In this document: in pieces, positions 1 to 64,000 of the stretch
How positions within the stretch are numbered: position 1 is the stretch's first letter
Layout of the letters: each line of letters begins with the position of its first letter
Assembly: GCF_006345805.1 (NCBI RefSeq)
Contig: NW_021832430.1
Coordinates: forward strand, 248,001 to 312,000
From: Octopus sinensis
Taxonomy: Eukaryota
DNA length: 64,000 nt
Reading direction: 5' to 3'
Notes under the pieces: model-generated
What the model was told of the DNA's origin: nothing
Seen by the model: only the letters and a program-made list of their open reading frames with translations
Databases searched by the model: none
Made by a program: the position numbers and the translations under genes

Positions 1-200
1 ATTTTCATCATAAAAGTGATATTAAAGGTGTCTAAAATACAGAAGTTATAGCCATAACAAATTATCTAAATAAAATTAACGAAAATTCCTTTTTATGACG
101 TTTGGTTGAACTCATAGCCAGACACTTTAGCAATTTGAGGATACTGCATTACTCTCACAATTCGATGGACAGCCTTGTTCACTGAAAAATATGTGTAAAA
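1..200 (+). repeat. Third partial copy of the decayed RTE-like LINE segment found in both duplicated units
   Basis: Near-identical to 47791-47990 and 25403-25602; similarity stops abruptly after ATGTGTAAAA at 200. Confidence 0.9.
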
Positions 201-944
201 TTGATTTCGTCTATAAAGGCTGCCACAGTCAAAAACAAGAGACGTTTGGAGATGTTTTCACGAATCGGAAATCCACCCGAAGTTGTGGTTACAAGATGGG
301 GAAGCTGGCTAAAAGCAGCAAAATATTACTCCCAGAATCTTCCAGAAATTATTAAAATCGTATCTGATTTTGAAGGAGATGGAGTTTTAATACAAAATGT
401 TTTAGTTTTTAATTATTTTAGGCAAAAAAATCAGTGAATAATCCTACGTTGTTTCCAAGCTTAACCCAAATCAGTTCAAATTATTTGGGATTAATTGAAA
501 TGATTTCAAATACTGAATTGCTTGATTACTCCATTGCAACAGCTTATGGTGATCTAAACACCCTAGACTTTACATCAGATCCATGCGACATAAAATCCTA
601 TATATCAAAAAAGCTTGAGAAATCAGGAATACTAAGTATTCTTGAATTCTCAAATAAGAATCTATCGCCAGAAGTTTATTCACATCTCAGAAAATGTAGC
701 GCAAGTTCAGCATCTATCGAAAGGGCAATATCTCTTTTGACGAAAATTCTTAGTAAAGAGAGGAACTTTAAACCTGAAAATGTTCAGGAATATTTGATTT
801 CCTATTACAATAAATAATTTCGTTAATTTTTTGCATAATGTAATGTTTACAATTAAAAAAAATTATTTTTGCAATTTTTTACAATTTTTAAAATTCATTT
901 TTGCAATTTTTTTTATTAAAAAGTGCAATTTTTTGGTTGCCCTA
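201..944 (+). mobile_element. 3' part of hAT-type (CGGBP1-like) DNA transposon; transposase C-terminus 201-817 with 23-nt intron 399-421
   Basis: TRWGSWL and SASIERAIS...NF motifs. Removing GTTTTAGTTTTTAATTATTTTAG joins ORFs 201 and 434 in frame (LIQN|AKKSVNNP). Terminal GTTGCCCTA at 936-944 is the reverse complement of the TAGGGCAAC TIR at 30566. Confidence 0.75.
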
Positions 945-1194
945 CTTATCACAGATGTTTCACAGAGATCTGTCTTCATTTCAGCTTGTATTTAATTGTG
1001 TGATGTGCGACATCCTCCAAGTGGATCATTTTAACGTGGAGATGATCATTTATGCGGATAATATTTTAATTTTTGATTTTTCTATAAGCAAATCAATATC
1101 ATGGAAAAGAACTCATTGTCATATTGAAAAAATTAACAAATGATGTCAGGATGAAGACTTATTTTTTGAAAAAAGGACTATTTGTTGGATTGTC

Positions 1195-1660
1195 CTATTG
1201 GTAAAATTTCTCCACTTCAACATGATTAAAGCGATCTTGTGAGGTAATGTCCAATTCGATTAAATTTATATTTTTTCTTTTTGTCTTACAAAAAATGTCA
1301 GGTTTATTGAATTGGACTTTCGTTTCAGTCATGATTGACGTGTCAAATCTCATTTCGACATTCTGGGTCGACATTATTGACACAACCAAATGTCTTTTCA
1401 ATTTTCTGTTTCATTAAATTCCATATATTCGACATAAGTGAAGATGAATACACTTAATCACTTCATTATTTCTTTGGAGATAATCACTGTTTAGCATCCA
1501 ACCACACTGCGTGACTAGATGATCAAAAGTCTGCTTGGTTTTTTTGCAATGGACGCATAGTGATCAGATGTATGTAAAGAAAAAAATCTTATCTTTCAAA
1601 AGACAGTACACGACATTTAATTCCAACATCTTTTTGGGAAAACGATTTTTAATTAAATGC
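1195..1660 (-). mobile_element. Decayed REL-endonuclease non-LTR retrotransposon fragment (R4/Dong-like family)
   Basis: EMRFDT..FNKPDIF..IELDITSQD..VEVEK motif, the same family as 45157-45806. Confidence 0.75.
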
Positions 1661-1849
1661 ACTAAACTCTTTTTTATAACTGAATGTTAAACAAAGTAGC
1701 TCACCCTGTCATGTATGTGTGTTACCGTCCTGGTCGCCAGTGTGAGGCGCGAAATATTCTATCGACACGTTAAATGATTGTCAAGATCATATTTCTAAAA
1801 ATAATTTCACAACTGGCATTTTTGGGGAATATATCAAACAAATAAAAAG

Positions 1850-2178
1850 AATCACAGTGATCTCGGAGTTTCTGAGAATTATTTTTTAGTTAATTGGCTA
1901 AAAATAAAATTTCGATGAATTTTTTTGATTATTTAGATCTTAAATCTCTGCGATCTTTGTTTAGTTTAAAATCAGTTCATCCTGCAAGGCTGAATGTTGT
2001 TCATGAAATTCGGGTGTTTCTTTTGTCAAAGGATTCAGAAATCGATAGATTAGTGGTTGATAAACAACAACATCCTTCTCATTAATTAAATAATTTTTTT
2101 CCTTAATTTTTTAAAAATCGATAAGGGGTACGCGAAAATTTAATAAGATGGCAGGGCAAGAAAGTTTGAGAACCACTG
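1850..2178 (+). mobile_element. Right end of hAT Buster/Charlie element
   Basis: C-terminal RLNV..EIRV..IDRLVVDKQQHPSH* typical of ZBED5/Buster transposases; TIR TTTGAGAACCACTG ending at 2178, like the one at 23749. Left boundary is approximate. Confidence 0.75.
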
Positions 2179-2744
2179 ATTTAGGAAAACTGGGAGTGTC
2201 AGTCAGCTTACCAGAAAAGTCAGTTCCCTTAATGCAATACAGCAATCTCAAATAATTCTCAAATAAATTTATCTTAGGAAAAACAATTAGTAAGTCAATC
2301 ATTTTTTGTAAGAAACGATCGGGAATCATGTTTAAGAACATTTGAACGCATTTCGTTTTCGAGGGACTTTCTAATATTGGACTCATGTTTCTGAGCATAA
2401 TAATAAATAAAGGACCTTCTTGATACGTTTGACCATTTTCGTCTGAATAATCTTCCCACTTTGCTTCCCTTTTCCTACAACAATTATCGATATGAGAGAA
2501 CCTCGATCTTTCTTGGCAGAATTTTTCTTTTCTTTCTTATTAACCAATTTTTTCATGACAATGTCGAGTTTCTTTATAGGCTTTTGAGGCATGCACAAAT
2601 AAATACAACAAGACGTTTTTATAAATATATTTCATTTTCAATTAAATTTACATATTATTAGTATAATTTATTTTATAATAAGAAAACGATCAGAATTGAT
2701 ACAATCCAATTGAAATAGAAGGCAGTATAATAAGACAACGAAAA

Positions 2745-3032
2745 TCGTTAAGTCCTAGCGGCCAGGACGCAGTGTGCGTTGCCCCGAACAATGGCCAGGC
2801 CGATGCGCTGGCGGAACCAGAGGCCCTCTCTCGTGTCCTTGAGCCTCTTCCCGATGGACTGCCCGACCTCGTTGAGGACGAGTCAGTCTCCTTTCCCGCA
2901 GCTCCAGAGGTCTCCAGGGCGATTGCCGTAACGCGGTAGCGGTCCGCGAGCGAAGAATATTTTTGTATTTTGATCTTTTCGGCGTGGTTTGCAGCCGAAC
3001 AAGGCTTGCGGCGGAATAATGGATCCTCGATT
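2745..3032 (-). mobile_element. 5'-truncated CRE-clade non-LTR retrotransposon 3' end
   Basis: SAANHAEKIKIQKY..IALET motif; nucleotide match to 24470-24760 and 63530-63810. Confidence 0.8.
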
Positions 3033-3246
3033 TTGAACAATTCATTAAAACATTGAAGAAATTCTTCCGAATTCAAATAGTTCTGATCAATATAAAAACA
3101 TCTGACAAGATCAGGGGTGAAAAATAAGTACAGTAAAATTCTAGAGACAATTTAAATTTTAAATAATCCTTTCTAATTGAAAGTTACAATCTTTAAAATC
3201 TATACATTCTTTAGAATTTCATTTATATAAATAATAAATAACTAAA

Positions 3247-3444
3247 TTTGAAAAGTCTCGCAGGCTCGCTTTGAAGCTTGCTTACCACCAAAAAGTTGAA
3301 GATCCAATCCCCCTGTGGCTTGAAAGTAAATCCTCCATGGTCGGTGAAACTGTCGAAAAAGCTATAAGTGGTTATAAATCCAACTCAATTGTCACTGGGA
3401 CGTACCTGCAGAGGTAGAAAAGAAAAAAAAAAAAAAAAAAAAAA
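3247..3444 (+). mobile_element. Short 5'-truncated LINE 3' end with poly(A) tail
   Basis: Encodes LEKSRRLALKLAY..VEKAISGY..*, similar to the C-terminus of ORF2 at 9780-9923 (LKKVRRRAIRLAY..LEKIISGW), followed by about 20 A. Confidence 0.6.
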
Positions 3445-4366
3445 TTACTTGAGGGGGTCTCTTTTTTTTTTTTCTGGGAAGAAGTCGATAGGGTAGTCCT
3501 ATTGTTTCATTATACAAACTCCCCCCTAACCTTTAACCCTTCTCTGTTTCCAATAAAACTTCCTATTCCTAAATAATAAATATTATAAAATTATTTTTTC
3601 AAAGAAATCATAAATTTTATCTGTTTTGACTTTCTAAGCAGTTCGCCAATTTTCACGTGCGGATTCGAGAAGTAGCAGATTCGAGAGGTTTTACTGTATG
3701 TTTTTTTATTTAACCCAAGAACTAATAATGCTGTATGTGACAAATAATGTGACAGAAGATACCTTTATCGGATAGAAAACGTTCCAAAAATTAAAATAAA
3801 TATGTGAGAGTACAAAGAAGTATTAAATTGATATTTAAAAAGTGGGTCGGGGTCTATAAGCAGTGAAGCTGAACTAATGTTTCTATAGTTTCTTGAAGAC
3901 CTTGAACTTCAAGTCAATTACTGCTTAAAAAATCAGAAATCTCGAGGTTTTTACAAAAGGAAAAACACATATGGCTACAATTGTGGATTTAGTTTTTCGA
4001 AAGTACAACATTGACAATACGAAGGGATTGAATCTGAAAAGCACTCATGTTTTACCATTAAAACTCTGGAATACTTCTACGAGTATGAGCAGTTAAAAAG
4101 AGAAGGATAAGTTAACCTACATCGAGAACGTTTTCTTAAAAAGCGAACATCCTGCCCGCATCGTAAAAGATGTATCAAATTAAACAGCAGATATCCAATT
4201 ATTTTTGAGACTATCTTTTTATTCTAAAAAAATTCTTAACTCCTATATTTGTCACTAGCTCGGCAGCTCGCTTCGCTCACCGCGACCTAGCTCCTGCGGA
4301 GGGCCTGTTTCATCAAACAACTATAAGTTTATGTAGATGTATAAAACTACCTGGTTTAATGTAACC

Positions 4367-4755
4367 CTATTCTATCGCCTGTTGATAAACGATGTTTGTC
4401 GTCCGTCCTTCCTTGGCATATATGAATAAATTTTCTCTTCTGCCTACCCTCGAGCATCCCACATACAGCTGTCCATGTGAAAAGCACTCACTCTCTAAAA
4501 ATAACCCAACTACCTTTAATGACTGTCTCTGGGCCTTGTTTATTGTCATTGCAAAACTCATCCTCAAAGGAAATTGCAGCCTTTTAAATCTAAATGGTAA
4601 TTCATCAGAAATTATCGGAATTCGTGGAATATAAACATCCTCACCTCTATACTTACCTGTTAATATCGTCGCCTCTATTACGTTAGCCATCAAATTTTTG
4701 ATAACTAACCTCGTTCCGTTGCATAATTTAGGTGGCGCAAGATTTCGTAATAAAA
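4367..4755 (-). pseudogene. Helitron PIF1-type helicase C-terminal fragment
   Basis: LLRNL.PPKLCNGTRL, IPRI, RLQFPLRMSFAMTINKAQ.QSL, FSHGQLYVGCSRV, TTNIVY motifs. Confidence 0.92.
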
Positions 4756-5145
4756 CCACTGGCGGAAATGGGGCAGGCAGAGTAGCAGCAGCCAAAAAAG
4801 CGACACACAAAAAAGATTTAATTAATTACCTTAAGGTGCCCGTTTTTTCTTCAGCTTCGTTTTTCTTCCTTCGGTTATCTATTTAAAAAATTATTTTTGA
4901 ATAATAAAAAATATAGGAAAAAAGAGGCATACAGAAAATAAATTCTATCTTTACGAAAAACTTATTTTCTTAAGGTCGTCTTCCCTCCTTCGGTTATCTA
5001 TTGAAAAAATTATTTTTGAATAATAAAAAAGTTTAGGAAAGAGACATACCGAAAATAAATTCTATCTTTACGAAAAACTTAACTAAATAGTGAATATTTT
5101 TACAAAAATTCTTCAGATTGCGCTGTCAATTGGTGGTAAATTGTG

Positions 5146-5486
5146 TTAATGATTGTGCTAATGTGGTTTCAACTATCAAAGTGTTTTTCAAAATCTGTTA
5201 ATTGCACACTCTATTCAAGGTCGTGCGTCAATTGGTGGTAAATTGTGTTAATGATTGTGCTAATGTGGTTTCAACTATCAAAGTGGTTTTTCAAAATCTG
5301 TTAATTGCACACTCTATTCAAAGTCGTGCAATCTGTGATTGCACATTCTGTCAAAGTCAAATATGATAATAGCTTTAATTTTGATTCATGGTCGATAATG
5401 ATATATGCATTTAATTTTAAAGAGAAAAACATAGGATGAATTGAATTTCTTTATCGCGAATAATTGGGAGTTCATCATTGTTAATA
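5146..5486 (+). repeat. 341-bp direct repeat, left flank of LINE
   Basis: Identical by eye to 10048-10388; itself contains a ~102-bp internal tandem repeat. Confidence 0.93.
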
Positions 5487-5501
5487 AAAATTTTGTGGAT
5501 A

Positions 5502-7315
5502 ATGGCACCTAAAGTTAGCACAAAGGGACAAAAAAGAGCTCCTATAAAAAGCAAAAATGTTTCTGTTGCTACAAAGAGACAACTGTCTGCACTAAGAAGG
5601 CTATGTCGAAGTGGAGGCGTTCCCGCTTCGCACTCCCCGGAGGACAAGACGGTTCAGTGTGCCACTACGATGAACTGCCGGAGCCGTGGTTCACCGCCAC
5701 GTGCTTCCGGCTATTCTAGTGGTGTTTTTAATTCTTTAGGTCAAAGCAGGAGGTCGAAGCCTGGACCCTCCCAGATGGGTTCAGCACTCACTGGAGACTC
5801 TTCTCCCTCTGCTCCCCCTTTGGCTGGTGTCGGGGAGCAGCAGCTGCAACAGGTACTAATTGTTTGGTAGCCACGACAACCGCACAGCATGCTGGTTCGC
5901 CACGTGTTTGCGGTTTGTCTAGTGGTGCCAAACCCAGCCAACTTAAGTCATTTAATGCTAACAGGGTGTCGTCTCCTGGGCCCGCTCCGGTGGGTCCGGC
6001 AGGGAATAAGGTTCCCCCCGAGGACGGTTGGCACACGGTGGGGAAGCCGAAACGTGTTGCTGGCCGTCCAACCCCTAATGTTTTAGGTACTGGGTGTGCG
6101 TCCGCTCAGGTGGATGCACACCCAAAGAAGACCACTGGCGCCGGGGGTAGAATTACCTTTGGTGCTGTGGCACGACTTGAGGTCCTCCCTACAAGTGGGA
6201 AGGCCTCGGTCGTAAAGATCCTAGGTACCTTGGACTCTATCCAGCCTTCAAAGCTGTATAGAGTCCTGAAGAGGGAGCCCACCCAATTCCTGCTTGGTTG
6301 GGAGAAGGAGGATGACTTCTCCAACTTCAAAGGGGAGTTGGAGAAGTCAAATCCGTTCGGTCCTGGCATGCATCGCCTAGTCAGGATCGAACGTAAGGTA
6401 AGAAAGGTAAGTGTCCTCCTCCTCGGGGTTCCTCGGGACTTCGAGGATAATGACCTCCTAGATCACCTGCAGCAGGAGTACCCCAGTGCCTCTGCCATTG
6501 CACGCTTCAAGCAGGGTAATCGCCCTCTTGAAGTGGCGGAGCTAACACTGGGATCTCCTGCAGAAGCCGAGCGCCTGGTACTTCTTGGTACCAGGATCGG
6601 CTACATTAGGATCCGAGCTGCCTGGCCCCGCCCGAAAGCAACCCAATGCTTTCGGTGTCAGGGGTTCGGGCACATCTCTACGAAGTGCCCGGATAAGGCT
6701 AAGTGCCTTATCTGCGGTGGAGAGCATGGTCGCAAGACGTGCCCCTCACCATCCAAGGAGAGGCAGTGTGTCAACTGCGGTAAGTTAGGACACACTGCCA
6801 ACTTCAGAGGTTGCCCCAAGTTTAAGGAGGCAACCCGAAAGGTAGGTGGGGATGTAATCCCAAAGGTAAGGCGCCCGCCTCGCGTCGCGCCCCCTGCCCC
6901 AAAACCTGACAAGCAGGCGATACTGGCCAAACCTTCCAAACCCGCTAGGGTGGCGAGGCTAGTGGAACCTGTGAGCCATGCTGCGTGTGGGTCGGTGCAG
7001 CCTTCGCCGACAAAGTTGGCAAAGCAGGCGAAAGCTTCCGAGTCCGCTTGGTTGCCTAAGCCGGCAATGCCTTCCGAGGCGGCTAACGGCGGCACCGTCC
7101 GGCACAACGTGGGGCTGAAAAGGCGTCCTCCATACGTGGAGATGCCATTGCACTCAGCCCCTGGCGAGCGTGTACCGCAGGACAGTATTAGTCCTGCGGT
7201 GCAATTATGCGTTTCCCTATTAAAATTTTGTAGGGAGATGAATTGCAGTGTAGATGAAATGCTACACTGCAACGTTGCCGAGGCCAAGAAGATCCTTGGC
7301 GAAGAACCGATATGA
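5502..7315 (+). CDS. LINE ORF1 (gag-like nucleic-acid-binding protein), one frameshift near 5830
   Basis: Three CCHC knuckles (CFRCQGFGHISTKC, CLICGGEH..C, CVNCGKLGH..C). The N-terminal 5502-5830 part lies in a different frame and is joined by inference. Confidence 0.8.
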
Positions 7316-9923
7316 TGCTCAACATCATATCGGTGAACGCGCGTTCCCTGGAAGGGAAAAGGGACGCCGTTCAGAGGATGTTGGCCACCACGAGTGCGGA
7401 CATTCTGGTGGTCAACGAAACGAAGATAAGGGGGGGTCCGTACGTAGTTGATGGCTACAACTGTCGTCACATACCCTGGAAAGACGGGTCATTATGTGGC
7501 ACGGGAACTAGCCTCTTCTACAAGCCGTACCTTCCCCTACAAAGTTCAGGTTTATGTTTATGTAGCCTATGTGAATTCCTCCAAGTGAGAATTCGCATAG
7601 GTGAGCTTACATTTTACCTAGGAGGGATGTACTCGAAGAACTTTACGGCGTGCTCCTGGCACGTACGGGAGTTCTTTGAAAAGCATCCGAAGGCCATGGT
7701 TGTTGGGGACCTGAATGCCAAGCATCAAGATCTTGGCTTCAGGGTAACCAACTCGCATGGTTTGGCTCTGAAGACGCTGATTGAAGAACTCGGGCTGGAA
7801 ATCCGGACCTCGAGCGAGCCAAACCACGTCGACACGAGGGGAGGACGTGACTGGCTAGGGCTTGCTCTGGTCAGTCCCGGTCTTCTAAATTGGGTTAGTA
7901 AAACTATTTTATTGCCCGATATTGGGAGCGACCATCTGCCTCTATTGCACGAACTCCGTGAGCCAGTTCCTCAAAGGGTCCCAGGATACTTTGACCTCCG
8001 GGTGGTTTCCTGGGCTAACCTGGAGAGTTTCATGGCCAGCAGGTTGCCCTCACTTCTGGTGGGGAATACCTGCGCCAACATACGTGAGTTGGAGGCGCTT
8101 GATAATGGAATCAATGCTGCCCTGACTGATTACATGCGAGATAATTTCAAACAGAACTCAGTGCAGGGTCAGTCACATTCCACGCTCCCTCACCGGATCT
8201 TAAATAAAATTAGGTTCAAGCGCCGGCTATCCAGACTACGGGACAAATGCATTTACGAGGAGAACCGTGTTTGGTTTCGTGGCTGGATTAGCCGGCTTCA
8301 GAGGGAGATCCGAAGAGAAATCCGCGAACTCGAAAGTTCGCGGTGGGAGAGGGCCTGCCGAAGGGTGGACCCTCGCTTTCCGGACTTCTGGAAGCAGTTG
8401 AAGAGCCTGTCGGGGAGAAGGGGGGCTAAGTCAGTGCGCCTTAAACGCTCTGATGGAACCCTCGCTTCGGACCCGGTTGAGGTGGTTGAAATACTTTCAG
8501 CCCATCTCAATGACATCTCGGGAACTGACGGAAGTCAGTTCGTAGAGACATCGTCCTTTGATACTGTCCAGCAGATATTGTCGTGGGACAAGCGCTGCCA
8601 GCTGGATATATCAATGGACGATGCAGGCGAAATTACTGAAGCGGAGATTCTGGCAGCAATCTCCCGAAGTAAGAACACCGCGGCGGGCTTGGATCGGATC
8701 CCGATGGCCATCTTTAAGAAGGCCCCGCCGCGGTTAATCACTGCGCTAAAGGTTTTATTTAACGGGAGCTTGCGACTTGGGATGATTCCTTCCAGGTGGA
8801 AAGTAGCTGAGGTGATCCTTATCGGAAAACCCGGGAAGCCACATGATGTCCCCGGGGGATATAGGCCCATTTCCTTGCTCCCCGCGATATCTAAAATCCT
8901 AGAAAGAATTATGCACCAAAGGCTCCTGGAGGAGCTGATGGTGGCAGACGCCCTCCCTGAGTTCCAATGGGCTTCAGGGAGGGCCGATCATGCGGGGACT
9001 GCCTTCACAAGGTGTCGTCTAGTATGAAGAGCGCCCTCCAGAAAAGGGAATGCGGTATTTTAGTTAGTCTCGACATTGAAAAGGCCTTCGACTCGGTGTG
9101 GCACGACGGCCTCCGGAGTTCCCTTGCCACGTGCGGGGTTTCTCCGTGTCTAAGGCGCTGGCTGTCGGGGTTTCTTTAATCTCGCAGACAGGTCGTGCGG
9201 CATCAGGGGGTCTTTTCTAAAGTCGCAACAGTCCTTCGCGGGGTCCCTCAGGGCTCTGTGCTCAGTCCGACACTATTCAATGTGTTTATGGCCACTGCGC
9301 CTATGCCAGTCAATGCTCGTACTGAAATGGTAATCTATGCAGACGACATTATCCTCTGGGATCACTCAATGAAACCGGAGTGTGCGTGTCGTAGGCTTCA
9401 GGTTGCTGTGGATGGACTTGCAAACTGGTGTGGGAGTAGGGGTCTGAGAATGTGCGCGGACAAGTGCAGTGTCCTTAAAGTCTGTAAAAGGACGAGGGGT
9501 TACACTAATTTTGTTCCTAGGTTATTGCTGAGCGGGTCAGCAATCGCTGCAGTTGATCGGATGACTTATTTGGGCGTGCTCTTTAAGCCGTCCGGTAAGT
9601 TTGATGATCACATTGCACGTACGAAAAGGCGTGCAATGCAGCGATTAGGTGCGTTGCGTGCTTTCCGCTTGAGCAGAGGTGCCTGGTTCCGCGTGTTTAA
9701 CGCCATGGTGTTACCCGTCTTGACCTATGGCGTCCACGCTTGGTACCTCTATGAGGACAGGGATAAGCATGTTGACGTGCTTAAAAAAGTAAGAAGACGA
9801 GCCATAAGGCTAGCCTATGGCTTAGGATTCCGGACTGAGCTCTCCGACGCCCAGGAATCATCCCTCAAAGGCCTCTCTGAGGTCCTAGAGAAGATTATTT
9901 CTGGATGGCAGGTAAGGCGGTAA
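7312..9923 (+). pseudogene. LINE ORF2: apurinic endonuclease + reverse transcriptase, disrupted
   Basis: NETK, GDLNAKH, SDHLP (APE); YRPISLL, LDIEKAFD, GVPQGSVLSP, YADD (RT). Frameshift near 8969 (G run) and TAA at 9177-9179. ATG overlaps the ORF1 stop (ATGA). Confidence 0.93.
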
Positions 9924-10047
9924 GTCTTAACTTGTGGTTGTGTGTAGGGAGGCGTGTGTGTGATGGAGACTGAAAAGGCAGCGATGCCGAAGGTCTACTT
10001 AGTTAGTTTTTTAACTGCCTCCCTTAACAAATAAATTTTTCCTCCCC

Positions 10048-10388
10048 TTAATGATTGTGCTAATGTGGTTTCAACTATCAAAGTGTTTTTCAAAATCTGT
10101 TAATTGCACACTCTATTCAAGGTCGTGCGTCAATTGGTGGTAAATTGTGTTAATGATTGTGCTAATGTGGTTTCAACTATCAAAGTGGTTTTTCAAAATC
10201 TGTTAATTGCACACTCTATTCAAAGTCGTGCAATCTGTGATTGCACATTCTGTCAAAGTCAAATATGATAATAGCTTTAATTTTGATTCATGGTCGATAA
10301 TGATATATGCATTTAATTTTAAAGAGAAAAACATAGGATGAATTGAATTTCTTTATCGCGAATAATTGGGAGTTCATCATTGTTAATA
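10048..10388 (+). repeat. 341-bp direct repeat, right flank of LINE
   Basis: Identical by eye to 5146-5486. Confidence 0.93.
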
Positions 10389-10441
10389 TTCTCGCTGTCG
10401 TTTTCATCAAGGATATTCTTAATACGTGAGATTTTTGCCTT

Positions 10442-11896
10442 GAAGGTTTTAATGGACCTCATCATGAATGTCGAGGACATTCGCGTTGTTCATTTTAATC
10501 AAAATGCAGAAAATTTTTTTTTAATTTTTTTGGGGGGGAAGGTTTTAAGGACTTCATCATGTAAGTCGAGGACATTGTAGTTGTTCATTTTAACCAAAAT
10601 GCAGAAAATTTTTTTTTGATTTTTTTTGGGGGGAAGGTTTTAAGGACTTCATCATGTAAGTCGAGGACATTGTAGTTGTTCATTTTAACCAAAATGCAGA
10701 AAATTTTTTTTTAATTTTTTTGGGGGGAAGGTTTTAAGGACTTCATCATGTAAGTCGAGGACATTGTAGTTGTTCATTTTAACCAAAATGCAGAAAATTT
10801 TTTTTTAATTTGTTTGGGGGGGAAGGTTTTAAGGACTTCATCATGTAAGTCGAGGACATTGTAGTTGTTCATTTTAACCAAAATGCAGAAAATTTTTTTT
10901 TAATTTTTTTTGGGGGGGAAGGTTTTAAGGACTTCATCATGTAAGTCGAGGACATTGTAGTTGTTCATTTTAACCAAAATGCAGAAAATTTTTTTTTAAT
11001 TTTTTTGGGGGGAAGGTTTTAAGGACTTCATCATGTAAGTCGAGGACATTGTAGTTGTTCATTTTAACCAAAATGCAGAAATTTTTTTTTCAATTTTTTT
11101 GGGGGAAGGTTTTAAGGACTTCATCATGTAAGTCGAGGACATTGTAGTTGTTCATTTTAACCAAAATGCAGAAAATTTTTTTTTAATTTTTTTGGGGGGG
11201 AAGGTTTTAAGGACCTCATCATGTAAGTCGAGGACATCGTAGTTGTTCATTTTAACCAAAATGCAGAAAATTTTTTTTTAATTTTTTCGGAGGGAAGGTT
11301 TTAAGGACCTCATCATGTAAGTCGAGGACATCGTAGTTGTTCATTTTAACCAAAATGCAGAAATTTTTTTTTCAATTTTTTTGGGGGGAAGGTTTTAAGG
11401 ACCTCATCATGTAAGTCGAGGACATCGTAGTTGTTCATTTTAACCAAAATGCAGAAATTTTTTTTTAATTTTTTCGGAGGGAAGGTTTTAAGGACCTCAT
11501 CATGTAAGTCGAGGACATCGTAGTTGTTCATTTTAACCAAAATGCAGAATTTTTTTTTCAATTTTTTTGGGGGGAAGGTTTTAAGGACCTCATCATGTAA
11601 GTCGAGGACATCGTAGTTGTTCATTTTAACCAAAATGCAGAAAATTTTTTTTTAATTTTTTTGGGGGGAAGGTTTTAAGGACCTCATCATGTAAGTCGAG
11701 GATATCGTAGTTGTTCATTTTAACCAAAATGCAGAAAATTTTTTTTTAATTTTTTTGGGGGGAAGGTTTTAAGGACCTCATCATGTAAGTCGAGGACATC
11801 GTAGTTGTTCATTTTGACCAAAATGCAGAAAATTTTTTTTAATTTTTTTGGGGGGAAGGTTTTAAGGACCTCATCATGTAAGTCGAGGACATCGTA
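10442..11896. repeat. Tandem array of ~16 units of ~94 bp
   Basis: Unit GAAGGTTTTAAGGACYTCATCATGTAAGTCGAGGACATYGTAGTTGTTCATTTTAACCAAAATGCAGAAAA(T)nAA(T)n(G)n recurs about every 93-96 bp. Confidence 0.97.
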
Positions 11897-11919
11897 TTGC
11901 CAATTTGAAGTTGGTGTGC

Positions 11920-11970
11920 ACACACAGACAGACAGACAGAACGACAGACAGACAGACAGACAGACACACA
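11920..11970. repeat. (ACAG)n microsatellite near the Helitron 5' end
   Basis: cacacagacagacagacagaacgacagacagacagacagacagacacaca seen directly. Confidence 0.95.
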
Positions 11971-12690
11971 CCATACCATTTTATTATTATACAGTCAAAA
12001 ATAAGGCTTAGGGTAGTTATTTGAGTCAGAATTTTTGAAGTTGATATCCATTTAAAAGACAATTTTAATTAATTGTCTCTTGGAGCGTTATCTGCCTGGC
12101 AACTTTTGTCTGATAATGTCACGAATCGACAGTTGTTAAAAAAGGACTTCCTACCTTTCTTCAACCAGCACTTTTTAGGTGCCTCTTGTCTGCCGCACAC
12201 CAAAACAGTGACGCCTGGTTGAAGATATTCCCAACTGCATCCACAGGAACTCTTTTCAAAGACGATTCTCTCGGACTGAACCAATGCTCAACACACCGAT
12301 CCCATTGGGGAAGCATAATAAACGAGAAGTGACTGCACTCTCTCTCATGTCGACATAGCGTTCGCTGCTTTCCCCAACACGTAGCTCTGAATGATGTCGT
12401 GTCTGTAGTGTCTAGAACGCGGTGTTTGTTTTGAACCACCTAGTCTCGATCGATGTGACAAACAAGAGACCAGAGTCCCGAATCCTCTGAGGACGCAAGA
12501 AATAAAACGGGACGTACGAAAATCAGGCAATTAAAGCTTTTTCTGAAAATTGACAATATAGGAAATAATAAGTTTAATTCCTTGAATAAAGAAATATTAT
12601 TTTTTACTGTTTAATTCAGAGTTTACAGTTTTGCTAAATTTAGCAAAAATAAACGCCAATATTTAACTTACAAAACCGTTGTAAATAAAT

Positions 12691-14582
12691 ATGCTGCTTT
12701 ATGTTTTTATGTTGATGACTAAAACATATTCTTTTTGTTTTCCTCCGACAATGGAAATGTCAGAAACTAATATTATTCTTAATAAGACACACCACACTAT
12801 ACACTGTCCGATAAAAGCAATTCCAGCCGACAATTATGAGTATGATTATTATTACAGATTCAGATGGGCTAAAGATGGAATTCCGATTTACACCAAATAT
12901 TATATTGATGACTATAAAGCTGGCAGAGATCTTGCATTAAAAAAGAATTCCATTCATGAAGGATTATATGAATGCACTGTGAAAAATCAATGTGGAAAAG
13001 AAACATCACTTCCTATTAAAGTAGATTCTCCAAAGAAAGATACTGGTATATTTGAAATCATTAACTATTTAAGTCTTTAATTTTTACCATCAGCCTTATG
13101 AAATACTCAAGACTAAAGGTGTCAGTGGGAAATGTTCATGGTTCAGAAGAACTTGGGATGTGCACGAAATGTCCGCAATTGAGACACTGTCAATATCTAG
13201 AAGGCTATTCGTGGTGGACAACGATTTGTACATAAAATACTTTCTCAAAGATGATTCATTTTCTGAATACACGTGCAAACTTGAACATGGAAAAATATCA
13301 TTTTATTTCAATTATAAGATTGAAGGTTTTTGCTAGATTTTAAATAAAAAAAGAAACACAATTCGATATAGTGCACTTTTTTCCAAGAGGACAACAAATA
13401 CAACTTGAGTTTGGAGTTGTCCATCAAATCACTCCTTGTATATTTTTTGGAAGGTTTTTTTGGAAATGCATATTTTAGGGGATATGATAAAATAGTGTAT
13501 CATCAAGGAAATCATAAAATAGGAGCCAATACTATAATCATTAAATCACATAGAATAGATGAAATAAAAACAATTTCTTGCACTCCTGTCTTTAAAAGCA
13601 CCGTCTTGTCTGAGCATAGTCATGATTTCACACTGTCCTTTTATGGTCTGTGACTGTTTAAAATATTTATAGAATTGCCGTCAATTTCTGATTCATTCCA
13701 ATCAATCAATGCCACCATTGGATCAACAGCAATTTTTGAATGTTTTCCAAAAACAGGTTATCCACAACCTACAATAAAGTGGTATTTGGACTCTGTGGAA
13801 TATCGTATTTTAAGTAAAAATTACTTTTAGAAACGAAAAATTATTCTTTTGATTCGCGTTTGAATCATGACAACACACAATTAATTTTTCGCAAAGTAGC
13901 CCAATCGATGAGTGTTCGATGCCTTATTAAAAATAATTTCGGAATAGTTGCCAAAACTGTTTACCTTAAAGTAACGGAAAAACCCCAAATATACATGTCC
14001 CACTCAGGTCGCAATAAAATTACTCAATTTAATCGACCCGTCTTTTCATGCAAAGGAACGGTCGACCCAATCTTTAAATTACAAATAAATTGGTTATATG
14101 ACGGAGAACGGATAGAAAGTGATAAACAAAATTCCGACTTTTTGATAATGAATAATGAAATCGAAAGCGAATTTTTATTTACACTTTCATCTGACCAACT
14201 TAAAAAAATTAATAAAAAAACAGTAACTTTAACTTGCATTGTGTCCGACGGAATATCAAGGGTAAATCAAACAATAAATGTTTCATTTAATTATAGTGAG
14301 TTTTTATAATGATATGTTCCTAGTTGAACATGGACTGAAAATGCATGTCGTGTGGATTCTTTTTGGGATATTCTTGATGAATGGGATTATATTATCTGCT
14401 ATATTTATTTATATTCGAAGAAGTCACAAATGTTTATTTCAAAATACTCCGTATGGTTTTCTTATCAATTCTTTAGATTGAAAAATCTTCAAAAGCAAAA
14501 CTTCTGGGTTGAAGATTTGGAATGTTTTTCAACTTTTCAAACCTCTGTAGGAATGGAATCGAAAATAGTCGAAAAAACGTAG
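12691..14582 (+). CDS. Immunoglobulin-superfamily single-pass membrane protein, 8 exons
   Basis: Introns 13046-13073, 13326-13353, 13454-13478, 13646-13672, 13805-13830, 14296-14323 and 14451-14476 restore one open frame. Hydrophobic N-terminus; Ig motifs (FRWAKDG..EGLYEC, FEC..GYPQPTIKW, FSC..INWLYDG..LTCIV); TM helix VVWILFGIFLMNGIILSAIFIYI then RR; short tail. Confidence 0.85.
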
Positions 14583-14679
14583 GAATGATTATACATTTGT
14601 AATATGTTTAAATGCTATTTTAATAAAAAGCCTTTACCAATTAAGTAATTAATTCCCTAAGTCTAGGGTCTTTGAAATG

Positions 14680-16030
14680 AAAAAATGACGCTCCACGCAC
14701 CTCCTTCTCTTCTTCCTCCTCTTCTCTGGCACTGTAGACCCCCGAGAAGGTGCAGTCCAGCGCCTCTCGCTAACTAAATGTCGGAAAAGAACTGGATCGG
14801 GAAGTATCAAACAAGATACTCTCCATGATCCTCTTAAGAACAGTAGACTGCATATACTGTCTTAAGTACCCCTTGTGGTATTTAGTGACCTGTCCATTTA
14901 ATGTAATTACAAACAGAATGACACGGACTTTACACTGGTGCATCAGCTCTAGCTCGTTTGCCAAGAGGTCACAATTCCTCCTTTTCTCCACTTCCACTGT
15001 TTGCAAACGATCTAGGCACGTATGCCCACTCCCACAATAACGATCTCCATAGTAACCTTATCCACAATATTGGGTTTGTTGTGCTAGACAACAAACGAGG
15101 TGCATATGGGAGTATCCACTTTAATGCAAACCTTCAAGTTCTTACACACAGATCGAAATCAATGACTTCTCAACTTGTTGGAGAGCCTCAAGCCATACTT
15201 ATTGTAGGTGCAGAAGATAGAGGGACCTCATCACCTTCTTATACCTCCATTTGTAATCATGGTACAGCATATCTACGCAATTCGTAGCTAAATGGTCAAC
15301 TTTTACAGTGGCTACACTGTTTCCGTTTATTATTAAAAATAATTTATGTCTTGAAAATATGAGAATAACTCTTCTGATTGGAAAGAATTATTCCCATACT
15401 TCGATTTTTAATAGCGATTCTCTATAAGTTTGATCAACTCCTTCATGTTAACTTGGGTATTTAGCACCAGACCATATTTAGCTAACACATAGCCTTTTAT
15501 GGCCCCAAAGTGTGTACCATGCGCTTTTCAACAGCAACGAAGGCAACTTTCCTTTGGAAAACACCCGACCCACTCCACAGGTGTTGTGCATCTTAGTAAG
15601 AATTCTCTCACTTAAGTGTACGATGTTACTTAGTCCACGTCATAGCATCCCGCGAGACAAGTATAATCTATCTTTATTGCTTGCCAACACGTGGACATAA
15701 TTCTCTCGGAGTACTCTTCAAACAATAAGGTTTATTTCATCGTACTCACTCGGCTAGAATTCGATCAGGCCAACGTAGTAGTTTAGCAGTGAGATCATGT
15801 ACTCGTTCGTGAAATAAGCTTCGTGTATTGAGGCGAGTTTTGCATAACATTGCTGCCGTACTGCGCACACCCTCCACTACACACTTTCTCGATTCAGATA
15901 TGATTAATGAGTCTGGACACTCAAACACACCAAGATACTTATATTCATGTTGCTCCTCCAAGACTTTGACTAGGTCACCACACACAGGGGTGTTAGTCGC
16001 CGACAGCTCCACACCCACCGCCTTCACTGG
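14680..16030 (-). mobile_element. Decayed REL-type non-LTR retrotransposon (R4/Dong-like)
   Basis: YKYLG RT thumb motif (15746-16027) and VEVEK..DLLANEL..VITLNGQVTKYH C-terminus; many stops. Confidence 0.75.
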
Positions 16031-17242
16031 TTATCGGATGATAATCTGTCGGAGCGGAAGAATTATCTATTTTAAGAATCAAATAAGTGACTCCAGTACA
16101 TAACCACTCTGGAATCGAGCAAGGGTAAAGTCTTCTGATTAACAAGAATCAGCTTCTTCCTTTCTGTTTGGACACACCTCAACTCATTAAGGTCCCATTT
16201 GTCACATTATGAATGTGCCGAGCTCAGCCTTTCTTGCCTATCTTTGGGGAAATGTTTTTCTTTTACCTACTCTTTGACAGTTGAGTTATATGAACTGGTT
16301 ATCCGGTTCATTATCGAAATCCATTTATAACTGAGGTTTTCCAAACATTAATATTATTTTATTTATTGCTTTGGAGACTTCCATAGCTGACTTAAACAAT
16401 AATGGTGACGTCCAACAAAACTTCGAGAATGCATCGAATAGAATAAACTATGTCTTTCTTGGAGTCGGACAATCTGAATAATGATGCCGTCATCCTAAAA
16501 TTCGACTCATTCTGATTATTTTTCTGTAACGTTAACAAAACAAACTTCATGACACAAAATTATGTTAGCGTGGTCGGAAAATTTCAGCCATTCAAATGAG
16601 GTCAGTTATTTTAAGTCAGCATGTCTCTGTTTCTCTAAAGTGGAGTCTTTCAGGCCTAGTTGTATGTTGTTTATCAACTTTAGGGCAGTTTCTGGCCTTC
16701 TTATTCATTTCGATTCCGGATCATTGGCTTTAATCTCGTCATTCTCCTGAGACCTATTCTTGAGTGAACTATAGGAGCATTTTCCTTTATTCACTATCAC
16801 CATTCTTAAACATTTAACTGGTTTTAAAGACCATCAAAGTCTGAACATATCCAAATTAGACTAGACCGACTTGGAACTGTATTATAAATTAGTTTGCCCT
16901 CTCATATTTAGCAAATTATGTTCATGTGGTAATTCAATTCAAAAAGGTGTTGAATAACTAATTCATTGAGATTTTCTGGACTTTATTAATTTCCCTGGCA
17001 TATTGAAAACAAATTCTTTAGACTTATATTGTTTTGACCAATTTGAAAATTTTTTTACCTGCGAGGACGGGTGCCACACTTCTCATAAACCATTTGATAT
17101 CCCGACATATTAAACACTGTTTAAGAAAGCCTTGTCGTGGTAACGGAAATGAATAAAATCTTTTATAACAAATCAGATATTTAATCAATATAGGCCTGCA
17201 CTTCACTCTTTTTAACCCCCTAAACTCCAAAATACATAACTA

Positions 17243-19557
17243 TACCATTTTCAATTCAAGTTTGACATTTTTTATACCAATTTTGAAAATGCGACGTTCA
17301 ATTTTGACACTTTTTGCATCAATTTTGACAATGCAACATTCAATTTTGACAATGCAATAAGCAATATTGACATTTTTTACATCGGTTTTGACAATGCGAT
17401 ATTCAATTTTGACACTTTTTGCATCAATTTTGACAATGCAATAAGCAATATTGACATTTTTACATCGGTTTTGACAATTCGATATTCAATTTTGACATTT
17501 TTTAGATCAATTTTGACAAATATTTTTATAACGGACACACATAAGGACTTTTCTATGCGGCTAAATCAAGATGAGAGTTAATAAAGACAATTTATTAATC
17601 AGGTCAGATTAATGGAATCCCAATCGTACAATTCGCAATAATTTTTTCTGCATTTCTGTAAAAATTCCGTATTTTCTCGCGAGTTAGATTTGTCATAGAA
17701 TATTCTAAGGCATTTTTTAATAATAGTGCTCGAAATTCTGTCAGCGTTCCATTTCCTGCTGCATAAACATTGTTATGAGGATTATTGTGATTGGATAAAT
17801 ATGTCTTAATCCCAGCCTTGATAATCGAAAAACAGCCTTCGCATGGATTTAGCTGCGGAGAATATGGTGCATCAAATCTTCGAATTGTATGTTCTACTCT
17901 CACGCCTTCAAAATTTCCTTGTTTTTTTATGGATTGGAGCATTATCCATATAAATAATATGTCGCGAGCGCAGCGCGCGACCGAGCGCTAGACGCGACTT
18001 TAACACCTAACAAGCCTATCATCAACAAATATATTTATTAAATTATTTAAAATTTTAACATGATTTAAAATTAAAATTGAAATAACTTAAGTTTTCCATT
18101 GAATCCCATAAAATAATTTATAAGTAGACCTTAATAGAAAAAGTAAAATCAATTAATACTGAACGCTAATTTGGTTTAGGTTGTGAGGGGGGTAATAATT
18201 TGACAGATCTCATTGCTATTTTTTCGTTTTAATCTCTAAAATTAGGTCTTCTAATCAAAAATGAACTGTGCAGACAGGCTTGCTCCTTCAGAAGATTCTT
18301 GTTTTGACATTTTTATAAATTATGAAGCATTTAGATTTTTTCTCATTATTCTAAAATATCAATTATAAATTTTAAAATATTATTTTTATTTATGAAATCG
18401 GTTTTAAAGCTCATTCTGCTTTGGCATCGATTTTAATTTTTGTTATCGAATATATTTAATCCCAAATACAAGCCTGGGTATTTGTCAATTTATAGATTTT
18501 TTGATTGATCGGATCTAGAAATTGAGTGGTCGCTCGCTGCGCTCGCGACATAATAATTTCCTCTCCAGCTAAACTGTCCGATAATGCCGTCATAAAATTG
18601 CAAAATTTCGATTTTATAGATCCAATGTGTGATTCAAATCTCACAATTGTTCCATTGTCATCAATTGCCAAAATAACGTTAAGATTCACTCCTTTGCTTG
18701 CCCTTACTGGAACTATCGCACGTGATCCTGTAAAGGATCGGCCGAATTTTTTTAACGTAAAAAGATTAAAATTTATTTCGTCCAAATGTATTTTTCTATT
18801 TGTATTACGTTGATAATCCAATGAAAATATTTTTCTTTTTTCTATATTTTCCGGACTATTCCTAGAAATTGGTTCTCTTCGCAGCATTTTGTAGGTAATC
18901 AATCGCCCATCAAGTCGGTTATATATTGTCGCAATACAAACTTTATTATTTACCAATTTTCGTAATTCCTTCAATGTTATCGATGGATTATTATCAATTG
19001 TTTCAATTATCAAATTCATATCATCATCCGTAAGTTTTATCGTAGCATCCCTTCTACCTCCACGTTTACAAAGATACGGATTTCCACTTTTTACAATGGC
19101 TATAGCTGTTTTCCTCTTGACACCAAGATCGCGAGCAAGCTGTATATAATCACCGCCCTCTTCATCCTTATTTATAAGTGCTCTTCTTGTAGCTTCTGAC
19201 ACTCTTGAATTTTTTCTTGACATAAAATTCGTACAGGGACGGCGAATCAGAAAATGTAAAATAAATGACAAATCGGCAAAAGTCAAAATTGATGTAAAAA
19301 GTGTCAAAATTGAATGTCGCATTGTCAAATTTGAATATCGCATTGTCAAAACCGATGCAAAAAATGTCAATATTGCTTATTGCATTGTCAAAATTGAATG
19401 TTGCAATGTCAAAATTGATGCAAAAAATGTCAATATTGCTTATTGCATTGTCAAAATTGATGCAAAAAGTGTCAAAATTGAATGTCGCGTTGTCAAATTT
19501 GAATATTGCATTGTCAAAATTGGTGCAAAAAATGTCAAACTTGAACTGAAAATGGTA
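17243..19557 (-). mobile_element. Tc1-family (DD34E) transposon, TA target duplication, interrupted by a MITE
   Basis: TIR TACCATTTTCA(A/G)TTCAAGTTTGACATTTTT with ~280 bp of inverted subterminal 21-bp repeats. Transposase MSRKNSR.. with IHLDE, YMDNAPIH and PYSPQLNPCE; D-E spacing is 34 after correcting one A-run indel. Confidence 0.9.
17957..18553 (-). mobile_element. ~600-bp non-autonomous TIR element (MITE), copy 1
   Basis: TIR TATGTCGCGAGCGCAGCG with a TA duplication; removing it restores EEIIYMDNA in the Tc1 transposase. Confidence 0.88.
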
Positions 19558-20842
19558 TAAACCTTCATTTTGAGGATTATCTTTAACTTAGCATCGGAGG
19601 GGTCATTAATGTGCTGACAATACAAGTTTACAAATTCGGGGGGATCAATTTCTTCTGCGCCAATGGTGATTTTAGGAATGAATTCAGAAAGACTCATTTG
19701 CCTGGTCACATAATTCATATAACTGACTATAACAAACCGACCACGTAATGGGGGAAGAACGCATCCGTAAAGCCTCCACAACTGGTATTTGAAGGAACGA
19801 CACTTTTATGTTGTATGTATCCAACAAAAACTACTAAATATGTAGAATAGCTATCCATTTTTCAGCAAAAGGGTCCACTTCTTTCAATATGAATAAGGTT
19901 TAAGTTAATTTCTTTCAACCGTCCTTGAAGCGACCAAATATAACCTACGTGACAAATTGTGGCAAAAATGAACTAGAACAAACATGAGAAATCCAACTAG
20001 AAATTATTTGTCCAATTTGTGGAATGCATTCAATGGAGTGAGGATCTATAGTCTTGAGGGGACCACGACACAAAAAAGTAAAATCGTCCATGAAAAGTTT
20101 TTGTAATATTTTTATTTGAACTTCTTTATATCTATTTCGTAATAGTTGCTAAGTGTGTCTGCATGTCACAAAATTCAAGGTTGAAGAGTCGTGTAACCTC
20201 TACAAGCCATATCCGGTCGGGATTCACTTTAGAGGTCAGCCTGGGGTTATCAAGATGAATTGACAAATTTTGTTTTTTCCTGAAATAAGTGGTTTTTAAG
20301 GAATATAGACATGTGTAGTTTGTCTCTTCAGAGTTTTCTTTATTTTTGGGAAAAACTGGAAATCAGAAGCCGGGAATCTTGTCTAGGATATATGAAGTAA
20401 TGGATCAAGTCCCTTTGAATATTGCGAGGTAATTCGCTTACTATCCGTCGTGCGACCGGAAAAAGCAACTTTTCATTTGGGGTCAAGTCTTGTCAACGTT
20501 CCCCACCCGTGAGGCGATGAGTACTTCTGAACGACACAGTTGTAGAAAGGAGTTTTCCTACCTTCCCTGATTACATTACCAATGGGAAATCTCCATTATG
20601 CAAAAGCCTTCCAGAGAAAAATGAAGTTCGGTCCGTGACGGTTAAAGGCTATTAAATTTGACCTGGGCATACCAAAATTTCTCGACCTCTCTTTGGATAG
20701 GGAAGTCAGTAATGAAGAATTTGGAGGTGTATGTTGATCGGCACAAATAATTTCTTCCTTCGGTCTTCGTTCGATTAGTTAATTGTGACTATCGGTGGCT
20801 AATAAATAATTTTCAAAGAAAGAGTAAAGCAAAATAAAATCC

Positions 20843-22200
20843 ATGCTCAAAGGACAAGAACTAAATATATCAGCTTTTCGGAAGTATAAACTAAAAAAAA
20901 GGCTGAAAAATTTGTTTAAATAGACGGAAAGCTATATCTTTAAGATTTTTTATCTAATCAGAAACTTGTTATTACTGCTACCGACGCACATGAGATGCAG
21001 ACAATTGCAGAAGAGATCCACGACGCTAATAATTGTGGACACAATGCATTGGAAAAATTCTGTAGAAAACAATTTTTTTGTTAAAAGAGATGGCATTCGT
21101 CAGGTGGTAAGAGACTGCGGTATATGCCAATCTGCAGTCCCACTAAAACAATTATGACGACGTAAGTTATATTTTTGCGGATGTACCAAATGAGAGATTT
21201 CAGATTGATCTGTCGAACTTGAAAATATAAAATTGTGTTATATTATGTCGCGAGCGCAGCGAGCACGCGAGCGCAGCGAGCAACCACTCAATTTCTAGAT
21301 CCGATCAATCAAAAAATCTATAAATTGACAAATACCCAGGCTTGTATTTGGGATTAAATATATTCGATAACAAAAATTAAAATCGATGCCAAAGCAGAAT
21401 GAGCTTTAAAACCGATTTCATAAATAAAAATAATATTTTAAAATTTATAATTGATTTTTTAGAATAATGAGAAAAAATCTAAATGCTTCATAATTTATAA
21501 AAATGTCAAAACAAGAATCTTCTGAAGGAGCAAGCCTGTCTGCACAGTTCATTTTTGATTAGAAGACCTAATTTTAGAGATTAAAACGAAAAAATAGCAA
21601 TGAGATTTGTCAAATTATTACCCCCCTCACAACCTAAACAAAATTAGCGTTCAGTATTCATTGATTTTACTTTTTCTATTAAGGTCTACTTATAAATTAT
21701 TTTATGGGATTCAATGGAAAACTTAAGTTATTTCAATTTTAATTTTAAATCATGTTAAAATTTTAAATAATTTAATAAATATATTTGTTGATGACAGGCT
21801 TGTTAGCTGTCAAATGTGCGCGTCGCGCTCGCGTGCTCGCTGCGCTCGCGACATATTAAAAGTTTGTAAATGACAATGATCAATATTCTTGGTTTTTCAC
21901 TGTTATTGACGTTTATTTGAGATCTGCCATCACAATGAATTCTAGAAATACAAGTGGAATTGAAATCGCTGGAAAATTAAACTACATTTTCGTGGATCAT
22001 GGCCCTTACAGATATTTACAGTCTGTTAACGAAACAGAATTCAAAAATCTTCACATTTCAAATTTATGTGGAGAATTCTAAATTACTCAAATTCATGGAA
22101 GGCTGAACAATCCTCAGAGTCGAAGGATATTTAAACAATTTAACCAGACAATCACAAGGAGTTTATCCATATTGATGGCTTCGGATGATCAAAAAAGTAA
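20843..22200 (+). pseudogene. Decayed Ginger2/KRBA2-like DDE integrase
   Basis: IHD..CGH..VVRDCGICQ zinc motif, ERFQIDL, WFFTVIDV, YLQS.NETEFKN, HGR.NNPQS; stops and frameshifts. Confidence 0.75.
21243..21856 (+). mobile_element. Same MITE, copy 2 (inverted), inserted in the integrase
   Basis: Near-identical reverse complement of 17957-18553; TA flanks. Confidence 0.9.
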
Positions 22201-22351
22201 ATAAAAACATTTAAAAGGCTGTGTTTTGTATATCCGTATGGGGATCCAGTAACTATTGTCGAAAAATTGTCTAAAAATTTTTTCAGAGTCGAAGATAGTG
22301 CTTGGTCACAATAAAGCCTTATTATAAATTAACGTCTTTAGTTACTAATAA

Positions 22352-22608
22352 CTAACTAATCTGTATAATTCTTCTCCTTTTTGGACCGTTGCACTGGATC
22401 TGCGTATTCTTCTCCTCTAACACTTCATATGACACATGAGACACATCTTCCGGCAAATCTGGTGGATCTGTTGTTTCTCTAGCCAATTTTAGGAGGTGGT
22501 TGGTGGCTCTCGAAACTTGTTCCTCATGTTTTTCAATTTCCACTCCATGTTTATGTTCAACAAGCATGGCCTCCAATGTCTTTTTAATCGTCAGCGATTG
22601 TATATACG
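22352..22608 (-). mobile_element. 3' end of REL-type retrotransposon (target of the hAT insertion)
   Basis: YIQSLTIKKTLEAMLVEHK matches the C-terminus at 45003-45250; continues at 23758-23813. Confidence 0.65.
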
Positions 22609-22616
22609 ATCTAGTG

Positions 22617-23749
22617 CAGTGGTTCTCAACCTGGGGTCCGCGAAAGATTCCAGGGGGACCGCGAGATTTTTCTGAAACTTTATTTAAATGTTTATATTTA
22701 ATGATAACAATTTTAAATTAATATATAATAGAATTAAATCATAATTAATAATATCTCTTTTAGATATATTATAAATAAATATATTTTATATTCAATAATA
22801 CTGAGGGGGCTAAATAGCTGAATGTAGCTCAATTATTTATAAAAATCGTATATATATTTATTTTTTAGTAAAAGTTAATAAAATTTTTAAGCACGTTATT
22901 GATATGAATTCCTCGAATGTTGTTGAGATACGCAAATATAATCCTGATTATATAAAATATGGGTTTATTTGTATTGATGAAGATGGATTTGAAAGCCCAA
23001 AATGTGTTGTGTGCATGAAAATTCTGTCACACAATAGCATGAAACCAACAACTCTTGTGAGACACTTGCGCACTGTCATCCCCATCTAATCCACAAAAAT
23101 AAGGATTATTTTATTTCTTTGCGTAAAATGATGAAAAATCGGCTGACGGACAACTCGCCTACAGACGAGTTGTCCTTGAACTCGACAATAACAAGGACGG
23201 ACAACTCGCCTAGGAAGAAATGTATATTTGGGGTATTAAAATTTGTATTTCAATAATTTTAACGATTTTTTAGAAGTAACTAATAATAAAAGAATTTTAG
23301 AATAACATGAATTTTTAAAATCAATCTATGTTAGACTTGCCGTCTTAAGTAGACATCATTTTATAATTTGCCCCCAGCGGGGTAGGGGATAAAAAAACTT
23401 TTAATTGATAATGTCAAGACCGATAAGTAGCACAAAATCTTTATTTCTAAAATTGTCAATTGATATTTTATTATAGTTCAAATCGACGTTTTTTGTAAAA
23501 ATAAAAATTGAAAAAGTTCTATTTATGAAAAATTTAATTTAAAATTCTCTTTTTTGTTAGAATTTTTAATTAAATTAAATCCTAATAAATGGCTACAATT
23601 AAAAAGATATTAGGCCAAAGAAAGAGTGAGGTGGTAATTTTGGACAACAAAATTTTTTTGACAAAAAACTTAATAAATATGTAGGGGGTCCGCGAAATTT
23701 TTCATTTACTCACAAGGGGTCCGCGGACAAAAAAGGTTGAGAACCACTG
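22617..23749 (+). mobile_element. Internally deleted hAT Buster/Charlie element
   Basis: TIR CAGTGGTTCTCAACCT, 8-bp TSD ATCTAGTG (22609-22616 and 23750-23757), BED-finger fragment RKYNPDYIKYGF..PKCVVC..MKP..LVRH. Confidence 0.93.
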
Positions 23750-23813
23750 ATCTAGTGGAAGCATCCAACTTCAGTCTTCCCATATAAGACTTACTGACTT
23801 TAGAAAAGACCTC

Positions 23814-23925
23814 CTAATGCCGCAAGACCTGTCCGCGAGATTCAAGGAACCCCGACAACCAGCGCCTTAGACACGGAGAAACCTCACACGTGGCGAGGGA
23901 GGTCCGGAAGCCGTCGTGCCACCAC
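23814..23925 (-). mobile_element. Short internal fragment of the 5487-10047 LINE family (copy B at 46206-46317)
   Basis: WHDGFRTSLATCEVSPCLRRWLSGFLES matches 9100-9200. Confidence 0.85.
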
Positions 23926-24065
23926 ACAAAGGCCGCTGTGGTGCATCGATTGATCAATTTGGACTTCACCTTTTTTCTTGCCGAAAAAGCGCTGGTAGAT
24001 TCCCGAGGCATTCAGCTCTCAACGACGTTTGAAATTGAGTTGTACCTAATTTCATATTATTTTAT

Positions 24066-24805
24066 GTGCTCTCGGCAAACCTTGACCAACACCGCCTGGC
24101 ATGCCTTCGTGCGGCATCCGCCCCTCACTCTGGCAGCTGGATGAATGCTCTTCCTCTTTCCAGCATCGGGACGTGGCTAGACGATGCTGCCATACGCATC
24201 GGAGTGGCTCACCGACTCGGCCTGGATGTTTGTGCAAAACACCGCTGCAGATGCGGTGAGGACGTTGACGAAAAGGGACTGCACCCACTTTCCTGCAAGA
24301 GGAGCGCAGGCAGGGAACACAGACACAAGGCCCTCATTCGTGCCTCCTCGAACCGGTCGGACTCGATCGGGGAAATGGCAAAAGGCCTGACGGGATGACA
24401 ATATTCCCGTACTCGTCGGGGAAGGCCCTCGTATGGGATGTTACCGTTGTGGATACCTTTTCAAATCGAGGATCCATTCTTCCGCCGCAAACCCTTGTTC
24501 GGCTGCAAACCACGCCGAAAAGATCAAAATACAAAAATATTCTTCGCTCGCGAACCGCTACCGCGTTACGCCAATCGCCCTGGAGACCGCTGGAACCGCG
24601 GGAAAGGAGACTGACTCGTTCCTCAACGAGGTCGGGCAGTCCATTGGGAGGAGGCTCAAGAACACGAGAGAGGGTCTCTGGTTCTGCCAGCGCATCGGCC
24701 TGGCCATTGTTTGGGGCAACGCACACTGCGTCCTCGCCGCTGGGACTTACGATTTTCGTTTTTTTTGACTTTCGTTTATTACAAAAAAAATTAAAAAAAA
24801 AAAAA
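24066..24805 (+). mobile_element. CRE-clade non-LTR retrotransposon 3' region with A-rich tail
   Basis: GSWMNALP, RLGL..C.C..GLHPLSC..RH zinc finger, RPDGMT..WDVT REL endonuclease, QRIGLAI.WGNA; followed by poly(A). Confidence 0.85.
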
Positions 24806-25099
24806 TTTATGTGTAAAAATTCCAAAATCCACTTTTTAAGATTAATAAGAAAAAAAGCAAAACTGCTCAGAAACTCTACATGCCCTCCAACCAACAGGAA
24901 CGATCGTCCAAACGTTCAAAAAAGAACGTCAAGTCACGCTCAAGCAATGCAGAGTATAGAACATCATCACAGCTTTGTGTAAGAACAATTTCGATGAACG
25001 TTCTTTCAAGGCAAACTTTAGAAATGATCCCTAGAAGTATAGCCTTAATTTTCACAAAAATGCAAAATTTTAAATCACATAGTTCTTTTAGTTAAAATA

Positions 25100-27044
25100 T
25101 ATAAATTATTTTGCCGAGTTAATAATTGATAATTAATTTTTCAGCTTAATAATAAACATTTTAAATATAAATATAGATATTAAGAAATATTTTAAATAAA
25201 TCTTTTTCTCACAGATTATTCAAATAATATCTAAAAAATTCTGAATTATTCATTTTAAAAAACACAGAAAGCTAAATGATAAGATATATACATAAGATTA
25301 AAATCTCTGAAAATCAATTAGATGTTGCAGATCACCACCTAGTCTAATAAATTAATGTACTGGAAGACATAATGGTGGATTATAAACAATTAGGCGTCAT
25401 TTATTTTCATCATAAAAGTGATATCAAAGGTGTCTAAAATACAGAAGTTATAGCCATAACAAATTATCTAAATAAAATTAACGAAAATTTCTTTTTATGA
25501 CGTTTGGTTGAACTCATAGCCAGACACTTTAGCAATTTGAGGATACTTCATTACTCTCACAATTCGATGGACAGCCTCGTTCACTGAAAAATATGTGTAA
25601 AAAGTCCGAAATTCTCTCAGCATTGCATCGACTTAATAACAACAGGGCAGCGGGTTATGATGATATTTGCGGAGAGTTGTTGAAATACGCACGGACCAAG
25701 CTTCCAGAAATGATAACTCTTATATTCAATGATATATTCAGGAATCATTGTCCAATTGAACTTGCGATGGGAGTTATACTTTCTCTGCAAAAACCTGGCG
25801 ATTGAAAATCTCAGGCCACTGACCACGTTGCGAAAAACCCTGTCGATTATAACATTGAATCGTATATTAAAATCAGTTGATAAATACCTGTCGCCAAGTC
25901 AAAGCGAATTCAGACTGGGAAGATCAACCGCTGATATAGTATGGAGTCATCGGTGGCTTACTGCCATATGTCAGAAGTACAGGAAAACGATGCACATTTT
26001 GGGAGTTGAGCTATCAAAAGCGTTCGACAGTATCTGTCTAGATAAACTACTGCGAGTTCTCGAGGATATTGTTGATGAAGACTCCTTGAGGATTGTGCGT
26101 TTTCTGCTGGCTGATACGAGCCTCGTAGTGAAAATGGAGAGAAACTATTCGGATAAATGGACCTCCGGGATTGGTACTCCGCAAAGGGACTCTCTTTCCC
26201 CAGTCCTCTTTGTAATCTATTTGGAAGCCGCGTTAAGAGATGTCAGAAAGGAATTGCATCACTTAAAATTTAAGTCTTGAATAATCATTTTGTGGAACTA
26301 ATATAGGCCAACGCCATTGATTTTATATCTGAGGATGTGGAAATTCTAAGAGCTGTAATAGACAAGGCTACAACAGTTTTGAAGAGGTGGTCCTGAAGAT
26401 CAATCCGGAAAAGACGGGCATAACTTCGATTTAGCGTCTGTCAACTCGGATTGACGAGAAGTGGAGGTTTACTAAAATGCATGGGTCGCTTTTGAGCGAT
26501 GCTGAGGACATTGCCCGTAGAAAAATGTTGGCGTCGTGTGCACTAAAGAAGATGTGGAGTATCTGGACACGCCAAAAACTTATCTCTCTAAATCTTCGGA
26601 CACACTTGTATAATGCGTTCGTACTACCAATCCTATTATGCAACTCGGGAACATGGGGAACATCGAAAACGGACCTTTACGCTTTTCATAGAAAGCAAAT
26701 GAGAAAAAACACGGGTATCAAATGGCCATAGACCATCAAAAACGAAACTTTCTACAAATTATGTAAATGCAAGCCGATTAGCAAGGAAGTTACTACCTCA
26801 CGCTGTCCTGAGAACGGATAAAATGATTCCTTGCAATCAAATAATGGAAGAATACTTTTCTAATCAAGGAATTGGATTTCGGAGTCGGCCAAGACGCACG
26901 TTTCCCCTCTGCCTGAGGAATGATTACAAAAGAATTGGCGACCGACTTGAAAATGGTGACAATCTTGAGGACATTCACAAACGCACGAGAAACAAGGCTG
27001 GATGGAAAAGACTGACTGGGAGGATATTTGAGAGTGCGACATGA
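25100..27044 (+). mobile_element. Decayed RTE-like LINE reverse transcriptase
   Basis: AAGYDDI, LRPLT, QSEFRLGRST, LSKAFDSI, GTPQ.DSLSPVLF, LGSLLS, LYNAFVLPILL motifs with frameshifts. Left boundary is approximate. Confidence 0.85.
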
Positions 27045-27359
27045 GCGAAACCTTAGGCACATACGTGCTTATGCCAGCTTTTGATTGAGCTTGATTTGTC
27101 CAGTCTTGAAGCGTTTGGTTTGCTGAAAAAAGTAATTTAGAATGGCTCGCCAATAGATAAGAATTGGTCTATCGAGTATCTTGTGCGATCAACAAGTTTG
27201 TCATGCTCATATTCCCAATTGAGTTCTGGGTTTTTGAGAGCAATTTATAGAGCTTTTTTTCTTCCAAGAGGACCACACTCTTCTCTCCGTTTATCATTTG
27301 CCCAACGGAAGAGCTTTTTAGTGCAATAAAGCAATCTTAACAAGCTCAAGAAGACTGAG

Positions 27360-27640
27360 GTGAATGGATTGCGAGGCTGTCTAGTTGGCAGAGATACGAC
27401 CAATTACTATTGGCAAACGTTCTCGGGAAACTGGCTGCTAAAGTCAAAGAGACTCAGCTGTGAACTCTCGCCACTTCAGCTTGGTATGGGAATTCCAAAT
27501 GGTTTTGAAGCTGCAGTGTATGCAGCCAGAAAATTCTTTGCGCAAAAAAAGAAACTCAAATTTATTAGCTATAAAACTGGATATTAAGAATGCATTTAAC
27601 AGCCTGAGAAGAGACGTGATTCTCGAAGCCTGCTTTTCTG
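27360..27640 (+). mobile_element. CRE-clade RT fragment (copy B 49720-49990)
   Basis: RPITIG.V, PLQLGMGIPNG.EAAV, KLDIKNAFNSLRRD. Confidence 0.75.
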
Positions 27641-28088
27641 ATCATTTCAAGCAAATCTTTCTCTTTGGATGCGAGTTTTATACCAATTACAAGATTATAC
27701 TTTAAAATGATTTTGCACATTCCACCTAATCCAGCTAGTCTCAAACACTAGTGAGACTCTACACTAAACACAGGAAATATTAAGAGTATTTCGATTCCTT
27801 TATGGAAAAAAGATACGTCGCTATCAAAGAGGCCCCTGAATCTATAAATAATGAAATAACAGTTGTATCGACCAAAAAAATAAAAGAATATTTGAGCTCA
27901 AAAGTCGGATAGCTATTAAGAATAATATCACGGTGTAAAAAGTAAATCTATCAGTGGAAAATCAGTCCAATTTCAAAAAATAAACTTTCATAGACACGAG
28001 GAAACACAAAAATATGCTAATTAACTAAATATATAAAATAAGGAAAAAGTATTGAAATTAGTCAAAGAACAAGTAAAGACAGAAGGGT

Positions 28089-28476
28089 CTAATTTTGCTC
28101 GACTTGTTTGGCCAACAAATCACTTTCCCTGTAAAAATAGTATTCCTAGACATATAAAAGACACACTACGTTGTCCTCAAGCATTATTTTGCTACCACCG
28201 TACTCTGGGATGATGACAGAATCCCCCACCTTGACCGACATTGCCTGTCTGACACCATTCTAATATATTTAAGTCGACTTATGTTGTACCACGATACTGC
28301 CGGGTCCAGCAGCCACAATTGTCCCTTCTATGACCTTTTCTTGAGCTTTGGCTGGAATGAGAATCCCAGTCTTTGAAACTGTTTCCTTGGCTGCTCTCTG
28401 AACAAGAATTCTATCAAATAGCGGAACGATTTTTTGAGCAATGGACTGGAATATTAATACAAAGTGGAGAAACCAT
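28089..28476 (-). CDS. HSPE1: 10-kDa chaperonin HSP10, copy A (101 aa; introns of 28, 30 and 24 nt)
   Basis: M|SIAQKIVPLFDRILVQR..GILIP..GTIVAAGPG..SVKVGD..PEYGG..YRESDLLAK; first intron lies directly after the ATG. Confidence 0.95.
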
Positions 28477-28742
28477 CAGAGAAAACGTGACAGTACTTTT
28501 ATTACTTTTTTAAATGTGATAAACTAATTAAAATATATTAATAACAAAAATTTTCAATTTATTTTAACATAATTATCTAAAACATTTATACAAAAATAAT
28601 AGAATTTTATAATATATTTCGTCGAAAATTAAAAAATCTAACCATTAATTTTTTTAAAAACTAAGATTTTAATAATTAAATTTAAATAAGTTATATAAAA
28701 ACTATTAATATATGAAATAAATTCAAACCCACAAGTGTTCTG
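28477..28742. promoter_or_regulatory. Probable bidirectional promoter between HSP10 and SNF
   Basis: 266-bp very AT-rich spacer between divergently oriented start codons. Confidence 0.55.
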
Positions 28743-29419
28743 ATGTGTGCTGATATTCTACCTGGGAACACAATATACATAAGCAACCTAAACGACAAGA
28801 TAAAGAAGCTGGGTTAAGTTTAAATTAATATTTCCAGAACTTAAAGACCAGCTATACCACGCCTTTGCCCCATTTGGCCACATTGTCGAAATAGTGGCCC
28901 TAAAGACTAATCAAATGCGGGGACAAGCATTTGTCATATTTAAGGAAGTGAACAACGCCTCACTTGCCCTCCGGTCTATGAATGGATTCAAATTCTACGG
29001 CAAGCCCATGGTAAAGGATTGTCCTCATCTTCCAGCGCATAGAGTACGCCAAGACTGAATCCCAGATCATAACTAGAATGAAGACATTATATGCCGAAAG
29101 ATGTGAAAGACAGAAGGAGGAATTGCAGTCAAAGTCGAAAAGAGTTCGAATGGATGTCTTTGAGAACGTGGAATGTCCTCCTGATGCCTCTTCTGTGCTT
29201 TTTGTGGAGAATATTCCAAGTGACGCCACTGAACATGATCTCAACATTCTTTTTAAAAAGTTTTCTGGGTTTAAGGAACTTCGGTACACGAGTGCTCGGC
29301 CGGAAGTGTCTTTTGTGGAGTACGAGAATGAAACATGTGCTACTGCTGCTCTTCAGTCTCTTCAAAACTTTAAACTTTCCCCAACTCATTTTCTGGCAAT
29401 TTCATACGCCAAAGTTTAA
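28743..29419 (+). CDS. SNRPB2: U1A/U2B''/SNF snRNP protein, copy A (introns 28813-28837, 29011-29035)
   Basis: [13 protein letters not shown]|[26 protein letters not shown]|RIEYAK plus a second RRM ([17 protein letters not shown]). The ALKT loop is U2B''/SNF-type. Confidence 0.9.
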
Positions 29420-29514
29420 TTTTTCTTGTTTTTTTTGATTATGATTTTTTATTAAAGAAAATTTAAATAAATTGAATTTTGATAAATTAATATTTTATTG
29501 GATGATGTGAGACG

Positions 29515-30486
29515 ATGAAAACCACTAAAGCTTTAAATGATTTTATTTCACAGTTAAAGTGTTCCTCGTGGTGATTTTCTTTTCTTATTACTACCAGCTC
29601 GTCCTCTACTTGTGAATTATTTAGCCATTCGAATCGTCCAACTCTTTTCTGCCAGTTAGCAGTTTTAAATAATATTAAAGAAAGTGCTTGGAAGAGTGTG
29701 GCGATCCCCTTCTGTCTTCTTCTATTATAAATCGGAAAAACCTTACTTCACTCGCAAACTTAGCCAATCAACTTGTGGACAAGCTCAAATCCCTTAAAGA
29801 CAGTCCCTCCAAAGTCGTGGTGGCCCACAGTGGCTACTCCATACGACAACTACGGGACCTGAGGGGGATGACCTTTTCCCTACGATGTGTGACGGCATCC
29901 ACCATGTCCTCACAAGTCTCCCACTTGGTTGTCCAGACAGACGAGAATGGGCGATGTTTGAGGACATTTAAGTACATGACCGCTCTTCTCAGAGGTCTGT
30001 GGATTGTGTCTCATCAATGTACGAACATGAATGTATTTCAGGGCTATCCGACTCGTTTGACTGTCAATCCTTACTGGACTGTGCCCCTTATGAAGTGGTG
30101 GGACACTCCAATAGCGAAGTGTCGTATATTCCTACCAAGGCGAGGACCAGTCAAGTCTGTGGCTGTTTGATAATGAGTAGTCTCCTCCTCTTTTTGATGG
30201 GATTTCTGTCTTTTTTGCATCAAAGACACGCATGCCCCGGCGGAAAATTATTTCATTGGTGGAGTTGGGTGGAGGAAAAGTCCTAAGAAGTCTTCTTTCT
30301 GAATATGAGAAGAGCAGACCCTTCCATGCTGCTGCTTCTGGACTGATAGCAAATTGTCCGGTTGTAGCCGTGTCAGATGAGTGGGCTGGAGCCGTCCTCA
30401 TTGGAATGAATTTAGAGAAAAATTGTTTGGTTGCTTCTGAGAATTGGATATTTGATTGTATTTCATCGTATTGCCTTGTTGAATGA
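29515..30486 (+). CDS. Miniature BARD1/BRCA1-like protein (degenerate RING + tandem BRCT), 289 aa, copy A
   Basis: Introns 29571-29597, 29655-29680, 30019-30041 and 30155-30180 give one frame: LKCSSC..FCQKCL; VAHSG..HLVVQTDENGRCLRTFKY..GLWIVSHQW..PYEVVG; LFDG..LVELGGGKV..NWIFDCISSY. Confidence 0.8.
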
Positions 30487-30565
30487 ATGGCTTATTCTGT
30501 CTTCTTGTTTTTTGGTAAGGATAGGGATTCTAGGTATTACTTAAATAATGTAGTTTCGTTATTAT

Positions 30566-32576
30566 TAGGGCAACCTAAAAGTAATGATTAATTTTAAAAA
30601 GGTCCAAAAAAGGTTTTTATAAAAAGTTTGTTACGTCAATTTGGTCAATTTGTTAATTAAGTCAATTTTAAAATACGAATTTAATTAGAAAAATCGGCGT
30701 GACGTTTCTGTCGTATTGTAACAAATCTTTAACTAAATTATAGAGTACGTATGCCTAAAAATAAGCCTTCAGATTGTAAAAAAGCGAAAAATATTTATGA
30801 AAAATATCCCAAAGAATTTTCAATTACTCCGAATGGAATGCTTTTTTGTAAATTGTGTGAGTTACTCGTAACTTGCAAAAAACGTTTTTTTGTGAACAAA
30901 CACAGGGAAACACAGAAGCACTCTTCACCAACAATTATATCCACCAATACAAGATACAGTCCGACCTCTAAATGGGGCACTAAGTGCCTCAAATCAGAGG
31001 TTTCCCCAAAAAAGAGGTTTTTCAAAAAGCTCAATAAATAAAGAAAAAGAACATTATTTTTTAAAATAATCAGTTAATTTTTCTCCATATTTATATTTAT
31101 TTTTAATTCCTAACGACACTTTCTTTCTGAATTCATAAAAATCATGAAGAGAATCTGGAATCAAATCAAAGATGTTTGTCTCTAAGTTTTCCATCAAACT
31201 TTAAATTTGTGATATTGATGGTTCGCAGCTTATATTCTCATAGATATTTGGATCATTATCTTCTATTTCATCAATAACATTATTAAATATTTCTTCAGAT
31301 GATTCATTTATGCAACTCGAGTCTGATGGAGATTGTCGAAAAACCTTTTGCCAGCAGTTATAAATAATATCCGCAGATACATTATTCCAGGCATCTGAGA
31401 TTATTGTTACCACTTGCCGCAAATTTAATTTGGATAAAGACTCTATAAACAAATCCTGGTCGTCTTGAAAACATAAAAAATCAATTAGACAATTCAAATA
31501 ATTATCAGCAGATGCGGATTCGCCTGACAATGTTCGGAATTTTAATTCATGCCTCTGCTTGAATTTTTCTAACCATCCATTTGAAGCTTTAAACTTGTTT
31601 AAGCCCATTCTCGAAGAAACAGTTAGGGAAATTTTTTTTAAGAGTTCCAGAAACTGGAACATTCTGATCCCTTAGACGCTGAAAAATATCAATGACTTTT
31701 TCATCAAATCCGTTTTTATTTTCACTTAATGATGAGGAAAGAAATCCTTTTTTGATAAATGGAAGAATATTCTTTTTTATACAGAAAATAGTTCCCTTGC
31801 TAGTATTGTACATTATGGATAATCTCCTCTCAGAATGTTCTTTCTTTAAAAGATGATCAGCAATCTTCAACTTGGTTTCATAATTCAAAGGCATTACACA
31901 AGAAATTTGAAATGAAACGTGTCTTAAAATATTTATTTTTTAAATTGGTATAATTAATTTTATTTAATAAAAAATCAATGCCCCAAATAGAGATGTTAAA
32001 ATTAATTGATTTTTTATAATTTGGTTAAAAAATTTATAATGCCCCAAAACAGAGTTTTCCCCAAAAAAGAGGTGCCTCACCCCTGGAGGTGCGCCCCAAT
32101 TAGAGGTCGGACTGTAATTGAATATTTTTTTTCAAATTATTGTTTCAAAAATTTTGAATCATTTGTATTCTCAAACATTTCACTCTATAAATTGAGGAAT
32201 GAAGCAATTATCAACTTATTCGAAAATATTGGGCATTCACTTCCTTCAGAGTTTACTTAAGATAGTAGAAATTTTAGCTCTATAAAAGATATCAAAAATA
32301 ATTAATTTAATTTAAAATGAGCGAGACTGCACCTTCTCGGAGGTCTACATTGCCAGAGAAGAGGAGGAAGAAGGGAAGGAGGAGCGTGGAGTGCCATCCT
32401 CTGCTCACTTCGAAGGCTCTGGACTTAGTTAGAAAATCACTTAGTTAATTAGTTTCTTTTTTTACAAAATATTTGAAAATAAAGTTTTAAATAATATTTC
32501 TTAGGTCAATTTTTTAGTCAATTTTTAAAATTTTACGGTCAGTTAATTTTTTAGGTCAATAAAAATGTTTGCCCTA
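30566..32576 (+). mobile_element. Non-autonomous hAT (CGGBP1-like zinc finger) element, copy A
   Basis: TIR TAGGGCAA/TTGCCCTA, 8-bp TSD GTTATTAT, ORF MPKNK..LFCKLC..VNKHRETQKH; contains Tigger 1 and a ~110-bp REL retroelement 3' end (32320-32430). Confidence 0.88.
30957..32114 (-). mobile_element. Tigger/pogo element 1, internally deleted (only in copy A)
   Basis: TIR CAGTCCGACCTCTAA.TGGGGC, TA TSD, empty site AAGATAATTG at ~53325-53335. CENP-B HTH and FKASNGWLEKFKQRH are present; the DDE core is missing. Confidence 0.93.
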
Positions 32577-32599
32577 GTTATTATTCTTGATGAGATACG

Positions 32600-32990
32600 T
32601 CAAGGAATTGACTTCCTTCAGTTTTCACGTCATAACTGCTCACTGAACAAGTACAATTTCTCCTTATTACTTGAAAACACGTGAACGCGATTCTCTTTAA
32701 GTACTCTTCGGACAATAAGTTCAATCTCATCATAGTCACTCGGGTTGAATTCGATTAGTCCAAAGTAATAGTTGAGCGTACTTGTTCAAGACGTGGAACA
32801 AATTCTATACATTGAGGCGAGATGCCTATATTATTGCTGCATTGCTACGCATATCTTCCACTAGGCACTTTCTAGTTTCGAGCGTGATTAATAAAGCTGG
32901 TTTTTCAACCACATCAAGATACTTATATCTTTAGTGTTTCTCCAGGACTTTGACTAAATGACCACATACGTGATCCAGTCGAACGGTCTT
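32600..32990 (-). mobile_element. Decayed REL-type retrotransposon fragment (copy B 53800-54420, ~230 bp longer)
   Basis: YKYL..., LNYYVGLIEF..KKKLYL motifs similar to 15650-16000. Confidence 0.65.
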
Positions 32991-33128
32991 GAAACCTTTC
33001 AGATTTTCCCAATAAAATAATAATTGATTACATAACCACAAAATTTAATGGGACAGACACACCCTGCTTAATTGTAAGTAGAAAATTAGAAAGATTTATT
33101 AAATTTGATTAGTTGAACAATAAGCAAA

Positions 33129-34347
33129 TTAGTAGACGTGTTTAGCCACAAAGAGGCTTTCATTGGCAGATGCATCGTCTGTGCCGGAATAAACACCCTG
33201 GGCAGCATCACTACAGGCCTAGGCGTGGTGACCATTAAACTATACATTGGCTCTTTTGATCAATTGAGCGACAGCTAGATCATTATTTGCACAATCTCCA
33301 TTCCACTTTCTAATAACGGAATGTTGCAGAGCTCGTCCATAAGAAAAGGACAAGGACCAGGGATACATTCTCCGATCTGTATTGGCCTGCTTATTGATCT
33401 CGTTAAGAATGTTGTAGAATCCGACTCGGAAAATCCACCCGAAAGGAAAACAATTCCTTTGAGTCATTAAAAGCTCAGAACCAGGGACTGCAGATGGAAC
33501 AGTTCTTCGCAATGTGCGAAGAGTTGCGGTGGCATTATCAGAAAACGAACTTTGAGGATTGGCCTGCATTCCTGAAGTGACCATGTTTGGTTTTAGTAAA
33601 GTTCCTTCCAAAAACACGTCCTGGTCATTCAGAGCTTTATAAACTCCCGCCAAAACCTAAAATAATAAAAACGAATGACCACCTTTGTAGTAACATATTC
33701 ACATCTTTCTAAACTGTGAGTACCGTCACAGAGAACTTCAGGCTCTACGATGGGGACGATGGCATTCTATGGATTCAGGAAAAATGAGACCAACTCGTTG
33801 ACATATTTTGGCATACGAGGCAAGTACATTGCTGTTTGTGACAATCGCTAGTTCCGACGTGTGTTTGGTCAGTAATTGTGAGGACACACCGCCATTTAGC
33901 AAAGTCCGCTCCAGCCTTTTTGTACTTGGCACATCTTTGGTCCAAATTGTCGAGCCCTGACAAATTCTAAATGCCATGTTGACCTTGAGTCGTTGTCTCC
34001 ACTCCATTGATCGAAACTACTCCCAAATCAACTTTAATTCCAGTAAGTATCCCGTTTTTACGTAAGACCTCCGGAAATGAGACTCCTTCGTCAGATGTTT
34101 GCCAGAAAGTTTCGTCGTACATGATCACTCCGGAAATGTAATTACTGAGAACTTCTGCAGACGAGAAGAGCATTTGACGATAAAGACGACGATTTTGTTC
34201 ATTATTTGTGCAATTTATTGCTGAAAACCGTTTTCCGATCGTCCCTGTGCTTTCATCAGCAGCCAAAATTCCTCGGCCGACTCTTGTGAGTTTGTTAGCG
34301 ATTTCTGAAAGTTGTTTTTGTTGGATTTCGGTTAAAAATGAATTCAT
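33129..34347 (-). CDS. ALDO: Fructose-bisphosphate aldolase class I, copy A (two apparent frameshifts, ~33860 and ~33413)
   Basis: [18 protein letters not shown]|[37 protein letters not shown]-terminal Y; five introns of 25-28 nt. Confidence 0.93.
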
Positions 34348-34564
34348 ATAGTTTCTTAAAAGGTGATTATAAATGTTAAATTGATAATAGTTAGATAATC
34401 AGTTACCTATGATATGCTGACGCAGTAGAATAAAATTTATTAATTTTTTAAGGTTAGGCTAAAAATTATATCACATTATAATAACATATTTATTACCTAT
34501 TATAAATAGCTGAAGATTTTATTTATTTTTTTAGAAGAAATGGGTATTCATAACACACGATATA

Positions 34565-36160
34565 CAGTAAAACCTCTGGTGCTCGCCACCTCTGTTACTC
34601 GCCACCTCTATTGCTCGCCACATATTTTTCAAAAAATTAAAAATTTCTAGTAAATTTTGATAAATATTCTATTGCTCGCCATTTTCTAAATCTCGCCATT
34701 AATTTTTAAAAATATTTTTTTTGGTTAAACTATTTTTTATATAAAATATTTCAACCAGGCTGAATTTAACATGCGTAAGTGCTAAAGATTGTCTTTTAAT
34801 GGAAAACGTCGCATTCTTGCGTATATGGAGGAGAACAAAAGTCTCACGATGGACCGTATAGCAGTTGAGCAGTTGATCAGAAACAAGAAATTGATGCATT
34901 TACTTTTTTGATCTCTGCAAAGATTCAACAATATAATGCTGAAAACATTTATAACGCTGATGAAACTGGGATTTTTTACAAATCTATCCCTTCAAAAAGT
35001 GTTTGTCAGAAGGTTCGACATGGACATAAAATCCTTAAAGAACGGTTTAATTTTTATTTATTTTTTAGATTTTCTTTGTTGCTATGCTCAAATATGACTG
35101 GGACAGACAAAAAAATTCCACTTATGATTGGAAAGTTCCAGAAACCTCGCTGCTTTAAAAATTTTAAAGTCGAAAATTTTGTCGATTACTGTCATTCACC
35201 AAAAGCATGGATGACAAGTAAAATTTTTAACGAATGGCTTCTAACATAAGATAGGCATCTAAAAAAACGAAAAATTCTTTTAGTTGTGGATCGATGCCCA
35301 TCCCATAAACTTTACGCTGATTTACAGTCAATTGAAGTTCTTTACCTACCTTCGAAGACTACAACAATTCTACAACCAATGAATCAAGGAATCATTAGAT
35401 CCTTCAAAGGACATTTTAATAACTTAAATTTGAGTTTATGTTAGAAAAAATTGAAAATGGAGAAAATCCACTGGAAGCTCATAAAAAAATAACTTTAAAA
35501 GACGGTCTTCTTTTTACATATTTTGCCTGGAAAAAAGTAACGACCAAAAACAATTACAAATTGTTTCGGACATTCAAAATGGATCGAATGTGAAAATCAA
35601 TTCGAAAGACCAACTGTTGAAATTGATAATTATGATCAAATGGTAAATATCTTGAAAATATTGGACCCGGTGAATAAAGATGATTTTATTAATCATGAAT
35701 TTACCGAAATAGATGAAATTGAAGATTACCTTAATATTGCTGGAGATTCTTTTCCACACAAATATGACGATGAAGATACTCATAATGACGAATCTCATGT
35801 GACTTCAGAAGAGGCTTTGAAAATGTTGAAAAGAATAAAGTCATTCTTTTATCAAAATGAAAATTTTGATATAAATTCGTTGGAACTAATCGAAACCGTT
35901 ATTAAAAATATGGCTGAATTAAAAAAATTATTAAAGATTTTTTTAGTTAATTTTTTCCTTTTAATTCTTTCGATTCTCTTTGTTTCTTTGCTCAAATATG
36001 ACTTGGAAGGCTCACTTATGATCGGAAAGTATCGAAAACGGAGATGTTTTCAAAATTTCAATGTCAACAAATTTATTGATTATTTCTATTGCTCGCCAAA
36101 TTCTATTGCTCGCCATTTTTTCTTCGGTCCCGAAAATGGCGAGCACCAGAGGTTTTACTG
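34565..36160 (+). mobile_element. Tigger/pogo element 2, decayed (only in copy A), probable 24-nt intron 35045-35068
   Basis: TIR CAGTAAAACCTCTGGTGCTCGCCA, TA TSD, empty site at ~55995; IYNADETG, KAWMT, QPMNQG motifs. Confidence 0.93.
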
Positions 36161-37679
36161 TATTTTTTTAACTAGATGAAACAAGGCTGAATAAAAATGT
36201 TTTTTTACAAGACCAAAGTTTGTGTTAAGGGGCTTAATAAGTCAATTTTAATTAATTAACCTATTAATTAGTATTTCCTATTTGATTTGGTTATGAATTC
36301 TGACTATCATTATTACGTCATTAATCATAAAAGAGTTTGTAATCAGAAGAGTCATGTTTACAAAGCGAAGCTCCGAACTCTGAGTGCCACGTTACCAGAG
36401 TGGGATTGAGAAGAGTAATGTTTATGAGAAGTGCAGAGAACCCCGAGTTTAAATGCGTAAGAAATAATTTTATGCTACAAATACCGTATTCCGACAAGCT
36501 TTCCATTTTTTGCATTGACGACATTATAATCTTTGTGATTCATTTAGGATCTCTAGAGTTGCTCAAAACAAATTGTCAACAGTTTTCCTCCTCGAGTTGC
36601 AGTGAATATACTTTGTCTCGGAATTATTTCAATCTTAAATGAAAATAAATTTCAATCTTGAATAAAGCATAACATTTCTTCATTTCGATAAGAAGTATTT
36701 CCATTGAATGCAACCAATTATTTTAATAATTTCAATAAGGTGTTCTTCCTGAAATTGTGTTAAACGATGCATGATCTTTAATTTAATGTCATCATCCATT
36801 CGATGGACAAGGACGTTGAATGAACCGACTACTTATTATTATTTAAATCGAGAAGACCGTCAAAGTCAGAACAAAATCAGTTAGGTGATGCAGACATTCC
36901 CAATCATAACACGCATATTCTCGTGCCAGCATGCTTTGACGTGGAACACAGAACCCGTCGTCTTTAAAAGCGTTTCGAAAACAGTTGACTTTATACGGAG
37001 TTCAGTGAAACTGAACTTTGCAGTTGTATTAATAAAATACTGATAATTGTTAAAAAACTATATATGGGTTCCGTGAGGCAAATAAAATGTCTTTAGGCGG
37101 CCGCGATCTCTAAAAGGTTCGGAACTACCGATGTACAGAATTGATAAAAATGGCATTTTGAGAATAGTCAATTCAATGGCGTTGTCTGTTCAGCGACCTG
37201 TGGCATTTAATATTTACAGTTTTCAATTTTTTGTTCAATAAAAGAATTTTGATCAATTATTTTTGGTGTCGACCCAACGCGAATTATTTCCTTTGCTAAT
37301 TTTTCCCAAAAAAGTGTTCTACAAGCTAAAGGTTTGCAATAAATCTTTTAACCAGTCAGACTCCACTTCGGTGATGGCAAAAACATGTGACTGGTGAAGT
37401 AAATCTTTATCCTAGGAGCACTAGAGACCTCAGAAATCGCAAAAAGCTTGATCTTGCTTTATAAATGATATCAGGAATTAGGATACGATTTTTCACCGTA
37501 GTATACCACCTATTATTTCAGGAAATTTCTATTCAAAATAATAAGTTATAAAAAATATTTATTATTTTGTAGTTTAGTAATAATTTATAATAAACAATAA
37601 AAAATCAACGCGTGGATTATTCATTAGTTGGTGTTGATTTCTTAGTTTGTTGCAATATTTAAAAATCACTATAAATAGA

Positions 37680-38184
37680 ATGGAAGAGAATCCAGTTAAC
37701 GTTATTACTCCAGGAAGGGTGGTTATAATGCTTGCTGGGCGATATGCTGGCAAAAAAGGCATCGTAATGCAGGGACCTATTATATATTATTAGGCTTAGA
37801 ATATAAACGAGACTAAAAATAGAAAATATCCTCAATGTCTTGTTGTTGGACTGGCAAAAAATCCCCGTAGAATACTATCCGGAATGTCCTCAAATAAAAT
37901 ACTTAAAAGGACCAGACTATCCACGTTCGTTAAGCTGACAAATATCAACCACGTCCTCACAACAAGGTTTATATACATTTATTTTATATATTTAGATATT
38001 GTGTCACTCCTTCCATTACAACTGATGATGTTAATGTAGATAAGTATAAAGATCTTGCAGGAAGAAAGCAGATGAGGCAATTGGCACGAACTGCATTGGA
38101 GTCACAGTTATGCGTATTTGTATATTACTCTGTAGTTATCGAAAAGGCGAACATAAGTGGTTCTTTAAGCGCATCGATATGTGA
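37680..38184 (+). CDS. RPL27: 60S ribosomal protein L27, copy A (first donor reads GG instead of GT)
   Basis: PGRVVIMLAGRYAGKK..LVVG..FVKLTN.NH.LTTR|Y..KWFF; introns of 27, 29 and 29 nt. Confidence 0.9.
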
Positions 38185-39068
38185 TTTTTGTTCTTTTCTA
38201 ATAAATTTTGTGTTTTAGGGTAAATATTTGTTGCTTTTTGAACTATAATTATTTATTCAAGATTAGAATAACAAAGGTGTATAAAAGGGACTTTTTAGAT
38301 AAGATATCCTTACAAAATGGCTAGCAAATTGATGTGAGATTATACAGTGATTTTAAATTGGTTTTAACAATTATTTCTTTGAAATAATTAACACAAAATA
38401 ATATTAGGGAGTTTGGAACAAATTTTTTTATCCATAGTTTTTTGAACACTCTAAAATTTTAGCACACAAAGCTAGGGTCGAGCTATACTATTATTTCTTG
38501 TACTAAAATTCACTAAGGAGATCCACTTGTTTTTTTTCTATTTGCTCTCTGGGCCAACCAAATAGCCAGAAATCTCATTTCGATGGAATCATATTGGATG
38601 GTTGAACTTCTTTGATTTAATAATTTAATAATCTTTGACACTCGGATATTTGCTGAAGGTCGAAGATAGGAAAGTCCGATTATTAGCTTATACCAAATGA
38701 AAGGATTTGAATCTTTTCTCATACTGCTGGAATGTTTTCCCCTCATGTATTGCTTGACGACATCGTTAAGGGAGCACTTGATGTGGATGGATTTACTTTA
38801 ATGTTTGAACCTGCTGGGCTTGATTGCGGGAACAAGAAACTTGGAACCTTCATTAAAAAAAAACTAATTAATTTTCGAACCTTCGAAGTGAGCAGAGAAT
38901 AACACTCCACGCACCTCCTTCCCTTCTTCTTCCTTTTCTCTGGCACTATAGACTTCCGAGAAAGTGCAGTCCAGCGCCTCACGCTGACTAAATGTCAGGA
39001 AAGAACTGGATCGGCGAGCATCAAACGAGACACTCTCCAGAGTCCTCTTAAGAACAGTTGACTGCATA

Positions 39069-40999
39069 CAGTATAACCTCCATTTGGGGCAGACCTCTGG
39101 CTTGGGGAACCTCTATTTTTGGGGAAACCTCTATTTTTGGGGAAACCTCTATTTTTGGGGTAGTTTGAAAAGGATATAATTTTTATGCGGTAATTTCCAA
39201 ATTTAGAAATTACCGGAACCTCTAAGTGGGGCACAGGATTTTTAATTTATATACATATTTGCTATTAAAATTAAAATTAATTATATAAAATTTCATTTGG
39301 AAGCCTCGTGTAATTTTTGTATTCTTGTTGTTATGGCTCGTAAGCTTAGTCTTGAGTTAAAGATCAAAATTGCCAAGGAATTAAGTGAAAATAAACATCT
39401 TACTGAACGAGATATTGTAGATAAGTACAAAATTAGTAAAGGTTTTTTATTAATGTAAGTTTTTAGGCGCTGTGTCACGTATTAAAAAATTATCTCAATT
39501 TTTTTATACTGGGGCTGTTCAAACAGATTTTCCCAGAAATATTCAACGCTCTCCTCATACTTTATCCCAAAAATTGGATAAAATTGTTTTTGAGGCTTTC
39601 ACCAAGACAAGGGAAGAATTTATTCCTGTGTCCGGTCCTCTTTTAAAAAATATTGCTTCCAAAGTAGCAAGGATGTTGAATTATTCGGCGTTCAAAGGGT
39701 CCAATGGCTGGTTGGAAAAATTAAGAAAAGACATATGTTGTCATTTAAGACAATTAGTGGAGAGAAAAACTCTTCCGATGTTTCTTCGCTTGATATGTTT
39801 TTTTTCCAAGTATGATGAATACGTAAAAGAATATGGTCTTCAAAATATTTTTAATTGCGACGAAACTGGGTTATATATTAAAAGGATACCTTCAAAATCA
39901 TTTGTAAGTTCGGATGAAGATTGTTTCGGAATTAAAAGAGTAAAGAAAAATTCACTATTCTTTTGTCGGTCAGTGCTTGTGGCGAAAAATTGAAGCCATT
40001 GTTAGTAGGAAAATATAAATCCCCACGTTGTATGAAAAACTTTAACCCTGAAGAACATGGAGTTTCATATTCATCATCTAAAAACAGTTGGATGACATCA
40101 GAAATATTTATTACATGGCTCACCATTACAAATGAACAAATGATTACGCAAAAGAGAAAAATGTTTTTGTTACTTGATAACGCAAGCTGTCACAAATATA
40201 TCCATCTTTCCAACATTGAATTGTTTTTTCTCCCAAAAAATACAACCTCATTAATTCAACCGTTAGACATGGGTATTATTAAATCTTTCAAGTCCAATTA
40301 TCTTAACGCTTTATTGGATTTTACTCTTTATTTTGAGGACGTTGAGTTACAAATTGTTAATTTAAAAAAAATAAATCTTCGTCATGTCATAATAATTGTT
40401 GGAAAAACATGGCAAAATTTAAATCCTGAAACAATAACGAATTGTTGGGAAACAATTAATAACTGTCGGCAACAGATTCCTAGTTCAAATTTTTTAGTTA
40501 ACAGTGAGAAAGAAAATTTGGACACGATAATTGCAGACGTAATTGCTGAAAATGAAGAAGAAAATAATGATGAGTCAATATATGACCAAACTGAATGCAA
40601 CTGTTCACACTTGGACACGATAACAGCAATGAATAACCTTGAAGAGAATATTCACCGTTTGTTTCCCGATGCGTTAAAAGACTATTACAATTTCAGAAAA
40701 ATATTGGGCATACATATGAAGAAATCTGCAACAGGAAACAAAATAACAGATTATTTTCGTGTATAATAGAATAAAAATTTTTTTCTACTTGAAAAATACT
40801 CTAATTATCAATAAAATTAGTGGAAAACATGTTTAAATGTTCTTAAAAATACTTTATTTATTTATAAATTAATGAAAAATATGCTAAAACTATTAAAATT
40901 TTTATAAAAATAAAGAAAATTTCAGACCTCCATTTTTGGGGAAACCTCTATTTTTGGGGCAATTTTTCAAAATTGATGCCCCAAATGGAGGTTATACTG
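39069..40999 (+). mobile_element. Tigger/pogo element 3, possibly autonomous (only in copy A)
   Basis: TIR CAGTATAACCTCCATTTGGGGCA, TA TSD, empty site GCATATAAGC at ~58924-58933; 18-bp subterminal repeats GGGGAAACCTCTATTTTT. Confidence 0.95.
39333..40766 (+). CDS. Tigger transposase (CENP-B HTH + DDD) with 25-nt intron 39442-39466
   Basis: MARKLSLELKIKI..YKISK|GAVSRIKK; GSNGWL; FNCDETG, LLDNASCH, QPLDMG. The three remaining frameshifts are all in homopolymers. Confidence 0.82.
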
Positions 41000-42073
41000 T
41001 ATAAGCATATAGAGACTTATCTACACCCAGCTGTCTTAAGTACCCCTTGTGGTATTTCGTGACTATTCCATCCCATGTCATCACATACGGAATGACATGG
41101 ACTTTGTTCTGTTACATCAGCCCTAGCTCGTTTGCAAGGAGGTAATACTTCCTACTTTTCTTCACTTCCACTATTTGCAAACGGTCTAGGCACGCGATGC
41201 TCACTTTTACGATAACAATCTCCCCAGTAACCTTATCACGGACCAAAATATCGGGTTTGTTGTGCAGAAACGTGGAATAACTATATTTACTTTCAATTGT
41301 GAAAACTTATATAAAATACCATCTACGCAGTTTTCTGTTGTGACTCTGAGATATCTCTCTTTTTAGTGCGCTAGACCAACAGGCTGTTCAAAAGAGTTTC
41401 ACTTAAAATTCCTATTTAAGGATGAGTTACGACTATTCCATTTTTAAAAAATTCTCTAGGCTCGGTCTACGTTTTGTTATTTAAGATAGAACAAACTCCA
41501 TCTTTATAGGATTGAATAAAATAAGTTCCAAATACTCTATCATAGAAGTTCACTGCCCCGAATCGTCCAAAGTGATAAATGGTTGGCTTTATCGACTTAT
41601 CTATTTTACCTTTTTTAACACTTTTAGAAGGTTCTGTTGTTGTTCGTATGTGAGCTTTTATTCGAATGTCAGACTAAATTTACTCAATTCGGAGATTGAA
41701 AATTTCATCGAAAAGATTTCCGGTATTCGTCGAAGTGAAAGAAGACTGCTAAAATCAACATTCGACAAGTGGACAAAGGAAAAGTAATTGTAGAATCTGA
41801 CAAGTGACAAATCCATTCCAGACAAAAAAGTAGAGTTTTCGTCAAAATAAATCATAGAAAAAATATATTTAAAACAATTATTATTTCATAGAAACGGGCT
41901 ATTTTTTTAGATTTTCTTAGCATCTTGCAGTCGTAGAAACTAAGTAAACTTGGAAGGTACAAACAATCTTTCATCACCAAAAATCCAAGTTGGCTGTAAT
42001 TATTAAATTGAAATTTAAGTATTAATTATACTCTTTATTTGATTAAAAGAGACAACAATTAATAGATTTTAAT

Positions 42074-43134
42074 TTATTCCATCTGAAAGTTGCTGTACAT
42101 CAAATTGGATGAAGGTTTACTAAATTGCATATTCCCATTATAAACGCATGTTCCTTCAGAATTTGGACCAAATTGAGAATAATTCGAAGGCCCGTTTGGT
42201 TCAGAAGCGTACATCGAATAACCAGGATTTTGATAGTCTAAAAATATTATGTTTAATTTTACCCATTGAATACAAATTTTTCGAATTTTTGTCTTTTGGC
42301 ACATATTTTATGTTATAGTTCACATTGTTGTTATTAAAATTATTCTTTTTCTCTTTTGATCTTTTGTTTTGGTACCAATCTTGATTAGAATCAAATAAAT
42401 TTTACTTGAATTACTCTAATATCCAAGTTCGTGTCCTTGGATAGTTGTTCTCTTACATGCCGTGACGGCTTTGACGTTTCAGAAAACGCTTTCAAAAGAA
42501 TTCTGAGCTGTTCAGGACGAATGGATGTTCTGGGGCCCCGTTTTTTACAAATTCCAGTTCCCCTATTTTTGACTTTGTCTTCGTTATCATTTGTTTCAGA
42601 TTCATTGTCAGAATTAACAGACTTGTAATCAAAAACAGGCGAGGACTCCGCAGAACTATTCGGGATCGCATCGTAGTCATCATTTTTCTTATTTTCACCT
42701 AAATCTATCAATCACAATTTAATAAAACATGAATATTTTTTATAATCTTCAACGCAAAACAGAGTGCTGCGATTAATGTAGTAGAAACAATCTCCGACCT
42801 GTAGTTGCTGTCTGCAGCCGTGACATTTAAAGCATTCAATGTGATACATGAAGGAATTCACCATTAGAACGTATGTATTTTCTTCAATCATACAACAACA
42901 TATTGGACAATTTCCATAAATTCTTGATAAATAAACTTAAAATGATTTTTACCTTGAATAGTCGTTGAAACAGTAGATAAATCCATTCTTCCAATAACAA
43001 ATATCACGAAGAATTGAACTACATTCTGAACACTGTATACAGTTCTCATGCCAAAAGGATTGCATCAGAATACAATGAGATTCGCCTTTATTTATCACAT
43101 TGCAACATTTTTTGCATATTTTTTCGCCTTCCAT
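42074..43134 (-). CDS. LHX1: LIM-homeobox protein of the Lhx1/5 (Lim1) class, copy A (1-nt deletion near 42378)
   Basis: Two LIM domains and homeodomain KRGPRTSI..KPSRHVREQLS..IRVIQ|IWYQNKRSKE; introns of 30, 24, 26 and 25 nt. Start codon uncertain. Confidence 0.88.
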
Positions 43135-44959
43135 TAGTCCAGGTTTTCTAAACTTGTTTAGAAATATATTTAATTTAGCGTAAATTAAAAAAATATACAC
43201 TTGATATATGTCTAACTGTGAACGACATATCTTCACAGTGGGTACGCAAACAGCGGTTGGTAAAGTTCTTTGACCTACTCTAACATATGTTTATATACCA
43301 GTATATACTGCCAACGATAATATAAATGCATTAAAGTTTTACATAATGATTAGAAATAATTTATCTTTGATACAAAATACGATTACTAAATATTTTATAC
43401 CGAAGAGTACTGTTAATTATATAATTAAGAAACACTCAAATAGAAACAAAAAATAACTAAGTGACAGCAATTGAAACAAAGACTCAGTATGGGTAACATA
43501 AGTCAGTCATTTGATAATATATAGCTGTTTATGACATTGCGATTAAATACCTCACACTGGGACTTATATTTGGAACAGCTCAAAAAATATTTAAATACAT
43601 TCTGATCAATACAAATGTATTTTTAGATTTTGAAACGTATAAAATTTGCACAATTCATATGCTTATTCTATTATTCAGTCAACTTTACTACATGCTGTTG
43701 CCCCGTGTCAATACACTTAAGAAAACATTGTTTGAATGACACTTCTATTATGTAGGCTACCGTCGCTTTTCGCATAAGTTTATTATTTGCCAGACAATAT
43801 TAATTTGATTATACTTTAAATACCTCCTTCACAGCCAAGTTGTTTGGCGATATACATATGTTTTATAGTTTCATCAACAACGGTCAAAGCGCGTTTATCG
43901 ACTTGTACTGTTTTAAAATGATTACAAATAATGCTAAATTAAAATGTAACTATCATGTTTTAACATCTTAATTATTTTTTTAAAACTCTTATCTGCAACT
44001 CTATACTCTAAAAATAAATTTCACCAAATTAGTAATATGTTTTATCTATTGAAAATAAAAACAACTTTTATTACATTATAAATCTGATGTTAATATCAAT
44101 TATTGCAAAGGTATAAGATTCTAATTTTGTTATAAAATTTAGATATTTTAATCAAGACTCAATTTTATTAACCTCATAATTGATTGATGTTTTTACTAAG
44201 CTATTTTTACTTACAAATCATTAAATCGATCCACTGTCTGAAATTTTATAGACTCTAATAATAGGTATTTGACGAAATTAGGTAAAACCAATCTAAGTAA
44301 TAATTCAATTATATGTGTTTCCAAAAGTTTTTATATGATAGGGATTGTCGGCAAACTATTTGGAGCTTTTATTATCAAAATTATTTCACGTTTGAAAAAA
44401 ATTATTACTTTTAGGATCTAAACATATAATACTAAAATTAGAATTTATTAAATATCATTAATTTGGAAATCTAATTTTATACATACTTGAGCAGTTGATC
44501 ATGTACTTAATACAAAACATTTAACAATTTATTACTAACGGTCACCCATAATTAACTAAATAAATTAATTTGGTGATCTCAACCATCTTTGTAGTAACTA
44601 CACTCTGTTTTGGAACCCAACCAGCGATAATTGTCGTCCAAAGAGTTCTCAATAAATATCAATTTTTTAGCAAGTTGAAGCCAGTAATTATAATATAAAA
44701 TTAAAGTCTATAGAACATCTGGACTATGTTTTTTAATGTGTATTATAAAAATCTTTTGTAAATTGTCGAGACATATTTTATAGCAATTTTGTTGTGAATA
44801 AATTGATATTTATTAGATAAATCAACAGAAAATAGCTAATAATGCCCTCCAATTCTATCTTTTTTTAAATAGGACTTGCTGGGAATAATTTTTATATTAG
44901 TTAAATTAAAATTTGACTTTGTGAAACCTTTGACTTCGAAAAAGAGAAATTTGGTATAA

Positions 44960-46018
44960 CAAACTCGACTAGACATGAAAGATAAAATAATTAATTAACT
45001 AATTAACTTTCCTTTTCCATATTAGTTTGCTCCGCCAAGTTTACTCTCGGAATCCTCTTCCCGCTATCTGTTCCCACTTCGGAGTTGTTTCCTTCATCGG
45101 CGGAAACTACAGAATCTCGCCGTCTCTTCACCGATTTCCGTCCTTCGTCAAATGAGTTACCTGAGGTAGACATATTTTCGAAGCCAAATTTGTGTTCTAC
45201 TATCATGCTTTCCATTGTTTTTTTTCAAACCAACAGTCTGGATGTATGCTTGCACACTTTCTTTGATTTTAAGAAGGTCCATATATTTTCTGAAGAATGT
45301 AGAGACTATCCCATCCCACGTGAGGACAATCGGTACAATCTTTACCTTAGCCTTGTGAATTAATTGTAATTCACTGGCTAGAATGTCGTATTTATGCATT
45401 TTTTCCACTTCCACCGATTTCAAATTATCTATCGAGGTAACACCCACTTCAATGATCCATATCAAATTTTCCTTCTTGTCATACAGGAATATATCAGGCT
45501 TGTTATATTGTATTTTTAGTTCAGTTGGAATTGTAGTATCGACCCGAATTTCCGCAGAGCTATTCGACATTATACACTGCACGGAGTGGTTTTTCAGTCT
45601 CTTGGACTTCTTCATTCCAATCTCCGACACAAGTGCATGTGAACACACCTCACAATCTCGTTATGCCTTCTGGTATAATCTGAATTTAGCATTCTACTGC
45701 ATCGCGTCGCAAGATGGTCCACGGTTTTAGGCGAGGATTTACAATGTGGGCATTTTTCATCAGAGTTTCTGAAAAAGACGTTTCTGTCTTGAAGAAAAGA
45801 GAACATTGCCTCAGATTTAGGAGATATATTCCCTTTCTTTAGCCATGTTGAAGATGTTGGGATATCAAAAATATTATTCTCAAGCGACTCAATAGCTTCG
45901 AATGCAACCTTTTCTTTTTAATACTAAGCAACAGTGACTCTATCTGCAAGTCACGTAGTGATTTAGCAATCTCATCGAGTGTGGTTGTTCCATATTTACA
46001 ATGCAGGAATTCTGTGAT
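44960..46018 (-). mobile_element. 5'-truncated REL-type retrotransposon at the junction between duplication copies
   Basis: CPHC..TVDHLATRC..DYTRRHNE, EIRVDT..YNKPDIF..IEVG..EK.HKYD, IVLTWDG; absent after the end of copy B. Confidence 0.88.
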
Positions 46019-46457
46019 TGAGGTGGTAATTTTGGACAACAAAATTTTTTTGGCAAAAAACTTAATAAATATGTAGGGGGTCCGCGAAATTTTTCATTTA
46101 CTCACAAGGGGTCCGCGGACAAAAAAGGTTGAGAACCACTGATCTAGTGGAAGCATCCAACTTCAGTCTTTCCATATAAGACTTACTGACTTTAGAAAAG
46201 ACCTCCTAATGCCGCAAGACCTGTCCGCGAGATTCAAGGAACCCCGACAACCAGCGCCTTAGACACGGAGAAACCTCACACGTGGCGAGGGAGGTCCGGA
46301 AGCCGTCGTGCCACCACACAAAGGCCGCTGTGGTGCATCGATTGATCAATTTGGACTTCACCTTTTTTCTTGCCGAAAAAGCGCTGGTAGATTCCCGAGG
46401 CATTCAGCTCTCAACGACGTTTGAAATTGAGTTGTACCTAATTTCATATTATTTTAT

Positions 46458-47196
46458 GTGCTCTCGGCAAACCTTGACCAACACCGCCTGGCATGCCTTC
46501 GTGCGGCATCCGCCCCTCACTCTGGCAGCTGGATGAATGCTCTTCCTCTTTCCAGCATCGGGACGTGGCTAGACGATGCTGCCATACGCATCGGAGTGGC
46601 TCACCGACTCGGCCTGGATGTTTGTGCAAAACACCGCTGCAGATGCGGTGAGGACGTTGACGAAAAGGGAATGCACCCACTTTCCTGCAAGAGGAGCGCA
46701 GGCAGGGAACACAGACACAAGGCCCTCATTCGTGCCTCCTCGAACCGGTCGGACTCGATCGGGGAATGGCAAAAGGCCTGACGGGATGACAATATTCCCG
46801 TACTCGTCGGGGAAGGCCCTCGTATGGGATGTTACCGTTGTGGATACCTTTTCAAATCGAGGATCCATTCTTCCGCCGCAAACCCTTGTTCGGCTGCAAA
46901 CCACGCCGAAAAGATCAAAATACAAAAATATTCTTCGCTCGCGAACCGCTACCGCGTTACGCCAATCGCCCTGGAGACCGCTGGAACCGCGGGAAAGGAG
47001 ACTGACTCGTTCCTCAACGAGGTCGGGCGTCCATTGGGAGGAGGCTCAAGAACACGAGAGAGGGTCTCTGGTTCTGCCAGCGCATCGGCCTGGCCATTGT
47101 TTGGGGCAACGCACACTGCGTCTTCGCCGCTGGGACTTACGATTTTCGTTTTTTTTGACTTTCGTTTATTACAAAAAAAAATTAAAAAAAAAAAAA
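46458..47196 (+). mobile_element. CRE-clade retrotransposon 3' region, copy B
   Basis: Duplicate of 24066-24805. Confidence 0.85.
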
Positions 47197-47489
47197 TTTG
47201 TGTAAAAATTCCAAAATCCACTTTTTAAGATTAATAAGAAAAAAAGCAAAACTGCTCAGAAACTCTACATGCCCTCCAACCAACAGGAACGATCGTCCAA
47301 ACGTTCAAAAAAGAACGTCAAGTCACGCTCAAGCAATGCAGAGTATAGAACATCATCACAGCTTTGTGTAAGAACAATTTCGATGAACGTTCTTTCAAGG
47401 CAAACTTTAGAAATGATCCCTAGAAGTATAGCCTTAATTTTCACAAAAATGCAAAATTTTAAATCACATAGTTCTTTTAGTTAAAATAT

Positions 47490-49429
47490 ATAAATTATTT
47501 TGCCGAGTTAATAATTGATAATTAATTTTTCAGCTTAATAATAAACATTTTAAATATAAATATAGATATTAAGAAATATTTTAAATAAATCTTTTTCTCA
47601 CAGATTATTCAAATAATATCTAAAAAATTCTGAATTATTCATTTTAAAAACACAGAAAGCTAAATGATAAGATATATACATAAGATTAAAATCTCTGAAA
47701 ATCAATTAGATGTTGCAGATCACCACCTAGTCTAATAAATTAATGTACTGGAAGACATAATGGTGGATTATAAACAATTAGGCGTCATTTATTTTCATCA
47801 TAAAAGTGATATTAAAGGTGTCTAAAATACAGAAGTTATAGCCATAACAAATTATCTAAATAAAATTAACGAAAATTCCTTTTTATGACGTTTGGTTGAA
47901 CTCATAGCCAGACACTTTAGCAATTTGAGGATACTTCATTACTCTCACAATTCGATGGACAGCCTCGTTCACTGAAAAATATGTGTAAAAAGTCCGAAAT
48001 TCTCTCAGCATTGCATCGACTTAATAACAACAGGGCAGCGGGTTATGATGATATTTGCGGAGAGTTGTTGAAATACGCACGGACCAAGCTTCCAGAAATG
48101 ATAACTCTTATATTCAATGTATTCAGGAATCATTGTCCAATTGAACTTGCGATGGGAGTTATACTTTCTCTGCAAAAACCTGGCGATTGAAAATCTCAGG
48201 CAACTGACCACGTTGCGAAAAACCCTGTCGATTATAACATTGAATCGTATATTAAAATCAGTTGATAAATACCTGTCGCCAAGTCAAAGCGAATTCAGAC
48301 TGGGAAGATCAACCGCTGATATAGTATGGAGTCATCGGTGGCTTACTGCCATATGTCAGAAGTACAGGAAAACGATGCACATTTTGGGAGTTGAGCTATC
48401 AAAAGCGTTCGACAGTATCTGTCTAGATAAACTACTGCGAGTTCTCGAGGATATTGTTGATGAAGACTCCTTGAGGATTGTGCGTTTTCTGCTGGCTGAT
48501 ACGAGCCTCGTAGTGAAAATGGAGAGAAACTATTCGGATAAATGGACCTCCGGGATTGGTACTCCGCAAAGGGACTCTCTTTCCCCAGTCCTCTTTGTAA
48601 TCTATTTGGAAGCCGCGTTATGAGATGTCAGAAAGGAATTGTATCACGTAAAATTTAAGTCTTGAATAATCATTTTGTGGAACTAATATAGGCCAACGCC
48701 ATTGATTTTATATCTGAGGATGGGGAAATTCCAAGAGCTGTAATAGACAAGGCTACAACAGTTTTGAAGAGGTGGTCCTGAAGATCAATTTGAAAAAGAC
48801 AGGCATAACTTCGATTTCTGCGTCCGTCGACTCGGATTGACGAGAAGTGGAGGTTTAGTAAAATGCTTGGGTCGCTTTTGAGCGATGCTGAGGACATTGC
48901 CCGTAGAAAAATGTTGGCGTCGTGTGCACTAAATAAGATGTGGAGTATCTGGACACGCCAAAGACTTATCTCTCTAAATCTTCGGACACACTTGTATAAT
49001 GTGTTCGTACTACCAATCCTATTATGCAACTCGGGAACATGGGGAACATCGAAAACGGACCTTTACGCTTTTCATAGAAAGCAAATGAGAAAAAAAACGG
49101 GTATCAAATGGCCACAGACCATCAAAAACGACACTTTCTACAAATTATGTGAATGCAAGCCGATTAGCAAGGAAGTTACTACCTCATGCTGTCATGAGAA
49201 TGGAAAAATGATTTCTTGCAATCAAATCATGGAAGAATACTTTTCTAATCAAGGAATTGGATTTCGGAGTCGGCCAAGACGCACGTTTCTCCTCTGCCTG
49301 AGGGATGATTACGCGAGAATTGGCAACCAACTTGAAAATGGTGACAATCTTGAGGACATTCACAAACGCACGAGAAACAAGGCTGAATGGAAAAGACTGA
49401 CTGGGAGGATATTTGAGACTACGACATGA
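47490..49429 (+). mobile_element. Decayed RTE-like LINE, copy B
   Basis: Duplicate of 25100-27044. Confidence 0.85.
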
Positions 49430-50442
49430 GCAAAACCTTAGGCACATAGGTGCTTATGTTAGCTTGATTTGTCCAGTCTTGAAGCGCTTGGTTTGCTGAA
49501 AAAAGTAATTTAGAATGGCTCGCCAATAGATAAGAATTGGTCTATCGAGTATCTTGTTGTGCGATCAACAAGTTTGTCATGCTCATGTCCCCAATTGAGT
49601 TCTGGATTTTTGAGAGCAATTTTTAGAGCTTTTTTTCGTCCAAAAGGACCAAACTCTTCTCCCCGTTTATCATTTGCCCAACGGAAGAAAGACTAAGGTG
49701 AATGAATTGCGAGGCTGTCTAGTTGGCAGAGATACGTCAAATTACTATTGGCAACGTTCTCGAAAAACGGGCTGCTAAAGTCGCATCACGGAGGCCATCA
49801 CAGAGACTCAGCTGCGAAGTCTCGCCACTTCAGATTGATGTAAGAATTCCAAATGAATGTGAAGCTGCAGTGCATGCAACCAGAGAATTCTTTTCGCAAA
49901 AAAAGAAACTCAAATGTTTTAGATATAAAACTGGATATTAAGAATGCATTCAACAGCCTGAGAAGAGACGTGATTCTCGAAGCCTGCTTTTCTGATCATT
50001 TCAAGCAAATCTTTCTCTTTGGATGCGAGTTTTATACCAATTACCAGATTATACTTTAAAATGATTTTGCACATTCCACCTAATCCAGCAAATCTCAAAC
50101 ACTTGTGAGACTTTTCACTAAACAGAGGAAATACTAAGAGTATTTCGATTCCTTCATGGAAAAAAGATACGTCGCTATTATAAAGGCCTTTGAATCTATA
50201 AATAATGAAATAACAGTTGTATTGGCCAAAAAAATAAAAGAATATTTGAGCTCAAAAGTCGGATAGCTATTAAGAATAATATCACGGTGTAAAAAGTAAA
50301 TCTATCAGTGGAAAATCAGTCCAATTTCAAAAAATAAACTTTCATAGACACGAGAAAACACAAAAATATACTAATTAACTAAATATATAAAATAAGGAAA
50401 AAGTATTGAAATTAGTCAAAGAACAAGTAAAGACAGAAAGGT

Positions 50443-50830
50443 CTAATTTTGCTCGACTTGTTTGGCCAACAAATCACTTTCCCTGTAAAAATAGTATTCC
50501 TAGACATATAAAAGACACACTACGTTGTCCCCAAGCATTATTTTGCTACCACCGTACTCTGGGATGATGACAGAATCCCCCACCTTGACCGACATTGCCT
50601 GTCTGACACCATTCTAATATATTTAAGTCGACTTATGTTGTACCACGATACTGCCGGGTCCAGCAGCCACAATTGTCCCTTCTATGACCTTTTCTTGAGC
50701 TTTGGCTGGAATGAGAATCCCAGTCTTTGAAACTGTTTCCTTAGCTGCTCTCTGAACAAGAATTCTATCAAATAGCGGAACGATTTTTTGAGCAATGGAC
50801 TGGAATATTAATACAAAGTGGAGAAACCAT
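50443..50830 (-). CDS. HSPE1: HSP10, copy B (intact)
   Basis: Same exon structure and length as copy A. Confidence 0.95.
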
Positions 50831-51095
50831 CAGAGAAAACGTGACAGTACTTTTATTACTTTTTTAAATGTAATAACTAATTAAAATATATTAATAACAA
50901 AAATTTTCAATTTATTTTAACATAATTATCTAAAACATTTATACAAAAATAATAGAATTTTATAATATATTTCGTCGAAAATTAAAAAATCTAACCATTA
51001 ATTTTTTTAAAAACTAAGATTTTAATAATTAAATTTAAATAAGTTATATAAAAAACTATTAATATATGAATAAATTCAAACCCACAAGTGTTCTG

Positions 51096-51773
51096 ATGTG
51101 TGCTGATATTCTACCTGGGAACACAATATACATAAGCAACCTAAACGACAAGATAAAGAAGCTGGGTTAAGTTTAAATTAATATTTCCAGAACTTAAAGA
51201 CCAGCTATACCACGCCTTTGCCCATTTGGCCACATTGTCGAAATAGTGGCCCTAAAGACTAATCAAATGCGGGGACAAGCATTTGTCATATTTAAGGAAG
51301 TGAACAACGCCTCACTTGCCCTCCGGTCTATGATGGATAATTCTACATTCTACGGCAAGCCATGGTAAAGGATTGTCCTCATCTTCCAGCGCATAGAGTA
51401 CGCCAAGACTGAATCCCAGATCATAACTAGAATGAAGACATTATATGCCGAAAGATGTGAAAGACAGAAGGAGGAATTGCAGTCAAAGTCGAAAAGAGTT
51501 CGAATGGATGTCTTTGAGAACGTGGAATGTCCTCCTGATGCCTCTTCTGTGCTTTTTGTGGAGAATATTCCAAGTGACGCCACTGAACATGATCTCAACA
51601 TTCTTTTTAAAAAGTTTTCTGGGTTTAAGGAACTTCGGTACACAAGTGCTCGGCCGGAAGTGTCTTTTGTGGAGTACGAGAATGAAACATGTGCTACTGC
51701 TGCTCTTCAGTCTCTTCAAAACTTTAAACTTTCCCCAACTCATTTTCTGGCAATTTCATACGCCAAAGTTTAA
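51096..51773 (+). CDS. SNRPB2: SNF/U2B'', copy B, with apparent lesions in exon 2
   Basis: Duplicate of A, with one C missing near 51221 and a garbled segment at 51331-51362. Confidence 0.8.
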
Positions 51774-51867
51774 TTTTTCTTGTTTTTTTGATTATGATTT
51801 TTTATTAAAGAAAATTTAAATAAATTGAATTTTGATAAATTAATATTTTATTGGATGATGTGAGACG

Positions 51868-52835
51868 ATGAAACCACTAAAGCTTTAAATGATTTTATTT
51901 CACAGTTAAAGTGTTCCTCGTGGTGATTTTCTTTTCTTATTACTACCAGCTCGTCCTCTACTTGTGAATTATTTAGCCATTCGAATCGTCCAACTCTTTT
52001 CTGCCAGTTAGCAGTTTTAAATAATATTAAAGAAAGTGCTTGGAAGAGTGTGGCGATCCCCTTCTGTCTTCTTCTATTATAAATCGGAAAAACCTTACTT
52101 CACTCGCAAACTTAGCCAATCAACTTGTGGACAAGCTCAAATCCCTTAAAGACAGTCCCTCCAAAGTCGTGGTGGCCCAGTGGCTACTCCATGCGACAAC
52201 TACGGGACCTGAGGGGGATGACCTTTTCCTACGATGTGTGACGGCATCCACCATGTCCTCACAAGTCTCCCACTTGGTTGTCCAGACAGACGAGAATGGG
52301 CGATGTTTGAGGACATTTAAGTACATGACCGCTCTTCTCAGAGGTCTGTGGATTGTGTCTCATCAATGTACGAACATGAATGTATTTCAGGGCTATCCGA
52401 CTCGTTTGACTGTCAATCCTTACTGGACTGTGCCCCTTATGAAGTGGTGGGACACTCCAATAGCGAAGTGTCGTATATTCCTACCAAGGCGAGGACCAGT
52501 CAAGTCTGTAGCTGTTTGATAATGAGTAGTCTCCTCCTCTTTTTGATGGGATTTCTGTCTTTTTTGCATCAAAGACACGCATGCCCCGGCGGAAAATTAT
52601 TTCATTGGTGGAGTTGGGTGGAGGAAAAGTCCTAAGAAGTCTTCTTTCTGAATATGAGAAGAGCAGACCCTTCCATGCTGCTGCTTCTGGACTGATAGCA
52701 AATTGTCCGGTTGTAGCCGTGTCAGATGAGTGGGCTGGAGCCGTCCTCATTGGAATGAATTTAGAGAAAAATTGTTTGGTTGCTTCTGAGAATTGGATAT
52801 TTGATTGTATTTCATCGTATTGCCTTGTTGAATGA
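51868..52835 (+). CDS. BARD1/BRCA1-like, copy B, with apparent frameshifts
   Basis: Duplicate of A, with -1 after the ATG, -2 near 52179 and -1 near 52229. Confidence 0.72.
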
Positions 52836-52895
52836 ATGGCTTATTCTGTCTTCTTGTTTTTTGGTATTACTTAAATAATGTAGTTTCGTTATTAT

Positions 52896-53782
52896 TAGGG
52901 CAACATATCAATAAAGTCAATTTCAATTCAGAGTTAAACTTTAGTCTAAAATAATGATTAATTTAAAAAATATCCAAAAAAGATTTTTATAAAAAGTTTG
53001 TTACGTCAATTTGGTCAATTTTTGGATTTTTTAGGTCAATTTTTTAATTAAGTCAATTTTAAAATACGAATTTAATTATAAAAATCGTATTGTAACAAAT
53101 CTTTAACTAAATTATAGACTACGTATGCCTAAAAATAAGCCTTCAGATTGTAAAAAAGCGAAAAATATTTGTGAAAAATATCCCAAAGAATTTTCAATTA
53201 CTCCGAATGGAATGCTTTTTTGTAAATTGTGTGAGTTACCCGTAACTTGCAAAAAACATTTTTTTGTGAACAAACACAGGGAAACACAGAAGCACTCTTC
53301 ACCAACAATTACATCCACAAATACAAGATAATTGAATTTTTTTCAAATTATTGTTTCAAAAATTTTGAATCATTTGTATTCTCAAACATTTCACTCTATA
53401 AATTGAGGAATGAAGCAATTATCAACTTATTCGAAAATATTGGGCATCCACTTCCTTCAGAGTTTACTTAAGATAGTAGAAATTTTAGCCCAATAAAAGA
53501 TATCAAAAATAATTAATTTAATTTAAAATGAGCGAGACTGCACCTTCTCGGAGGTCTACATTGCCAGAGAAGAGGAGGAAGAAGGGAAGGAGGAGCATGG
53601 AGTGCCATCGTCTGCTCACTTCGAAGGCTCTGGACTTGGAAAATTACTTAGTTAATTAGTTTCTTTTTTTACAAAATATTTGAAAATAAAGTTTTAAATA
53701 ATATTCCGTAGGTCAATTTTTCAGTCAATTTTTAAAATTTTACGGTCAGTTAATTTTTTAGGTCAATAAAATGTTTGCCCTA
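52896..53782 (+). mobile_element. Non-autonomous hAT element, copy B (no Tigger)
   Basis: Same TIR and GTTATTAT TSD as copy A. Confidence 0.88.
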
Positions 53783-54561
53783 GTTATTATTCTTGATGAG
53801 ATACGTCAAGGAATTGATTTCGTTCAGTTTTCAAGAAATAAAGCAATAGACCTCGAAGTAGAAGCAGTTTAGCGTTTCTTACTGACTAAATGTTAAAAAG
53901 GACTGGGAGAGCATTAAACGAGATACTCTCTAGAGTCCTTTTAAAAACAGTTGACTGCATATAAGCCTGTAGAGGTTTATCTACATCTAAATATCTTAAG
54001 TAACGCTTGTGGTATTCCGAGACCACTCCATCCCATATCATTTTACACGGAATGAACCCACGTCATAACTGCTCACTGAACAAGTACAATTTCTTCTTAT
54101 TACTTGAAAACACGTGAACGCAATTCTCTTTAAGTACTCTTCGGACAATAAGTTCAATTTCATCATAGTCACTCGGGTTGAATTCGATTAGTCCGACGTA
54201 GTAGTTGAGCGTACTTGTTAAAGACGTGGAACAAGTTCTATACATTGAGGCGAGATGCCTATATTATTGCTGCATTGCTACGCACATCTTCCACTAGGCA
54301 CTTTCTAGTTTCGAGCGTGATTAATAAAGCTGGTTTTTCAACCACATCAAGATACTTATATCTTTAGTGTTTCTCCGGGACTTTGACTAAATGACCACAT
54401 ACGTGATCCAGTCGAACGGTCTTGAAACCTTTCAGATTTTCCCAATAAAATAATAATTGATTACATAACCACAAAATTTAATGGGACAGACACACCCTGC
54501 TTAATTGTAAGTAGAAAATTAGAAAGATTTATTAAATTTGATTAGTTGAACAATAAGCAAA

Positions 54562-55780
54562 TTAGTAGACGTGTTTAGCCACAAAGAGGCTTTCATTGGC
54601 AGATGCATCGTCTGTGCCAGAATAAACACCCTGGGAAGCATCACTACAGGCCTAGGCGTAGTGACCATTAAACTATACATTGGCTCTTTTGATCAATTGA
54701 GCGACAGCTAGATCATTATTTGCACAATCTCCATTCCACTTTCTAATAACGGAATGTTGCAGAGCTCGTCCATAAGAAAAGGACAAGGACCAGGGATACA
54801 TTCTCCGATCTGTATTGGCCTGCTTATTGATCTCGTTAAGAATGTTTGTAGAATCCGACTCGGAAAATCCACCCGAAAGGAAAACAATTCCTTTGAGTCA
54901 TTAAAAGCTCAGAACCAGGGACTGCAGATGGAACAGTTCTTCGCAATGTGCGAAGAGTTGCGGTGGCATTATCAGAAAACGAACTTTGAGGATTGGCCTG
55001 CATTCCTGAAGTGACCATGTTTGGTTTTAGTAAAGTTCCTTCCAAAAACACGTCCTGGTCATTCAGAGCTTTATAAACTCCCGCCAAAACCTAAAATAAT
55101 AAAAACGAATGACCACCTTTGTAGTAACATATTCACATCTTTCTAAACTGTGAGTACCGTCACAGAGAACTTCAGGCTCTACGATGGGGACGATGGCATT
55201 CTATGGATTCAGGAAAAATGAGACCAACTCGTTGACATATTTTGGCATACGAGGCAAGTACATTGCTGTTTGTGACAATCGCTAGTTCCGACGGTGTTTG
55301 GTCAGTAATTGTGAGGACACACCGCCATTTAGCAAAGTCCGCTCCAGCCTTTTTGTACTTGGCACATCTTTGGTCCAAATTGTCGAGCCCTGACAAATTC
55401 TAAATGCCATGTTGACCTTGAGTCGTTGTCTCCACTCCATTGATCGAAACTACTCCCAAATCAACTTTAATTCCAGTAAGTATCCCGTTTTTACGTAAGA
55501 CCTCCGGAAATGAGACTCCTTCGTCAGATGTTTGCCAGAAAGTTTCGTCGTACATGATCACTCCGGAGATGTAATTACTGAGAACTTCTCCAGACGAGAA
55601 GAGCATTTGACGATAAAGACGACGATTTTGTTCATTATTTGTGCAATTTATTGCTGAAAACCGTTTTCCGATCGTCCCTGTGCTTTCATCAGCAGCCAAA
55701 ATTCCTCGGCCGACTCTTGTGAGTTTGTTAGCGATTTCTGAAAGTTGTTTTTGTTGGATTTCGGTTAAAAATGAATTCAT
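54562..55780 (-). CDS. ALDO: Fructose-bisphosphate aldolase, copy B (intact)
   Basis: Open frame after removing five introns (27, 28, 26, 25, 27 nt). Confidence 0.95.
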
Positions 55781-57522
55781 ATAGTTTCTTAAAAGGTGAT
55801 TATAAATGTTAAATTGATAATAGTTAGATAATCAGTTACCTATGATATGCTGACGCAGTAGAATAAAATTTATTAATTTTTTAAGGTTAGGCTTAAAAAT
55901 TATATCACATTATAATAACATATTTATTACCTATTATAAATAGCTGAAGATTTTATTTATTTTTTTAGAAAAAATGGGTATTCATAACACACGATATATT
56001 TTTTTTAACTAGATGAAACAAGGCTGAAAAAAAATGTTTTTTTACAAGACCAAAGTTTGTGTTAAGGGGCTTAATAAGTCAATTTTAATTAATTAACCTA
56101 TTAATTAGTATTTCCTATTTGATTTGGTTATGAATTCTGACTATCATTATTACGTCATTAATCATAAAAGAGTTTGTAATCAGAAGAGTCATGTTTACAA
56201 AGCGAAGCTCCGAACTCTGAGTGCCACGTTACCAGAGTGGGATTGAGAAGAGTAATGTTTATGAGAAGTGCAGAGAACCCCGAGTTTAAATGCGTAAGAA
56301 ATAATTTTATGCTACAAATACCGTATTCCGACAAGCTTTCCATTTTTTGCATTGACGACATTATAATCTTTGTGATTCATTTAGGATCTCTAGAGTTGCT
56401 CAAAACAAATTGTCAACAGTTTTCCTCCTCGAGTTGCAGTGAATATACTTTGTCTCGGGAATTATTTCAATCTTAAATGAAAATAAATTTCAATCTTGAA
56501 TAAAGCATAACATTTCTTCATTTCGATAAGAAGTATTTCCATTGAATGCAACCAATTATTTTAATAATTTCAATAAGGTGTTCTTCCTGAAATTGTGTTA
56601 AACGATCCATGATCTTTAATTTAATGTCATCATCCATTCGATGGACAAGGACGTTGAATGAACCTACTACTTATTATTATTTAAATCGAGAAGACCGTCA
56701 AAGCCAGAACAAAATCAGTTAGGTGATGCAGACATTCCCAATCATAACACGCATATTCTCGTGCCAGCATGCTTTGACGTGGAACACAGAACCCGTCGTC
56801 TTTAAAAGCGTTTCGAAAACAGTTGACTTTATACGGAGTTCAGTGAAACTGAACTTTGCAGTTGTATTAATAAAATACTGATAATTGTTAAAAACTATAT
56901 ATGGGTTCCGTGAGGCAAATAAAATGTCTTTAGGCGGCCGCGATCTCTAAAAGGTTCGGAACTACCGATGTACAGAATTGATAAAAATGGCATTTTGAGA
57001 ATAGTCAATTCAATGGCGTTGTCTGTTCAGCGACCTGTGGCATTTAATATTTACAGTTTTCAATTTTTTGTTCAATAAAAGAATTTTGATCAATTATTTT
57101 TGGTGTCGACCCAACGCGAATTATTTCCTTTGCTAATTTTTCCCAAAAAAGTTGTTCTACAAGCTAAAGGTTTGCAATAAATCTTTTAACCAGTCAGACT
57201 CCACTTCGGTGATGGCAAAAACATGTGACTGGTGAAGTAAATCTTTATCCTAGGAGCACTAGAGACCTCAGAAATCGCAAAAAGCTTGATCTTGCCTTTA
57301 TAAATGATATCAGGAATTAGGATACGATTTTTCACCGTAGTATACCACCTATTATTTCAGGAAATTTCTATTTCAAAATAATAAGTTATAAAAAATATTT
57401 ATTATTTTGTAGTTTAGTAATAATTTATAATAAAACAATAAAAAAATCAACGCGTGGATTATTCATTAGTTGGTGTTTGATTTCTTAGTTTGTTGCAATA
57501 TTTAAAAATCACTATAAATAGA

Positions 57523-58027
57523 ATGGAAGAGAATCCAGTTAACGTTATTACTCCAGGAAGGGTGGTTATAATGCTTGCTGGGCGATATGCTGGCAAAAAA
57601 GGCATCGTAATGCAGGTACCTATTATATATTATTAGGCCTAGAATATAAACGAGACTAAAAATAGAAAATATCCTCAATGTCTTGTTGTTGGACTGGCAA
57701 AAAATCCCCGTAGAATACTATCTGGAATGTCCTCAAATAAAATACTTAAAAGGACCAGACTATCCACATTCGTTAAGCTGACAAATATCAACCACGTCCT
57801 CACAACAAGGTTTATATACATTTATTTTATATATTTAGATATTGTGTCACTCCTTCCATTACAACTGATGATGTTAATGTAGATAAGTATAAAGATCTTG
57901 CAGGAAGAAAGCAGATGAGGCAATTGGCACGAACTGCATTGGAGTCACAGTTATGCGTATTTGTATATTACTCTGTAGTTATCGAAAAGGCGAACATAAG
58001 TGGTTCTTTAAGCGCATCGATATGTGA
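57523..58027 (+). CDS. RPL27: RPL27, copy B (intact)
   Basis: Canonical GT at the first donor; frame open after three introns. Confidence 0.93.
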
Positions 58028-60001
58028 TTTTTGTTCTTTTCTAATAAATTTTGTGTTTTTGGGTAAATATTTGTTGCTTTTTGAACTATAATTATTTATT
58101 CAAGATTAGAATAACAAAGGTGTATAAAAGGGACTTTTTAGATAAGATATCCTTACAAAATGGCTAGCAAATTGATGTGAGATTATACAGTGATTTTAAA
58201 TTGGTTTTAACAATTATTTCTTTGAAATAATTAACACAAAATAATATTAGGGAGTTTGGAACAAATTTTTTTATCCATAGTTTTTTGAACACTCTAAAAT
58301 TTTAGCACACAAAGCTAGGGTCGAGCTATACTATTATTTCTTGTACTAAAATTCACTAAGGAGATCCACTTGTTTTTTTCTATTTGCTCTCTGGGCCAAC
58401 CAAATAGCCAGAAATCTCATTTCGATGGAATCATATTGGATGGTTGAACTTCTTTGATTTAATAATTTAATAATCTTTGACACTCGGATATTTGCTGAAG
58501 GTCGAAGATAGGAAAGTCCGATTATTAGCTTTTACCAAATGAAAGGATTTGAATCTTTTCAGGTGTTTGAATCTTTTCTCATACTGCTGGAATGTTTTCC
58601 CCTCATGTATTGCTTGACGACATCGTTAAGGGAGCACTTGATGTGGATGGATTTACTTTAATGTTTGAACCTGCTGGGCTTGATTGCGGGAACAAGAAAC
58701 TTGGAACCTTCATTAAAAAAAAACTAATTAATTTTCGAACCTTCGAAGTGAGCAGAGAATAACACTCCACGCACCTCCTTCCCTTCTTCTTCCTCTTCTC
58801 TGGCACTATAGACTTCCGAGAAAGTGCAGTCCAGCGCCTCACGCTGACTAAATGTCAGGAAAGAACTGGATCGGCGAGCATCAAACGAGACACTCTCCAG
58901 AGTCCTCTTAAGAACAGTTGACTGCATATAAGCATATAGAGACTTATCTACACCCAGCTGTCTTAAGTACCCCTTGTGGTATTTCGTGACTATTCCATCC
59001 CATGTCATCACATACGGAATGACATGGACTTTGCTCTGTTACATCAGCCCTAGCTTGTTTGCAAGGAGGTAATACTTCCTACTTTTCTTCACTTCCACTA
59101 TTTGCAAACGGTCTAGGCACGCGATGCTAACTTCCACGATAACAATCTCCCCAGTAACCTTATCACGGACCAAAATATCGGGTTTGTTGTGCAGAAACGT
59201 GGAATAACTATATTTACTTTCAATTGTGAAAACTTATATAAAATACCATCTACGCAGTTTTCTGTTGTGACTCTGAGATATGTCTCTTTTTAGTGCGCTA
59301 GACCAACAGGCTGTTCAAAAGAGTTTCACTTAAAATTCCTATTTAAGGATGAGTTACGACTATTCCATTTTTAAAAAATTCTCTAGGCTCGGTCTACGTT
59401 TTGTTATTTAAGATAGAACAAACTCCATCTTTATAGGATTGAATAAAATAAGTTCCAAATACTCTATCATAGGAGTTCACTGCCCCGAATCGTCCAAAGT
59501 GATAAATGGTTGGCTTTATCGACTTATCTATTTTACCTTTTTTAACACTTTTAGAAGGTTCTGTTTTTGTTCGTATGTGAGCTTTTATTCGAATGTCAGA
59601 CTAAATTTACTCAATTTATAGATTGAAAATTTCAACGAAAAGATTTCCGGTATTCGTCGAAGTGAAAGAAGACTGCTAAAATCATCATTCGACAAGTGGA
59701 CAAAGGAAAAGTAATTGTAGAATCTGACGAGTGACAAATCCATTCCAGACAAAAAAGTAGAGTTTTCGTCAAAATAAATCATAGAAAAAATATATTTAAA
59801 ACAATTATTATTTCATAGAAACGGGCTATTTTTTTAGATTTTCTTAGCATCTTGCAGTCGTAGAAACTAAGTAAACTTGGAAGGTACAAACAATCTTTCA
59901 TCACCAAAAATCCAAGTTGGCTGTAATTATTAAATTGAAATTTAAGTATTAATTATACTCTTTATTTGATTAAAAGAGACAACAATTAATAGATTTTAAA
60001 T

Positions 60002-61063
60002 TTATTCCATCTGAAAGTTGCTGTACATCAAATTGGATGAAGGTTTACTAAATTGCATATTCCCATTATAAACGCATGTTCCTTCAGAATTTGGACCAAA
60101 TTGAGAATAATTCGAAGGCCCGTTTGGTTCAGAAGCGTACATCGAATAACCAGGATTTTGATAGTCTAAAAATATTATGTTTAATTTTACCCATTGAATA
60201 CAAATTTTTCGAATTTTTGTCTTTTGGCACATATTTTATGTTATAGTTCACATTGTTGTTATTAAAATTATTCTTTTTCTCTTTTGATCTTTTGTTTTGG
60301 TACCAAATCTTGATTAGAATCAAATAAATTTTACTTGAATTACTCTAATATCCAAGTTCGTGTCCTTGGATAGTTGTTCTCTTACATGCCGTGACGGCTT
60401 TGACGTTTCAGAAAACGCTTTCAAAAGAATTCTGAGCTGTTCAGGACGAATGGATGTTCTGGGGCCCCGTTTTTTACAAATTCCAGTTCCCCTATTTTTG
60501 ACTTTGTCTTCGTTATCATTTGTTTCAGATTCATTGTCAGAATTAACAGACTTGTAATCAAAAACAGGCGAGGACTCCGCAGAACTATTCGGGATCGCAT
60601 CGTAGTCATCATTTTTCTTATTTTCACCTAAATCTATCAATCACAATTTAATAAAACATGAATATTTTTTATAATCTTCAACGCAAAACAGAGTGCTGCG
60701 ATTAATGTAGTAGAAACAATCTCCGACCTGTAGTTGCTGTCTGCAGCCGTGACATTTAAAGCATTCAATGTGATACATGAAGGAATTCACCATTAGAACG
60801 TATGTATTTTCTTCAATCATACAACAACATATTGGACAATTTCCATAAATTCTTGATAAATGAACTTAAAATGATTTTTACCTTGAATAGTCGTTGAAAC
60901 AGTAGATAAATCCATTCTTCCAATAACAAATATCACGAAGAATTGAACTACATTCTGAACACTGTATACAGTTCTCATGCCAAAAGGATTGCATCAGAAT
61001 ACAATGAGATTCGCCTTTATTTATCACATTGCAACATTTTTTGCATATTTTTTCGCCTTCCAT
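60002..61063 (-). CDS. LHX1: Lhx1/5 LIM-homeobox, copy B (intact)
   Basis: Frame is open through IWYQNKRSKE after splicing. Confidence 0.9.
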
Positions 61064-63418
61064 TAGTTCAGGTTTTCTAAACTTGTTTAGAAATATATTT
61101 AATTTAGCGTAAATTAAAAAAATATACACTTGATATATGTCTAACTGTGAACGACATATCTTCACAGTGGGTACGCAAACAGCGGTTGGTAAAGTTCTTT
61201 GACCTACTCTAACATATGTTTATATACCAGTATATACTGCCAACGATAATATAAATGCATTAAAGTTTTACATAATGATTAGAAATAATTTTATCTTTGA
61301 TACAAAATACGATTACTAAATATTTTATACCGAAGAGTACTGTTAATTATATAATTAAGAAACACTCAAATAGAAACAAAAAATAACTAAGTGACAGCAA
61401 TTGAAACAAAGACTCAGTATGGGTAACATAAGTCAGTCATTTGATAATATATAGCTGTTTATGACATTGCGATTAAATACCTCACACTGGGACTTATATT
61501 TGGAACAGCTCAAAAAATATTTAAATACATTCTGATCAATACAAATGTATTTTTAGACTTTGAAACGTATAAAATTTGCACAAATTCATATGCTTATTCT
61601 ATTATTCAGTCAACTTTACTACATGCTGTTGCCCCGTGTCAATACACTTAAGAAAACATTGTTTGAATGACACTTCTATTATGTAGGCTACCGTCGCTTT
61701 TCGCATAAGTTTATTATTTGCCAGACAATATTAATTTGATTATACTTTAAATACCTCCTTCACAGCCAAGTTGTTTGGCGATATACATATGTTTTATAGT
61801 TTCATCAACAACGGTCAAAGCGCGTTTATCGACTTGTACTGTTTTAAAATGATTACAAATAATGCTAAATTAAAATGTAACTATCATGTTTTAACATCTT
61901 AATTATTTTTTTAAAACTCTTATCTGCAACTCTATACTCTAAAAATAAATTTCACCAAATTAGTAATATGTTTTATCTATTGAAAATAAAAACAACTTTT
62001 ATTACATTATAAAATCTGATGTTAATATCAATTATTGCAAAGGTATAAGATTCTAATTTTGTTATAAAATTTAGATATTTTAATCAAGACTCAATTTTAT
62101 TAACCTCATAATTGATTGATGTTTTTACTAAGCTATTTTTACTTACAAATCATTAAATCGATCCACTGTCTGAAATGTTTATAGACTCTAATAATAGGTA
62201 TTTGACGAAATTAGGTAAAACCAATCTAAGTAATAATTCAATTATATGTGTTTCCAAAAGTTTTTATATGATAGGGATTGTCGGCAAACTATTTGGAGCT
62301 TTTATTATCAAAATTATTTCACGTTTGAAAAAAATTATTACTTTTAGGATCTAAACATATAATACTAAAATTAGAATTTATTAAATATCATTAATTTGGA
62401 AATCTAATTTTATACATACTTGAGCAGTTGATCATGTACTTAATACAAAACATTTAACAATTTATTACTAACGGTCACCCATAATTAACTAAATAAATTA
62501 ATTTGGTGATCTCAACCATCTTTGTAGTAACTACACTCTGTTTTGGAACCCAACCAGCGATAATTGTCGTCCAAAGAGTTCTCAATAAATATCAATTTTT
62601 TAGCAAGTTGAAGCCAGTAATTATAATATAAAATTAAAGTCTATAGAACATCTGGACTATGTTTTTTTAATGTGTATTATAAAAATCTTTTGTAAATTGT
62701 CGAGACATATTTTATAGCAATTTTGTTGTGAATAAATTGATATTTATTAGATAAATCAACAGAAAATAGCTAATAATGCCCTCAAATTCTATCTTTTTGT
62801 TAAATAGGACTTGCTGGGAATAATTTTTATATTAGTTAAATTAAAATTTGACTTTGTGAAACCTTTGACTTCGAAAAAAGAGAAATTTGGTATAATATCT
62901 ATAGTGTTTATATAAGCTGAAATTTATAGAAATTAAAAAATATGAAAAAATTATAAATTATAAACAAGGTAATTTATAAAATTATAATTTTTAAATATAA
63001 GTGTATTTAATTAAACTATCCAAATTACTAATTATCTGGCTTTATAGATAAGATGGACAATGACCCGGATCGAATATTGAACTTAAATTTAATTAACAAA
63101 TAAATGTGACATACAGAAGAGAAGCTGAAATTAGAGAATTAGAACAACGAAATTAATTATCAAGAACCGAAAAAATAATAAGTTATTATTATGTTTTTTT
63201 GATCTTTGAAGCACTTTCGAGAAATAAGTGACAAATAGTTATTGTCGTAAGTTATAATGTCTAGGCCCGTTCTAAGTGTCCGGAGTGATAAATCGGATTT
63301 ATCACTCCAAATCATCTAAATTCTTTGTTTAAAATCTGAAATTCTTAATGATTACTTTTGTTAATTCAATAATTTTTTAAATTATTAAAATTTGAAAAAA
63401 GTAACTCAGTTAAAAAGA

Positions 63419-63812
63419 ACTCGATCGGGGAGATGGCAAAAGGCCTGACGGGATGACAATATTCCCGTACTCGTCGGGGAAGGCCCTTGTATGGGATGTC
63501 ACCGTTGTGGATACCTTTTCGAAATCGAGGATCCATTCTTCTGCGGCAAACCCTTGTTCGGCTGCAAACCACGCCGAAAAGATGAAAATACACAAATATT
63601 CTTCGCTCGCGGACCGCTACCGCGTTACGGCAATCGCCCTGGAGACCGCTGGAGTTGCAGGAAAGGAGACTGACTCCTTCCTCAAAGAGGTCGGGCAGTC
63701 CATCGGGAGAAGGCTCAAGGACTCGAGAGAGAGCCTCTGGTTCCGCCAGCGCATCGGCCTGGCCATTGTCCGGGGCAACGCACACTGCGTCCTCGCCGCT
63801 GGAACTTAACGA
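63419..63812 (+). mobile_element. CRE-clade retrotransposon 3' end, independent copy
   Basis: RPDGMTIFPYSSGKALVWDVT..QRIGLAIVRGNAHCVLA* in one frame. Confidence 0.85.
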
Positions 63813-64000
63813 TTTTCGGTGTTATTTGTCTAAAAAAATGAACGAGTTAAAAAAAAAAAAGTTAAAAAAAACGCGGAAATTAAACAAAGAAATTTTCATC
63901 AATCAGGTGATTGAGCGTCATAGTAACGAACATAAAAATGTAAGATTACTCTATGCGAATTTTTTTTCACAATTAACCTCAATTAATTCAATTCAAATCC

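What the first reader, a model, noticed from the sequence alone, without database searches (positions are those of the whole stretch)
39333..39500. Tigger transposase carries a host-sized 25-nt spliceosomal intron
Seen: ATG at 39333 opens a CENP-B-type HTH that breaks at AAAG|GTTTTTTATTAATGTAAGTTTTTAG|GC. Removing this 25-nt GT-AG restores YKISKGAVSRIKK in frame with the rest of the transposase. Tigger 1 (31894, minus strand) has no intron at the equivalent SKGTI position. Known: some DNA transposases have introns. Inference: this element has gained or shrunk an intron to fit the host's tiny-intron spliceosome. That could restrict its host range or let splicing control transposase output.
Basis: partly seen in the sequence, partly recalled or inferred. 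Interest (0 to 1): 0.72.

Follow-up and report, generated by a model that had tools for sequence, protein, structure and literature searches.

The report
Tiny intron in young dicyemid transposon
A recently mobile jumping gene, in DNA that likely comes from a tiny kidney parasite of octopuses (a dicyemid), has a 25-base insert in its transposase gene that is very likely a spliced intron of the size normal for that parasite and was likely gained once, long ago, in one branch of the transposon's family.

Summary
Observation confirmed. 39442-39466 is a 25-nt GT-AG segment in a full-length pogo transposon (39069-40999, 23-bp TIRs, TA duplication; empty site at 58927). All 47 family copies that span the site keep it (23-25 nt). 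Removing it gives 470-472 aa in two other copies; keeping it usually stops at codon 42. The window's own copy is frameshifted downstream. One contig of one public run lacks exactly these 25 nt (short 3' anchor; run type not on record). The host is a dicyemid: aldolase 93% identical to Dicyema acuticephalum, with its own 25-28-nt introns. Sister subfamilies have 25- and 30-nt GT-AG inserts at the same site, while five related families in the same genome have none. One old gain in this branch is therefore the simplest history; gain versus shrinkage of a longer intron is not settled. Regulation by splicing and host-range restriction are untested, and young intronless relatives argue that the intron is not needed. 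Introns in pogo (Drosophila, 55 nt) and sub-30-nt dicyemid introns are both known. This scan already noted tiny introns in other transposon superfamilies of this genome at least eight times. A real but modest new variant.

The parts
39067..39068 (.). left TA target-site duplication
   Evidence: a single TA at the empty site 58927-58928 in the duplicated block
39069..39091 (+). left 23-bp terminal inverted repeat
   Evidence: identical to the reverse complement of 40977-40999
39100..39160 (+). subterminal direct repeats (three units here, two in the other 14 full-length copies; related unit near the right end); likely transposase-binding sites (inferred)
39333..39441 (+). coding exon 1: Met1-Lys36 plus the first base of the Gly codon; first HTH up to the turn before the recognition helix
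   Evidence: homologue P0006 aligns to the CENP-B DNA-binding domain 1hlv at E 3.3e-09; helix assignment recalled
39442..39466 (+). 25-nt GT-AG intron, phase 1; retention gives a stop at codon 42
   Evidence: removed in contig 13 of run X4
39467..40766 (+). coding exon 2: HTH_Tnp_Tc5 and DDE_1 (DD29D); frameshifted in this copy, open for 433 aa in L003
39866..39889 (-). 24-nt segment reading GT-AG on the antisense strand, missing from one contig of run X4 (and a 24-nt gap in the same bin in X7); likely cryptic splicing of antisense RNA
   Evidence: present in 20 of 20 DNA copies matched by the flank pattern
40977..40999 (-). right 23-bp terminal inverted repeat
41000..41001 (.). right TA target-site duplication

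Best explanation
The window holds a damaged copy of a young pogo-superfamily DNA transposon whose transposase frame is interrupted at 39442-39466 by a 25-nt GT-AG segment that is very likely a true intron, likely removed by the ordinary spliceosome of a dicyemid host whose own introns are predicted to be the same size. Shown: ends, target-site duplication, empty site, the insert in every spanning copy, the open frame once it is removed, one contig lacking it exactly. Inferred mechanism: the element is transcribed, the host's short-intron U2 spliceosome removes the 25 nt, and the two exons give a ~470-aa DD29D transposase; unspliced RNA stops at codon 42, before the recognition helix, and makes nothing useful. 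Inferred history: one gain at an AAG|G site in the ancestor of families A, A2 and B, after the lineage was in a short-intron host. Since then the interior has drifted while GT, AG and a length of 25-30 nt were kept, because only copies that splice can make transposase. The intron is most likely tolerated baggage, not a regulatory device.
For: (1) 47 of 47 family-A loci that span the site carry it: 39 at 25 nt, 6 at 24, 2 at 23, none at 0 (58 loci examined, 10 do not span, L094 dropped as subfamily A2). (2) Removal opens 470 aa (L003), 472 aa (L022) and 472 aa (majority of 15 full-length copies); without removal 11 of 15 stop at 41 aa. (3) Continuous homologues align without a gap across the site. 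(4) Run X4, record 13: 152 nt of L003 against 127 nt of contig, 25 gaps, 1 other letter, depth 28.2. The bin depths fit only a deletion at L003 1691-1715, the left-shifted equivalent of the intron. (5) The same run lacks a second segment, 24 nt, that reads GT-AG on the other strand (chance 9 of 1336), which suggests X4 is RNA. (6) Host: aldolase exon 1 is 93% identical to Dicyema acuticephalum; the next full-length alignments reach 64% at most. Its five predicted introns are 27, 28, 26, 25 and 27 nt; Dicyema sp. median 27 bp (PMC6543705, passages). (7) Same site and phase: a 30-nt GT-AG insert with a stop in family B (5 of 6 loci) and a 25-nt GT-AG insert in subfamily A2 (L101, 16 of 25 letters shared). 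In organism B's variant four interior letters differ, and no change at GT or AG is among the differences listed (table cut). (8) Families C, D, E, F and G are continuous in DNA at the site; A+B form one branch, SH-aLRT 99, nested among them.
Against: The spliced junction rests on one contig of 1 of 7 runs laid (X2, X4, X7, X8, X10, X11, X14). It has only 18-20 letters on the 3' side, under the tool's 31-letter bar for bridging. It is not in the printed joint or gap tables; it was read from the piece table and depth arithmetic. The run's kind is not on record, and the contig's 5' part is the end of another repeat, so it is not a normal transposase mRNA. X2, X8, X10 and one X7 contig keep the segment. 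The database model P0001 uses another acceptor (an 88-nt intron). In three of four A2 loci the acceptor is not intact. The tree is the quick one; the careful search did not finish, and A2 was not in it. The exon structure of the outgroup proteins from other organisms was not checked in DNA. Only 40 of 72 DNA candidates and 150 of 181 protein candidates in G000 were scored.
Confidence: 0.88

Rival explanations
1. The intron is old and was longer: an intron at this site came in with the ancestral element and shrank to host size, and families C, D, E, F and G lost it.
For: Dicyemid introns are described as shortened within a conservative exon/intron structure (title of Ogino 2010 as cited in PMC6543705; paper not read). 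Intron loss prevails in CACTA transposases (PMC4158355, abstract). Lengths at the site differ, 25 versus 30 nt.
Against: It needs at least two losses (the C/D/E/G branch and F) plus absence in the outgroup proteins, against one gain. No longer intron at this site was seen in any locus fetched.
Confidence: 0.15
2. The intron is a regulatory switch: inefficient or tissue-limited splicing holds transposase down, as with the third intron of the P element, and this helps the family persist.
For: Retention gives an early stop in both A and B. Very short microsporidian introns splice poorly (about 25%, as cited in PMC13644364). P-element precedent (PMC5443660, passages).
Against: There are no splicing-level data here. 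The retained product is 41 aa and cut before the recognition helix, unlike the 66-kDa P repressor. Intronless family C is as young and intact (ORF 465 aa). An early stop on retention follows from any AT-rich 25-nt insert.
Confidence: 0.12
3. The segment is not spliced. It is an insertion or local duplication that killed the founder, and the family was spread in trans by another pogo transposase; the X4 contig is a chance DNA deletion.
For: The start of the insert resembles its own 3' half; many internally deleted copies exist; the only spliced contig is chimeric and short-anchored.
Against: Exon 2 stays open for 433-435 aa. GT, AG and length are kept across A, A2 and B while the interior diverges. 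An exact GT-AG deletion by chance is 4 in 1348. The internal repeat is changed in organism B's variant. Each family has its own TIR sequence.
Confidence: 0.05

Closest known systems
Drosophila melanogaster pogo (pogoR11), whose two ORFs are joined by splicing a 55-nt intron (10.1101/2023.05.27.542554, passages, citing Tudor et al. 1992)
   Same: pogo-superfamily element whose transposase needs one short, host-sized intron removed
   Different: Here 25 nt and inside the first HTH; whether the position matches Drosophila pogo's was not tested
pogo superfamily, families Tigger (DD29-36D) and pogoR (DD29-59D/E) (Gao et al. 2020, PMC7386202, passages; the word 'intron' does not occur in its main text)
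   Same: TIR of 40 bp or less, TA duplication, HTH_Tnp_Tc5 plus DDE_1, DD29D
   Different: Family not resolved here; nearest named relatives are TIGD6-like proteins of the microsporidian Dictyocoela muelleri (44-47%), and Gao places TIGD6 with pogoR
Ultra-short spliceosomal introns of Dicyemida and Myxobolidae (PMC13644364, parts 1-2 of 3 read; PMC6543705 and PMC6736024, passages)
   Same: Length 25 nt against a median of 27 bp; minimal GT and AG signals; a few A residues upstream of the AG
   Different: Those papers describe host genes; here the intron sits in a mobile element, at a site where its relatives have none
TLEWI, Tc1-like elements with introns in bivalves (10.1101/656579, part 1 of 4 read)
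   Same: An ITm transposase split by spliceosomal introns, which the authors call rare in class II elements
   Different: TLEWI are low-copy, lack TIRs and look domesticated; this family has intact TIRs, dozens of near-identical copies and an empty site
P element third intron (PMC5443660, passages)
   Same: Retention gives an early stop
   Different: P retention yields a 66-kDa repressor under tissue control; here 41 aa, and no evidence of control

Membership tests
pogo superfamily DNA transposon | Short TIRs and TA target-site duplication | tested here: met
   23-bp TIRs, TA on both sides in the 15 full-length copies aligned; single TA at the empty site
pogo superfamily DNA transposon | CENP-B-type HTH domains plus DDE_1 catalytic domain with DDxD | tested here: met
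   PF03221 E 2.8e-11 and PF03184 E 4.7e-39; DD29D. Exon 1 alone hit no Pfam family; homologue P0006 matches CENP-B 1hlv
Tigger family in the strict sense (versus pogoR) | Placement in the Tigger clade on a tree with reference elements | tested here: inconclusive
   No Tigger1 or pogoR11 reference in the tree; the element's clade lies apart from the TIGD5-like and jerky-like rows; DD29D fits both families
U2-type spliceosomal intron | GT...AG ends whose removal restores the protein | tested here: met
U2-type spliceosomal intron | Present in DNA, precisely absent from RNA | tested here: inconclusive
   Present in 47 of 47 DNA copies; precisely absent from one contig of run X4, kind not on record, 18-20-nt 3' anchor
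U2-type spliceosomal intron | Branch point and lariat | not testable with these tools
   A TAAT at positions 10-13 is shared by A, A2 and organism B's variant: a candidate only
Dicyemid ultra-short introns | Lies in dicyemid DNA and falls in the host size range | tested here: met
   Aldolase 5 kb away is 93% identical to Dicyema acuticephalum, with predicted 25-28-nt introns; species not determined
Splicing-regulated transposase (P-element type) | Regulated retention that yields a repressor or differs between cell types | not testable with these tools
   Retained product 41 aa; contigs give no splicing levels

The most novel reading that the evidence does not exclude
The intron was born at about its present size at an AAG|G site after this pogo lineage, kin to microsporidian pogos, entered dicyemids. 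The dicyemid spliceosome needs so little signal that it even cuts a chance 24-nt GT-AG stretch out of antisense transposon RNA. Once gained, a 25-nt intron in the first DNA-binding helix would lock the family into hosts with short-intron spliceosomes and bar horizontal escape, while intronless sisters stay free. Paired intron-bearing and intronless families in one genome would then be a direct test of how ultra-short introns arise and of whether introns confine transposons to a host.
Probability: 0.3. Interest if true: 0.68.

Novelty: new variant of a known kind. Interest (0 to 1): 0.42.

Why it matters
It is a datable, probably single intron gain with intronless sister families in the same genome, in one of only two animal groups reported to splice introns under 30 nt. 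It gives a compact natural substrate for asking how little sequence a spliceosome needs, and whether an intron can tie a mobile element to its host. It also shows that proteins filed under an octopus name come from parasite DNA, and that one such gene model (P0001) skips this intron's acceptor. Both ingredients are known separately, and the same pattern has been noted for other transposon superfamilies in this genome, so this case adds a well-supported pogo example rather than a new principle.

Tried and rejected
No RNA holder was listed by the look-up of sequencing runs; that blank is no evidence on expression. X11 and X14 do not cover the junction. In one search (likeness 85, window copy) X4 showed no cover of exon 1; contig 13 appears at likeness 80, as expected if 25 gaps in 152 letters count against it (my arithmetic). 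The 43-nt and 31-nt frame-restoring alternatives and the 88-nt intron of model P0001 were rejected because they delete residues that homologues keep. A search for an intronless copy by open-frame length gave one 291-aa frame; it is an internal deletion joining codon 30 to the DDE region, not an intron loss (L081). An origin by tandem duplication of the flanking sequence was considered; the internal repeat is changed in organism B's variant and in A2, so it is unsupported. The foreign 5' part of the spliced contig was considered as a trans-spliced leader; it is the TAA-tailed end of a dispersed repeat (11 matches; none of the 6 loci read continues into this transposase). The careful tree timed out and the quick tree was used. 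The script stopped with an error before pairwise identities. A by-sequence look-up of earlier findings found nothing. Literature: 'dicyem' + 'transposase' gave 1 paper (PMC10658181, listing only); 'intron gain' + 'transposase gene' + 'DNA transposon' gave 5 (4 listed); searches listed no paper on dicyemid transposon introns. The library lacks most subscription journals, and supplements of PMC6736024, PMC7386202 and PMC13644364 were not opened; they may list such elements.

Full report
The sequence is as described. ATG at 39333 opens 36 codons plus one base; 39442-39466 is a 25-nt GT-AG segment. Left in, the frame stops after 41 aa. Taken out, it continues into an HTH_Tnp_Tc5 domain. The gene lies in a 1931-bp element, 39069-40999, with identical 23-bp TIRs and TA on both sides. 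The window is largely a tandem pair of ~22-kb blocks, and the second block holds the empty site with a single TA at 58927-58928. Contigs of runs X2, X7 and X11 also join across the element. So the insertion is a true transposition, later than the duplication or limited to one haplotype.

The family is young. A DNA search of G000 gave 41 matches from 40 of 72 candidates scored. Fifteen full-length copies differ from their majority by 1-19 substitutions in 1.9 kb and sit in 14 different flanks (L006 and L007 share one). I examined 58 loci: 10 do not span the site, one (L094) belongs to a diverged subfamily and was dropped, and the other 47 all carry the insert, 39 at 25 nt, 6 at 24 and 2 at 23. 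Removing it opens 470 aa in L003, 472 aa in L022 and 472 aa in the majority of the 15; the other 13 copies break earlier. The window's copy is one of these: indels at 39483, 39505, 39720, 39798 and 39937 end the joined frame at 211 aa. Whether these are decay or assembly errors is not known. Exon 2 of L003 carries PF03221 and PF03184 and a DD29D triad.

The host is not the animal the assembly is filed under. The closest protein (95%) is labelled Octopus sinensis by its source. But the aldolase 5 kb away is 93% identical to Dicyema acuticephalum, while the next full-length alignments reach 64% at most. Spliced alignment to that protein predicts five introns of 27, 28, 26, 25 and 27 nt in both window copies of aldolase (15-120 nt allowed). 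Published values: median 27 bp in Dicyema sp. (PMC6543705, passages), mean 38 bp in D. japonicum (PMC6736024, passages), and splice signals reduced to GT(a) and AG (PMC13644364, parts 1-2 of 3). A 25-nt intron is ordinary for this host.

Evidence of splicing is one contig. No RNA holder was listed. Seven runs were laid, all as contigs. In X4, record 13 covers L003 1584-1735 (152 nt) with 127 letters, 25 gaps and 1 other letter, at depth 28.2. The printed bin depths, 26.1 and 15.1, are met by only one placement, 1691-1715, which is the intron shifted left over the shared AG. The limits are real. The 3' anchor is 18-20 letters, below the tool's 31-letter bar. The joint is not in the printed joint table. 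The run's kind is not on record. The contig's first 179 letters are the TAA-tailed end of a dispersed repeat, likely a retroelement, so it is best read as read-through into a truncated copy, or as a retro-processed chimera; either would need splicing. A second X4 contig lacks 24 nt at L003 2120-2143 (window 39866-39889), which reads GT-AG on the antisense strand. X7 shows a 24-nt gap in the same bin, and 20 of 20 DNA copies matched there keep it. Random deletions of 25 and 24 nt read GT-AG on either strand in 4 of 1348 and 9 of 1336 cases. Two such in one run suggest RNA (inference). Runs X2, X8 and X10 (one sample of organism B) keep the segment, with three to four interior substitutions and none listed at GT or AG (tables cut).

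History. A protein search of G000 (150 of 1637 candidates scored) showed several related families; 20 loci were fetched. Family B (55% identical over 160 aa) has a 30-nt GT-AG insert with an in-frame stop at the same codon and phase in 5 of 6 loci (L033 missed the pattern); removal gives 466 aa. An older subfamily A2 has a 25-nt GT-AG insert there in L101, sharing 16 of 25 letters with A; in the three other A2 loci read the acceptor is not intact. In a quick ML tree of 59 proteins, A+B form one branch (SH-aLRT 99), sister to C/D/E/G (92), inside a clade with unnamed proteins and Dictyocoela and Cucumispora microsporidian proteins; F lies outside (P0001, P0003 and P0014 left out as members of A and B; careful search unfinished; A2 not included). 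These relatives align without a gap across the site, though their DNA was not seen. One gain in the A+B stem is the simplest account; an older intron that shrank needs at least two losses. The site lies just before the helix that aligns with the third helix of the CENP-B domain (helix role recalled).

What it does. Most likely the host spliceosome removes it like any host intron, and its ends and length persist because only lineages that make transposase keep spreading. Nothing here shows control by splicing: the retained product is 41 aa, unlike the P-element repressor (PMC5443660, passages), and intronless family C is just as young (98.6-99.9% between copies) with a 465-aa frame. A host lock is plausible, since introns under 30 bp are reported only from myxobolids and dicyemids among 51 animal genomes (PMC13644364), but it is untested.

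Comparison with what is known. Drosophila pogo already needs a 55-nt intron spliced to join its ORFs (10.1101/2023.05.27.542554, passages). Introns in ITm transposases are called rare (10.1101/656579, part 1 of 4). The pogo survey does not use the word intron in its main text (PMC7386202, passages). In CACTA transposases loss prevails over gain (PMC4158355, abstract). My searches listed no paper on introns in dicyemid transposons; supplements were not opened. Earlier notes of this scan report the same pattern for hAT, Merlin, Ginger and other families in this genome. They are unchecked AI notes, not support; I reached the dicyemid and gain readings before or beside them. My own data add a second pogo case: family H in this window has a 24-nt GT-AG insert at a different site.

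Verdict: a real, very likely spliced, host-sized intron in a young pogo family of a dicyemid; likely one old gain; no evidence of regulatory use. New variant of a known kind, interest 0.42.

Noticed in passing
window 34565-36160 (+), insert 35045-35068: A distant pogo family (H; internally deleted here, ~1930 bp in L066-L070) has its own 24-nt GT-AG insert just after the first catalytic Asp region. It is in frame with no stop; no other row of the 59-protein alignment has extra residues there once it is removed. Matched in 12 of 14 loci. Empty site at ~55998. Not checked in RNA.
   Followed up: partly
window 39866-39889 (-); L003 2120-2143: A 24-nt antisense GT-AG segment is missing from a contig of X4 (and probably X7), suggesting antisense transcripts of the transposon are spliced at a cryptic tiny intron; it lies beside the first catalytic Asp codon.
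   Followed up: partly
window 23624-44959 versus 46016-62895: Tandem ~22-kb duplicate (96-99% alike) with U1A-like RRM, aldolase and LIM-homeobox genes. The first block carries the insertions at ~31-32 kb, 34565 and 39069 that the second lacks. It could be a true duplication or two haplotypes assembled in series.
   Followed up: partly
L051-L056; run X4 record 13: A dispersed repeat ending in a TAA tail (likely a non-LTR retroelement 3' end) is joined at the transposase ATG, sharing two letters, in the spliced contig.
   Followed up: partly
P0001 (source label Octopus sinensis): The database gene model uses the right donor but an acceptor 88 nt away (window 39526), dropping 21 residues; parasite transposases are filed as octopus TIGD6-like genes.
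   Followed up: yes
L081, L082 (G000:C10323, C10313): An internally deleted copy joins codon 30 in frame to the DDE region, giving a 291-aa open frame without the intron region or the second HTH.
   Followed up: partly
L084, L086, L087, L088, L091: Five of the ten loci that do not span the site break inside or at the edge of the intron; possibly just AT-rich microhomology.
   Followed up: no
L046, L047/L048 upstream of the start codon: Families E and F have short GT...AG stretches just before their ATG that could be 5' UTR introns (seen output).
   Followed up: no
/ tree: The nearest named non-host relatives of the dicyemid pogo families are from microsporidian parasites (Dictyocoela, Cucumispora) at 43-52% identity; too distant to show recent transfer.
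   Followed up: partly

Follow-up and report, generated by a model that had tools for sequence, protein, structure and literature searches.

A truncated retrotransposon between two tandem copies of a gene block in dicyemid DNA: a possible duplication by aborted insertion

A block of genes stands twice in a stretch of DNA assembled with Octopus sinensis, and a piece of a retrotransposon lies between the two copies. The question is whether the second copy exists in life and, if so, whether the retrotransposon made it. The window analysed here is the whole 64,000-nucleotide stretch (contig NW_021832430.1, positions 248,001 to 312,000). Because exon 1 of its aldolase gene is 93% identical to the aldolase of Dicyema acuticephalum and the next matches reach at most about 64%, the window is the DNA of a dicyemid, a tiny cephalopod parasite, within the 2.7-Gb assembly. 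It was presumably sequenced together with its host.

Self-comparison of the window gave the order X-A-RT-B-Y, in which units A and B are copies of the block in direct orientation, RT is the retrotransposon piece (the bridge), and X and Y are the outer flanks. The features are as follows.

23252-23752: hAT-like repeat across the X/A border, of which B has just the right part (46019-46141)
23627-44959: unit A, first copy of the block, 21.3 kb including three copy-specific insertions
30955-32114: A-only insertion, pogo/Tigger-type, 1160 bp
34566-36162: A-only insertion, pogo/Tigger-type, 1597 bp
39067-40999: A-only insertion, pogo/Tigger-type, 1933 bp
44960-46020, minus strand: bridge, the 3' 1.06 kb of a 3.55-kb restriction-like-endonuclease (RLE) non-LTR retrotransposon; natural 3' end without poly(A) on the 44960 side, truncated 5' end at 46018-46020
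45157-45660, minus strand: endonuclease-domain frame of the bridge, with zinc knuckle region and PD-D/E motif and with a frameshift in the assembled sequence; PF06616 below cut-off
46019-46020: microhomology TG, 2 nt, common to the element and the start of unit B
46019-62895: unit B, second copy of the block, 16.9 kb
50626-50829, minus strand: Cpn10 exon, B copy
51369-51773, plus strand: RRM protein exon, B copy (A copy 29015-29419)
52031-52832, plus strand: BRCT-domain gene exons, B copy
53832-54058: B-only insertion, 227 bp
54565-55780, minus strand: fructose-bisphosphate aldolase, B copy (A copy 33132-34347)
60323-61219, minus strand: LIM-homeodomain gene exons, B copy

The layout given in the preliminary description, X-[unit A]-RT(3' end)-[unit B]-Y, was borne out by the self-comparison and by the alignment of A with B. 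The alignment also confirmed that the 3' end of the element abuts the last shared base of A and that the element is absent at both outer flanks. The bridge adjoins TTTGGTATAA, the last bases of unit A, at 44959, and 1059 bases separate the two units. X (before A) and Y (after B) are mutually unrelated, and neither holds a piece of the bridge element. Over 16,531 aligned bases, A and B differ by 189 substitutions (118 transitions and 71 transversions) and by 55 indels, mostly of single bases. The truncated 5' end had been placed in the middle of a hAT element at the first shared base of B. B indeed begins inside a repeat whose body continues in X, with an overlap of two nucleotides, but the hAT label is our assumption from the end of this repeat, which resembles a hAT terminal repeat. 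Probes of 3.0 and 1.8 kb taken from the unit had full-length matches at only two places in the assembly, both of them here, and no empty-site allele was found elsewhere in the assembly. The first 2 kb of the unit are present three times because a second tandem duplication overlaps unit A. Five genes were identified in the unit, namely those for Cpn10, an RRM protein, a BRCT protein, aldolase and a LIM-homeodomain protein. A sixth was not found there, and what had been called a six-gene block stands as one with at least five genes, present twice.

An assembly search with the bridge gave at least 40 scored matches, including at least 19 other copies at 98-100% identity. Full-length copies of the family are 3.55 kb long, and translation of a natural copy gave a single ORF with reverse transcriptase, then zinc knuckle, then PD-(D/E)xK endonuclease. 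RVT_1 and weak PF06616 matches were obtained in relatives, and the named relatives of the endonuclease part of the bridge were cephalopod-labelled database proteins (59-93% identity) and microsporidian proteins (39-42%). The bridge is an RLE-type retrotransposon, R4/NeSL-like by domains and identity. The microsporidian R4/Dong/NeSL-like RLE elements have the same single ORF with reverse transcriptase and C-terminal zinc knuckle and restriction-like endonuclease, whereas the present host is a dicyemid. Fifteen other near-identical copies carry on upstream, all in the same element sequence, past the point at which the window copy gives way to B. Therefore, the 5' truncation of the window copy is genuine. 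A fixed-length non-autonomous element was ruled out, since other copies extend upstream. At the other end, the window copy has the natural ragged end of the family plus seven extra terminal bases, for which the window alone matches in the assembly. The nearest relatives of the bridge differ by one substitution in 1020 (about 0.1%), and the element is young. The 3' ends of the family are ragged, with two alternative tails and with poly(A) in only some copies. Poly(A) is absent at the window copy, and the targets of the family are merely AT-rich.

The survey of the RLE family covered 18 other copies, which represent 17 distinct loci; one copy without a 3' end was left out. A duplication of 10-17 bp was found at 13 of the 17 loci (at two of them by eye), and the remaining four were ambiguous or had none. 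At the window copy a short target-site duplication (TSD) is absent. A long duplication was absent from all 17 other loci over the 7.6-30 kb inspected downstream (1.5 kb at a single locus), and the window copy stands out in the RLE family as an outlier. One apparent 1.8-kb duplication, at the RLE copy on C10621, was rejected, as it consists of two separate Helitrons with a duplication of about 16 bp beyond the inserted one. In a sister subfamily (76% identity, 12 loci), whose 5' ends are undefined and whose reference copy is internally deleted, no 3' flank recurred upstream within 4-7 kb. One RLE insertion occurs with the same flanks on two contigs, C12469 and C9300; the parasite part of the assembly holds uncollapsed haplotypes or a segmental duplication.

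The divergence of the copies was compared with the age of the element. A and B diverge by 1.08-1.14% and by four insertions, and the bridge carries one substitution in 1020. If the copies had been identical at insertion, 1.14% would predict about 5.8 private substitutions in the bridge. The Poisson p for the single one seen is about 0.02 at 1.14% and 0.06 at 0.9%. The divergence is at the allelic level and matches the heterozygosity of 1.24% reported for Dicyema japonicum, whose genome is given as 49% repeats (PMC6736024). Short-read contigs from three runs of one sample were consulted, and only run X1 covers the stretch. At 24 of the 32 listed sites where X1 differs from B, it carries the base of A; at the other 8, some of them within repeats, its alleles are found in neither A nor B. 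In the left half of B, the majority allele resembles A at 15 of 16 sites, and in its right half at no more than 8 of 38, the second count being partly from per-contig totals. Therefore, the sequence adjoining the junction on both sides is a minority haplotype, and the outer parts are the common haplotype. Likewise, the private alleles of B cluster in its junction-near half, and those of A in its own junction-near half. This pattern fits a bridge to the homologous chromosome, a later reshuffling of a duplication by crossover, or a reintegrated circle. For the first 2 kb of the unit there are three distinct versions, with 20, 5 and 4 private sites. Two identical true copies assembled as a mosaic of alleles were rejected, because majority alleles would then lie near the junction and the short-read contigs show the opposite. 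Since the copies differ like alleles and the element is only about 0.1% from its relatives, a plain sister-chromatid TSD is disfavoured; a homolog bridge or later allelic exchange fits better. The bridge geometry, the 3' end and the microhomology agree with the giant target-site duplication proposed before; the difference between the copies does not.

We consider a bridge made by retrotransposition to be the best single explanation. The truncated young element joins two 17-21 kb copies of the block and may well have made the duplication during an aborted insertion. In this mechanism, which is suggested by the geometry of the locus and by the L1 models described in PMC7058536 and PMC11702581, its endonuclease would nick at the A/Y border. 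Reverse transcription would be primed at the nick and would copy 1.06 kb of the RNA. The usual second nick 10-17 bp away would be skipped, and the free cDNA end would anneal through TG where the block begins. From there, repair synthesis by the host would copy the entire block. Given the allele-like differences between A and B, it is likely either that the cDNA end joined the homolog, in an unequal exchange splinted by cDNA, or that parts of the two copies were exchanged with other alleles afterwards. Among the chromosomes sampled, about half to three quarters would have the duplication. In support of this mechanism, the natural 3' end lies at one junction and the truncated 5' end with a 2-nt microhomology at the other, and the same junction geometry is reported for 5'-truncated L1 insertions (PMC11702581). 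The lack of a short duplication here, as opposed to 10-17 bp at 13 of the 17 other loci, is also in its favour. Further support comes from a second non-LTR family of this genome, the APE-type LINE described below, which has long flanking duplications at nine loci and of which a 5'-truncated piece stands at the junction of an older duplication of about 4.5 kb on this contig. Counting against it are the absence of a long duplication at all 17 of those loci, the missing poly(A), the seven terminal bases with no other match in the assembly, and hAT and Helitron halves that bridge similar duplications nearby. Moreover, about 28% of the units is copy-specific, and a random breakpoint would land in such an insertion about half the time.

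The last two points lead to the first alternative, which we regard as unlikely but which survives best. Here the duplication is real but was not made by retrotransposition: a full element already stood at A/Y on one haplotype, and a later microhomology-mediated unequal exchange broke inside it and joined it to the beginning of the block on the other homolog. The allele-like divergence of the copies is directly accounted for in this way. Its other evidence comes from the 498 kb of contig, which carry four large tandem duplications including the present one. The second of them, of about 13 kb, overlaps unit A and has the following parts.

199-944, plus strand: truncated young hAT piece bridging the second tandem duplication, with a 2-nt microhomology on the left and a natural terminal repeat on the right
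945-25602: second copy of this neighbouring duplication; the first copy starts 13.7 kb before the window and ends at window position 200 (contig 234290-273602)

The third is a 4.5-kb duplication (C8901:146316-155959, 0.7% divergence) with cytidine-deaminase-like and coiled-coil genes, bridged by 556 bp of a Helitron-like end, a label given by resemblance. The fourth is an older duplication of about 4.5 kb (C8901:186714-217053, 2.6%), whose 8-kb gap has a 5'-truncated piece of an APE-type LINE at its beginning and the 5' part of an RLE element at its end; it may be a 3' transduction with a scar of about 4.5 kb. A transposon piece therefore stands at the junction in all four, and in three of them the copies diverge by 0.6-1.2%. 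The bridges belong to different transposon classes, as expected if an insertion was there beforehand. Because hAT and Helitron pieces bridge two of the other three, retrotransposition is not the sole process behind the large duplications. With 28% copy-specific sequence in the four large units, the chance of a bridge would be 48% per duplication. On the same rough estimate, however, four bridges out of four are expected in only about 5% of cases. A prior insertion also needs two events in a short time, given an element one substitution from its relatives, and it leaves unexplained the full-length LINEs with exact long duplications at both ends (1436 bp on C9339, 341 bp in the window). The four bridges would reflect either first-joined ends rescued by long-range repair, or exchanges in polymorphic insertions, or joins of haplotypes at repeats.

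The third of these possibilities is the assembly artefact which the preliminary description had itself named, in which two haplotype contigs ending in a repeat are joined end to start and the block is single-copy in life. The allele-level difference between A and B would be expected from it. The second allele of the unit was not found elsewhere in the assembly, four such structures on one contig are suspicious, and false duplications are described as common in assemblies (10.1101/2021.04.09.438957). Among the short-read pieces listed (24 of about 1320), no contig crosses either junction. A 4181-bp short-read contig runs unbroken from B into Y, although a frequent branch from A to the element should split it. 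Such assemblers, however, often prune the links that lead out of unique DNA to a repeat with a depth of 1800x, which may account for the missing junction, and a contig is also unbroken across the site of the 1597-bp insertion of A. Read depth, which had been suggested as a check, speaks against the artefact. Two joined haplotypes predict a unit/flank depth ratio of 1.0 and a fixed duplication 2.0. Seven X1 contigs over the unit have depths of 92-125 (weighted 115), and three over the Y flank have depths of 69-76 (weighted 73). The ratio is 1.57, from seven versus three contigs of one sample in which contig depth is not the same as copy number. A GC-matched pair of contigs gave 113.5 for the unit versus 73.5 for the flank. 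There were only three controls; one is a dehydrogenase gene, single-copy among the loci examined, one lies in a stretch skipped by another contig, and dicyemid coverage is reported to be uneven (PMC6543705). The depth of about 1.6x favours a genuine extra copy. Furthermore, there are no N bases in 498 kb of contig, 2-nt microhomologies are found at the junctions of two bridges, the three versions of the first 2 kb exceed what two haplotypes can supply, and X1 has alleles foreign to both A and B at 8 of the 32 listed sites, some in repeats. A misjoin by overlap was not available because the overlap at the element/B junction is just two bases. The joining of two haplotypes is made less probable by the depth but keeps some weight, and the tandem copy is probably real in life. 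Beside the duplication, two pieces of the Y flank, of 5.5 kb and 1 kb, are missing from a 69x short-read contig; these gaps are large insertion polymorphisms between haplotypes directly adjoining it.

A block copy that was closed into a circle by the element piece and excised, and that then either returned to the chromosome through one crossover or was placed in the contig by the assembler, is very unlikely: extra depth would be expected, the junction-near alleles of A and B do make one permuted minority-haplotype unit, and dicyemids are reported to diminish, circularise and selectively or unevenly amplify DNA during development, forming extrachromosomal circles, but the reported circles are mostly under 2 kb (PMC6543705), the haplotype switch is a mixed zone of about 4 kb and not a single point, and two crossovers with common alleles yield the identical pattern.

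Another family in the window bears on the same question. It is an APE-type LINE that often has long flanking duplications.

5146-5486: 341-bp duplication, copy 1, 100% identical to copy 2
5487-10047, plus strand: APE-type LINE between the 341-bp copies, with a histone H2B-like 5' leader
10048-10388: 341-bp duplication, copy 2

Because a paralogous Helitron has the 341-bp segment once, this case is a true insertion scar. The survey covered 33 copies, that is, the window copy and 32 others. Eleven copies at nine loci have direct duplications that start at the 3' junction and end at the 5' junction, with lengths of about 173, 195, 341, 440-486, 487, 571, 1083, 1436 and 1816 bp. The duplication pairs diverge by 0-1.5%, except for the 173-bp case, which corresponds to the beginning of histone H4 and may be a leader that the element captured. 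Another four cases are probable: one of 401 bp is interrupted by an insertion, one of 3.2 kb begins irregularly, and two run off the ends of their contigs. The other 16 copies have neither a long duplication in the flank examined (0.3-20 kb) nor a short one; several of them sit in head-to-tail arrays, and two copies are not judgeable. The 1436-bp duplication (contig C9339 near 29662, one substitution) contains a complete histone H2A reading frame, and this locus would be a gene duplication by insertion scar. The 341-bp case had been read as a hint of retrotransposition-driven duplication across the genome, and this holds for the APE family.

L1-bridged tandem duplication in human tumours, which the preliminary description had named as precedent, was found in the literature (Rodriguez-Martin et al. 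2020, PMC7058536). As in the present case, a retrotransposon piece lies where one copy ends and the next begins, joining the two, and the model there is that the cDNA end invades a break on the sister chromatid. The tumour case is somatic, spans 22.6 Mb and involves an APE-type element with an endonuclease motif (PMC7058536), whereas the dicyemid case is RLE-type, 17-21 kb long and apparently polymorphic in a natural population, with allele-like copies. For scars of hundreds to thousands of bases, as in the APE family, the counterpart is L1 in nucleotide-excision-repair (NER) mutant cell lines. There, long duplications make up 57-91% of events, with a median of 1495 bp and lengths of up to at least 6.8 kb, and the authors propose a distal unrelated nick; in HeLa at most 10% exceed 100 bp (PMC5223499). 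The difference is that a natural genome with apparent XPA- and XPC-like genes, and not cell culture, is concerned here. NER loss as the cause of the long duplications was rejected, in view of a putative XPA gene (XPA_C match on C9497) and a putative XPC gene (BHD_3 match on C7755), both on small contigs of parasite type. Such matches occur also on large scaffolds, and an XPD-family control was found too.

Long duplications have been described elsewhere as well. ZfL2-2 in chicken cells gave a long TSD (1228 bp) in 1 of 25 events (PMC2666801), and HERV-K sites with TSDs of 111-250 bp are isolated loci (PMC5488345). In both they are rare, whereas in the dicyemid APE family they are a common outcome. 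In listings of the open-access literature, no natural genome with a LINE family commonly making kilobase duplications was found. R9 of Adineta vaga, as Gladyshev and Arkhipova are said to have described in 2009, makes a 126-bp duplication of fixed length at one rDNA site. The dicyemid RLE family differs in that it is not site-specific and usually makes 10-17 bp, and its long case is 100 times longer. The present duplication works like an L1-bridged tandem duplication and like the long scars of L1. It is not filed as a plain giant TSD because one private substitution was seen where identical copies predict about 5.8.

In this genome, genes are probably copied by mobile elements much more frequently than in the animals studied so far. 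We tentatively propose that one-ended integration in this dicyemid is routinely finished by long-range repair synthesis, duplicating 0.2-20 kb with whole genes (H2A, aldolase, LIM-homeobox). If true, this would be a standing, heritable engine of gene duplication in a reduced animal genome, of a kind so far seen mainly in tumours and repair-deficient cells. It would also add retrotransposon-driven gene duplication at the DNA level, promoter and introns included. The joining of the second end of non-LTR insertions remains debated, and the APE (long) and RLE (10-17 bp) families are a built-in comparison, which bears on second nicks made by the element versus those made by the host. Were the 17-kb case a false tandem duplication, the shorter duplications would likely stand, and these can be spanned by single long reads.

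Further observations concern the ends of the APE family. Its 5' leaders are histone-derived (window 5487-5600), with an H3 tail in most copies and the H2B-like sequence in the window copy. In several copies, an H2A, H4 or H2B gene follows closely after the end of the element. If such a site were duplicated over a long stretch, a histone start would come to lie before the element, which may be a route of leader acquisition. Contigs C12598 and C12459 carry scar-element-scar-element-scar arrays, a form that recombination between long scars, with tandem amplification of the element, would produce. In a copy of an 86% subfamily on contig C11711, the 5' leader resembles what we take to be a piece of 18S rRNA.
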